From the NCBI GenBank assembly GCA_050273025.1, contig CP158635.1, positions 13,950,001-14,014,000 on the forward strand: DNA of 64,000 nucleotides. Direction: 5' to 3'. Shown here one piece after another: positions 1 through 64,000 of this stretch (position 1 is its first letter; the number at the start of each line of letters is the position of its first letter). Position numbers and translations under genes: made by a program. The notes beneath the pieces were generated by a model. It was not told the origin of the DNA and did not search any database. It was given only the letters and a program-made list of their open reading frames with translations. This DNA is from Cenococcum geophilum. Its lineage: Eukaryota.

Positions 1-1445
1 ATGGCGCGTAGAGCTTAAAGGTACGAATTCCCGGATTAAGATATATATAGATTATAAAGCCCTAGAGTACTTTATAACTATAAAGCAGCTTACTAAATAA
101 TAGGCCTAGTGGGCCAAAATACTCTCCTAATTCTTCTTTACGATTATATATTGTTCTAGTAAGTAAAACTCTAAGGCTAATGCCTTAACCCGAAGAGAAT
201 AAAATATAGGACCCTAGGATAAGTTAAAGGCCTAATATTAGACGCGCGCCCTCTTTTATCCAGAATAGCTTGACCCGCGGATTCTTAAGGAGCTAAACTC
301 CTAGCAAAACGAGCTAGCACTAATAGAGGAGTTCTTAGATAAGCTAATAGGGCTAATTAATCGCCTCCTAACTATAAACCGTACGGCTAACGCCCTAAGG
401 GCCCTCCGCGAATAAGCCGTAAAAGGAGACCCTGATTTTAAGATGGAGGAAGGATTGCTCCTATACTAGGAGCGGCTTATAGTCCCTAATGTTAATAATC
501 TACGGACTAAACTAATCCGCGAAGCTTATTGCTAAGTCTCTACGGCATACCCTAGCAAGAATAAGACCCGTAAAATTATTAACTGCCGCTACTACTGGCC
601 GAGAATAGTTGCGGATATTGATTAATATATACGGAACTGCGAAGACTGCTAGAGAGCTATAATCCTACGGGATAAGACTCTAGGACTACTTAAGCTACTC
701 CTAATACTAGAGCGCCCTTAGCAGTATATCTTTATAGATTTTTATAAACTACCTAGGGACCGTAATAGATACGATATAGTTATGGTTATAGTTAACCGCT
801 TTAGTAAACGCCCGTTCTTAATTCCATGTTATAAGAACATTAATACTAAAGAGGCAGCCCGGCTATATATTTATTACGTCTACTAAATCTACAGACTACT
901 AGATACTATTGTGTCTAATTATAGGCTATAGTTTATATTGGCCTTCTGGAATAAGTTTACCTAAATCTTAGGCATTAAGCTAAAGCTTTCTATAGCTTAT
1001 TACCCCTAGATAGACGGTTAGATAGAGATTATAAATTAGTACTTAAACTAGAGGCTTAGGCCCTTTGTTAACTATTTCTAGGATAACTGGTCTGAACTAC
1101 TACCCTTAATAGACTACGCGCAAGTAACTTTACCCCACGACTCCACAGGGTTTACCCCGATTTAGCTAGAAATGGGATACTTACCCTATATAAGCTTTAA
1201 CTGGAAAAGGCTAGAAGAACCCTAGACTGTATAAGAGAAGCTATCCTATGCCGAGGCCTAATAGTACGCCAAACGATTGGAGGAGGCCTGGACGGTAGCC
1301 TGTAAGAACCTGGAAAAAGCTTAGAGGTTAATGGAACAGTAGGTGAATAAACACTATTAAGAGCCCGATTTTACCCCTAGTGATATGGTCTGGGTTATAA
1401 TAAGGAATTGGAAAACCGAACGACCTAGCCGTAAGCTAGACTACT
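1..1445 (+). mobile_element. pol: Ty3/Gypsy LTR retrotransposon (family G-A), pol fragment: end of RNase H region and integrase, RIP-inactivated, truncated
   Basis: Translation through RIP stops gives integrase motifs: RYYWPRIVADID.YIRNCEDC (HHCC region), IVNRFSKRPFLIPC, IVSNYR..FI.AFW, S.AYYP..DG..E, DNWSELLP..DYA and RPSRKLD. It ends abruptly at the LINE junction near 1446. Confidence 0.88.
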
Positions 1446-3550
1446 AGATCTTAGAAAAGGTAATAGCAGACCACATAGCAGACACGGCTAAGGAATACGC
1501 CTTACTACTACAGAGCTAAATAGGGGCAAGAAAGAACCGCTCAACACTATTAGCACTTACGCTACTCACTACCACCATTAAATCTGCATGGGCGATACGA
1601 AGGGACTTTGTAGTATCAATGCTCAGCCTAAATATCAGTAGCGCCTACAATAACATACCCTATAAGCGTCTCCTATATATCCTTAGGGCAAAAGGCTTTC
1701 TAGAATGGATTATATAATTTGTCCAAGGGTTTATAGGTTAGAAAGAAATATTATTAGTCTTTAGCGGATACTAGAGCCCCCCTATCGCAGTTGTAATAGG
1801 AATACTATAAGGATCACCCCTCTCGCCTATACTCTTCCTTTTCTTTATAAGTAACCTACTTAACTCCTTTAAGAAAGGGGCAACCCAGGGGATAGGCTTT
1901 GTTAACGACACAAACCTAATTATATACGGGCTATTAGCCGCAGAGAATTGCAGAATGCTAGAGAAAGCTTATAATACCTATATAGAATAGGCAAGATAAT
2001 ATAGAGTTTAATTCTTACTAGAGAAATACCAGCTAATCCATTTTATAAGAAAACGCAACCAATCTGCAAATCTCTAGCATATAATCCGCATTTAAGGCTT
2101 TGGGGGTTAACCAGTTCAGGGCCTAAGGGTATTAGAAGTATGGATAGACAGTAAGCTCTAGTGGAGCGTATATATAATATAAGCGGCCTATAAGGGCTAA
2201 GCATAGTATATTGCATTATCTAGGATTATTAATTCTATATAGGGCCCATGCTTCTAGAGGTTACGCCTACTATACATAGTAGTTGTCTGGCTAACCATAA
2301 CATATAGGTCCAGTATTTGGGCCATTAGAGAATCTAAGAAAGGCCTCCCTAAGTCACTCCTTAAACCACTCTAAAAGGTCTAAATAGCCTACCTCTAGAG
2401 TATAATAGGCGGATATAAGCAAACGGCCACAGTACTTCTTAAGAAGGAAGCTAATATTCCCCCCCTATAACTATATATTAAAGCCGCTGCAATATAAAGG
2501 GCCTAAAATAAACGCAACTCTAATATTATAAAGTATATTAAGACACGCCTAAACAAACTATGGAGGGACCCTAGGGCGCCCTATAGGAGAATAAACCAAC
2601 AACCCTAAAGTAGGGAAGATATATTAGAGAAACAGGTAAAGAAAGTAGAAGAAAAATAGTACTGCTTTAGGGCCCAGGCCTATATAGAGGAGAAAGGGAG
2701 ACGCGTAAGAGGCCAGTAAAGATAACAGTAAAAGAGAGAAAGGAGCTAAAGTAGAGCATAAAAGAATGCTAGGAAACCATCTACCGCAATATAATACTGG
2801 TTAGACTAACGCTAAAGAGGTGTATAGGAGTTAAAGGTATAGAGGCTAACTAAGGTAAGAGGAACCTAAGCCGTAGTATAGTTAACACTATAGGGGGTAA
2901 ACACTCTAGGGCTCCGAGGAGGCCTAACGAAGGCAAAAAATATAATAGCGATACTCTTAAGAATAGGAATAATAGGACTAAAAGACTGGCTCTACTGGGT
3001 AGGTATCTTAGTAGGTAGCCTAAGATGTAAATATGGCTAGCTAAGACAGACACCAAAACACGTAATACTATTATGCCCCTTACGCACTAACTAAGAAGTA
3101 ATACTTTTAGTAGCTAGTACAGAGAATTATAATACACTACTACTCTTAATATAAAAAGGCCTTAAGGCGGTTACCTAGTGGCTTATTAGCTAAAATATAC
3201 TAAACCAGTTCTGGGTTATAAGGGAAATAGTAATAGAGGGTAGGGGGGCGAGTAACGGGCGCCCCCTAATAACTCTATAGTAGTAAAGTAAAGTTTACGA
3301 TACTAGCGCGTCCATAGGCTTATTACGGCAGCAGTGGTTCCCAAGGAGGTCAAAAAGTAAGGTAGTAGGAGCACCACAGGTGACTCGCAGGCGCCTCGCA
3401 GGCGCCTCGCAGGCGAGTCCCAAAAGGCGGGGAGATGGATTACGGGGTTTTCTTAAATAGAGTTTTCTCCCCATATGTACATAAGGAGTAGTCCGCGTGG
3501 GCCCAATAGGGATCTAAATCGGACGTTAAGCAATGAATTATTATTATTAT
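1446..3550 (+). mobile_element. 5'-truncated LINE (family L-A, Tad1-like): RT domain to 3' UTR with (TTA)n tail
   Basis: RT motifs G...GSPLSPILFLFF and GFVNDTNL, plus a C-terminal C-x-C-x7-H-x4-C relic near 3025-3080. It ends AAGCAATGAATTATTATTATTAT and aligns to the copies at 10212-13238, 25231-30806 and 40199-47548. No TSD was found. Confidence 0.9.
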
Positions 3551-4448
3551 ATACTCTAATAGCTTTTTACTTTCCGGTGACTATAGTTTCTTACTATACT
3601 TATAGTATCTCTTTAGTACGTAACTTAGTCCTTTTTCTATTTCTTTATAGGTTGCTCCTACTTAGTACCATACTAACTTAGCTTATTATTACATCTTACG
3701 TTATTAAGTATCTCTAATATTAACTTAACCTATAATCTAATTAATCTTTAGATTATATTTCTGTAACTAAGGCATTCCTAATACTGCCTTATTATTTCCC
3801 AATGGTAATATATTAAAAGACATCTTAATTTATCTCCCTTTAATAGTTAGCTAAATAGGTCCTATTTTAAGATTAATAATCCCTCCTCTATAGTTTATTA
3901 GATATCCTAAAATTGTTACTAATAGGTAAGAATGCTCCTTTTTTCTATATGGTAAACCTATCCTTTTAACTACTACTAGTAAGATGTAGTTCCTTATTAC
4001 TCCACTATCTATTAATACCTTAAACTGTTAATCCTGCCACTTAATTTATAAATTTAGGTATTGTCCTTAAATTCCTTTAAGGGTCTAAGGCTCTACCACT
4101 AGCTCCCTCTGGTCCCGTAGGCCTCTACTTTTCCCAACTATTAGCTGCTTAATCCTATTTATACTTAGTCCGACTTAGGCTAATACTTAGTTCGCTTTTT
4201 ATCTTTAATATGCTATAGATACGTGTTCTCTAGGTATTTCCACCACTATCGTCTATCTAGGCATTCTTTTATAAGGAATCTTCCTAGTTAAAGTATTAAG
4301 TCGCCTAACTCCTAAACTTCTACTAGATGCCAGCTATGTATATACTTAGTATTTCTATACTTCTGCTCGTCTATTATCTAATATATTCTTATAGGATACT
4401 TATAGTGCTTATCCTTTGGTACTTTGTGTATATTACACACATTATCCA

Positions 4449-5930
4449 GTCCGTCGCCTCCCCTTTGCTCCTCCGTCCGTCGCCGCAAGGGCTCCGCCGG
4501 TTATATACCCCCTAAAGACACGTCACCACGACGCTAGCTACCACAACCAGTCTGCCACAGAGCAGACGACCTCCTCTACAACCAGTCTGCCGCAGGGCAG
4601 ACGACCTCCTCTACAACTGTCTGCCGTAGGGTAGACGACCTCTTCTATAACCAGTCTGCCGCAGGGCAGACGACCTCCTCTACAACTGTCTGCCGTAGGG
4701 TAGACGACCTCTTCTATAACCAGTCTGCCGCAGGGCAGACGACCTCCTCTATAACTGTCTGTCGCAGGGTAGACGACCTCTTCTACAACCAGTCTGCCGC
4801 AGGGCAGACGACCTCTTCTACAACTAGTCTGCCGCAGGGCAGACGACCTCTTCTACAACCAGTCTGCCGCAGGGCAGACGACCTCTTCTACAACCAGTCT
4901 GCCGTAGGGCAGACGACCTCTTCTACAACCAGTCTGCCGTAGGGCAGACGACCTCTTCTACAACCAGTCTGCCGCAGGGCAGACGACCTCTTCTATAACC
5001 AGTCTGCCGCAGGGCAGACGACCTCTTCTACAACCGTCTGCCGCAGGGCAGACGACCTCCTCTATAACTGTCTGCTATAGGGCAGACGACCTTTATAACC
5101 AGTCTGCTGCAGAGCAGACAACCTCCTACAATCAGTCTACAGCCGTTATACTATAGACGACCTCTACTGCAACCGGTCTACGGCTGTCGCGCTATAGGCA
5201 ATCAGACTATAGAGGACCGCAGGCGTACCGTAGGCGCACCGTAGGCGTACCGCAGACGATGCACTGCTAGGGTAGCTATAGTAGGGGATAGGGGAAGGGG
5301 ACTGGCCTGTGTTACCATTAGCACGTTAAATATAAGGTATATAGGCGAATTGGTGTTTATACCCTATACAGACAACCTCATAAAAATTTTCCTATGGGAG
5401 TGGGTTTACGTAACAAGGTTCGCCCTTATAAAATACCATTAGTAGGTTACTTTTAGGGAGAGTACCTACTAATTACTAATTCCCTACCCATTTCTTTAGC
5501 AAGGAGGAGGAATAGGGTATAGAATAAAACAGTTATATAGAGGTAATTAGTAGCTACTTTTAAGCTAGTAAGCTATATGGTTTCTCTTATTTTTTATATG
5601 CAAAACTACGTCAAAAATCTATCTTTTAGAGCGCTTTTTCTACTCTAGAAACGGCAGAATATGGCAGAAATATATAAAAGAGCCAGGATTTCCTTAGTGC
5701 GATTTTCTTGGTATAAACTAGACCATAGTAAGCAAAATATTAGGACAAAACACCAATAGGCTAGGAGCTCCCCCTAGTATTTAAAACGGGCCAGAGTGTC
5801 CACTTAGCTACTAGTACATGTTAAGCTGCCTAAAAAGGATTCATGTATATAGAACTATAGCGCCATAGCCTAGAGGCTGCATGCGCAGTATTGTACGTAG
5901 TATAATACGATCGGATATTTTAAAAAAAAA
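4449..5930 (+). mobile_element. Composite non-autonomous retroposon: 5' GC-rich leader + hairpin VNTR + unique region + L-C 3' tail + poly(A)
   Basis: TSD CACATTATCCA (4438-4448) / CATATTATCCA (5931-5941), with one RIP-type mismatch. 5805-5930 matches the 3' tail at about 8206-8366 and the reverse copies at 24313, 33711, 36806 and 38707. It ends in A9. Confidence 0.85.
4544..5200 (+). repeat. Tandem array of ~17 (+2 degenerate) 34-35-bp units CAACCAGTCTGCCGCAGGGCAGACGACCTCTTCTA, each with a GTCTGCC-4nt-GGCAGAC hairpin
   Basis: The period is 35 (AGTCTGCC at 4861, 4896, 4931). Units 2-7 alternate 35/34 bp, forming a 69-bp higher-order repeat. There are no spacers. Confidence 0.95.
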
Positions 5931-6220
5931 CATATTATCCACACATGCGATCTATAATAGTGTGTGATATGCTTAATGTCTTAGGTTAACTCTTAGCTTA
6001 TTTTTGTCCTTAAGTTTAAACCTTTGCTATATTAATCTAAGCGTTATAACTTTGTTCGCAGGTACTAAGATACGTCTCCCGCTTTTCTAGTCCTCTAAAC
6101 GCTCCTCTAAATCCTTTAATGTTATGATTAAGGCTCCTTTAATATGGTTTATGGCCTTTTCTATAATTAGGTAGTCTTGGATAACTTTTTCGTCCAGCTA
6201 TATATAGAAATATTTCCACA

Positions 6221-8366
6221 AAACCCTTCACCGCACATGCAACCTTACCAAAAGGTAGCGCCACACTCCAAAACTTACGCATACCCATCTTACCATCAAG
6301 AACAATCAATTTTCCAACTTTCAAGACCTAATTCCTACCGCCTAGCGAGCTAGAGGTGGATTTAGTCGTCGTCTTACCCCCTTTCCCTCAACAGAAAATT
6401 TTCCTAAGGGTGGCCCTAGCTTATAAGCGAGGCACAGACAGGAACACCAAAACTACTACTACTACCACTAATACCAAAACTACAAAATAGGGGCTAGCTT
6501 TTCTACTACCTTTTAGCCTAATTTTCCCCAGAAATCTTCTAGTAAGATTAGTAAGGAGAAAGGGTACAAGGATAGTATAAACTAGGAAACCCCCCTATAA
6601 AATGCCAAAGTCAAATAGGTAAAAAAAAAAGCCTCCTTTAGAAATAAGTGATCATCAGTCTAATATATTCACTTTTTCTCTCCCCTCTTCTTCTTCTTCT
6701 GGCCTATTTAAGGCAGGAGAAAAAAGAGGACATCCTCAGTCTTCTCCTGAAAATGAAAACCAAAACCAAAAACCTGCAAAAAAGATAACAAAACCAATAA
6801 TTACTACGGATAGTATACCTAGCATACCTTTCCCTCCCCTTTCTCCAAAACAACACCTATAAAAAGCTCTAGAAAGCCTAACTTAGGCCTATAAAGGGCT
6901 AGAAGAAGAAGAAAAAGAAGAAAAAGAACAAGTTAAATAGCTAGAGGACTACACACGGAGTATCCTAGCAGGAGAAACCCCCTTTATACAAGGAAAAGAA
7001 AAGGCAAAAGATATCCTAAGGGGACTAGTAGAAGAAGTAAGAGCTCTCTGTAAGGAGGTAGCTCCTACTAAGGAAACTTACGCAGAGAGGCTAAAGAAGG
7101 ACCTCCCTTCTTCGTCCTCCCTACCCTCCTCATTATCATCACCACCACTACCTTCTACCCCTTCTCCTTCTAGTAGGAGTTCTACTTCTACTAGAAGTAA
7201 GAAAAAGCAGCTACAAGAAAGGAAGCTAGTCCTAATTACAGACGAAAAGGACTAACCACTAAATACCTTCTCTATACGAAACAAAGTCAATTAACTATTT
7301 GTATTAAAACTGCAAGTAGAAAAGCTAGTACTAGCGTCTATAGCTAGAACCAAAGGAAAACAAAATATTCTCCTTATAACTACAGAAGAGTATAATGTGG
7401 ATTTCCTAGTTAAATATAAGGATATCTGGCGTAACTGCTTTACCTTTCAAAGAGAACAAAAACTGGAGCCCTGGGTTCAAATTATAGCCCATGGGGTTCC
7501 CACCCTACCTTTTCTAGGAGAGGGAGGCTCTAAGCTTCTAAAAGAAGAAATTGAGACCTTTAATCCTATAAAGATACAAGGGCTACCTAGATAGATCTCA
7601 TCTAGTGTAAAAAGACATGATCCGCAGACTAGATTTGGCTCTATAGTTTTTACTATAGAGAACGAGGAAAAAAGACAAGAAATCCTTAAGTAAAAAGAGA
7701 TCTCAATTGCAGGTACAGCTACTAAGGTAGTAAAATACCTCAAAGTCTCTCCTACTACGCAGTGCACTAGCTGCCAAAAATTTGGCCATATAGGAGACAG
7801 ATGCTCTACTAGAGCCTGTAGATTCTGTGCGGCTGCACATTTATCTAAAGACCACTGCTGTCCTACCTGTTTAATATTAGGCAGGCCTTGCAAGCACACT
7901 ACCCCTCTTTGCATTAATTGTAAGGAAGAACACTTTGCTAATAGTAAAGACTGCGAGAATCTTAGAGCAGCTAAACTAGTACATGAATAAAACAGATAGG
8001 ATTCTAGAAGGGGGTAACCCCTACTAGGCTCTTGGAAAAGATAATAGAGAGCAAAAGAAAAGAAATAAATTACAAAAGGACAGGGACAGGCGTTAGGATT
8101 TCCTATAGTTTTTTCCTACAGTTTTCTTATTCCCTAGTAGTTGTAGCAACTTAGTATCTTACTAAGGAGCTATAAACCCTTAGGGGTTTATAAACTATTA
8201 GGACATAGCTACTAGTACAGGTTAAGCTGCCTAGAAAGGATTCATGTATATAGAACTATAGCGCCATAGCCCAGAGGCTGCATGCGCAGTATTGTACGTA
8301 GTATAATACAACGGATATAAAAAAAAATAAAAATAAAAATAAAAAAAAAAAAAAAAAAAAAAAAAA
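6221..8366 (+). mobile_element. ORF1-only 'half-LINE' of family L-C (variant A), ~2.15 kb, long poly(A)
   Basis: It carries one gag-like frame, followed by a short 3' UTR shared with the L-C ORF2 3' fragments and a ~50-nt A-rich tail. A near-identical inverted copy lies at 33711-35824. Confidence 0.88.
6281..7990 (+). pseudogene. LINE ORF1 (gag-like nucleic-acid-binding protein with Cys/His knuckles), RIP stops
   Basis: The C-terminus reads QCTSCQKFGHIGDRCSTRACRFCAAAHLSKDHCCPTC..PCKHTTPLCINCKEEHFANSKDCENL..VHE*. The start is inferred from an in-frame ATA at 6281 (RIP of ATG) or the ATG at 6602. Confidence 0.75.
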
Positions 8367-9118
8367 GTAAGTCAAGCAGCCTTAATAAAAACCTTAGCCT
8401 ATGGCCAAAACCTAGTGGGAATAAAAGGTCCAATTAGGAAGGAAAAGAGTGTCTGCTAATTGATTTTGTTTATCAATTTTGTTTATCGATTTTATTTATC
8501 CATTGGTAGCAAGTTTATCTGCCTGACCAAATTCTTAAAAGTAGGTCTACTTAGTGCTTTGGTAAGCATATTAGCTAGCTATTCTTTCGTACTTATATGG
8601 CTTAGCTGTATTGTATTATTTGTTACGTGTTCTCGCACAAAGTGGTATTATATATTAATATGCTTGGTCTTAGCATAATGTTCTAGATTATTCGCCAATT
8701 CAATTGCTAATAGGCTGTCTGTGAACAAATAGAATTTTTCTTTATTTTCTATATTAAGCTGTTTAATAACGCTTATTAAATATAGATATTCCTTTACAGC
8801 CTCTTTTAGGGCCATATATTCAGCTTCACAGCTAAATAAAGCAACTGTTTTTTATAATTAACTTGCCTAGCTTATAGGGCTTCTACCAAATAAGAAGTAG
8901 TATGCGCTAGTTAATTTTCGACCTATTATATCACCCCCCCAATCTAAATCGCAGTAACCTAAAATATAAGGTTCTGATTGTCCAGAATAGGTAATTCCTA
9001 AGGTAGGGGTGTAATTTAGGTATTTCCAAATTTGATTTAGTGCCTGGTAATGTATTTTATTTAGATTTAATATAAATCTAGCACAGGTATTTACGTTATA
9101 GGCTATATCAGGCCTAGT

Positions 9119-12100
9119 GAAGGAACACTAAAAGCGAGATCCGACCCATACTGTCCTATGGGGGTTCCTTTCCGTCTTATCTTGTCTGTACGGTCAAGCT
9201 AAGAGTAAGGATCTCGTCTGTTACTAATGCAGCGGCGTTACGTCGTGGCTAGAGGGCGCTTTTGAATGCGTCGTCCTTGACGCCGTTAGAACAGCAGAGT
9301 TTTCGCGGGTCTTGGCGCTCGTTAACAACATAAGGCAACTTATTAAGAATAGAGGAATGGTCTTAAAAACTACCCGACGTCTCTCTACCTAGGCGCCGAC
9401 CTAGGGCCACAAGCCAGCGCTTGCATTTGCTGGTGGAAGCGATAGGAATCTAAGGAGACGACAGGGCACCTCTATACTTGTTCCGCTCTAAGACTATACC
9501 TATAGCGAGGGCATAGGAAGAATCTCAACACCGTTAACCACATTTAGCGACGTTAATCCTCCCTTTCTACGCAGCGGCGTTAACCTTTCTTTAGGCGGCG
9601 ACGTTAATCTAGAACGGACTAAGAAAGAGCTAGGGGCACCCTTCTCTAGGCGGCGACGTTAATCCGGAACGGACTAAGAAAGAGCTAGGACGAACCTGTA
9701 TAGGCAGGCTGGAACGGACTTAGATATAGGTATTGGTTAAGATGGGAGGACAACAAGTTTGGTTAGTAGGCGGCTGAGGGACAGTAGCTGCGCGGCGTCG
9801 AGTTATCATGGGCCCACGCCTGCAAGACACGGTCGGCCTGTCGTCGTGAGAGCGTCACAGGTAACGCGAAGCAGCCAACGGCTGTGGGGCGTGGTATATA
9901 ATGGCAGCGACGGACGACTCTAGGAACCTTACCCCTTTACTGGGCTCTAACTCCTAGTGGACCTGTCTCGGAGGAAGGATCAATACCTTGTCGACGACAC
10001 TGTCTATATAGCCCGAAAGGACGGATGCGCGTGTCGGTCTATTTAGGCAGGGGCAGGCTATAAGGATAGGCTTATGGAGCAAATCAGGTGCATATGGGTA
10101 GGAGCTGGCTTTGTCCACCAGCTGCTGCGTTAACCGTGGCAAGGAACTAGGCAAGCAGTTTAGGTAAACTTGCTATATATAGTAGTTCTACAATGCATAT
10201 ATATTCTAGGCAACTAAATAGAAAAAGATACGTAATAAGGAAGCTTAAGATAGACAGTTTCCTTAATATAGTTAAATAACAACTCTAAGACCTAGAAGAA
10301 ATCCACTTAATACTAAACAAGCGAGGCCTATTAACTACCCCCGAGGAAATTGATTGAAGACTAGAAAGGATTTAGGCAGCAATTAAAAATGGGCTAGAAA
10401 AGCACTGCCCAATCTTAAAACTGGGCCCCTATACGTAACACGTATAGTCTATATAATGCGCAGTTCTGGTTGCCAGCTAATGATAAGTAAGAAGGAAATA
10501 TATAAGTAGCCACGACCCTAAAGACGAGAGACGATATAAAGATATAAGAAACCAGCTAAAGAATACCCTAAAAAAAGAAGTAAGGAATAACTGGAGACGG
10601 TTTATAAATAAGCATACTTCTAACCTAAGCCTCCCCTATAACAAGGGCCTTTGGGATATAGCAAAATGGGTAAAGAAAAAGGTAGAGCGCCTAGTAGAAG
10701 ACCTATACCTACCACCCCTACGAAGAGCAGGAGAATTATAGGCTACAAATAATAATAATAAAAAGGCAAAGATCCTTATAGAAAGGTTCTTCCCCTAACT
10801 AGCTCTAGCAGACCTTAGTAATATTATAGGCGAAACACCGGTGACTTGCCTATAGGTTAACAGCGACATAATAATAGAGGAAATAGCTAGAACTATTAGC
10901 CGCCTTTTAAATAATATAGCACTAGGACTAGATAGGATTCCAAATAAGGCCCTAAAAACCTATGGGCCACTTATAGCACCTTAGCTTATAAATATAGCTA
11001 GAGCATACTTTACTATAGGCTACTACCCATAACTCGGAAGATCTATAACGACGGTTGTTCTATAAAAAGAAGGTAAAGTAGATTACTTAATCTTAGGAAG
11101 CTACCGCCCTATTGCCTTAAAAAACACCCTTAGTAAGATCTTAGAAAGGGTAATAGCGGAACGCATAGTAGACACGGTAGAGAAATACGCCTTACTACTA
11201 TAAAGCTAAATAGGGGCAAGAAAGAACCGCTTAACACTATTAGCACTTACGCTACTCGCTACCACTATTAAATCTGTATAGGCGATGCGAAAGGACTTTA
11301 TAGTATTAATAATTAGCCTAGATATTAGTAGTACCTATAATAATATACCCCACGAGCGTCTCCTGTATATCCTTAGGGTAAAGGGCTTCCTAGAATAGAT
11401 TATATAATTTGTCTAAGGGTTTATAGGCTAAAAAGAAATATTACTAGTCTTTAGCGGATACTAGAGCCCCCCTATTGCAGTTACAATAGGAATACCACAA
11501 AAATTACCCCTCTCGCCTATACTCTTCCTTTTCTTTATAAGCAACCTACTTAACTCTTTTAAGGAAGGGGCGACCTAGGGGATAGGCTTTGTTAATAATA
11601 TAAACCTAATTATATATGGGCTAATAGCCATAGAGAACTACAGAATACTAAAGAAAGCCTATAATACTTATATAGAGTAGGTAAAATGTTATAGAGTCTA
11701 ATTCTTACTAGAGAAATACTAGCTAATCTATTTTATAAGAAAACGCAACTAATCTGTAGATCTCTAGCATATAATTTATATTTAAGGCTTTAGGGGTTAA
11801 CTAGTTTAGGGCCTAAGGGTATTAGGAGTATGGGTAGACAGTAAGCTCTAGTAGAGCGTATACGCGGCGTAAGCGGCCTATAAAGGCTAAGTATAGTTTA
11901 TCGCTTTATTTAGGATTATTAATTTTATATAGGGTCCATGCTGCTAGAGGTTATGCCTACTATATACAGCAGTCGTCCGGCCAACTATAATATATAGATT
12001 TAGTATCTGGGCCATTAGAGAAACTAAGAAGGGCCCCCTAAAATTACTCCTTAAACTACTTTAAAAGGTCTAAATAGCCTACCTTTAGAGTATTACAGGC

Positions 12101-13238
12101 GGGTATAAGCGAACGGCCATAGCACTGCTTAAGAAGGAATCCAATATTCCCCCCCTATAGTTATATATTAAAGCCGCTATAATATAAAGAACGCAAAATA
12201 AACGCAACTCTAATGTTATAAAGTATATTAAAATACGCCTAAGTAAACTATAGAGGGACCTTAGGGTGCCCTATAGGAGAATAAACCAACAACCCTAAAG
12301 TAGGAAAGAGATATTAGAGAAATAGGTAAAGAAAGCAGAAGAAGAATGGTACCGCTTTAGGGCCTAGGCCTATATAGAGGAGGAAGGAAGATACGTAAGA
12401 GGTTAGTAAAAACAATAGTAAGATAGAGAAAGGAGCTAAAGTAAAATACGTAAGAACGCCAGGAAACTATCTATTACAATATAATACTAGTTAGACTAAC
12501 GCTAGAGAGGTGAATAAAAGTTAAAGGTATAGAGGTTAACTTAGGTAAGACAAACCTAAGCTATAGTATGGTTAACGCTATAGAGGGTAAATACCTAAGG
12601 GCTCCGAGAAGGCCTAATAAAGGCAGAAAATATAATAGCAATACTCTTAAGAATAGGAATAATAGGACTAAAAGATTGGCTTTACTGGGTGGGTATCCTA
12701 GTAGGTAGCCTAAGATGCGAATGTAGCTGGCTAAGACAGACACCAAAACACGTAATACTGCTATGCCCCCTACGCACTAATTAAGAAATAATGCTCTTAG
12801 TAGCTAGTATAGAGAACTATAATACACTGCTCTTAATATAAAAAGGCCTTAAGGCGGTTACCTAGTGGCTTATTAGTTAAAATATGCTAAATTAGTTCCG
12901 GGTTGTAAGGGAAATAGTAATAAAAGGCAAGGGGGCGAGTAGTAGGTGCCCCCTAGTAACTCTACAGTAGTAGAGTAAAAGTTTGTGATACTAGCGCGTC
13001 TATAGGCTTGTTACGGCAGTAGTGGTTCCTAAGGAGGTTAAATAGTAAGGTAGTAGAGCACTACAGGCGACTTATAGGCGCTAAGTAGGCGAGTTCTAAA
13101 AGGCGGGGAGATGGATCACAGGGTTTTCTCATTTTTCTTAAATAGAGTTTTCTCCCTATATGTAAATAAGGAGTAGTCCGCGTGGGCCCAGTAGGGATCC
13201 AAATCGGACGTTAAGCAATGAATTATTATTATTATTAT
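9119..13238 (+). mobile_element. Chimeric retro-insertion: 1.1 kb non-LINE sequence (9119-~10211) fused to 5'-truncated L-A (~10212-13238)
   Basis: A 15-bp TSD, TATATCAGGCCTAGT (9104-9118) / TATATTAGGCCTAGT (13239-13253), flanks both parts. The uninterrupted Copia target is seen at about 22195-22210. L-A homology begins at AACTAAATAGAAAAAGA (cf. 27785). Confidence 0.85.
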
Positions 13239-14258
13239 TATATTAGGCCTAGTCTTTATAGATAAGTATATTAGGCTTCCTACTTCTTATTAATACTATT
13301 TTATATCTTTAGGAGAGGCCTATTCTATATTCTTTTCCATTTTTAAGTTAATAATTCTAGGGGTAGATACTGGATTTAGATTTTGTTTATTAAACCTTTA
13401 TAAGATATTTTAGGTATATTTCTTTTAGTTTAATTTTATAACCTTATTTTTGCGATCTCTAGTAATTCCTATACCTAGGAAATAGGAAACTAGTCCTAAA
13501 TTTGTTAATTCTAGGTCTTTGCCTAGTTTTGTTTAAATTTTATTTATTTATTTAATATTTAGGCCAAATACTAGTAGATCGTCTACATGGCAGATTATTA
13601 TAATACCTAGTATATCATTTTTAAATACTGCCTAATCTGTAAAGATAGGATAAAATCCTTCTTTTTCAAGGTTATTTGCTAGGTGGTTATACTATATTCT
13701 TAGTAATTATTTTAGGCTATATAGAGCTTTATTTAATTTATATACCTTATTTAGTATTATAGTAACACCTTCTGGTTGTTCTATATATAGCTCTTTATCT
13801 ATATTAGCGTGCGTAAACGCATTTTTAAAGTCCTATTATACTATTTCCCAATTATGGTAAGCTGCTAAATATAGTAGCATTTTATACACTTCTGGGCGGT
13901 AAGTATTTGCGAAGGTTTCTTTATAATCTATGCCATATTACTAACTAAAGCCTTTTACTACCTATCTGGCTTTATATTTGATTATTTAGTTATTTTAATC
14001 TATTTTAATCTTATACACCTATTAAGTTTTTAAAGCCTTTCTATTAGGTAGTAGATCAACAATATTCTAGGTCTTTTATTTTTTAAGTTAATCAATTTCT
14101 ACACCCATTGCTATTTGCCAATTTAGCCAATTATGCAATTTTATAGCTTCTCTATAGGACCTTGGTTTATTTTAATTAGTTCCTAGGAGAGCTAGTTTAT
14201 CTATATTATTATCCTCTAATTCACTAGATTAATTTATTCTTAATATTTAATTTTGTCT

Positions 14259-17200
14259 GGTGCAATAGAAAAAGCCGCTATAGTAGCAGAACACGCCCAC
14301 CAATTACCTAATAGAGAAATAACCACCTCCAATTAAATCTACGGCATTTTATGCCCTAGAACCAATACATGCAGCACAGCCGGAAAGCCTACGCGACATA
14401 GGAGGGTCGTAGCAGACTCAAAGGGTGGGCGCTGTACAGAAAATCGCGACACCACAACAAACCCAATAGGGGGCGACTTAACCATAACAACTAAAGGACA
14501 ATGACTAGAATTGGCAGAAACTTGTGGACCTTCTAAAGAACATTAAGGACGATTTAGGGAAGGGAGAGGACGAACGCCCACGCGTAGGGGTAGCGCGTGT
14601 GGTATAATAAGCAGGCCTTATTATATAAGAGCTCTAGACAAAGCATAATAGGAACTAGAACGCGGTAGAGGATAGGCTTAGGCGCATTAAGGATGCTATA
14701 AAATTATAGAGAACACTAATAGTATAAGTAGCAAAGCTAATATAGGCTAATATTACCGCAAGCACCTAACTGGTGACTCCCTAGCGTATACCTAGCGTAG
14801 CACTAGTCAGAGCCACGGTTAGGGTCTAAATACTAGAAGTATTAGGGGCGGACCTAGAACAGATTCTTATATCGATTAAAATATATATACCAAAGGTAGT
14901 GGCAGTAAGGGTCCTACGCAGCGGTAATATAGAGGTTACGCTCCCTAACTAGCAGGTAAAGGACCAGACTATTACCTAGGGAGATACCCCTAAGTATAAG
15001 ATCCTCCGCTAGGACTACCTAGTTGAAGTAATGGGAGTACCACTTAGTACATAAGTAGAAAGCGGACGAGGCGCTATAAATACACAGCTTATTTAGAGGA
15101 TTACAGAGGCTACCAAAAAACTAGCTTCCGGAATTACTATAACTAGAGTCGCATGGCTCTATAAAGAACGTATAACGTATATAGGAGAATTACTAAGGTT
15201 CCAAAAGGTTAAAACGCGCGGTATTTTAATAATTAACCTACTAACTTAAGAGATATAGGCAATAGTAGCCCATAAAGGAGTAGTTATAGACAGCCTTTAG
15301 TATAAAGCCCGGCTATACCACTACGGAGTCTAAGTCCGATAATGCTTTAGATACTAATAATAGGGATATACCTAGAACGCATGCGGGAAGTAAGTAAGGT
15401 GCGGAGAGTACGCCGATAACTATAATACTAGGGACTACCCTAAGGATAAGGGAGTTAGATACGTGAATTACGGAAAAGAATATAAAGTAAGGCAGAAGGC
15501 GGAATATAAAACCTACTAGGTATACCTAGAAGCCACTAGGATAAGACAAGCCTAACTACACTAAATTACAGCCACGCTCTAGGGAAACGCATATAAGGAG
15601 AAGGAGACAAGTAGGGTAAATAATGGTGGCTAGATAATTAAACAGCGGAAGAGAACTAGGATACCTACCCTAATAGGAGCAGCCTCTGCCTAACTAGCAG
15701 CAAAATAAGCCGTAGGACGCCCGTAAGGTAGCACTAACGCCGCTAGAAACCTATCCTAATAAAGAATCCTAATTATAGCGGCCCTAAGTAAAACGCCCTA
15801 GATATAAATAGAAGACGCCTATAAGTCACTAGACAAACTATAAAAGGATTAACAACAATATAATATAACTATGGACACTTAAACTACAGAGCAACACGCC
15901 CTCTATTTAACAGCCTAGACCTAAAAGAACACTAAATAATAGCCCTATAGGAGCTAGCGTATAATAAACAAACCCGTAAAATATACTAACTAAAAGGATA
16001 TTACCTCCTATATAAACCAAACCCATTTACCCGCATATACTTCCTAATTAGCCAACGCATTAATATATAGGCCTAGAGCTATCACACTATTAGCCCTAAT
16101 ATAGCTAAACTATAAATAGCTACAAATAGGGGCTAAATTAGTATAATTAATGTCTATAACCTAAGCGACAACAGGCCCTAGATAACCACGTGGGGGCTAC
16201 TCTAATAAACAATTAATATAGCAGAAGGCGAGATAATAGTCCTAGGGGACTTTAATACACACTATACAGCATAGGGAGGACAGCAGGCCATAGTAAAAGT
16301 ATAGGCGACTTACCTACTTAACGAACTAGAAACGCGAGGCCTTGCCCTAACTACCCTAATAGGTGAACCTACCTAGAAAAGAGGAACCTAAGAGAGTATA
16401 ATTGACCTTATATTTATGCATAAAGCACTAGTAAACCGGCTAGCTTTCTATGGGCTAGAGAATATATAGGCAATAACTGCAGACTATATACCTATACAGA
16501 TAACCCTTAATGTTAACGCACTAGCGTAATAAACCCGCCAGAGATACGCCATCTAGAAACTTAATTAGGAAAAATATACCTAGGAAATCACTAATAGGCT
16601 AGTAATAATACCTTAGGTAATGCTAGAGGATATCTAGAAGACTATAAGCAACTACCTAGATAAGTACTACCTAATAGCCTAGCCTAGCAAACATGCCCGG
16701 CGCGAATGGTCACTAAAGGCAGTGCAGATACTCATAGGCTTAAGGAGGGCAAGGCGATAGTACAGTGAGACGGGCGAGGTCCACCACTAATAGAGTTATA
16801 AAGCCCTAAAGAATAGGCTTAAGAAGATAATATGGAAGGAGAGCAGAAACAGCTAGCGCTAATTCCTTAAGGAAATTATTTTAAACCCCACTAAGCTATA
16901 TAACTAGGGACTCTGGCAAATATTAAAGTGGAGTAGGCGAGCCGCAGGGGAAATGTTAGGGGACCCCTACTTACCCGCACTATGTTAGACAGTATATAAC
17001 TAGTATATAAATAACAATGGGGAAAAAATAAGAATACTAGTAAAGAGGTTCTTTCTAGGCGTAGGCCAAGTAGACTTATAGGACATTAGCAACTAAGACT
17101 ACCCCCTACCCCTAGAGATAAGCTAGATAGTCTTAATAAAGGACATAAAAGAAGCTATTTGGAAGCTCCCTATAGGCAAAGTAGTAGGACTAGACAGGAT

Positions 17201-19470
17201 CCTAAATAAGGCAATTAAGGCTGCGTTAGAAGCCCTAGCAATACTACTAGTAAACGCTGTATCTACCTACCTATACGAAGGCAATCTACCAGACTGCTAT
17301 AAAGTAATAACTATAGTCATCTTAAGAAAGCTAAATAAAAAGGACTACTCTCTCCCAGGAAGTTACTAACCAATTACCCTTAAAAATACGCTAGAAAAGC
17401 TTCTAGAAAAGATAGTTACAGAGCATATATAAGACGCCGTAGAGGAGCAAGGACTACTACTATAGATATAAATAGGCGTAAGAAAGAAGCAATCAACCCT
17501 TTTAGCCCTCTCCCTAATTACCTCTAGCGTCTAGGCGGCGTAGCAAGCCCGCCTAAAATGCGTAGTATCTATACTTAGCTTAGACCTAAGTAAAGCCTTC
17601 GACAACGTATTATATAAGAGACTCCTATAGATCCTAAGAAAGAAGGGTCTACTAGAATAAATAGTTAAGTTTATATAAGCCTTTCTAATAGGGCGCACTA
17701 TTAAGATAGTATTCGAGGGCTACAAAAGTGAATTAATACCAACACCTACAGGCATCCTACAGGGGTCGCCCCTATCGCTAATCCTGTTCTTATTCTTTAT
17801 ATCTAAGCTACTAGAGACATTTAAGAGCAACTAGGAAATAGTAGCTTTAGGATTTATAGATAATACAAACCTAATTATATAGGGAAACATAGTAGCAGAA
17901 AACTGTACTAGACTAAACTAGGCGTATAATAGGTGCGTCGTATAGGTAAAACGGCATAGTGCTAAATTTATACTAGATAAATACCAGCTTATCTATTTTA
18001 TAAGGAAAAGGAGGGTGAATAATAACCTAGCGTTAATAGTAAGCATTTAGGGCTGCGAAGCAAAACCAGAAGCCACCCTTAAGGTCCTAGGGGTATAGGT
18101 AGACGCTAGACTAAACTGGAATGCGTATATTATATAGGCGACTTATAGGGGAGCAGTAGCATTCGCAGCGATATTGCGTATCGTAGCCTCGACCTAGGGA
18201 CCCTTATTTAGATGTATACGACTACTATACACAGCTGTAGTAAGGCCAACAATGCTATACGGCGCCTAGATCTGGGGCGTAGACCTAAAAGGCAAGCCAC
18301 TAGCAAAAAGCTCCCTAAAGCCACTAGTTAAACTACAAAACTAATGCCTACGTAGAATTATAGGGGCCTATAAGAGGACACCACGTGCCGCACTAGAACG
18401 TAAAGTAGTAGTACCTCTACTAGACATATATACAGACACAATTGCTATGTAGAGAGTAGCTACAGTATAAGACCACCTAGTAGAGAAGGATATACGCCAA
18501 ATACTTAATCGTATATAAGGAGTAAGGGCCCCCTAGAGGGGTAACGCGCCTAAGCTTATAAGCTAGAAAGCCCTCCGCCTATATGCGGTAGAGAAAGAAT
18601 AGGAAATATGGGAGCTACTATAACACTAAGCGGAGACCCGGCGCTACGCCGGCGGAGTGCTACCACGGCAGCAGAGGATAGGAGGCCACTAGCATAAGTG
18701 GAGATCTACTACATGTATCGCAAGATGGGTAGATATTAAGTGGAACTAATAATGGAAGAAGGCGGCAAAAACATAGAGGGCAGCCATATGGATTACCCTA
18801 TGGATAATACTAACTCTCCCCCTATATGAAGGACAGACGAAGGTAGAATCTACAGCCGCCTTCCTATTAAGGACAGAGGTTTTAGGGCTAAATGTATGGC
18901 TAGCAAGCATCTATGTCCCAAATATTACGCCATACTGTACGTGCGGATGGCCTATATAGTTAGTACGCCACGTACTACTATTCTACAACTAACGCACTGC
19001 AAGAAACCAGTTGTTCGCTAGAGCAGGCACAAATGATATTACCCGAATGCTCTCTATAAGCAGGGGTCTACATAAAGTAGCACAATGGCTTATAAGCTAA
19101 GGAGTCCTTCAGCAGTTCCAGACAGCAAATGAGATCCAGTAGGAGGACACTAAAGGATACGCCCCCTTCTAGTCCCTTAGAGACTGGACACCCCCTACCT
19201 AGTTGAAGGTGGCACGCCGGCGAATTACCAAACCCTTCTACTACCCCCTAGATCTTCTAAGACACCTTAGAAGCATGGTACGTAAGGTAGACATTATATA
19301 AAGGTATATAGGCTAGGCGAAGGCGGAGCGCGTAAGACTAGCTAAAAGGATATACCTAGGTTTTCCCCCCTAGGGGGTTTTTCCTATATATAGAAGGTAG
19401 AAGCCTGCATGGACCTAAAAAAAAAAGGGGACCGAATCGGGCGATAAATAGAATTAATAATAATAATAAT
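14259..19470 (+). mobile_element. Near full-length LINE family L-B (Tad1-like): ORF1 with zinc-knuckle relics, ORF2 APE-RT-CCHC, (TAA)n tail
   Basis: Endonuclease motifs VLGDFNT.Y.A.G and SIIDL.F; RT GILQGSPLSLILFLF; C-terminal CTCG..VRHVLL. It ends AAATAGAATTAATAATAATAATAAT. No TSD was found. Confidence 0.9.
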
Positions 19471-20504
19471 ATGTCCGATTTTAATATAATTAATTAATAC
19501 ATCAGTTCCCCAACCAATTTTCCCATAGAAATCTTTAAAGCTTATAAAGTATTCCTTTTTAGTCATTAGATACTTAGTAGCTCCTAAGTCTAATACAAAA
19601 TTAGCTCCTTTTTAATTTAGTTAGGGGTTTTTATTAGTAATAAGTACCTAATTAGTATCCATTAGATTAAGATTAATTTCAAAATTATCTTCTTCTATAT
19701 TACTAGGATAGTTATTACTAGTATTTATAGACATAAGAGCTTCTTAAGGTTTTAGCTTATATTAGTGCTTAGTTTTAAAGCCTTTAGGGCCTTTTTAGAA
19801 AATAGATAAAAACAGTCCTTTATAGAATACGTAGTTATTCTACACTTCTTATAGTACTTATTTTTATATATTTAATTTGTCTAATTATTCCTAGGTTGTC
19901 TAGACCCTATAACCAAAGCTATTTCCTAATCTTTAGATACCTGTCTTCTAGATTTATCCAGCAAGTTAGAAAATAGGTTTTCTAAGTTAATAGTACTAGA
20001 ATTGGTTCTATAAGATTAGGTAAGCATTATAATAAATCCCTCATAAGGACTAGTTAGGTTATTTAAAACCCAAGCAATAATCACCTAATTTGGCAATTCT
20101 ATGCCTTTAGCTTTCAATTAGTCGGTAAATTACTTCACTTTATTTAAATACTCCTTCATAAAAGAGTATTTAGATAAGGTGGTCTTAAAAAGCTCTTTAT
20201 AGATTAAGAATTCCGAGCTAAACCCTTTTAGGCTATAAAGATTTTTTAACAGTTTCTATACTTCTAGAGCTGTTTTAGAATACCGTATTTGCAAGAGAGG
20301 TTTATCCTTAATTGTTAGCCTTATATTAGGTAAGGCTTTTTAGTTAATTTCCCCTTTTGGGGTAACTCCTTCTTCTATAGCATTACTAAGCAATCCTTTT
20401 ATAAGAAGTGATTGGACCTAAAGGCTCTAGACTTTGTAGTTAGATTGCCCAATAAGCTTTTTAATTAAGATTTTGTCTAATATTTTATCTGCAAATAGAT
20501 AAAT

Positions 20505-20672
20505 AGAATTTAAACAATAGGATTAAACAGATAAAATTAAATAATAGGATTTGGACAAGTAGAATTGAATAATAGGATTTAAACAAGTATAATCGAATAA
20601 TAGGATTTAAATAAGTAGAATTAAATAATAGGATTTGGACAAGTAGAATTAAATAATAGGATTTAGACAATT
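20505..20672. repeat. 28-bp tandem repeat in the Copia C-A 5' UTR (AAATAATAGGATTT.GACAAGTAGAAT.)
   Basis: About 5-6 imperfect units; the same array is at 31875-32095. Confidence 0.85.
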
Positions 20673-20944
20673 AAATAAAATTAAATAAACAGATAGATTA
20701 AATAATATATACTTTAGATTCGATCAAAATTCAATTAAGATTTAAATAGGATTTAAACAAAATTTAACTTAAAGTAAAATTTAAGTAAAAGTAAAATAGA
20801 GATAAAATTAACTTAAGATCTAGTTCAGATTTAATCAAAAAATTAGTTAATAATTAATTAATATTTAATTAAGGTCAGATTTTGTCGTTTTAGTTAAAAA
20901 TTAATTAAGATTTGGTTAAGGTTAGAGCAGCCAGGCTTATAACC

Positions 20945-21314
20945 TGTAAATTTGCGTAAGCAGAGGTCGGAGGACGACAGGGTGAATAATATAGTGAAGT
21001 AAGTGAAGTGGATAAACTTGATGTAATTGATAATGTCTATCTACGGGGGATTAAGTCTCTATATACCTGGAAGACCCTAATTCCAGAACGTCTACGTTCC
21101 GTCTTATATTCTAATACGTTACCTGATATACTAGGTAATACGTTACCTAATATACTAGGTAATACATTACCTAATACACTAGGTAATACGTTACTTGATA
21201 TACTAGCTAATACACTAGCTGATACCATCTAATACACCGCGTAAAGCCGTAGGGTTCTTCCAGGGTGTTCTTATGTAATGCTTACATAAGCAACATCAGA
21301 GATTATCATTGACA
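20945..21314 (-). repeat. Copia C-A 5' LTR (370 bp) with internal 24-bp VNTR; PBS GGTTAT(A/G)AGCC adjacent at 20934-20944
   Basis: TG...CA termini; homologous to the LTRs at 32368, 33187, 33620 and 37508. Confidence 0.9.
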
Positions 21315-22094
21315 GCCCCTACTAAGGAAATATACGCAGAGAGGCTAAATAAGAGCCTCCCTACTTCGTCCTCTCTACCCTCGTCACTACCGTCTCCTAC
21401 CCCTTCTACTTCTACTAGAAGTAAGAAAAAACAGCTATAAGAAAGGAAACTAGTCTTAATTACAGACGAAGAGGACTAAATTCTAGATACCTTCTATATA
21501 CGAAATAAAGTTAATTAACTATTTGTATTAAAACTGCAAGTAAAAAAGCTAGTACTAGCGTCCATAGCTAGAACTAAAGGAAAACAAAATATTCTCCTTA
21601 TAACTACAGAAGAGTATAATGCGGATTTCCTAGTTAAATATAAGGATATCTGGCATAATTGCTTTACTTTCTAAAGAGAACAAAAACTAGAACTATAGGT
21701 TCAAATTATAGCCTATGGGGTTCCTATAATACCGTTTCTAGGAGAAGGAGGCTCTAAGCTTCTAAAAGAAGAAATTGAGACTTTTAATCCTATAAGGATA
21801 CAAGGACTACCTAGATAGATCTTATCTAGTGTAAAAAGACACGATCTACAGACTAGATTTGGCTCTATAGTTTTTACTATGGAGAATAAGGAAAAAAGAC
21901 AAGAAATCCTCAAGTAAAAAGAGATATTATTTGCAGGTACAGCTACTAAGGTAGTAAAATACCTTGAAGTCTCTCCTACTACGCAGTGCACTAGCTACCA
22001 AAAATTCGGCCATATAGGAGATAGATGCTCTATTAGGGCCTGTAGATTTTATGCGGCTGTACATTTATCTAAAGACCACTACTGCCCTACTTGT
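21315..22094 (+). mobile_element. Internal fragment of L-C ORF1 (target of Copia C-A copy 1)
   Basis: Aligns to about 7061-7870. Confidence 0.85.
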
Positions 22095-24312
22095 ATAGGG
22101 GTATAATTTAGGTATTTCCAATTTTAATTTAGTGCCTGGTAATATATATTTTTTAGATTTAACATAAATCTAGCGCAGGTATTTACGTTATAGGCTATAT
22201 CAGGCCTAGTCTTTGTAGACAAGTATATTAGGCTTCCTACTTCTTATTAATACTGTTTTATATCTTTAGGAGAGGCCTATTCTATATTCTTTTCCATTTT
22301 TAAGCCAATAATTCCAGGGGTAGATACTGGATTTAGATTTTGTTTATTAAACCTTTATAAGATATTTTAGGTGTATTTCTTTTGGTTTAATTTTATAACC
22401 TTATTTTTACAATCTCTAGTAATTCCCATACCTAGGAAATAGGAAACTGGTCCCAAATTTATCAATTCTAGGTCTTTGCCTAGTTTTGTTTGAATTTTAT
22501 TTATTTATTTAATATTTAGGCCAAATACTAGTAGATCATCTACATGGCAGATTATTATAATACCTAGTATATCATTTTTGAATACTACCTGATCTGCAAA
22601 GATAGGATAAAATCCTTCTTTTTCAAGGTTATTTGCTAGGTGGTTATACCATATTCTTAGTAATTGTTTTAGGCTATATAGAGCTTTATTCAATTTATAT
22701 ACCTTATTTAGTATTACAGTAACACCTTCTAGTTATTCTATATATAGTTCTTTATCTATATCAGCATGCGTAAACGCATTTTTAAAGTCCCATTATACTA
22801 TTTCCCAATTATAGTAAGCTGCTAAATATAGTAGCATTTTATACACTTCTAGGCGGCAAGTATTTGCGAAGGTTTCTTCGTAATCTATACCATATTGCTA
22901 ACTAAAGCCTTTTACTACCCATCTAGCTTTATATTTAATTATTTAGTTATTTTAATCTGTTTTAATATTATACACCCATCAAGTTTTTAGAGCCTTTCTA
23001 TTGGGTAATAGATTAACAATATTCCAGGTCTTTTGTTTTTCAAGTTAATCAATTTCTACACCCATCGCTGTTTGCCAATTTAGCCAATCAGTCGATTTTA
23101 TAGCTTCTCTATAGGACCTTGGTTCATTTTAATTGGTTCCTAGGAGAGCTAGTTCGTCTATATCATCATCCTCTGATTCACTGGATTAATTTTGTCTAGT
23201 TTAATTTTGTCTAATAGATTAATTTTGTTCAACAGATTGATTTTGTTCAATAGCTCAATTTTATTCAATAGCTTAATTTTATTCTCTTTCGTTCAAATCA
23301 AATAGACTTTCTTCGTTAACTTCTAGGTCGGCTTCTTTTTTGCTAGTATTAAAATTATAAAACTAGTTTTCCTGTATTTTAACATCTCTAGCCCAAGTAA
23401 GCCTTTTTAAATCTATATCATATAATCTATAAAGATTACTTCCAAATCCAAGTAATATCACCTTTTTAGCTCTAGGCTCTAGTTTTTTAAGTCCTTTAGC
23501 TTTATTTTCATAATACGCAATTAATCCAAATACTTTAATATTTGTAATATCTGGTTTTATATTATAAAGTGCTTCATAAGGCGTCTTGAATTGCAATTAA
23601 CTATGTGGAGTCCTATTGTATAGGTAAACTACTATACTTACTACTTCCCCCCAAAGGTTCTTTGGTAGTTTTGCAGTAAATAAAATACAGCATACCTTTT
23701 CTAGTATTATTCAATTTATTCGTTCTATTAACCCATTTTGTTCGTAAGTATAAGCAGTAAAAATATTGCTAAACAATACCGTATGTAAAGCAGGCTCTTT
23801 TAAACCTTTTATTTACAAATTTACCCCCCTAATCTAATTTTAGGTATTATATTTTTTCTTTTTAATAGATTTTCAGCTCGATTTTTAAATTCTATGAAAG
23901 CTTCATAGGCTTCTAATTTAGATTTTAGTAATTTAAATTCTAAATATCTAGTAGCTAAATCTAGGAAGAAAATGATATATCTTTCACCATTTATAGTTTT
24001 AGGGGATATTGGTCCATATAAGTCAGTTACTACCTTTTCTAGGTGAACTTTTGCTTTTAGTATAATTTCTTTATTTTGCTAACTTGTCAGCTTTAATTCT
24101 ATACAAATTTCGCATTCATCTAATAGAATATTTAATTATAGACCTAGAGTCTTTTGTAGTGAAATAGGATTTATATAGCCCATTCTTTAGTGCCAAAGTT
24201 TGATTTTATCTACTTGTTCAAGCAAATTAATTTTATTTGTTAGCTTAATTTTATTTATTTACTTACTTTTAACCTTCTTAGTCTTTTTACTAGCCAAATT
24301 ATTTTGTACTAT

Positions 24313-25033
24313 TTTTTTTTATATCCGTTGTATTATACTACGTATAATACTGCGCATGCAGCCTCTAGGCTATGGCGCTATAGTCCTATATACATGAATC
24401 CCTTAGGGCAGCTTAACATGTACTAGTAACTATGTCCTAGTAGTTTATAAGCCCCTAAACTAGGGGTTTATAGTTCCTTAGTAAAATACTAAGTTACAAG
24501 CAACTACTAGGTAATGAGAAAACGGTAGAAAACTATAAGAAATAAGAAATCCTAACGCCTTTCCCTGTCCTTTTGTAATTTGATTCTATCCTTTTGCTTA
24601 CTAATATCTCTTTACTAGAAGCCTAGTAGGAGTTACCTCCTTCTATAGATCCTGCTGTTATTAGCCACTTTCTAGTAGCTATCCCTGTCCTACTTAAAAA
24701 TAGGAAAAGCGCCTCTCTTCCTTTTAGTGTACAAAATAGCTTCTTTAGAGAGAGAGAAGAGCTTAGTTTCTTTTGCATTTCTCTTCTTTCTTCTCTATAT
24801 AGGTTGCAGTCTAGTAGTAGGTGCCTAGGGGTTTGTAGTGCTCTACATTCCCTAAAGCATCTATCGTCTTCATTCCCCCCCCTATTACTTTAGAGAAGGA
24901 TTTAAAATAGCCTTTTCTTAGCTTTAGCTGGAAGAAAGCTAATTATAGCCTTTTAGGATATTTATCCTTAGGGGCTTTAAGAGAAAAAGAATAGCTTCCT
25001 TTACAGATTCTAGTATAGTGTTTTCCCTTATTC
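24313..25033 (-). mobile_element. 5'-truncated autonomous-type L-C (ORF2 C-terminal CCHC + 3' tail)
   Basis: 13-bp TSD TATTTTGTACTAT (24300-24312 / 25034-25046). The reverse strand encodes FFQLKLRKGYF..CFRECRALQTPRHLLLDC..TGIATRKWL..GSIEGGNSY*. Confidence 0.88.
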
Positions 25034-25230
25034 TATTTTGTACTATATCTATATAGTATAGGGAGTTTCTTCCCATGGCTAAGATAAGCAGTTGTTTATT
25101 TTTGTATATATAGGCTTAACCGCCCTTAACTATAATTTTATAGCCAAGTTAATCTAGCTTACTAATAGAGATAAGATTATATTAAAAATTAGGTGTATAT
25201 CTGCAGTTTTCTAATATAATTTTATTTCCT

Positions 25231-28200
25231 GATCCTATGCTATATATTCTGACAGAACGAACTAGAGCTCTTGCTGCACCCGGCCCAAAAAGACCAAAAC
25301 CAACCAAAAGAACCCTGAAAAACACCTAGAGAATCCCCCTGAGATGCATGCATCGCAGGGGAGGCACACGTCGAACGACGGTGGCTCGCACTCGCGCGCG
25401 ACCGCTAGAACTACGCCTAGCAATGGCCCTCCATAATAAAGATAGGCTAATACCACACCACAAAGCGGAAATACCTCTATTAAGAAGGCATCTAACAAAA
25501 TATAAAGCCTATTGGACGTGTCTAGTATCCAGAATTACGGGGGAGTAACCGTTAGCTATAACGAACTAATACAGCTAGTAGAATGGCTCCGCCAGTCTAG
25601 CGAACCTTAAGCGCCCTTCTAGCAAACCCTTAATTAAATCCTCTAACGGCTAAGCAAAATTAAAAATAAGTATAACCCCCCCTTACCAGCGAACCGCACC
25701 TAGGCCGCCGTAGCTGCGCTTTTATAGTATAGGGAACCTACCCCCCTTAAGTTAATAACCGGGTATATAATTATAATATAACTAAATATAGAATAAGCAG
25801 AGGGGCTTAGGGGATAATTAGAAACAGAAGTCCTTATAAAAATACGCAAAGAGGTCTATAACGCTGTTATAGTCCAACACCTTAAGAGCGGAGATATTAG
25901 AGTTACCCTAAAGGACTAATAGGCAAAGGAATAAGCCGTAAGGGCAGGGGATAGGCTAGGAAAATGTATTGGCATAAAAGTACTCTATAAAAATTACTTA
26001 GTTAAAGTCCTAGCGGTTTCTATAAGCCTTAGGGTAAAAAAGGGACGCTAGGTAGATAATATAGCAATTATATAGGAAATAGTAAGATAAACGGAACGCC
26101 TTATACCAGGACTTAAAATTACCCAAATCTAATAGCTTTAACAGGAAAATGCAAACTAAGTATATAATAAGAATAATAAGAGAACATAAGGGTCGCCGGA
26201 GACTTACTAGGGAGACGCTAGACAAATGTATAGCTCCCTTATTATTAGCACACATACACTAGAAATATAAAAACTTTTTATCTAAAAAGGAATAATTATA
26301 AATGGCCTTATATATAATATAAGGCTCTATAACTATAGACTACGCCTAGAATAATGCTATTGCTATATATAATAGGGACACACCTAATCTATATGCGCAG
26401 CATAGGTGTGCTACGGCTACTGTATAGGCCCCTATAATACAAGACATTACTTAAATTAAGACTAAATAAAATGCGCGAACTGCTATTAAAGCATATATAA
26501 GGCGTGGGAGAGAGAAGACTATATTAAATACAGGAGACGGAAGGTAAGGGCTTAATAGCTATAGGAATAACTGCACGCTAGGTTATATAAATGGAAATAA
26601 TAGGCGATAAGCTAGAGGGACGCAGGTGCTTTTCTAGCGTTTCCTACCTTTAACACTAGAGGGCTAGGCCAGCTATCCTAAGCCTTAATAGGCTAGAAGC
26701 GACGCCGCGCGATATTACTAGACTAATTAGGGATATAAGAGTTACAGGGGATATAAGGAAGAGGACGCCCCGTAGGAAGACCCCTATAGACAGTAATAAT
26801 AGGCTTAAGACTAGGACAATTAAGAATTAGACTTAATGCGGTAAATATAATATTCGTAGCCGACCTATAAAGGGTATATAGCCGACCAGTAAGAACAGGG
26901 GAAGAACCGGTAATAATAATAGATTTAAATATAGAAGCGCTAATAGGAATATAAGGTATAGGAATAAAAAGCTCTATATAAAATAAGTAGTAACTAGGGT
27001 ATAGATATAAGAGATAAAAGCTCTAAATATCCTAAAGAAAGTAGAAATAAAAGAAGTAAGGAATAAAGGAGAGTTAAAGAACCCTTACTGGGGGTCCGCC
27101 ACCTATCCATTATATAGTATAACTATAATAACACAAACTACCGCCTTATAAGGCCCCTACTAGATAGTTTAGACCTAGAGAAATACTATATCCTTGCTAT
27201 ATAAGAGCCGTATTATAATACCTTTATATAATTAATATACTGCCCCTAAGGATTCCAGCTCTTATATAAACTAAAAGCAGCCATATATATATGCTTTATA
27301 ATTAACAAGGCTATTAGCCTGTCCTTATAGTTATAGTAGGTAGTTAACCTAGATATTATAGTTATAACAATCTAAATATATAGGGGACCGGTATAAATTA
27401 TTAATGTATATAACCCTAGGGTTAAAGGGGTCCCATAAATAGAGAATATTATATCGGTAATAAGCTTACTAGAAACCGAAGGTATAAAGTTTATCCTATT
27501 AGGAGATATAAACCTCCACCACCCGTGGTAAGGGGGTATTTATATTGCTATAGACTAATAGTTAGAGTACCTACTAAGAGCTATAGATATTTGGGGCCTT
27601 AAGCTAGCTACCCCCCTAGGAGCAATTATATGGCAATAAGGCACCGCTAAAAGTATAATTAACCTTATATTTATGGACAAAGGCCTATACTAGAGACTTA
27701 AAAGGTATAACCCTAAAGAAGAATAGGCACTTACCCTAGACTATATCCCTATCTAAATATAGCTAGACCTAGATATTAAAGCGTAACTAAATAGAAAAAG
27801 ATATGCAATAAGGAAGCTTAAGATAGACAGTTTCCTTAATATAGTTAAATAATAACTCTAAGATTTAGAAGAAATCTACCTAATACCAAATAAGCGAGGC
27901 CTATTAACTACCCCTAAGGAAATTAACTAAAGACTAGAAAGGATTTAGGCAGTAATTAAAAATAGGCTAGAAAAGTACTGCCTAATCTTAAAACCGGGCC
28001 CCTATACGCGATATGTATAGTCTATATAATGCGTAGTTCTAGTTACCAGCCAATAATAAGTAAGAAGGAAATATATAAGTAGCTATAACCCTAAAGACGA
28101 GAGATAATATAAAGATATAAGAAACTAGCTAAAGAATACCCTAAAAAAAGAAGTAAGGAATAACTGGAGACGGTTTATAAATGAGTATACTTTTAACCTA

Positions 28201-30806
28201 AGCCTCCCCTATAATAAGGGCCTTTGGGATATAGTAAAATAGATAAAGAAAAAGGTAGGGCGCTTAGTAGAAGACTTATACCTACCACCCCTATAAAGAG
28301 TAGGAGAATTATAGGCTATAAATAATAATAATAAGAAGGTAAAAATCCTTATAGAAAGGTTCTTCCCCTAACTGGCTCTAGTAGACCTTAGTAATATTAC
28401 GGGCGAAATACCGGTAACTCGCCTATAGGTTAATAGTAATATAACAATAGAGGAAATAGCTAGAACTATTAGCCGCCTTTTAAATAATATAGTACTAGGA
28501 CTAGATGGGATTCTAAATAAGGCCCTAAAAACCTATAGGCTATTTATAGCACCTTGGCTTATAGATATAGCTAGAGCATACTTTGCTATAGGCTACTACC
28601 CGCAACTTAGAAGATCTATAACGACAGTTATCCTATAAAAAGAAGGTAAAGTAGATTACTTAATCTTAGGAAGCTACCGCCCTATTACCTTAGAAAACAC
28701 CCTTAGTAAGATCTTAGAAAGGGTAATAGCGGAACGCATAGTAGATACGGTAGAGAAATACGCCCTACTACTATAAAGCTAAATAGGGGCAAGAAAGAAC
28801 CGCTTAACACTATTAGTACTTATGCTACTTGCTACTACTATTAAATCTGTATAGGCGATGCGAAAGGACTTTATAGTATTAATGCTTAGCCTAGACATTA
28901 GTAGTGCCTATAATAATATACTCTATAAGCGTCTCCTGTATATCCTTAAGGTAAAGGGCTTTCTAGAATAGATTATATAATTTGTCTAAGGGTTTATAGG
29001 CTAAAAAGAAATATTACTGGTCTTTAGCGGATACCAGAGCCCCCCTATTACAGTTGCAATAGGAATACCATAAGGATTACCCCTCTCGCCTATACTCTTT
29101 CTTTTCTTTATAAGCAACCTGCTTAACTCCTTTAAGAAAGGGGTAACCTAGGGGATAGGCTTTGTTAATGATATAAACCTAATTATATACGGGCTAACAG
29201 CCGCAGAGAACTATAAAACACTAGAGAAAGCCTATAATACTTATATAGAGTAGGTAAAACGTTATAGAGTCTAATTCTTACCAGAGAAATACTAGCTAAT
29301 CTATTTTATAAGAAAACGCAACTAATCTACAGATCTCTAGCATATAATTTATATTTAAGGCTTTAGGGGTTAACCAGTTTAGGGCCTAAGGGTATTAGGA
29401 GTATAGGTAGATAGTAAGCTCTAGTGAAGCGTATATGCGGTATAAGCGGCCCGTAAAGGCCAAGTATAGTTTATCGCTTTATCCAGAATTATTAATTCCA
29501 TATAGGGTCTATACTTCTAAAGGTTACGCCTACTATATACAGCAGTTGTCCGGCTAACTATAACATATAGATCCAGTATCTAGGCCATTAGAGAAACTGA
29601 GAAGGGCCCCCTAAAATCACTCCTTAAACCACTTTAAAAGGTCTAAATAGCCTACCTTTAGAGTATCACAGGCGGGTACAAGCGAACGGCCACAGCACTG
29701 CTTAAGAAGGAATCCAATATTCCCCCCCTATAGTTATATATTAAAGCCGCTATAATATAAAGAACATAAAATAAACGCAACTTTAATATTATAAAGTATA
29801 TTAAGACACGCCTAAGTAAACTATAGAGAGACCCTAGGGTGCCCTATAGGAGAACAAACCAATAACCCTAAAGTAGGGAAGAGATATTAGAGAAATAGGT
29901 AAAAAAAAGTAGAAGAAAAATAGTACCGCTTTAGGGCCTAGGCCCATATAAAGGAGGAAGGGAGACGCGTAAGAGGTTAGTAAAGATAATAGTAAAATAG
30001 AGAAAGGAGCTAAAGTAGAACATACAAGAACGCTAGGAAATTATCTACCGTAATGTAATACTAGTTAGACTAACGCTAAAGAGGTAAATAGGAGTCAAAG
30101 ATACAGAGGCTAACTTAGGCAAGACAAACCTAAGCTATAGCATAGTTAACGCCATAGGGGGTAAATACCTAAGGGCTCCAAGAAGGCCTAACAAAGGTAG
30201 AAAATATAATAGTAACACTCTTAAGAACAGGAATAATAGGACTAAAAGATTGGCTTTACTAGGTAGGTATCCTAGTAGGTAGCCTAAAATGCGAATATAG
30301 CTGGCTAAAACAGACACCAAAACACGTAATACTACTATGCCCCCTACACACTAATTAAGAAATAATACTCTTAGTAGCTGGCACAGAGAACTATAATACA
30401 CTACTCTTAATATAAAAAGGCCTCAAGGCGGTCACCCAGTGGCTTATTAGTTAAAATATACTAAATTAGTTCTAGGTTGCAAGGGAAATAGTAATAAAAG
30501 GCAAGGGGGCGAGCAGTAGGTGCCCCCTAGTAACTCTATAGTAGTAGAGTAAAAGTTTATAATACTAGCGCGTCCGTAGGCTTATTACGGCAGCAGTAGT
30601 TCCCAAGGAGGTTAAATAGTAAGGTAGTAGAGCACCATAGGCGACTCACAGGCGCTAAGCAGGCGAGTCCTAAAAGGCGGGGAGATAGATTACGGGGTTT
30701 TCTTATTTTTCTTAAATAGAGTTTTCTCCCCACATGTAAATAAGGAGTAGTCCGTGTGGGCCTAGTAGGGATCCAAATCGGACGTTAAGCAATGAATTAT
30801 TATTAT
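25231..30806 (+). mobile_element. Full-length LINE L-A (~5.6 kb; ORF1 ~25340-27080, ORF2 ~27100-30500), RIP-inactivated
   Basis: 16-bp TSD TATAATTTTATTTCCT (25215-25230 / 30807-30822). Endonuclease LLGD.NLHHPW, RT motifs and a (TTA)n tail are present. Confidence 0.92.
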
Positions 30807-31874
30807 TATAATTTTATTTCCTTTATTTACCAATTTAATATTTCCGATTCCAATATAATCAATTAATGCATTAGTTCCCCAACCAATTTTCCTATAGGAA
30901 TCTTTAAAGCTTATAAAGTATACCTTTTTAGTTATTAGATGCTTAGTAGCTCCTAAGTCTAATATAAAATTAGCTCCTTTTTAATTTAGTTAGGGGTTTT
31001 TATTGGTAATAAGTACCTAATCGGTATCTATTAGATTAAAATTGATTTCAAAATCGTCTTCTTCTATATTACTAGGATAGTTATTACTAGTATTTATAGA
31101 CATAAGAGCTTCTTAAGGTTTTAGCTTATATTGGTGCTTAGTTTTAAAGCCTTTTAGGGCCTTTTTAGGAAATAGATAAAAACAGTCCTTTATAGAATAC
31201 GTAGTTATTCTACACTTCTTACAGTACTTGTTTTTATATATTTAATTTGTCCGATTAATCCCAGGTCGTTAAGACCCTATAACCAAGGCTATTTTCTAAT
31301 CTTTAGATACCTATCTTCTAGATTCATCCAGTAAGTTAGAAAACAGGTTTTCTAAGTTAATAGTACTAGAATTGGTTCTGTAAGATTAGGTAACCATTAT
31401 AATAAATCCCTCATAAGGACTAGTTAGGTTATTTAAAACCCAAGCAATAATTACCTAATTTGGCAATTCTATGCCTTTAGCTTTCAATTGGTCGGTAAGT
31501 TGCTTTACTTTATTTAAATACTCCTCTATAGAAGAGTATTTAGATAAGGTAGTCTCAAAAAGCTCTTTATAAATTAAGAATTCCGAGCTAAACCCTTTTA
31601 GGCTATAGAGATTTTTTAATAGTTTCCATACTTCCAGAGCTGTTTTGGAATACCGTATTTGCAAGAGAGGTCCATCCTTAATTATCAGCCTTATATTAGC
31701 TAAGGCTTTTTAGTCAATTTCCCTTTTTAGGGTAACTCCTTCTATAGCATTATTAAGCGAACCTTTTATAAGAAGTGATTGGACCCAAAGGCTCCAGACT
31801 TCATAGTTAGATTGCCCAATAAGCCTTTCCATTAAGACCTTATCTAACATTTTATCTACAAATAGATAAATAGA

Positions 31875-32095
31875 ATTTAAACAATAGGATTAAACAGATA
31901 AAATTAAATAATAGGATTTAGATAAGTAGAATCAAATAATAGGATTTAGATAAGTAGAATCAAATAATAGGATTTAGATAAGTAGAATCAAATAATAGAA
32001 TTTAGATAAGTAGAATCAAATAATAGGATTTAGATAAGTAGAATCAAATAATAGAATTTAGATAAGTAGAATCAAATAATAGGATTTAGATAAGT
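31875..32095. repeat. 28-bp tandem repeat in the Copia C-A 5' UTR, ~7-8 units
   Basis: AAATAATAGGATTTAGATAAGTAGAATC is repeated directly. Confidence 0.9.
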
Positions 32096-32367
32096 AAATA
32101 AAATTAAATAAATAGATAGATTAAATAATATATACTTCAGATTTGATTAAGATTTAATTAAGATTCAAATAGGATTCAAACAAGATTTAACTTAAAGTAA
32201 AATTTAAGTGAAAGTAAAATAGAGATGAAATTGACTTAAGATCTAGTTCAGATTTAATCAAAAAATTAGTCAACAATTAATTAATATTTGATTAAGGTCA
32301 GATTTTGTCGTTTTAGTTAAAAATTAATTGAGATTTAGTTAAGGTTAGAGCAGCCAGGCTTATAACC

Positions 32368-32805
32368 TGTTAATTTGCGTAAGCGGAGGTCGGAGGACGA
32401 CAGGGTGAACGATGTAGTAAAGTAAGTAAAGTAGATGAACTTGATGCAATTGATGATGTCTATCTGCGGAGGATCGAGTCTCTATATACCTGGAAGACCC
32501 TAGTTCCGGAACGTCTACATTCCGTCTCGTATTCTAATACGTTACCTAATACACTAGGTAATACGTTACCTAACACACTATGTAATATATTACCTAATAC
32601 ACAAGGTGATACGTTACCTAATACACTAGTTAATATACTAGCTAATACCATCTAATATACTAGTTAATACACTAGCTGATACCATCTAATACACTAGTTA
32701 ATACACTAGCTAATACCATCTAATACACCGCGTAAAGCCGTAGGGTTCTTCCAGGGTGTTCTTATATAACGCTTATATAAGCAACATTAGAGATCATCAT
32801 TGACA
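32368..32805 (-). repeat. Copia C-A 5' LTR (438 bp)
   Basis: TGTTAA...TTGACA termini with adjacent PBS at 32357-32367. Confidence 0.9.
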
Positions 32806-33186
32806 CTAATAAGTCTTAAAAAACCCTCCTATAGAAATAAGTGATAAAGAGTCTATATTTACTTTTTCTCCCCCCTCTCTTACTCCTGGCCTGTTTAAAA
32901 CAGGAGAAAAAAAGATATCCTCAGTCTTCTCCTGAAAAAGAAAACCAAAAACCTGCAAAAAAGACAATAAAACCAACTACTATCGCGGATAATATACCTA
33001 CTAGTACACCAAGTGTACCTCTCCCTCTCCCTTCTCTAAAACAACACCTATAAAAGGCTTTAGATAGCCTAGTCTAGGCCCATAAAGGGCTAAAAGAAGA
33101 AGAAGAAGAAGAAGAAGAATACGTTAAGCGGATAGGGAACTATATACGGAGAATCCTAGTAGGAAAAAATCCCTTTATAAAAGAAG
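32806..33186 (+). mobile_element. L-C ORF1 fragment
   Basis: Aligns to about 6625-6995. Confidence 0.8.
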
Positions 33187-33614
33187 TGTTAATGATAATC
33201 TCTAATGTTGCTTATGTAAGCATTACATAAGAACACCCTGGAAGAACCCTACGGCTTTACGCGGTGTATTAAATGGTATTAGTTAGTGTATTAACTAGTA
33301 TATTAGCTAGTATATTAACTAGTATATTAGATAGTATTAGCCAGTATATTAGCTAGTATATTAGGTAACGTATCACCTCGTGTATTAGGTAATGTATTAC
33401 CTAGTATGTTAGGTAACGTATTACCTAGTGTATTAGATAACGTATTAGAATATAAGACGGAACGTAGACGTTCTGGAACTAGGGTCTTCTAGATATATAG
33501 AGACTTAATCCTCCGCAGATAGACATTATCAATTGCATCAAGTTCATCCACTTCACTTACTTCACTACATCGTTCACCCTGTCGTCCTCCGACCTCCGCT
33601 TACCTAAATTAACA
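33187..33614 (+). repeat. Copia C-A LTR (428 bp), non-matching flanks
   Basis: TGTTAATGAT...AATTAACA; the left flank is AGAAG and the right flank is CATTA. Confidence 0.88.
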
Positions 33615-33710
33615 CATTATATCAATGATGATCTCTAATATTGCTTATATAAGCATTATATAAGAACACCCTGGAAGAACCCTACGGCTTTACGCGGTGT
33701 ATTAGATGGT

Positions 33711-35824
33711 TTTTTTTTTTTTTTTTTATATCCGTTGTATTATACTACGTACAATACTGCGCATGCAGCCTCTGGGCTATGGCGCTATAGTTCTATATAT
33801 ATGAATCCTTTCTAGGCAGCTTAACATGTACTAGTAGCTATGTCCTAATAGTTTATAAACCCCTAAGGGTTTATAGCTCCTTAGTAAGATACTAAGTTGC
33901 TACAACTACTAGGGAATAAGAAAACTGTAGGAAAAAACTATAGGAAATCCTAACGCCTGTCCCTGTCCTTTTGTAATTTATTTCTTTTCTTTTGCTCTCT
34001 ATTATCTTTTCCAAGAGCCTAGTAGGGGTTACCCCCTTCTAGAATCCTATCTGTTTTATTCATGTACTAGTTTAGCTGCTCTAAGATTCTCGCAGTCTTT
34101 ACTATTAGCAAAGTGTTCTTTCTTACAATTAATGTAAAGAGGGGTAGTGTGCTTGCAAGGCCTGCCTGATATTAAACAGGTAGGACAGCAGTGGTCTTTA
34201 GATAAATGTGCAGCCGCACAGAATCTACAGGCTCTAGTAGAGCATCTGTCTCCTATATGGCCAAATTTTTGGCAGCTAGTGCACTGCGTAGTAGGAGAGA
34301 CTTCAAGGTATTTTACTACCTTAGTAGCTGTACCTGCAATTGAGATCTCTTTTTACTTAAGGATTTCTTGTCTTTTTTCCTCATTCTTTATAGTAAAAAC
34401 TATAGAGCCAAATCTAGTCTGCGGATCATGTCTTTTTACACTAGATAAGATCCATCTAGGTAGCCCTTATATCTTTATAGGATTAAAGATCTTAATTTCT
34501 TCTTTTAGAAGCTTAGAGCCTCCCTCTTCTAGAAAAGGTAGGGTAGGAACCCTATAGGCTATAATTTGAACCTAGGGCTCCAGTTTTTGTTCTCTTTAAA
34601 AGGTAAAGCAGTTACGCCAGATATCCTTATATTTAACTAGGAAATCCGTATTATACTCTTCTGTAGTTATAAGGAGAATATTTTATTTTCCTTTGGTTCT
34701 AGCTATAGACGCTAGTACTAGCTTTTCTACTTATAGTTTTGATGCAAATAGTTGATTGACTTTGTTTCGTATAGAGAAGGTATTTAGCGGTTAGTCCTTT
34801 TTGTCTATAATTAGGACTAGCTTTCTTTCTTATAGCTGCTTTTTCTTACTTCTAGTAGAAGTAGAACTCCTACTAGAAGGAGAAGGGGTAGAAGGTGGTG
34901 GTGGTGATAATAATAAGGAGGGTAGGGAGGACGAAAAAGGGAGGTCCTTCTTTAGCCTCTCTGCGTAAGTTTTCTTAGTAGGAGCTACCTCCTTACAGAG
35001 AGCTCTTACTTCTTCTACTAGTCCCCTTAGGACATCTTTTGCCTTTTCTTTTCCTTGTATAAAGGGGGTTTCTCCTACTAAAATACTCCATATATAGTTC
35101 TCTAGCTGTTTAACTTATTCTTTTTCTTCTTTTTCTTCTTCTTCTAGCCCTTTATAGGCCTGAGTTAGGCTTTCTAGAGCTTTTTATAGGTGTTGTTTTA
35201 GAGAAAGGGGAGGGAAAGGTATGCTAGGTATACTATCCGTAGTAATCATTGGTTTTATTATCTTTTTTGCAGGTTTTTAGTTTTGGTTTTCATTTTCAGG
35301 AGAAGACTAAGGATGTCCTCTTTTTTCTCCTGCCTTAAATAGGCCAGAAGAAGAAGAAGAGGGGAAAGAAAAAGTGAATATATTAGACTGATGATTACTT
35401 ATTTCTAAAGGAGGCTTTTTTTTTTGCCTATTTAACTTTGGCATTTTATAGGGGGGTTTCCTAGTTTATACTATCCTTATACCCTTTCTCCTTACTAATC
35501 TTACTAGAAGATTTCTGGGGAAAATTAGGCTAAAAGGTAGTAGAAAAGCTAGCCCCTATTTTATAGTTTTGGTATTAGTGGTAGTAGTAATAGTTTTAGT
35601 GTTCCTGTCTGTGCCTCGCTTACAAGCTAGGGCCACCCTTAGGAAAATTTTCTATTAAGGGAAAGGGGGTAAGACGACGACTAAATCCACCTCTAGCTCG
35701 CTAGGCGGTAGGAATTAGGTCTTAAAAGTTGGAAAATTAATTGTTCTTGATGGTAAGATAGGTATGCGTAAGTTTTGGAGTGTGGCGCTACCTTTTAGTA
35801 AGGTTGCATGTGCGGTAAAGGGTT
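33711..35824 (-). mobile_element. Complete ORF1-only half-LINE (L-C variant A) with TSD
   Basis: 13-bp TSD TGTATTAGATGGT (33698-33710 / 35825-35837), poly(T) at the left end, near-identical to 6221-8366. Confidence 0.92.
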
Positions 35825-35940
35825 TGTATTAGATGGTATTAGCTAGTGTATTAACTAGTATATCAACTAGTATATTAACTAGTGTATTAGATGGTATTAG
35901 CCAGTGTATTAGCTAGTATATTAGGTAACGTATTACCTAG

Positions 35941-36136
35941 TGACAATAGTTCTAGAAGAGTCCTCTACATTCGTTGCCTGCTTACATAAGCAGATTCCCT
36001 TTGGTTCCTTTTTGGACGACGTCCGTAAGCAACCACTTATGACTTTGTAGGTATAGGCCTATATAAAGGCCTATATTCGTCGTAGATAGATTTGATAGAT
36101 TTATATTCATTCTTTATCCTTAGATCTAGTTTATTA
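35941..36136. repeat. 196-bp solo LTR of an otherwise unrepresented LTR family
   Basis: Starts TGACAA and ends TTATTA (RIP of TTGTCA); 5-bp TSD CCTAG (35936-35940 / 36137-36141); contains TATATAAAG. Confidence 0.65.
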
Positions 36137-36420
36137 CCTAGTATATCAGGTAACGTATCACCTAGTGTATTAGGTAATGTATTACCTAGTATATTAGGTA
36201 ACGTATTACCTAGTGTATTAGGTAACGTATTAGAATATAAGACGGAACGTAGACGTTCCGGAACTAGGGTCTTCTAGGTATATAGAGACTCGATCCCCCG
36301 TAGATAGATATTATCAATTGCATCAAGTTCATCCACTTTACTTACTTCACTACATCGTTTACCCTGTTGTCCCCCGACCTTCGCTTACGCAAATTAACAC
36401 ATTAGAGCTTATCATTAACA

Positions 36421-36682
36421 AGAAAAACCTAGGAAAAGTCTATATTTGGTAGTTTTAGTATTCCTATCCGTGCCTCGCTTATAAGCTAGGGCCCCTTTTA
36501 CCAAGTCTTTTATTGTAGGCAAAAGGGGGTAATTAGGAGAATAAATCTACCTCTAGCTTGCTAAGTAGGCGGAGTTGGGTCTTAGGAGTAGAAAAAACGA
36601 TAGTTTTTAATAGTAAGATGGGTATACGTAAGTTTGGAAGTACGGCGCCACCTTTTAGTAAGGTCGTATGTGCGGTAAAGGT
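36421..36682 (-). mobile_element. 5' end of an L-C element, abutting the 3' part of a Copia C-A LTR (36683-36782)
   Basis: The reverse complement aligns to about 6222-6480. 36683-36782 matches the LTR end ...AAATTAACA. Confidence 0.8.
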
Positions 36683-36805
36683 GCAGATAGACATTATTAA
36701 TTGCATTAAGTTTATCCACTTCACTTACTTTACTACATCGTTTACCCTGTCGTCCTCCGACCTCCGCTTACCTAAATTAACATTAAGACGCTAAATGCTC
36801 GTTTA

Positions 36806-37454
36806 TTTTTTCATTTTTTCATATTTTTTTTATATCTGTTGTATTATACTATATACAATACTGCGCATGCAGCCTCTAGGCTATAGCGCTATAGTTCTAT
36901 ATACATAAATCCTTTCTAGGCAGCTTAATATATACTAGTAGCTATGTTCTAGTAGTTTATAAATCCCTAGGCTAGGGATTTACAGCTTCCTAGTAAGATA
37001 CTAGGTTGCTAACAACTATTAGGTAGTAAGAAAATGATAGGAAAATAGTAGAAAAAATTGGAATAAAATTATAAAAAATCCTAACGCCTGTCCCTGTCCT
37101 TTTTATAGTTCATTTCTATTCTTTTGCTTTCTATGGTCTATCTACTAGGACTTTTAATAGGAGTTGCCTCCTTCTAGAGATCCTTCTGCTCTTAGCCACT
37201 TCCCAATAGCTATTTTTGTCCTACTTAAGAATAGAAAAAGCGCCCTTCTTCCTTTCTTTGTACAAAAAAGCTTCTCTAAGGAGAGAGAAGAGCCTATTTG
37301 TCTTTGCATTTCCTTTCTGTCTTCCCAATGTAGTCTGCATTCTAGTAAGAGGTGCGTAGGGGTTTGTACCGCGGTATAGTCCTTAAAGCATCTACCTTCT
37401 TTATTCTTCCCTATTGTTTTAGAGAAGGATTTAAAAAAGCCTTTTCCTAGTTTT
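36806..37454 (-). mobile_element. 5'-truncated autonomous-type L-C (ORF2 C-terminus + tail)
   Basis: 11-bp TSD ATGCTCGTTTA (36795-36805 / 37455-37465); homologous to 24313-24920. Confidence 0.88.
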
Positions 37455-37507
37455 ATGCTCGTTTAATTACATTCCTTAAGAAAGCGTAGCGTAAGTTAAA
37501 CAGTTCT

Positions 37508-37908
37508 TGTCAATGATGATCTTTAATATACTTATATAAGCGTTACATAAGAACACCCTAGAAGAACCCTACGGCTTTACGCGGTGTATTAGATAGTATC
37601 AGCTAGTGTATTAACTAATATATTAGATAGTATCAGCCAGTGTATCAGCCAGTGTATTAGGTAACGTATTACCTCGTGTATTAGGTAACGTATTACCTAG
37701 TATATCAGGTAACGTATTACCTAGTGTATTAGGTAACGTATTAGAATATAAGACGGAACGTAGACGTTCTGGAACTAGGGTCTTCTAGGTATATAGACTC
37801 GATCCCCCGCAGATAGACATTATCAATTGCATCAAGTTCATCCACTTCACTTACTTCACTACATCGTTCACCCTGTCGTCCTCCGACCTCCGCTTACGCA
37901 AATTAACA
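37508..37908 (+). repeat. Copia C-A solo LTR (401 bp)
   Basis: TGTCAA...TTAACA termini; TSD GTTCT (37503-37507 / 37909-37913). Confidence 0.93.
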
Positions 37909-38706
37909 GTTCTTTCTTATTCTTTAGCCTTTTGTTTACATTTACCTATTTCTTTAAATAATATTGCACCTTCTAATATAGAATAAGCACTATATAGGAT
38001 TATCCGTAGCATAGCTAGCGTCTACTAGATAATAGCGACCTAAAGGCGTATAAAAGCCACTATCCTTTATAAAAGCAAACACGCGGCCGTTATATGCAGA
38101 GCCTTCCTATCTAGGTATAATTAACACAAAGTTTATATCAAAATCGCACGCCGTAAATACATTCTGCGAGATCTAGCCTTTCCTATTACGCCATACTGCT
38201 TACTAAGCTTTAGGAACTAATATTGGTATATACGAGCCGTTAAACGCGCTAATACAATCTGCAAAAAAGGGCCATATCTTATTATCAGATTCTACTCATT
38301 TAGGCGTTTAATTAGGCGGTAGCTTAATAATATCCTTATATAGCTTATATAAAGCATTAAGAACTTTATAGAGGGAGCTAATAGAGGTTAGTTATAGCGT
38401 CTTATTACCTACTAGATGTTACCTACTAATAGGCTTGTTATAGGCGTTAGGTGCTAAAACTCCCACACTACAAACTTTCTAGTTAACCCACCTATATCTA
38501 GCCATAAATATCATTAGCTTCTGCTCCGCTAATATACCTTCCTGCGTATATAATTTATAGTCGCTAATAAGCCGATTAAGGAGCAATTTAAACATCTATT
38601 AATTAAGGCGTGTTACTATTTTAAGCGCCTACGGAGGACTATATAATAGCTCTACTATTTTTGCTTTACCGCGTAAAGGGTTAATAAGTTACTAACGCCT
38701 ACTATA

Positions 38707-40026
38707 TATTTTTAATCCATTGTATTATACTACGTATAATACTGCGCATACAGCCTCTAGGCTATAGCGCTATAGTTCTATATATATAAATCCTTTCTAG
38801 GCAGCTTAATATATACTAGTAGCTATATCCTAGTAGTTTATAGTTCCTTAGTAGAACACTAAGTTACTACAACTACTAGGGAATAAGAAAACAGTAGGAA
38901 AAACTACGAAATCCTAATACCTATCCTATCCTTTTGCAATTTATTTCTATTCCTTTACTCTCTAATATCGTTTTATTAAAAGCCTAATAGGCTTCTAGGA
39001 TTGTATTGTTTTTATTCTTCTATAAACTCTTCTTTACGTACTAATTTAGCTGCTTTAAGAGTCTCGCAGTCTTTACTATTAGCAAAGTGTTTTTCTTTAC
39101 AATTAATATAAAGAGGGGTAGTGTGCTTATAAGGCTTGCCTATTGCTATATAGGTAGGGCAGCCGTGGTCTTTAAATAAGTATATAGCCACATAATATCT
39201 ATAGGCCCTAGTAGAGCATCTGTCTCCTATATAGCTAAAATTTTAACAGCTAGTACACTGCGTAGTAGGAGAGACTTTAAGGTATTTTACTACCTTAGTA
39301 GCTATACCTACAATTGATATCTTCTTTTACTTAAGGATTTCTTGTCTTTTTTCCTTATTCTCTATAGTAAAAACTATAGAGCTAAATCTAGTCTGTAGAT
39401 TGTGTTTTTTTATACTAAATAAGATCCACCTAGGTAGTCCTTATATCCTTATTGGGTTAAAAGTCTTAATTTCTTCTTTTAGAAGCTTAGAGCCTCCTTC
39501 TCCTAGAAACGGTATAGTAGGAACCCCGTGGGCTATAATTTAAACCTATAGTTTTAGTTTTTATTCTCTTTAAAAGGTAAAGCAATTATACTAGATATCC
39601 TCATATTTAACTAGGAAATCTACATTATACTCTTTTATAGTTATAGGGAGAATATTTTATTTTCCTTTAGTTCTAGCTATAGACGCTAGTACTAGCTTTT
39701 TTACTTGCAGTTTTAATACAAATAGTTAATTAACTTTGTTTCGTATAGAGAAGGTATTTAGAATTTGGTCCTTTTCGTCTACAATTAAAACTAGTTTCCT
39801 TTCTTATAGCTGCTTTTTCTTACTTCTAGTAGAAGTAGAAGTAGTAGGAGACGGTAGTAATAAGGGTAAAGAGGACAAAGTAGGGAGGTCCTTTTTTAGC
39901 CTCTCTGCGTAGGTTTTTTTTAGTAGGGGCCACCTCATTACGGAGAGCTCTTACTTCTTTAACTAGTCCTTTTAGGATATCTTTTGCCTTTTTTTCTTCT
40001 TCCTTTATAAAGGGGTTTTCTCCTAC
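38707..40026 (-). mobile_element. 5'-truncated ORF1-only half-LINE (L-C variant B)
   Basis: The 3' half of ORF1 is joined to the L-C tail by a junction different from variant A. No TSD is seen at 40027. Confidence 0.85.
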
Positions 40027-40131
40027 GTCAGGAAAAAATTTACCAGCATTTTTGCAGCATTTGGCAGCATTTGGCGGCCAAATACGCATTCCGCGCACTA
40101 TAACGTGTAGCGTATGGTATCGACTAAGGTA

Positions 40132-40198
40132 CGGCATACTGCTGTATTTAACAATACAGTGCGGCATACTGCTGCGTACTGCTGTATTTAACAATATA
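40132..40198. repeat. 30-bp tandem repeat (GTGCGGCATACTGCTGTATTTAACAATACA), left part; continues at 47549-47627
   Basis: The same unit occurs on both sides of the L-A insertion. Confidence 0.85.
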
Positions 40199-43100
40199 AT
40201 CCGCAAAACAGGAGCTCTTGCTACACCCGGCCCAAAAAGACCAAAACTAACCAAAAGAACTCTAAAAAACACCCAGAGAATCCCCCTAAGATGCATGCAT
40301 CGCATGGGAGGCACACGTCAAACGACGGTAGCTCGCACTTGCGCGCGACCGCTAGAACTACGCCTAGCAATAGCCCTCCATAATAAAAACGGGCGAATAC
40401 CACACTATAAAGCGGAAATACCTCTATTAAGAAGGCATCTAATAAAATATAAAGCCTATTGGACGCATCTAGTATCCAGAATTATAGGGGAGTAACCGTT
40501 AGCTATAACGAACTAATATAGCTAGTAGAATGGCTCCGCTAGTCTAGTAAACCTTAGGCGCCCCTCTAGTAAACCCTTAATTAAATCCTCTAACGGCTAA
40601 GTAAAATTAAAAATAAGTATAACCCCCCCTTACCGGCAAACCGCACCTAGGCTGCCGTAGCTGCGCTTTTACAGTATAGGGAACCTACCCCCCTTAAGTT
40701 AATAACTGGGTATATAATTATAATATAACTAAATATAGAATAAGTAGAGGGGCTTAGGGGATAATTAGAAATAGAAGTCCTTATAGAGATACGTAAAGAG
40801 GTCTATAACGCTGTTATAGTCTAACACCTTAAGAGCGGAGATATTAGAGTTACCCTAAAGGACTAATAGGCAAAGGAATAAGCTATAAGGGTAAAGGATA
40901 GGCTAGGAGAACGTATTAGTATAAAAGTACTCTGTAAGAATTACCTAGTTAAAGTCCTAGTAGTTCCTATAAGCCTTAGGGTAGAAAAGGGACGCTAGGT
41001 AGACAATACAGTAATTATATAGAAGATAGTAAGATAAACGGAACGCCTTATACTAGGACTTAAAATTACCTAAATCTAATAGCTTTAATAGGAAAATGTA
41101 AATTAAGTATATAATAAGAATAATAAGAGGATATAAGGGTCGCTAAAAACTTACTAGGGAGACGCTAGACAAATATATGGCTCCCTTATTATTAGCATAT
41201 ATATACTAGGAATGTAAAAACTCCTTATCTAAAAAGGAATAATTATAAATGGCCTTATATATAATATAAGGCTCTATAACCACAGACTATGCCTAGAATA
41301 ATGCTATTGCTATATATAATAGGGACACACCTAATCTATATGCGCAGTATAGGTATGCTACGGCTACTGTGCAGGCCCCTATAATATAAGACATTACTTA
41401 AATTAAGACTAAATAAAATACATAAACTGCCACTAAAGCATATATAAGGCGTAGGAGAGAGAAAACTATATTAAATACAGGAGATAAAAAGTAAGGGCTT
41501 AACAGCTACGGGAATAACTGCACGCTAGGTTATATAAATAGAAATAATAGGTAATAAGCTAGGGGGACGTAGGCGCCTTCCTAGCATTTCCTACCTTTAA
41601 TACTAGAGGGCTAGGCTAGCTATCCTAAGCCTTAATAGGCTAGAAGCGATGCCGCGTAATATTACTAGACTAATTAGGGATATAAGGGTTATAGGGGATA
41701 TAAGGAAGAGGACGCCCTATAGGAAGACCCCTATAGACAGTAATAGTAGGCTTAAGACTAGGATAATTAAGAATTAGACTTAATATAGCAAATATAATAT
41801 TCGCAGCCAACCTATAAAGGGTATATAGCCAACCAGTAAAAATAGGGGAAGAACCGGTAATAATAATAGATTTAGATATAGAAGCGCTAATAGAAACATA
41901 AGATATAAAAATAGAAAGCTTTATATAAAATAAGTAGTAACTAGGGTGTAGATATAAGAGATAGAAGCTCTAAATATCCTAAAGAAAGTAAAAACAGAAG
42001 AAGTAAGGAATAAAGGAGAGTTGAAGGACCCTCGCTAGGGGTCCGCCACCTATCCATTATATAGTATAACTACGGCAATACAAACCACCACCTTATAAGG
42101 CCCCTACTAGACAGTCTAGACCTAGAGAAACACTATATCCTTACTATATAAGAACCGTATTATAATACCTTTATATAATTAATATACTGCCCCTAAGGAT
42201 TCCAGCTCCTATATAAACTAAAAGTAGCTATACGCGTGTGCTTTATAATTAGTAAGGCTATTAGCCTATCCTTATAGTTATAGCAGGTAGTTAACCTAGA
42301 TATTATAGTTATAACAATCTAAACATATAGGGGACTGGTATAAATTATTAATGTATATAACCCTAGGGTTAAAGGGGTCCTATAAATAGAGAATATTATA
42401 TTAGTAATAAGCTTACTGGAAACTAAAGGTATAGAGTTTATCCTACTAGGAGATATAAACCTCCACCACCTATGTAGGAGGGTATCTATATTACTGCAGA
42501 TTAACAGTTAAAGTGCCTATTAAGAGCTATAGATATCTGGGGCCTTAAGCTAGCTACCCCCCTAGGAGTAATTATATAGCAATAAGGCACCGCTAGAAGT
42601 ATAATTAACCTCACATTTATAGACAAAGGCCTATACTAGAGACTTAAAAGGTGTAACCCTAAAGAAAAATAGGCACTTACCTTAGACTATATCCCTATTT
42701 AGATATAGCTAAACCTAGATACTAAAGCGTAACTAAATAGAAAAAGATACGCAATAAGGAAGCTTAAGATAAATAGTTTCCTTAATGCAGTTAAATAACA
42801 ACTTTAAGACCTAGAAGAAATCCACCTAATACTAAATAAGTAAGGCTTATTGGCCACCCCTAAGGAAATTAACCGAAGACTAGAAAGGATCTAGGCAGTA
42901 ATTAAAAATAGGCTAAAAGAGCACTGCCCGATCTTAAAACTAGGCCCCTACGCGCAACATACATGGTCTACATAATACGCAGTTCTAGTTGCCAGCTAAT
43001 GACAAGTAAGAAGGAAATATATAAGTAGCCATAACCCTAAAGACGAGAGACGATATAAAGATATAAGAAACCAGCTAAAGAATACCCTAAAAAAAGAAGC

Positions 43101-46100
43101 AAGGAATAACTAGAGATAGTTTATAAATAAGTATACTTCTAACCTAAGCCTCCCCTATAATAAGGGCCTTTAGGCTATAATAAAATAGGTAAAGAAAAAG
43201 GCAGGGCGCCTAGCAGAAGACTTATACTTACTACCCCTATGAAGAGCAGGAGAATTATAGGCCATAAACAACAATAATAAGAAGGTAAAGATCCTTATAG
43301 AAAGGTTCTTCCCCTAACCGGCTTTAGTAGACCTTAGTAATATTACAGGCGAAACACTAGTGACTCGCCTATAGGTCGACAGCGATATAATAATAGAGGA
43401 AATGGCTAGAACTATTAGCCGCCTTTTAAATAATATAGTACTAGGACTAGATAGGATTCTAAATAAGGCCCTAAAAACCTATGGGCCACTTATAGCACCT
43501 TAGCTTGCAGATATAGCCAGAGCATACTTTGCTATAGGCTACTACCCACAACTCGGAAGATCTATAACGACGGTTGTCCTATAAAAAGAAGGTAAAGTAG
43601 ATTACTTAATCCTAGGAAGCTACCGCCCTATTACCTTAGAAAATACCCTTAATAAGATCTTAGAAAGGGTAATAGCGGAATATATAGCAGACATAGTAGA
43701 GGAATACGCCCTACTACTACAAAGCTAAATAGGGGTAAGAAAGAACCGCTTAACACTATTAGCACTTACGCTACTCGCTACCACTATTAAATCTGCATAG
43801 GCGATGCGAAAGGACTTTATAGTATTAATGCTTAGCCTAGATATTAGTAGTGCCTATAATAATATACCCTATAAGCGTCTCCTATATATCCTTAAGGCAA
43901 AGGGCTTTTTAGAATGGATTATATAATTTATCTAAGGGTTTATAAGCTAGAAAGAAATATTACTAGTCTTTAATGGATACTAGAGCCCCCCTATTGTAGT
44001 TACAATAGGAATACCATAAGGATTACCCCTCTTGCCTATACTCTTCCTTTTCTTTATAAGCAACCTACTTAACTCCTTTAAGAAAGGGGCGACCTAGGGG
44101 ATAGGCTTTGTTAATAATATAAACCTAATTATATACGGGCTAATAGCCGTAGAAAATTATAGAACACTAGAGAAAGCCTATAACACTTATATAGAATAGG
44201 CAAAACGTTATAGAGTCTAATTCTTACTAGAGAAATACTAGCTAATCTATTTTATAAGAAAACGTAACTAATTTGCAGATCTCTAGTATATAATTCATAT
44301 TTAAGGTTTTAGGGGTTAACTAGTTTAGGGCCTAAGGGTATTAGGAGTATGGGTAGATAGTAAGCTCTAGTGGAGCGTATATACGGCGTAAGCGGCCTAT
44401 AAAGGCTAAGTATAGTTTATCGCTTTATCCAGAATTGTCAATTCTATATAGGGTCTATGCTTTTAGAGGTTACGCCTACTATATATAGCAGTTGTCCGGC
44501 TAACCATAATATATAGATCTAGTATTTGGGCCATTAGAGAAACTAAGAAGGGCCCCCCTAAATTACTCCTTAAACTACTTTAAAAGGTCTAAATAGCCTA
44601 CCTTTAGAGTATTATAGGCGGGTATAAGTAAACGGCCACAGTACTGCTTAAGAAGGAATCTAATATTCCCCCCCTATAGTTATATATTATTCTAATAGGG
44701 CGCACCACTAAGATAGTGTTTGAGGGCTACGAAAGCGAATTAATACTAACACCTACAGGCATCCCATAGGGGTCGCCCCTGTCGCTAATCCTATTCTTAT
44801 TCTTTATATCTAAGCTACTAGAGACATTTAAGAGTAACCAGGAAACAGTAGCCTTAGGATTTGTAGACGATACAAACCTAATCACGTAGGGAAACATAGC
44901 AGTAGAAAACTGCACTAGACTAAACCAGGCGTACGATAGGTGTGTCGTATGGGTAAAACGGCATGGCGCTAAATTTGCACCAGATAAATACCAGCTTATC
45001 CATTTTATAAGGAAAAGGAGGGCGAATAACAACCTAGCGTTAATAGTAAGCATCTAGGGCTGCGAAGCAAAACCAGAAGCCACCCTTAAGGTCTTAGGGG
45101 TATGGGTGGATGCTAGACTAAACTGGAATGCGTATATTATACAGGCGACTTATAGAGGAGCAGCAGCATTTGTAGCGATATTGCGTATCGCAGCCTCAAC
45201 CTAGGGACCCTTATTTAGACGCACACGACTACTATACATAGCTGTAGTAAGGCCAATAATGCTATACGGCGCCCAGATCTGGGGCGTAGACCTAAAAGGT
45301 AAGCCACTAGCAAAAAGCTCCCTAGAGCCACTAGTTAAACTATAAAACTAATACCTACGTAGAATCACAGGGCCTTATAAGAGGATACCACGTGCCGTAC
45401 TAGAACGCGAAGTAGCAGTACCTTCACTAGATATATACATAGACACAATTGCCATATAGAGAGCAGCTACAGTATAAGACCACCCAGTGGAGAAGGATAT
45501 ACGCTAAATATTTAATCGTATATGAGGAGTAAGGGCCCCCCGGAGGGGCAACGCGCCCAAGCTCACAAGCCAGAAAGCCCTCCGCCTACGTGCGGTAGAG
45601 AAAGAACAGGAAATATGAGAGCTACTATAACACTAAGCGGAGACCCAGCGCTACGCCGGCGGAGCGCTACCACGGCAGTAGAGGATAGGAGGCCACTAGT
45701 ATAAGTGGAGATCTACTATATGCATCGTAAGATGGGTAGATATTAAGTGGAACCAACAATGGAAGAAGGCGGTAAAAACACAAAGGGCAGCCACATAGAT
45801 CACCCTATAAATAATACTAACTCTCCCCCTATACGAAGGACAGATAAAGGTAGAATTTATAGCCGCCTTCCTACTAAGGACAGAGGTCCTAGGGCTAAAT
45901 GTATGGCTAGTAAGTATCTATGTCCCAAATATTACGCCACACTATACGTGCGGATGGCCTACATAGTTAGTACGCCACGTACTACTTTTCTGTAACTAAC
46001 GCACTGTAAAAGACCAGTTGTTCGCTAGAGTAGGCATAAATAATATTACCCGAATGCTCTTTATAAGTAGGGGTCTATACGTAGCAGTACAATAGCTTAT

Positions 46101-47548
46101 AAGCTAAAGAGTCCTTCAGCAGTTCTAGACAGCAAATGAGATCTAGCAGGAGGACACTAAAGGATACGCCCCCTTCTAGTCCCTTAGAGACTGGATACCC
46201 CCTGCCTAGTTAAAGGCGGCACGCCGGCGAATCACCAAACCCTTCTACTACCCCCTAGATCTTCTAAGACACCTTAGAAGCATGGTACGTAAGGCAGATA
46301 TTATATAAAGGTATATAGGCGAGGCGAAGGCGGAGCGCGTAAGACTAGCTGAAAGGATATACCTAGGTTTTCCCCCCTAGGGGGTTTTTCCTATATATAG
46401 AAGGTAGAAGCCTATATAGACCTAAAAAGGAACCGAATCGGGCGATAAATAGAATTAATAATAATAATAATAGTTATATATTAAAGCCGCTGTAATATAA
46501 AGGACGTAAAATAAACGCAACTCTAATATTATAAAGTACATTAAGACATACCTAAGTAAACTATAGAGGGACCCTAGGGTGCCCCGTAGGAGAATAAACC
46601 AATAACCCTAAAGTAGGGAAGAGATATTAGAGAAATAGGTAAAGAAAGCAGAAGAAGAATGGTGCCGCTTTAGGGCCTAGGCCTATATAGAGGAGGAAGG
46701 GAGACGTATAAGAGGTTAGTAAAGATAATAGTAAAATAGAGAAAGGAGCTAAAGTAGAATACGTAAGAACGCTAGGAAACTATCTACCGTAATATAATAC
46801 TGGTTGGACTAATGCTAGAGAGGTAAATGGGAGTTAAAGGTATAGAGGTTAACTTAGGTAAGATAAACCTAAGCTATAGTATAGTTAACGCTATAGGGGG
46901 TAAATACCTAAGGGCTCCGAGAAGGCCTAATAAAGGCAGAAAATATAATAGCAACACTTTTAAGAACAGGAATAATAGGACTAAAAGATTGGCTTTACTG
47001 GGTGGATATTCTAGTAGGTAGCCCGAGATATAAATATAGCTAGCTAAGATAGACACCAAAACATGTAATACTGCTATGCCCCCTACGCACTAATTAAGAA
47101 ATAATGCTCTTAGTAGCTGGCATAGAGAACTATAATATACTACTCTTAATATAAAAAGGCCTTAAGGCGGTTACCTAGTAGCTTATTAGTTAAAATGTGC
47201 TAAATTAGTTCCGGGTTGTAAGGGAAATAGTAATAAAAGGTAAGGGGGCAAGTAGTAGGTGCCCCCTAGTAACTCTATAGTAGTAGAGTAATAGTTTATA
47301 ATACTAGCGCGTCCGTAGGCTTATTACGGCAGTAGTAGTTCCTAAAAAAGTTAAATAGTAAAGTAGTAGAGCACCATAGGCGACTTGTAGGCGCTAAGTA
47401 GGCAAGTCCTAAAAGGTAGGGAGATGGATTACGGGTTTTTCTTATTTTTCTTAAATAGAGTTTTCTCCCTATATGTAAATAAGGAGTAGTCCGCGTAGGC
47501 CTAATAGGGATCTAAATCGGACGTTAAGCAATAAATTATTATTATTAT
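40199..47548 (+). mobile_element. Full-length LINE L-A with nested L-B fragment
   Basis: 14-bp TSD TATTTAACAATATA (40185-40198 / 47549-47562); colinear with 25265-30806. Confidence 0.92.
44690..46469 (+). mobile_element. 5'-truncated LINE L-B
   Basis: 14-bp TSD ATAGTTATATATTA (44676-44689 / 46470-46483); aligns to about 17683-19470; RT GFVDDTNL retained. Confidence 0.92.
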
Positions 47549-47730
47549 TATTTAACAATATAGTGCGGCATACTGCTATATTTAATAATGTAGTGCGGTA
47601 TACTACTATATTTAACAATACAGTGCAGCTAATTACACATTTTGCATATAATGCCCTCCTCGTACATTCTGTACATAATGCCCTTCTCGCGTATTCTGTA
47701 TATAATGCCCTTCTCGCATATTCTATATAT
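47549..47730. repeat. 30-bp repeats followed by three 27-bp repeats (GTACATAATGCCCTTCTCGCGTATTCT)
   Basis: Direct tandem units are visible. Confidence 0.8.
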
Positions 47731-47835
47731 CTTGCTTACTTTAAGCAATAAATAAGTATTGCTCTTTCTACGCGGTTAGTGCAAAATAAATTATATTATT
47801 TTAGATAATTTAATATAATATAGCGATGGTTCTCC

Positions 47836-47927
47836 CTTACTTACCTACCTACTGACCTACCTGCCTGCCTACCTGCCTGCCTGCCTACCTACCTGCCTAC
47901 CTGCCTGCCTACCTGCCTACCTACCTA

Positions 47928-47966
<39 letters not shown>

Positions 47967-48122
47967 ACCTACCTGCCTGCCTACCTACCTACCTGCCTGC
48001 CTACCTACCTACCTGCCTACCTGTCTGTCTATCTATCTATCTGTCTATCTATCTGTCTATCTATCTGTCTATCTGTCTATACCTACCCGTCTATGCCTAC
48101 CTATCTGTGCCTACCTGTCTAT
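47836..48122. repeat. Compound tetranucleotide microsatellite (CCTR)n(TCTR)n
   Basis: CCTG/CCTA runs followed by TCTG/TCTA runs. Confidence 0.95.
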
Positions 48123-48193
48123 GTCACCTTGATTCAATCGATCGATCGAATCGTTTATCGTGTTCGCTGGCTGGTCGTTCGAACGGTTGTCGT

Positions 48194-48412
48194 GTGGCTC
48201 TGGCGACGGTCATCTGGCTCCGGCGACGGTCGTCTAGCTCTGACGACGGTCGTCTGGCTCTGACGGTCGTCTAGCTCTAGCGACGGTCATCTGGCTCCGG
48301 CGACGGTCGTCCAGCTCTGACGACGGTCGTCTGGCTCCGGCGACGGTCGTCTAGCTCTAACGACGGTCGTCTGGCTCTAACGGTCGTCTAGCTTCGGCGA
48401 CGGTCGTCTGCT
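48194..48412. repeat. ~11 units of 17-20-bp repeat CTGGCTCCGGCGACGGTCGT
   Basis: Direct tandem units with a GACG-GT-CGTC palindromic core. Confidence 0.9.
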
Positions 48413-48453
48413 GGCTGTCGTTCTGGTGTCTTCCTACGTAGGGAGGATGTAAG

Positions 48454-48594
48454 TGTTGAAGTGGGTTCCAGTTAGCGTGTATTGCTTCTTATTGGGTGGA
48501 ACCTCTGATACTCTTCTATATAATTGTTGCTTCCCCACCCTCTTAGATATATATGCTTAATAAAAATAATTATTAAACTATACCTATTTTAACA
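48454..48594 (+). repeat. Copia C-B 5' LTR (141 bp)
   Basis: TGTTG...TAACA termini; matches 61119-61259. Confidence 0.9.
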
Positions 48595-48649
48595 GGTTAT
48601 GAGCCCGGAGATACTTCTATCACGTAGTGACCTATATACTACGTCTTAA

Positions 48650-48912
48650 GATATACCTTGGATATACGTACTCTAGATACTTTATACTTTAGATACTTTG
48701 GATATACGCACTCTAGACTTTTTAGATATACGCACTCTAGATACTTTATACTCTAGACACTTTAGATATACGCACTCTAGACATTTTAGACATACGCACT
48801 CCAGACACTTTACACTCTAAATATTTCGGATATGCGCACTCTAGACACCTTAGATATATACACTCTAAATATTTTGGATATTTAAACATGCGCACTCTAG
48901 AAATTTTAGATA
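48650..48912 (+). repeat. Tandem repeats (GATATACGCACTCTAGACACTTT..) in the Copia C-B 5' UTR
   Basis: About 10 imperfect units; a longer version is at 61315-61620. Confidence 0.85.
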
Positions 48913-51055
48913 TCCTATTAATTAAAATCGGCTTTTCTTATTATATCTTAGTTGCCTATTACTATCTATTAACCTTAAATTAGGTTTTCTATTAATGTCT
49001 TAGTTGCCTATCACTATTACTATTCCTAGTGCCATTGTTATTATTATTATCATCGTTATTAGTTGTTAAATCCTTAGCACTATACTAAATACTAAAAAGG
49101 TAATAGTATACAAGCCAAAGAATATTGTTTCCTACCTTTTTACTAAAACACTTACTTCTCTCTTATAAGTTATTATAGTAATTAAATACTTTAAGTCTAA
49201 TATTAATCTCTCTAATATTTAGACACTTAAAAGCCCTACAGACTATAAGAAGTAGAAGAAAGGTACCGGGTAGTAGCTAATTAAAAATAACTTTAATTTA
49301 GACGCTTTAGTTAACCTAGAAGCCGGACTAGCTATAAACTAACCTTAGGTTAAGAGAGACGCTTATAATAAACTTGTTAAAACTTATTAGGCGGATTTTA
49401 AAGCTTAAAAAAGAAAGCAACTTAAGGGAGTAAACTATATTTTTATAACCTATAGCACTCGCGGATAGAACCTTATTAAAGACTATATTGAAATTAAGGA
49501 TATAATAGAAATCTTATACGCGGAATTTAAGCTAAAAGGAGACGCGATATACGCTAAAATATACGCTAAATGGCGAAACCTTACTCTTGTAAACTGTAAG
49601 AACGTTAAAGAATATATTATTAAATTTAAGGAGATATACTTAGACCTTAAGACCTAAAACTATACTATAGACCGAATAGACCTACTCTCTAAGTTTATTA
49701 ATGGTCTCGGTCCTACTTTTAACGGCTAGTAAGAATTATTCTACCTTATATACTCCCTTACTAATAAGACCCTTACTCTCTTAAAAGTTTAGGGCCTTGC
49801 CTATATATAAGAGCAACTTATACTCTAAAGTCAACTAGTAGCTTTCTAAGTATACATAAATTAAGCCTCTTACCACTAGCAGTATTACGATTAGTAAGGC
49901 TAATAATAATATAATAGACTGTATTGCAGGCCATATAAACGCGCTGGCCACTAGAAAGATAGATACTAGATCCTTTAACCCTATTTAAAGGAGATCTGGC
50001 GAAAGGAAAACCCTAAAAAAGCCGTAGAGATGGATACGCGCTCTACTTATAGAAGGGACTTTAGAAAATAATAAAGAGCCTATTAGAGCAACTCCTTATT
50101 AGGATCTGTATTATTACCTATAGCACTATTAGCAATAACAATAAATAGCAAGCCTTTTACTAAGTTAAGGTAATATATAGGAATGGCTATTTAATTAACT
50201 ACAGTCTAGTAACAAATAAGGTGGCTATAAAAGCTTTAACTCTATAGCAAGCTAACTAGGCCATAATTGTACCTTAATAATTATGGCCAAAACTCCCGTA
50301 TTTCCGATTATATTAGACGTTCTTTACTACAGATCCATTTACTCTTGTATTATCTTTTATTTATTCCCTTCGGACTCTTTACAGCTGGCATGCTATTCTT
50401 CTTTTATAGTCTTTTGCTGCTTATATAGATCGCCCTTTAACCTTTACTATTAGCATGGAAACTATTAGCCTATATACACAACCTATAAAAGAACTTACGC
50501 TACTTTACACGTAACCTACTTCGCCAACTATACCTTATTGCCTATCGGTGGCGGGTTTCCTGTATTATTCGCATTCCTCCTTACTGTTACGGACGCTTTA
50601 AGTACGATGTTACGACTACTTAGAAAAGAGACGGAAGAAGCTAGTTAGTTAATATAGGCACGGTCTAAGATAGAGCCGATAAAACTATGTGACGAGGAAT
50701 GGTAACTAAGGTCACATAATGTAATCTATGTAATCTGTGTAATCTGTGTAATCTATGACAGAGTAGACAGAGCACACGTACATTACGTATAAGAAGGATT
50801 TCATAGGAGTACGGTTGTGTATTTAAGGACCCTTAGTCCCTACCTAGATAGTTCCTTCCTTATAGTAATTCTCAGAATACAATTAGAGTTAATCTATTAG
50901 GCAACTACTCCACCAGTTATTATTACGTTGTTGACTTTTATACTTGCATTTTCTATATACCTAGCCTATTAACGAGCCTATTGTAGTTCTTACTACAAGG
51001 TTCCGTTACACAATCACTACTACGGTTACGGTATTAATATAAGAAGTTAAATAAC

Positions 51056-54000
51056 ATGCCACCAAAAGCAGCCACTATAACGCCATTAACGGCAGCAACT
51101 ACTTTAAGGACAGGAGGTGATACCAGTATAGCAGATACTAACTTACAGCAACCTGTGACGGTCGGACAGCTATAGGAAATAGTTAACCAGCTAACAGCTA
51201 ACAATGTAGTATTAGAAGAAAAACTTAATAGGATAGGAGCAGCAAAAATTAAGCTACTATTAATTAAGAGATTTATAGGAGAGAGGTTAAAGCTTAAAGG
51301 ATTTCTTACGTAGATGCACTTTAAGGTCTTATAAGAGGGAGCAAAGTTACCTATACCCGTAGATTAGATAGCCTACGCAGGACTATTCTTATTAGGAAAA
51401 GCACTTAAGTGGTTTAAACCTTACCTCATGGAGATATAGGCAAATAGAATGATAACCACTAACCAAAACGTGCGATTTATATTCTTAAGTTAGGAAGGAT
51501 TTGTAGAACGACTTACGCAGATATTTAGAGACCCGGAAGAAATAACTACAGCGGAAAGAAAACTCCAGAACCTTGTGTAACGAACTTTAGTAATTAAGTA
51601 TATAATATAGTTCTAGACACTAGCAATATAAGTAAAGTAGAATAATAGGGCGCTTATAGCACAGTATAAACAGGGACTTAAGGCTAAAGTCTAGGACGCA
51701 ATTATCCTAATAGAAGATGCGGACACCCTAAGGGAATTAATAGATTAAGTAATTAAGATTAACAATAGGATCTTCTAAAGGGAACAGGCTAAGAGAGGCC
51801 AGGATAGAGTTCTATAGTTATATAAGGCGTAGAGTACGCAACAATAAAAGCCAAGTTAGAAAATATGGTATGGCGCAGAGCTAATAGACCTAAGTGGTAC
51901 TAAAGAAGCCTATAAGAGATAGAGCAAACTATAGAAACCTAGAGGATAAGGATTAAGTAATTAAAGGTCTAAGGAGCAGAGGCTAAATCAGGGATCTTAA
52001 TAGCAGAAGACATTTAGGCGGACTCTATAGTAAGAGAAATAGTTTAAAGAAGGAGCTTATATGAATTGCGGAAAATAGGGTTATTACGTTAGAGACTGTA
52101 GAAGTGGGCAGAGTTACTATATAGTAAAAGGCATAAGACCAGCAGACGATATATACGTATAGAGGGATGATAATGTGCTATAAGGAACAAAAGAATATTT
52201 AATTAAAAGTTTTACGTTTTGTTACAATAACGTATACCAAATTTATAAGGACGCTAAGTACGGCGCAAGCTATTAGCTATAAGAGCTAGCACCTATAGGA
52301 TACAGAGGAACTAATAAACTAGTTCGTAGATCGGATATTAAGGATAATAAATTTAACGTAGGCGAAATATTTTATAACGATAAGGCAATAAGGGCCGCTT
52401 ACTGGGAGCAAGCAAACCTCGGAGATATTATACCAAAGGTAGAGGATGATTCCACTATAGAATAGGGAACATTAGTAGGGATCGAAACCCCACTAGATAT
52501 AATATCTATCACTTCATGAGACGTAAGAGAAGTAGGACAGTAAACCACTTTGGCACTTAATAAAGGCAAAAGGCCAAAGGCTTAAGATTCTTAAAACGAG
52601 ATAAGAGACAACCAAGATTCTTAAGATAAGATAAGGTAAGCTTAAGGACCCACAACAGACGATAACCGATGGAGTAGAGTAGCAGCTTAGTTTAAAGATA
52701 TACGAATAAGCTCGGGACGGAAGTTCCCACAGATACAAGATTCTTAAGACGAGATAAGTGAGATTTAAGACTCTTAAGATAAGATAAGAACACCAAGTAA
52801 GCCTAGTTAAACTAAGGCAGGAGCTAAGCTTAAGTTAAAAGCAAGCTTAGGATTAAGTAATCTAAGGGGTTAAGAATTCGGAGTATAAATCAGGACACCT
52901 ATAAATAAGAGGCAAGGAGCTTCTTTATAGATTAGAGAATCTGTAGTACAAACAGTAATTAGACTAGGAGATAGATATATAAACCTAGAAGACTTACTAG
53001 GGGAACACAGTGTTTAGCCTAAAGATTAAAAAGTTAATACTAGGATTAAGAAGCAAGACGACTTCAAAAATTAAAGTATAAGGCGCAAACTAAAAGAAAC
53101 CATAGAAGAGTTTAGACAAAGAATTATCGTATAGCAAAAACAGAAACTAGATAAGAGATCTAGTATATTAGGACGTATAAAGGACAGAGTACTAGTACGA
53201 AGAATTATTAATAGGCTAAGAGCAGGCATACTAAGAGCCAAGTGGCTTACCAAACTGAAAAATAAAGAGGATTTAGGGATTTCAACTAGGTTCGAAAAAT
53301 AACACATAAAGGGCTATTATGACGTAGTAATAAGAAGATACTTCCTTACGGATAGACTGTATATACTCTAGCAGCTATACTAAAAGTGGTATAGGCAAAG
53401 GCACAATAACGAGTGGGAAGATTTCTATATATAGTTGGATAAAAAAGTTATCTAGGACCACCCAATTATAGAGAAGGCCATAACGTATATTAAAGAAGCC
53501 TTAATTATAACGTTAAAGGATCTAAAGGAACGTTTAGAGGACTAGAGAAGCAAGAAACGTATTTTAATACCTACAAATAAAGTTATAACGTTTAGATTAG
53601 CACGATAAAGGTTTAAACTTAGGAATAAAGACGAGCTAAGAGTTAACCTAAAGCACCTAGTACACTATACGTTATTATAGATTGCGTGCGTAGACGATAT
53701 ATACAAAATATATAAGAATCCAAAGGAAAATAATCGGAAATACCCTATAAGGATATACTAGATAACGGATAAATAATAGTATAAGAATACCAAATATATA
53801 TATAGATGGCATCTAGTAGAGGTCTAAGAGGAAGGAAGTTTAGTACTTTAACCAGAAAGATTCCTTACGGAAGAATACTTAGACGGATAATAGTGGTGGG
53901 AATGCCCAGAAAACATGTATCTATAGTATATTAAAAATAAAAAGCGAACTAGGTATTAGCTAAAGAGCAAGCTAAATACACCAGGATTAAGCAGCTAATA

Positions 54001-54090
54001 GTTAGGAAAAGTAGAGGCCTATAGGACTAAAGGGAGCCAGTGGTAGAGCCTCAGACCCTTAAAGGAATTTAAAAACGACACCTAAATTTA
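51056..54090 (+). pseudogene. gag: gag with CCHC knuckle and a long C-terminal extension
   Basis: ATG CCA CCA AAA at 51056; retrotransposon-gag motifs (LKGFLT, LLGKALKWF, YKQGLK); knuckle relic (Y>C)MNCGK*G(Y>H)YVRDC near 52057-52100. Confidence 0.75.
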
Positions 54091-57000
54091 TAAATTAAGT
54101 GGCAAGATCAGCAGTTTAAAGCGCTAATAGATAGTAGAGTAACGCGAAACTATATCTTACTAATAGCAGTTAAGAGAATAGGACTACCTTATAGATAAAA
54201 GGAGTAACCTTATCTATTAGTTACGATTTCAGGAGACCTAATAACCTATAGAGGAGGGATTATTAATCTTAAAATAGAACCTATTTAGATAACTATTAAA
54301 GAAAGATAAATTAAGATGTCTTTTAATATCCTACCATTGGGACGGGACGAGGCAGTATTAGGCATGCCTTAGTTATAGGATTATAATCCAAGGATCAATT
54401 GGATTATAGGTTAGGTCAATATTAGAGATACTTAACGCCGTAAGATGCGACAATAAGTTAAGTTAGTATAGTACTAAGTAGGAGCAACCTACAAAGAAAC
54501 AGAAAAAGGACTAAGTTATATACTAAAGAGATACCATAAATACGGCAAAAAACTATAGTCACCAGAAAGTAAAAAGCTGTTAGAATATATAGCATAGGAC
54601 TATAAGATAGAGTTAGAACCAGGAATAAGTCTAAAGTTCTTTCTAATCTATAAGCTTACTAAAGAAGAAGGTAGAGCATTAAAAGAGTTTATCCAGGAAA
54701 ATTTATAAAAGGGATATATTAGACCATTATAGTCATTAGCGGGTTATCCAATATTATTTATACTAAAGAAAAATGGTAAACTAAGACTGTATATTAACTA
54801 TAGACAGTTAAACAGTATTACTAGAAAGGATAGGTATCCTTTACCCTTAATTAGCGAAATCTAAAACAGAATAGGTAATGTGTAAATCTTCACGAAGATA
54901 AATCTAAGATAGGCGTACCATTAGATTAGGATTAAGGAAGGCAACAAATAAAAGGCAGCCTTTAGGTTAAAGGAAGGACTATATAAACCATTAGTTATGC
55001 AATTCGGGCTTATAAACGTATTAGCAACGTTCTAGAAGCGTATTAACAGTATATTAGGAGAACACTTAAATAAATTTATTATAGTATATCTTAACAATAT
55101 TATTATCTACTTAATAACTAAGGAAGAACACGGGGAATATGTTAAATAGGTCTTAAAAAAACTACAAGAAGAACAGATGCCAGTAGTAATTAAGAAATAT
55201 AAATTCTTCACCAGAAAGACCAACTTTATTAGATTTATTATTAAACTAGGCCAACTTAGTATAGATCTAAAGAAAATTAAGGCTATAGTAAATTGGTAGG
55301 AACTAAAGAATGTTATATAGTTAAGATCGTTTCTAGGGTTTTATAATTACTGTAGAAGGTTTATAGCGCAGTGGTTAAAGGACATTAAGCCATTTATACG
55401 GTTAATAAAGAAAAAAAAACCATAGGTATAGGGAGAGGAGCAAAGAGAACTTTTTAAAAAAACCAAAAAATTATTTACCTAAGAGCCAGTTCTTAAGATC
55501 TATTAACTAGAACTAGAGACGGTTATAGAAATAGATGCATCAGACTATATACTAGGGGCATGCTTTATACAAAGGCATTAAGATAGATAGCACCTAGTGG
55601 TATACTATAGTCGGAAGATAACACTACTAGAGTTAAACTATAACATCTACAACAAGGAGTTATTAGGTATAGTTACAGCATTAAAGGAATAGAGAGCATT
55701 CTTACAAGGTATAGAGAAACTATTTGTAGTTAAAACGGATTATAAGAACCTAATAGGATTCCTAATAATAAAGGAACTTAACTAAAGACAGGTTAGATAG
55801 GCAGAGATGCTTGCGGAATACTATTTCAAGATTTAGTATACCAAAGGTATAGATAATACGCGGGCAGATGCTCTAAGCCGTAAAGCTAAACTATAAAATA
55901 AGGAGAAGCCATTAGGGGCTTTATTACAAAAAGATATAGACGGATTAATTAGGTACAATTATCCGAAAATTATAGTAACTTAAGAAGATAATAAACCAGA
56001 GAAAGTCTACAAGACACCGGAAAGCTTTTAGGCATAAAGAATTCTAAAAGTATAGCTAAAAGATCCACAGACGGATATATATAAAAATCAAAAAGCAAAG
56101 TATATCCTAAGAAGTATAGCAGAACAGTTCGTGGAAGACTTCTATAAGGGACTAACTTAAGGACATAATAGAGCTACGAGCTTAGTATCGAGACTCTAGG
56201 AGGAGTACATCATTAATAGAATCTGGAGGATAGCTAGAAAAGTTATAAAGGAATATCTAGATTGCTAAAGGAATAAACCGACGAGGCATAAGCTATATAG
56301 AGGGCTATAACCTATCAAAATACTAGAGAGACCATAGGAGGTTATATTATAGGACTTTATTATTAAGTTACTAAAATTAAAAAACCCTATCACCGGATAA
56401 GATTATAACGCGATCTTAGTAATAGTGGATAAGCTTATAAAGTAGGAATACTTTATAGCATATACAGAAGAAATCTTAGCAGAAGATGTCGCTAGAATCT
56501 ATATAAAAAAAGTGTTTATAAAACATAGAGTACTAAGCAAGATTATATCGGATAGAGATCTAAGATTTATAGCAGCATTCTAGGAAGTATTCTTAGCAGA
56601 GCAAGAAGTTCGAGCAGTAACTTTTACCGCATATTATCTACAGACAGACGGTTAAATAGAAAGATTAAATTAGATACTAAAATAGTATCTAAGGTATTAT
56701 ATCAATCATGCATAGAATAATTGGGTATCGCTATTACCAATTACATAGTTTGTATATAATGCAATACCTTAAAAAGGAATAGACACATTACTATTTAAGG
56801 CAAATTACGGATATAAGCTAAGAACATCGTTATTACTATAGTAAGTAAAGAAAATAAGTAGTACAGCTAAAGAAAGAATAAAGACATTAATAAATCTTCA
56901 TACAGACCTTATAGAATCAGTAAAGAAAGTATAAGAAAGAATAAAAAAGTACTATAATACTAAAAGATCTAAGGAACCAGATCTTAAGGAGGGAGATAAA

Positions 57001-57420
57001 GTGTGGCTACTACACAAAATTTTTAAGAGTTAACGACTAAGTAAGAAGTTAGACTATATTAGACTAGGACCTTTTAAAATTACGCAGAGGATTTTATCGG
57101 TTACGTTTAAGTTAAACCTACCAGCTAAAATAAAGATTTACCCTATACAGTATATCGCAATACTAGAGCCAGTATATGGGAATATTAAGCCACTGGTCTA
57201 TAAAGTAGACACGTATAGAGGATAAGAAAAAAACAAATGGTAAGTTTTAAAGATCATTAATTATAAGGACATTAACGATAAAATATAGTACAAAGTTAAG
57301 TAGATAGGCTACACTAAGACTACCTAGGAGCCACTAGAGAATTTAAGAAACGCTATAGGAAAGGTACAGGAGTATTAGAAGAAATTAGGTCAGGCAGCAT
57401 TAATAAAAAAGGATCGCTAA
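54070..57420 (+). pseudogene. pol: pol: protease, RT, RNase H, integrase, chromodomain
   Basis: ALIDS..TRN (54121), LRL.INYRQLN, PLVMQFGL, VYLNNIIIY, E.DASDY.LGA, YDIYNKELL, IISDRD..F, QTDG..ERLN and the chromodomain relic YKVK.IGYTKTT.EPLENLRNA. Confidence 0.9.
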
Positions 57421-57429
57421 AGAACAAGT

Positions 57430-58025
57430 TACCTAAGGGGGACCCAAAAAGAGCAGTTGCCGAACTACTTAGATCTATTTCCTTCTCTATTAGAGGAGAA
57501 TCCGTTCTTTTATTACCTAGTTCCTATAAACCTTATTCCACAAGTTTCCACTTCTTAGAATAAACCTTCTCACGCACCTTTTTAAGACGGATTAGTTAAG
57601 CAGACGCCACCAAACAAGACTTAAGAGCCCGTTACTAAGTATTAGCAGCCTCCTATTTAGCGTCCCAAGATTGGCGCAATTTAGTAAGAGCAACAGACAG
57701 TTCATCATCTAGCTGCGTAGCAGCAGATTAAACACAAGACCCTAAGACAAATCAATTAGGGAACTAGACGACTATTAAGGGTAATAGATCGCGCATATTT
57801 AGCATTAAAAGTAAAGCAAACGTCACAGAACAAATAAATATTCGCTTTAGTACACTCTAAGTAAGAGGACGGTTATTACAAAGATGGGTTCGCCAATATA
57901 ATATAAACTAACCCCTCTTTCAAACAGCAAGAACACAGAAACGGTATAATCTCACTAAGAGACAATATTGCAGTAATAGTGCGAGCACAACGAGCAGTTA
58001 AGGAAGAAGAAATTGCTTTAGGTAT
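57430..58025 (-). pseudogene. Antisense accessory ORF of G-B with Zn2Cys6-like motif and predicted intron (57742-57796)
   Basis: The minus strand reads C-x2-C-x6-(Y<C)-x13-(Y<C)-x2-C-x8-C, then a putative intron, then a helical segment. The 3' boundary is approximate. Confidence 0.55.
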
Positions 58026-61000
58026 AATAAGCAATAATATCAACCAAATTAATCAGACGGATATTATACCTCTAGTAAACGACCTAGAGATATTTTAAAT
58101 CTTCAAGGACGAAGATAAAGAGGAGGGAGATAGTATTACGGACGCTTTAAGTACGATATTATAACTACTTAGAAAAGAGACGGAAGAAGCTAGTTAGTTA
58201 ATATAGGCACGGTTTAGGATAGAGCCGATAGAACTATATAACAAAGAATAGTAACCAAGGTCACATAATATGATCTGTGTAATCTATATAATCTATATAA
58301 TCTGTGACAGAGCAGATAGAGCACACATACATTACGTATAAGAAGGATTTTATAGGAGTACGGTTGTGTATTTAAGGACCCTTAGTCCCTACCTAGATAG
58401 TTCCTTCCTTATAGTAATTCTTAAAATACAATTAGAGTTAATCTATTGGGCAACCACTCCATCAGTTATTATTACGTTGTTGACTTTTATACTTGCATTT
58501 CCTACACACCTAGCCCATTAACGAGCCTATCGTAGTTCTTGCTACAAGGTTCCGTTACACTTACTCCTACGCCTCTAAGCTTACTAGACAACTTTATTTT
58601 ATAGCTAAACTAAATATTAACCTCTCCTTTGCAATTATTATTAATACTAGGTATATTTAGCATATATTTTAGTTAAGAGAGCTATTTATTACCTATTAAG
58701 ATCTTTAAGCTAATAAGAAGATTATTATCTCCGGAATTAGAGAAACGTGTCTCTAGTTAATAGGAAAGGGAGATATATACCTAAGACTTATAATTCTAGG
58801 AGTTAAGAGAAAGCTTATTCTCACTAACGTCCTTTATATCCCTAATTTATAAGCTAACCTAGTATCTAGTTCACAGCTTATTAATAATTAAGTTTATCTT
58901 TATCTATTTAACCTTAGATACGATTTTCTCTATAACTTAAAGCTTATAGCTTACGCGTTTTATAAGTCCGGCCTCTTCTTTCTCTATACTTAGGCCGACT
59001 ATTAAAAAGGGCTTATAGCCTTTACAGTTAGCTATTAAACCAGCTATATATTATATAGCAGCTTACAAAACCTAGCTAAGAGGTTATAGTACAAAAGGTT
59101 CGGTTATATTAGCCCCTAGAACTTATAAAAGCTCTAAAGAATATTAAAAGGGATAGACCTTACTTACTTACTAGACCTTTATAACTATACCTGCAAAGCC
59201 TACCTACGTGGTAGAATACATAATGTTATATATTAGGATTCTCTTATTAACTATAATACTAAGCCTTATAAAGTTATATTCTCTAATATTAAAGGACCTA
59301 TAAAAGTAGCTGGCTATAATGGATTAAGATATTTTGTTACTTTTTAAGATAGAGTTAATAAAATAAGCGAAGTCTACCTAATAAAGTATAAGGCTAAAGT
59401 CCCGTTCTATTTTTAACAATATTAAGCGAAGGTTAAATAATAAGGAAGTCTTATCTTACGGCTATATAGTGATGGCGGAGGAGAATATCTTAGATATGCT
59501 TTTTAGCTAGAACTTACAAATAAGGGAATTTAGTTCTTATACTCGACCCTAGAGAGTTAATAACAAAATAGAGCCTTAGAATGACTTAATCGCACAATAT
59601 ATAACTAAGCCTTTACCTTTATAAATAATTGCTTACTTTCTAAGAACTTCTAGCTAGAAGCAGTTAAGCACACTAACTTTATACAAAATATTCTCCCTAT
59701 TAAATCATTAGAAATATAAACCCCTTACGAAATAAAGCAAGGCGAAGTCTTTAATTACTTTTAGATTTATACCTTTAAGTGCAATATCTAGTACAGGGCC
59801 GGCAGTTAGAAGAAGTTTAGCTCTTATATAGATAAGAAGGCAAGATTAGGGAACCTTATTAGCTTTAAGGGTAAATATATTATTTGAATTTAAAATAAAG
59901 AGATAGGACGGCTTATACGTGCCTTAGCTATCCACTTTTAAGAAACTGTTTTAATAGTTCCCGGTAGCAATAAGTGTTAAATTTAAGAACAATATGTTAA
60001 ATATAACTCCAATACTCTAGATATTAACGCTTAGTTTAAGGGAAAAGAAGCTCCACCTAATTATACTACCTAATGTAAACAGCATCGAGAAGAGAAATAG
60101 CTCCTTAAAAAAGCTTAAAAATTAAAGCGCCTTACTACTAATAAGACACCCCTACGGAAGTTAAAACGTCTAGTAGCTACTAATGGGCCTTAACTACCTC
60201 TTAAGTATCGCAATTCTGTTAACATTAGAGAAAACCTACCTATTGCAGCATTTTTAGCGCTTGCCTACTTCTTGACCCCTTTCTTTAAATACCTCTACGC
60301 TATACTTAGTAACTCCTCTATAGCTGAACCTTATAAGCTAAGGTTATAAAAACAATCTACCCTTAACGTTAATAATAATAAATGGTACTCCGCTAGTAAA
60401 GATAAAATTAGCTTTTATAAAGTAAATAATACCTAAACACTTATTAACTAACCTCTTAATTATAAAGTTCTTAACGCCCAATAGGTTTTTAAGCATAAGT
60501 AGGATAGTAAAGAAAGGATTATATAATATAAGGCAAGGTGGGTGGTAAAGGGTTATAAATAATAAGCTAGGGTTAACTTTAATAAGACCTTTGCGTCCGT
60601 TATAAAACCCATAAGCTATAAAGCGCTCTTTGCTATCGCAGCTATATAAGACCTTAAGATTAAATAAATAGATATTAAGACCGCTTTCCTTTACGGAAGC
60701 GTTAAGGAGAAAATCTACGTTAATTAACCTAAAGGTTTTAATAATGGAACTAAACGGGTTTGTTATCTAAATAAAACACTTTACGGTCTTAAACAGTTGC
60801 CTTAAGTTTATCATTAAACGCTCTTGGAGTTCCTTATAGATGCTAGTTTTAAACCCCTTAACTTTAACTCTTTAGTCTTCGCTAAAGGTTCCATGTATAT
60901 CGCAGTCTACGTTAATAACCTCCTACTTATTAGACCAGATATTATTAACATTAAGATTATTAAAGCTTAACTTAGCGGACGCTTTAGTATAACCGATCTA

Positions 61001-61118
61001 GGCCCTATTACTTATTACCTTAGTATAAAAGTAACTTAAGATCAATAACTTCGTAAACTACGGCTCAGCCAATTCTCTTACCTTAAAGAGGCTATTTGTA
61101 GCGCTGGTTTTTGGAACT

Positions 61119-64000
61119 TGTTAAAGTAGGTTCCAGTTAGCGTATATTGCTTCTTATTAGGTAGAACCTCTAACACTCTTCTATATAATTGTCGCTTCCC
61201 TACCCTTTTAGATATATATACTTAATAAAAATAATTATTAAACTATACCTATTTTAATAGGTTATAAGCCCGGAGACGCTTCTATCGCGTAGCGACCTAT
61301 ATATTACGTCTTAAGATATACCTTAGATATACGCACTCTAGATATTTTAGACATACGCACTTTAGATACTTTATACTCTAGATACTTTAAATATACGCAC
61401 TCTAGACTTTTTAGACATACGCACTCTAGATACTTTATACTTTAGATACTTTAGATATACGCACTCTAGATATTTTAGACATGCGCACTCTAGACACTTT
61501 ATACTCTAGATATTTTAGATATACGCACTCTAGACACCTTAGATATATACACTCTAGATATTTCAGACATTTAGATATACGCACTCTAACTTAGATATAT
61601 ATACTCTAGAAATTTCAAACATCCTATTAATTAAAATTAGCTTTTCTTATTATATCTTAGTTGCCTATTACTATCTATTAACCTTAAATTAGGTTTTCTA
61701 TTAATATTTTAGTTGCCTATTACTATTACTATTCCTAGTGCCATTGTTATTATTATTATTATTATTATTAGTCGTTAAATCCTTAGCACTATACTAAATA
61801 CTAAAAAGGTAATAGTATATAAGCCAAAGAATATTGTTTCCTACCTTTTTACTAAAACACTTACTTCTCTCTTATAAGTTATTATAGTAATTAAATACTT
61901 TAAGTCTAATATTAATCTCTCTAATATTTAGACACTTAAAAGCCCTACAGACTATAAGAAGTGGAAGAAAGGTACCGGGTAGTAGCTAATTAAAAATAAC
62001 TTTAATTTAGACGCTTTAGTTAACCTAGGAGCCGGACTAGCTATAAACTAACCTTAGGTTAAGAGAGACGCTTATAATGAACTTGTTAAAACTTATTAGG
62101 CGGATTTTAAAGCTTAAAAAAGAAAGTAACTTAAGGGAGTAAACTATATTTTTATAACCTATAGCACTCGCGGATAGAACCTTATTAAAGACTATATTGA
62201 AATTAAGGATATAATAGAAATCTTATACGCGGAATTTAAGCTAAAAGGAGACGCGATATACGCTAAAATATACGCTAAATGGCGAAACCTTACTCTTGTA
62301 AACTGTAAGAACGTTAAAGAATATATTATTAAATTTAAGGAAATATACTTGGACCTTAAGACCTAAAACTATACTATAGACCGAATAGACCTACTCTCTA
62401 AGTTTATTAATGGTCTTGGTCCTACTTTTAACGGCTAGTAAGAATTATTCTACCTTATATACTCCCTTACTAATAAGACCCTTACTCTCTTAAAAGTTTA
62501 GGGCCTTGCCTATATATAAGAGCAACTTATACTCTAAAGTTAACTAGTAGCTTTCTAAGTATACATAAATTAAGCCTCTTACCACTAGCAGTATTATGAT
62601 TAGTAAGGCTAATAATAATATAATAGACTGTATTGCAGGCCATATAAACGCGCTGGCCACTAGAAAGATAGATACTAGATCCTTTAACCCTATTTAAAGG
62701 AGATCTGGCGAAAGGAAAACCCTAAGAAAGCCGTAGAGATGGATACGCGCTCTACTTATAGAAGGGACTTTAGAAAATAATAAAGAGCCTATTAGAGCAA
62801 CTCCTTATTAGGATTTATATTATTACCTATAGCACTATTAGCAATAATAATAAATAGTAAGCCTCTTACTAAGTTAAGGCAATATATAGGAATGGCTATT
62901 TAATTAACTACAGTTTAGTAACAAATAAGGTGGCTATAAAAGCTTTAACTCTATAGTAAGCTAACTAGGCTATAATTGCACCTTAATAATTATGGCCGAA
63001 ACTCCTGTATTTCCGATTATATTAGATATTCTTTACTATAAATCCATCCACTCTTATATTATCTTTTATTTGTTCCCTTTGGACTCTTTATAGCCGGTAT
63101 ACTATTCTTCTTTTATAGTCTTTTACTGCTTATATAGATTACCCTTTAACCTTTACTATTAGTATAGAAACTATTAGCCTATGTATATAACCTATAGAAG
63201 AACTTACGCTACTTTATACGTAACCTACTTCGCCAACTATACCTTATTACCTATTAGTGGCGGGTTCCCTATATTATTTATATTCTTTCTTACTCCTACG
63301 CCTCTAAGCTTACTAGACAATTTTATTTTATAGCTAAACTAAATATTAACTTTTCCTCTGTAATTATTATTAATACTAGGTATACTTAGTATATATTTCG
63401 GTTAAGAGAGCTGTTTATTACCTATTAAGATCTTTAAGCTAATAAGAAGATTATTATCTCCGGAATTAGAGAAACGTATCTTTAGTTAATAGGAAAGGGA
63501 GATATATACCTAAGACTTATAGTTCTAGGAGTTAAGAGAGAGCTTATTCTTACTAACGTCCTTTACGTCCCTAATTTATAAGCTAACCTAGTATCTAGTT
63601 TACAGCTTATCGATAATTAAGTTTATCTTTATCTATCTAACCTTAGATACGATTTTCTCTATAACTTAGAGCTTATAGCTTATATATTTTACAAGTCCAG
63701 CCTTTTCTTTCCCTATACTTAGGCCGACTATTAAGAAGGGCTTATAGCCTTTGCAGTTGGCTATTAAACCAGCTATATATTATATAGTAGCTCACAAAAC
63801 CCAGCCGAGAGGTTGTAGTACAAAAGGCTTAGTTATATTAGCCCTTAGAACTTATAAAAGCTCTAAAGAATATTAAAAGGGATAGACCTTACTTACTTAC
63901 TAGACCTTTACGACTATACCTACGAAGCCTGCCTATGTGGCAGAATATATAATATATAATATTAGGATTCTCTTATTAACTATAATACTAAGCCTTATAA
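61119..64000 (+). mobile_element. Copia C-B copy 2 inserted in the RT of copy 1; runs off the window
   Basis: LTR 61119-61259 followed by PBS GGTTATAAGCCC, UTR repeats, gag and protease, colinear with 48454-50584 + 58565-59270. Confidence 0.92.

What the first reader, a model, noticed from the sequence alone, without database searches (positions are those of the whole stretch)
4449..5930. SVA-like composite retroposon: hairpin VNTR + unique sequence + borrowed LINE 3' tail
Seen: a 1.48-kb non-coding unit bounded by an 11-bp TSD splits a Gypsy reading frame, which is restored when the unit is removed. It has a GC-rich leader, ~17-19 hairpin repeats, an 11-bp repeat (5217-5255), ~550 bp of unique sequence, only the last ~125 nt of LINE L-C, and poly(A). 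Established: TSD plus poly(A) plus a LINE tail is the signature of target-primed reverse transcription. Loose precedents are primate SVA (VNTR-containing composite) and the Magnaporthe MINE chimeras (WEIRD sequence fused to MGL 3' ends). Inference: this is either a dispersed non-autonomous retroposon family mobilised by L-C ORF2, or a structured ncRNA captured by RT template switching. I see no tRNA- or 5S-derived head.
Basis: partly seen in the sequence, partly recalled or inferred. Interest (0 to 1): 0.85.

Follow-up and report, generated by a model that had tools for sequence, protein, structure and literature searches.

The report
Hairpin-repeat retroposon with borrowed tail
This 1.5-kb non-coding insert is one copy of a large, actively transcribed family of fungal jumping elements that borrow the tail of another element to get copied, and the family's longest members begin with what looks like a self-cutting RNA.

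Summary
Window 4449-5930 is a retroposed insert with an 11-bp target duplication (one C>T change), a poly(A) end, a 35-nt hairpin repeat array, an 11-nt repeat, about 550 nt of unique sequence, and a 3' tail of about 125 nt shared with five other poly(A)-ended elements in the window.

It is not a one-off. A metagenome scan returned 52 loci carrying the same unit. Twenty-four copies run colinearly through the same body/tail junction. Eight loci plus the window have clean, different 11-15-nt duplications. The repeat number varies, giving elements of 1.0-1.5 kb.

RNA libraries cover the element but not its flanks, which are more abundant in DNA. Reads come mostly from one strand.

- The tail donor "L-C" is a 2.1-kb ORF1-only retroposon. 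No reverse-transcriptase-bearing element with this tail was found in 608 kb.
- 7 of 34 copies carry a 1.74-kb non-coding 5' extension. Its first 87 nt fit the HDV-like self-cleaving ribozyme fold, with sub-threshold Rfam scores, and start exactly at the retroposed 5' end.

Verdict: a real non-autonomous, LINE-dependent retroposon family, SVA-like or SIDE-like in design. The window copy is the short form.

The parts
4438..4448 (+). left copy of the target-site duplication (CACATTATCCA)
4449..4542 (+). GC-rich leader. Its first 26 nt (4449-4474) are one unit of a 26-nt repeat that other copies and the transcripts carry in 1 to 4 or more copies.
   Evidence: (873 reads 'go back 26')
4543..5138 (+). 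35-nt repeat array, 17.3 units. Each unit holds a 7-bp stem with a 4-nt loop (GTCTGCC GCAG GGCAGAC).
5139..5215 (+). degenerate terminal repeat units and spacer
   Evidence: loose ends at 4588 and 4617 join here in the expressed copies
5216..5252 (+). 11-nt repeat (ACCGYAGGCGY, 3.4 units). The same YRYAGGCG core at the same period is found elsewhere only in the 3' UTR of the RT-bearing LINE 'L-A'.
5253..5801 (+). unique non-coding body, conserved among copies (column identity 0.87-0.98)
5802..5921 (+). 3' tail shared with the L-C retroposon, with three predicted stem-loops
5922..5930 (+). poly(A)
5931..5941 (+). right copy of the target-site duplication (CATATTATCCA)
3548..4448 (-). host LTR-retroelement fragment (gag/protease region, full of stops), left of the insert. 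It continues at 5931-6219.
6221..8336 (+). L-C, a 2.1-kb poly(A) retroposon with an ORF1-like frame (CCHC knuckles) and no RT. It is the tail donor or co-user. A sister copy lies at 33710-35825(-) with the 11-bp duplication CCATCTAATAC.

Best explanation
Window 4449-5930 is one short-form copy of a high-copy, transcribed, non-coding retroposon family of a fungus.

The RNA runs leader (26-nt repeats), 35-nt hairpin array, unique body, 125-nt tail, poly(A). The reverse transcriptase and endonuclease of a LINE copy it into new sites in trans. That LINE's 3' module is the same 125-nt tail. Insertion leaves 11-15-nt target duplications.

The tail was fused to the body once, and the fused unit then amplified.

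Short forms most likely start at a transcription start inside the 26-nt leader repeats (inferred). A minority long form adds 1.74 kb of non-coding 5' sequence. Its 5' end is most likely made by an HDV-like self-cleaving ribozyme (inferred from fold and position).

Shown: insertion, family, fixed junction, duplications, variable repeat number, RNA presence. Inferred: which enzyme moves it, Pol II transcription, the promoter role of the leader, and ribozyme activity.
For: - Insertion with an empty paralogous site.
- 52 loci from two metagenome assemblies hold the hairpin unit. 24 locus copies are colinear across the body/tail junction and none ends at it.
- The family profile matches the six L-C copies only from profile position 612-615 of 742.
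- Duplications of 11-15 nt with at most 1 mismatch, all different, abut the ends in the window and in 8 of 11 locus copies tested (12 boundaries, because L035 was tested at both its short and long boundary). Weaker duplications occur in L014 and L049.
- 27 short-form 5' flanks are all different. By my reading of the output, 17 of 27 start at the first G of a 26-mer.
- Element length ranges 1021-1482 nt with 8-21 repeat anchors in 12 full copies.
- DNA runs X1 and X5 give thousands of short contigs over the whole unit. RNA run X8 covers all 23 element bins and none of the 7 flank bins, although the flanks have higher DNA depth. In raw RNA reads (X21) the first mate lies on '-' about 10-300 times more often than on '+' over the leader and body. 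357 reads extend 5' of 4449 into another 26-mer.
- The L-C copy at 33710-35825 has an 11-bp duplication, the same size class.
- Long form: L035 7790-10879 is flanked by (A)AAGCTCCCTAAT on both sides and splits an LTR element with a 13-nt overlap.
- Six long copies start at the same G with unrelated upstream flanks.
- Rfam matches over full model length at that terminus: RF02682 at 31.8 bits (E=1.6e-4 in 201 nt) and RF00094 at 28.1 bits.
- In the proposed ribozyme fold, P1, P1.1 and P3 are 100% paired, P2 is 94% and P4 is 81%.
Against: - No RT-bearing element with this tail was seen in 608 kb. All 33 full tails belong to this family or to ORF1-only L-C, so the mobilising enzyme is unidentified.
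- Both ribozyme scores are below Rfam's gathering cut-offs (44 and 50).
- The six ribozyme copies are 95% alike. Covariation is uninformative, with 1 double change reached by 102 of 500 shuffles.
- The hairpin stems show no strand-specific wobble excess (138 G-U-type against 135 A-C-type cells), so selection on an RNA hairpin is not shown.
- RNA strand assignment assumes a dUTP-type library.
- Logan word depth is not a copy number.
- The loci were selected for the hairpin unit, so the long:short ratio and the absence of solo extensions are biased.
- Zero RNA depth on this copy's flanks does not exclude read-through at other copies.
Confidence: 0.8

Rival explanations
1. The 3.1-kb ribozyme-headed long form is the only replicating master. 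Short forms such as the window copy are dead-on-arrival 5'-truncated cDNAs that stop at the leader, for example because the enzyme falls off after the hairpin array.
For: Long forms are complete retroposed units (L035 duplication). 5' truncation is usual for LINE-driven copies (established knowledge). 7 of 27 short copies are truncated by a further 4-14 nt.
Against: By my reading, 17 of 27 short copies start at the same nucleotide of a 26-mer. Three copies (L018, L021, L025) and most RNA reads (873 'goes back 26' joints; 357 loose ends reading another 26-mer rather than the extension) carry 2 or more 26-mers, while no long form seen has more than about one. Two long forms (L010, L048) lack the leader altogether, yet share a subfamily marker with leader-bearing short copies.
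Confidence: 0.2
2. Long forms are repeated template-switch chimeras. While copying a short-form RNA, the enzyme jumps near its 5' end onto the 3' end of a separate ribozyme-processed 1.74-kb RNA, as in MINE or U6-L1 chimeras.
For: The extension always ends at ...ACTACCTGCC, but the short-form part starts at four different points: leader -3 (L035), +4 (L006, L050), +12 (L015), and the first hairpin unit (L010, L048). The MINE precedent has a full-length 5' RNA joined to variably truncated 3' parts (PMC2104539, abstract and section 5). R2 template jumps are reported (PMC3414825, abstract).
Against: No solo copy of the extension was seen, but the loci were chosen for the hairpin unit, so this is weak. 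The junction sequences share CCTCC-like microhomology, so small deletions or slippage explain them equally well. Distances among extensions are star-like and do not discriminate.
Confidence: 0.3
3. The family is an internally deleted derivative of an autonomous LINE (SIDE-like). The ribozyme, extension, leader and repeats would be that LINE's 5' UTR, and the tail its 3' UTR.
For: R2 SIDEs keep a 5' ribozyme and a 3' end (PMC3414825, abstract). NARTc shares the L1Tc ribozyme head (PMC3185411, passages). L-C shows that deletion derivatives with this tail exist.
Against: No element in the window or the 52 loci joins any of the 5' parts to an ORF. The one 6-kb interruption (L001) is an unrelated LTR element with 370-nt terminal repeats and a 5-nt overlap. 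The L-C 5' end is unrelated. The ribozyme model finds only the six long forms.
Confidence: 0.15
4. A one-off chimera or captured cellular RNA, not a family.
For: None after the searches. Within the window alone the body is single-copy.
Against: 34 copies in 608 kb with different flanks and duplications. Thousands of contigs in DNA runs.
Confidence: 0.01

Closest known systems
Primate SVA (recalled, no call)
   Same: Non-coding composite retroposon of 1-3 kb. It has short repeats at the 5' end, an internal variable-number tandem repeat, a unique part, poly(A), and target duplications of LINE size. It is moved in trans, and copies differ in repeat number.
   Different: No sequence relation. The 3' end here is a LINE-type tail, not an LTR-derived SINE-R. 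The repeat unit is a 35-nt hairpin. The host is a fungus. A ribozyme-headed long form exists.
SINEs with LINE-derived 3' tails, the 'stringent' LINE/SINE pairs (PMC3747384, search listing only; otherwise recalled)
   Same: The last ~125 nt are shared with another retroposon family and end in poly(A). The tail is the presumed recognition module for the reverse transcriptase.
   Different: There is no tRNA, 5S or 7SL head. The length is 1.0-3.1 kb with T-runs, so Pol III transcription is unlikely (inference). The sharer seen here (L-C) has no RT.
Magnaporthe MINE (WEIRD-MGL chimeras; PMC2104539, abstract and section 5)
   Same: A fungal non-coding RNA of about 1.1 kb joined to a LINE 3' end, flanked by 10-20-bp repeats and transcribed. 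No solo copy of the 5' RNA is known.
   Different: MINE carries 5'-truncated MGL parts of variable length made by repeated template switches. Here the body/tail junction is identical in all 24 copies that cross it. Variable junctions occur only between the 5' extension and the short form.
Drosophila R2 and R2/R1 SIDEs, and Trypanosoma NARTc (PMC3414825, abstract; PMC3185411, passages; PMC3383444 and PMC4035085, listing only)
   Same: Non-autonomous retroposons whose 5' end carries an HDV-like ribozyme and whose 3' end carries the module used for target-primed reverse transcription. Hybrid SIDEs combine parts from two elements.
   Different: Those are short and have a known autonomous parent with the same ribozyme. 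Here the parent is unknown, the ribozyme is untested, most copies lack it, and the element inserts at dispersed sites.
Mouse L1 5' monomers and mammalian HAL1 (both recalled, no call)
   Same: Like mouse L1 monomers, the tandem 5' units vary in number among copies, and copies start at unit boundaries. Like HAL1, L-C is an ORF1-only LINE derivative.
   Different: The units here are 26 nt and 35 nt rather than ~200 nt. Promoter activity is not tested.

Membership tests
LINE-dependent non-autonomous retroposon (TPRT-mobilised) | Target-site duplication of LINE size flanking the unit, different at each locus | tested here: met
   The window plus 8 of 11 locus copies tested (12 boundaries; L035 at both short and long) have duplications of 11-15 nt with at most 1 mismatch, all different.
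LINE-dependent non-autonomous retroposon (TPRT-mobilised) | 3' poly(A) or A-rich end | tested here: met
   All 13 locus 3' ends printed, and the window copy, end in A-rich runs.
LINE-dependent non-autonomous retroposon (TPRT-mobilised) | No coding capacity of its own | tested here: met
   The only ORF over 120 aa is the repeat array read through. No Pfam match in the extension and no ORF over 157 aa.
LINE-dependent non-autonomous retroposon (TPRT-mobilised) | 3' module shared with an autonomous LINE of the same genome | tested here: inconclusive
   The tail is shared with L-C, but L-C has only an ORF1-like frame. No RT-bearing carrier was found in 608 kb. No whole genome is held.
SINE in the strict sense | Pol III head derived from tRNA, 5S, 7SL or an snRNA | tested here: not met
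   ARAGORN found none. Rfam found none in the window copy or in five other copies.
SVA-type composite retroposon | Internal tandem repeat whose unit number varies among copies | tested here: met
   8-21 anchors and element lengths of 1021-1482 nt in 12 copies. Joints skip 390-482 nt or go back 34-381 nt in reads and contigs.
SVA-type composite retroposon | Homology to SVA parts (Alu-like, SINE-R) | not tested
   No SVA, Repbase or Dfam library was searched. The Rfam searches, which returned nothing, are the only related scans and do not hold SVA parts. Given a fungal host, the resemblance is treated as architectural only (inference).
MINE-type template-switch chimera | Variable junction between the 5' RNA and the LINE part | tested here: not met
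   24 of 24 locus copies that reach the junction cross it colinearly. Tail matches start at L-C 8203 or 8206 in all 25.
HDV-like self-cleaving ribozyme (long form only; absent from the window copy) | Nested double pseudoknot: 7-bp P1 starting with G.U, P1.1, P2, 3-bp P3, P4, and a C in J4/2 | tested here: met
   Rfam alignments cover the full length of both models. P1, P1.1 and P3 are 100% paired, P2 94% and P4 81% in six copies, against 33-56% for slid controls. The list of defining helices is recalled.
HDV-like self-cleaving ribozyme (long form only; absent from the window copy) | Score at or above Rfam's gathering threshold | tested here: not met
   RF02682 scored 31.8 against 44 and RF00094 scored 28.1 against 50.
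HDV-like self-cleaving ribozyme (long form only; absent from the window copy) | Cleavage site coincides with the 5' end of the element | tested here: met
   Homology among six copies starts at the G of P1. In L035 the target duplication ends directly before it.
HDV-like self-cleaving ribozyme (long form only; absent from the window copy) | Self-cleavage activity | not testable with these tools
   Needs an in vitro co-transcriptional cleavage assay.

The most novel reading that the evidence does not exclude
A fungal retroposon family forms its 5' end in two ways. A short form is driven by a promoter in its 26-nt repeats, and a long form is released by an HDV-like ribozyme. Together with a gag-only (ORF1-only) retroposon, both parasitise one unseen LINE through the same 125-nt tail, forming a guild of non-autonomous elements that outnumber and out-express their provider. 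This would be the first ribozyme-headed, VNTR-bearing, SVA-like element reported in fungi.
Probability: 0.35. Interest if true: 0.65.

Novelty: new variant of a known kind. Interest (0 to 1): 0.55.

Why it matters
Non-autonomous retroposons of fungi are mostly known as small tRNA- or 5S-derived SINEs, or as MINE chimeras. This family is different. It has an SVA-like architecture, is abundant, and is strongly represented in RNA from fungus- and root-associated samples.

Three consequences follow:
- It shows that a 125-nt 3' module is enough to be shared by two unrelated parasitic families. That points to a stringent, tail-recognising LINE that can now be searched for.
- The candidate ribozyme would extend HDV-like 5'-end processing to fungal retroposons and is directly testable in vitro.
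- In practice, such units are likely to sit in repeat libraries as 'unclassified'. They break assemblies: many contigs here end inside the hairpin array.

Tried and rejected
- Whole genome: none is held. The records behind the loci are not searchable.
- Earlier findings of the scan: nothing by place or by three sequences.
- Rfam: no hit for the window copy. For five other copies the only hit was a chance-level mir-32 match, E=0.12. The whole window gave only a chance-level PinT match, so there is no ribozyme or known RNA in the short form or in the window's LINEs.
- tRNA scan: none.
- Pfam: nothing on L-C read through its stops. Nothing on the extension.
- Autonomous version in L001: rejected. 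The 5.96-kb insert is an LTR element.
- Distant homology between the body and L-C or other repeats: none upstream of the junction.
- Partial tails elsewhere: none.
- RNA-level selection on the hairpins: no wobble asymmetry.
- Tail structure: three stem-loops are predicted, but the double changes are RIP-type and shared by descent, so they do not count as proof. Single-sequence folds are not better than shuffles (z=-1.6 and -1.8).
- Ribozyme covariation: uninformative. My own covariance model found only its six training copies.
- Distances among extensions: star-like, with no lineage signal.
- Literature: four searches found no VNTR-bearing LINE-tailed fungal retroposon and no HDV-like ribozyme on a fungal retroposon. 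The library holds only CC-licensed PMC papers and bioRxiv. Repbase and Dfam could not be searched.
Full report
1. THE OBSERVATION

- Flanks: CACATTATCCA (4438-4448) and CATATTATCCA (5931-5941), 11 nt with one C>T difference.
- 3' end: poly(A) at 5922-5930.
- Repeats: a 35-nt repeat at 4543-5138 (17.3 units, 88% matches) and an 11-nt repeat at 5216-5252 (3.4 units).
- Composition: GC rises to 0.55-0.58 over the leader and repeats, against 0.26-0.40 around it.
- Tail: only 5802-5930 recurs in the window. It matches five other places at 89-93% identity, each followed by an A-rich run. Those five share further upstream sequence with one another but not with this unit.
- Empty site: a paralog of the host element at 53413-54591 lacks the insert. 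With the insert and one duplication copy removed, the host reads colinearly with that paralog in all frames. Both are riddled with stops.
- Host: an LTR-element gag/protease fragment by a weak Pfam match only (PF13975, E=0.0022, below its cut-off).

2. IS IT A FAMILY?

No genome is held for the window. I used public reads and metagenome contigs instead.

Twenty sequencing runs from 13 studies hold part of the unit, six of them recorded as RNA. I laid four runs on 4200-6200.
- The two DNA runs place 7492 and 4259 short contigs over the whole unit, mostly at 90-99% identity.
- Joints skip 390-482 nt or go back 34-381 nt inside the array.

A scan of JGI metagenome contigs with one 24-nt hairpin unit returned 52 loci (544 kb) from two assemblies.
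- BLAST of the unit shows the same order of parts in all of them.
- 24 locus copies cross position 5805 in one colinear alignment (L002, L003, L004, L008, L010, L012, L014, L019, L024, L025, L028, L030, L031, L033, L034, L035, L038, L039, L041, L042, L045, L047, L049, L051).
- L001 is split at that point by a 5.96-kb LTR element with a 5-nt overlap.
- L023 breaks off at position 5647. L050 is cut by its contig end before the junction (L030, above, is cut after it, at 5844).
- All 25 tail-only matches to L-C begin at L-C position 8203 or 8206.
- A profile of the family matches the six L-C copies only from profile position 612-615 of 742.

The body/tail junction is therefore fixed.

Target duplications of 11-15 nt with at most one mismatch abut the ends in the window and in L003, L019, L024, L025, L028, L042, L051 and L035 (long form).
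- L014 and L049 have weaker ones.
- L038 and L010 have none that I could recognise.
- All the duplications differ, so these are independent insertions.

Full copies measure 1021-1482 nt with 8-21 repeat anchors. The window copy is the longest of the 12.

Copies differ from their consensus mainly by transitions: 854 of 1087 differences, of which 560 are C>T or G>A. This fits RIP-like decay.

3. TRANSCRIPTION

In the metatranscriptome contigs (X8) all 23 bins of the unit have depth and all 7 flank bins have none. Those flanks have higher word depth than the unit in both DNA runs, so DNA carry-over does not explain the signal.

The tail bin 5808-5874 is about 15-20 times deeper than the body in DNA but about equal to it in X8. 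Per copy, this family is therefore much better represented in RNA than the other tail carriers.

In raw RNA reads (X21) the first mate lies on '-' far more often than on '+':
- 173-433 against 0.6-20 over the leader;
- 34-44 against 0.15-7.7 in the best-covered body bins.
One strand is transcribed. It is the poly(A) strand if the library is of the usual dUTP type, which I could not check.

357 reads run on 5' of 4449 into another 26-mer, and 873 show a 'goes back 26' joint. The expressed copies therefore carry at least two leader units.

358 reads leave the array after one or two hairpin units and continue into the terminal degenerate units. The main expressed variant in that run therefore has a very short array.

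This copy's silent flanks do not exclude read-through at other copies. The strand bias argues against random read-through.

4. THE 5' END

Thirty-one leaders were found, including the window's. Four of them, plus L010, L048 and L016, belong to long forms (section 6). That leaves 27 short forms, each with a different upstream flank.

By my reading of the output:
- 15 start at the first G of a single 26-mer.
- L021 and L025 start there with two units.
- L018 has at least four units.
- L005 and L009 carry part of a further unit.
- 7 lack 4-14 nt.

A start that keeps to unit boundaries whatever the number of units fits a start site inside the repeat, as in mouse L1 monomers (recalled), better than random truncation. 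This is inference.

5. THE TAIL AND ITS OTHER CARRIER

'L-C' is not an autonomous LINE as seen here.
- Structure: the longest copies (6221-8336 and 33710-35825, 96.6% alike) are 2.1 kb. They hold an ORF1-like frame with CCHC knuckles, followed after about 330 nt by poly(A). The 1.4-kb copy at 38703-40024 and the L011 copy are colinear through the ORF1-to-tail stretch.
- Same 5' end: three copies with unrelated upstream flanks start at the same nucleotide.
- Duplication: the copy at 33710-35825 has the 11-bp duplication CCATCTAATAC.

L-C is thus itself a discrete ORF1-only retroposon, comparable to mammalian HAL1 (recalled).

The window does hold RT-bearing LINEs (about 25265-30818 and copies, and about 14300-21300), read by eye from the translations printed. 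Their 3' ends are different, for example (TTA)n. All 33 full tails in 608 kb belong to this family or to L-C, and no partial tail exists elsewhere. The enzyme provider is therefore unidentified.

The tail folds into three stem-loops that are kept in 28 copies. The few double changes are RIP-type and shared by descent, so this is compatible with a recognition structure but does not prove one.

6. THE LONG FORM

Seven copies (L006, L010, L015, L016, L035, L048, L050) carry about 1.74 kb directly upstream of the leader or array.
- It is non-coding: no ORF over 157 aa, no Pfam match, GC 0.50-0.54.
- No poly(A) separates it from the short-form part.
- In L035 the whole 3.1 kb (7790-10879) is flanked by (A)AAGCTCCCTAAT and splits an LTR element with a 13-nt overlap, so it retroposed as one unit.
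- Six copies begin at the same G (GCCCGCGAAGCCC...) after unrelated flanks.

Rfam places two HDV-type models over their full length exactly at this terminus:
- RF02682 at 31.8 bits, E=1.6e-4 in a 201-nt search;
- RF00094 at 28.1 bits, E=0.16 in the 1.9-kb search.
Both are below their gathering scores.

The sequence supplies every helix of the fold as I recall it:
- a 7-bp P1 opening with G.U;
- a 3-bp P3 with a 7-nt loop;
- a two-pair P1.1;
- a 6-bp P2;
- a 12-position P4;
- GGC(U/C)AAG in J4/2.

Pairing in the six copies is 100% in P1, P1.1 and P3, 94% in P2 and 81% in P4, against 33-56% for slid controls. Covariation is uninformative because the copies are 95% alike. The structure was also derived from these same sequences, which flatters it. 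A covariance model built from the six finds no further copy in 608 kb.

The coincidence of the predicted cleavage site with an independently defined retroposon 5' end is the main argument. I put the ribozyme at about 0.7.

Precedents for ribozyme-headed non-autonomous retroposons:
- R2 and R2/R1 SIDEs (PMC3414825, abstract);
- NARTc (PMC3185411, passages).

7. HOW THE TWO FORMS RELATE IS OPEN

The extension always ends at ...ACTACCTGCC, but the short-form part begins at leader -3, +4, +12 or at the first hairpin unit. This is the pattern of template-jump chimeras (PMC2104539, abstract and section 5). The junctions also share CCTCC-like microhomology, which small deletions would explain equally well. 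Distances among the extensions are star-like.

Short forms with two to four 26-mers, and the RNA reads, argue that short forms replicate on their own.

8. THE HAIRPINS

Across 463 units, 91% of stem positions pair, against 29-38% when the partner is shifted. G-U-type and A-C-type departures are equal (138 against 135), so the palindrome is kept but selection on the RNA strand is not shown. The role of the hairpins (promoter repeats, protein binding, or a plain minisatellite) is unknown.

9. COMPARISON AND NOVELTY

The element works like a LINE-dependent non-autonomous retroposon.
- It fails the strict SINE test, having no Pol III head.
- It fails the MINE test, having a fixed junction.
- In architecture it is closest to SVA (recalled). 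In its long form it is closest to SIDEs and NARTc.

Four literature searches found no fungal element of this design and no HDV-like ribozyme on a fungal retroposon. The library is limited to open-licence papers and preprints, and Repbase and Dfam could not be consulted.

I rate it a new variant of a known kind, with interest 0.55. The finding is real and richer than first read, but its core mechanism is conventional.

Noticed in passing
window 6221-8336 (+) and 33710-35825 (-); also 38703-40024, 21314-22097, L011 1951-4508, L021 2533-3699: 'L-C' is a discrete ORF1-only (CCHC-knuckle) poly(A) retroposon of about 2.1 kb. It has a constant 5' end in three unrelated flanks and an 11-bp duplication (CCATCTAATAC) in one copy. 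No RT was seen. In DNA runs its tail is about 15-20 times deeper than the hairpin element's body.
   Followed up: partly
window 5216-5252 versus 3386-3430, 13062, 30636, 47375; L025 9006: Two YRYAGGCG cores spaced 11 nt apart occur 73 times in 608 kb. All are either in this family's 11-nt repeat or in the 3' UTR of the RT-bearing LINE 'L-A', about 150 nt before its (TTA)n end. This may be a shared protein-binding motif or a borrowed piece. nhmmer sees no wider homology.
   Followed up: partly
window 20938-21314, 32361-32807, 33185-33621(-), 36126-36399(-), 37508-37909(-): A ~430-nt unit containing 12/24-nt tandem repeats (TAATACGTTACC-like) recurs five times, always next to L-C pieces. One L-C copy is inserted in it with a duplication. 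It may be a preferred L-C target or part of a larger composite.
   Followed up: no
window 13239-14258 and 22196-23212: Direct repeats of 1.02 kb (92.7% identity) flank a 7.9-kb stretch that holds a LINE-type RT, 28-nt and 12-nt repeat arrays, and an L-C fragment. The nature of this arrangement is unexplained.
   Followed up: no
L001 129-6087; L049 2402-8398; L035 2568-7789 + 10880-11618: A ~5.96-kb LTR retrotransposon with ~370-nt terminal repeats is common in the loci. It has inserted into one hairpin-element copy (L001, 5-nt overlap) and is itself split by the long form in L035.
   Followed up: partly
loci, region equivalent to window 5180-5215: There are two subfamilies of the element. One has TATAGGCAATCARACTATAGAGG before the 11-nt repeat (this includes the window copy). 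The other has GGCTGTCGCGCTACAGGCAGAGG. Long forms occur in both.
   Followed up: partly
window 47792-48430, 48589-48963, 61278-61652: Dense tandem arrays with periods of 8/12, 20 and 64 nt lie in another repeat family. They were not examined.
   Followed up: no
L045 7031/7032: One copy has a 216-nt internal deletion of the body (window-equivalent 5347-5562). L035 1662-2414 holds an older copy at 73-84% identity.
   Followed up: no
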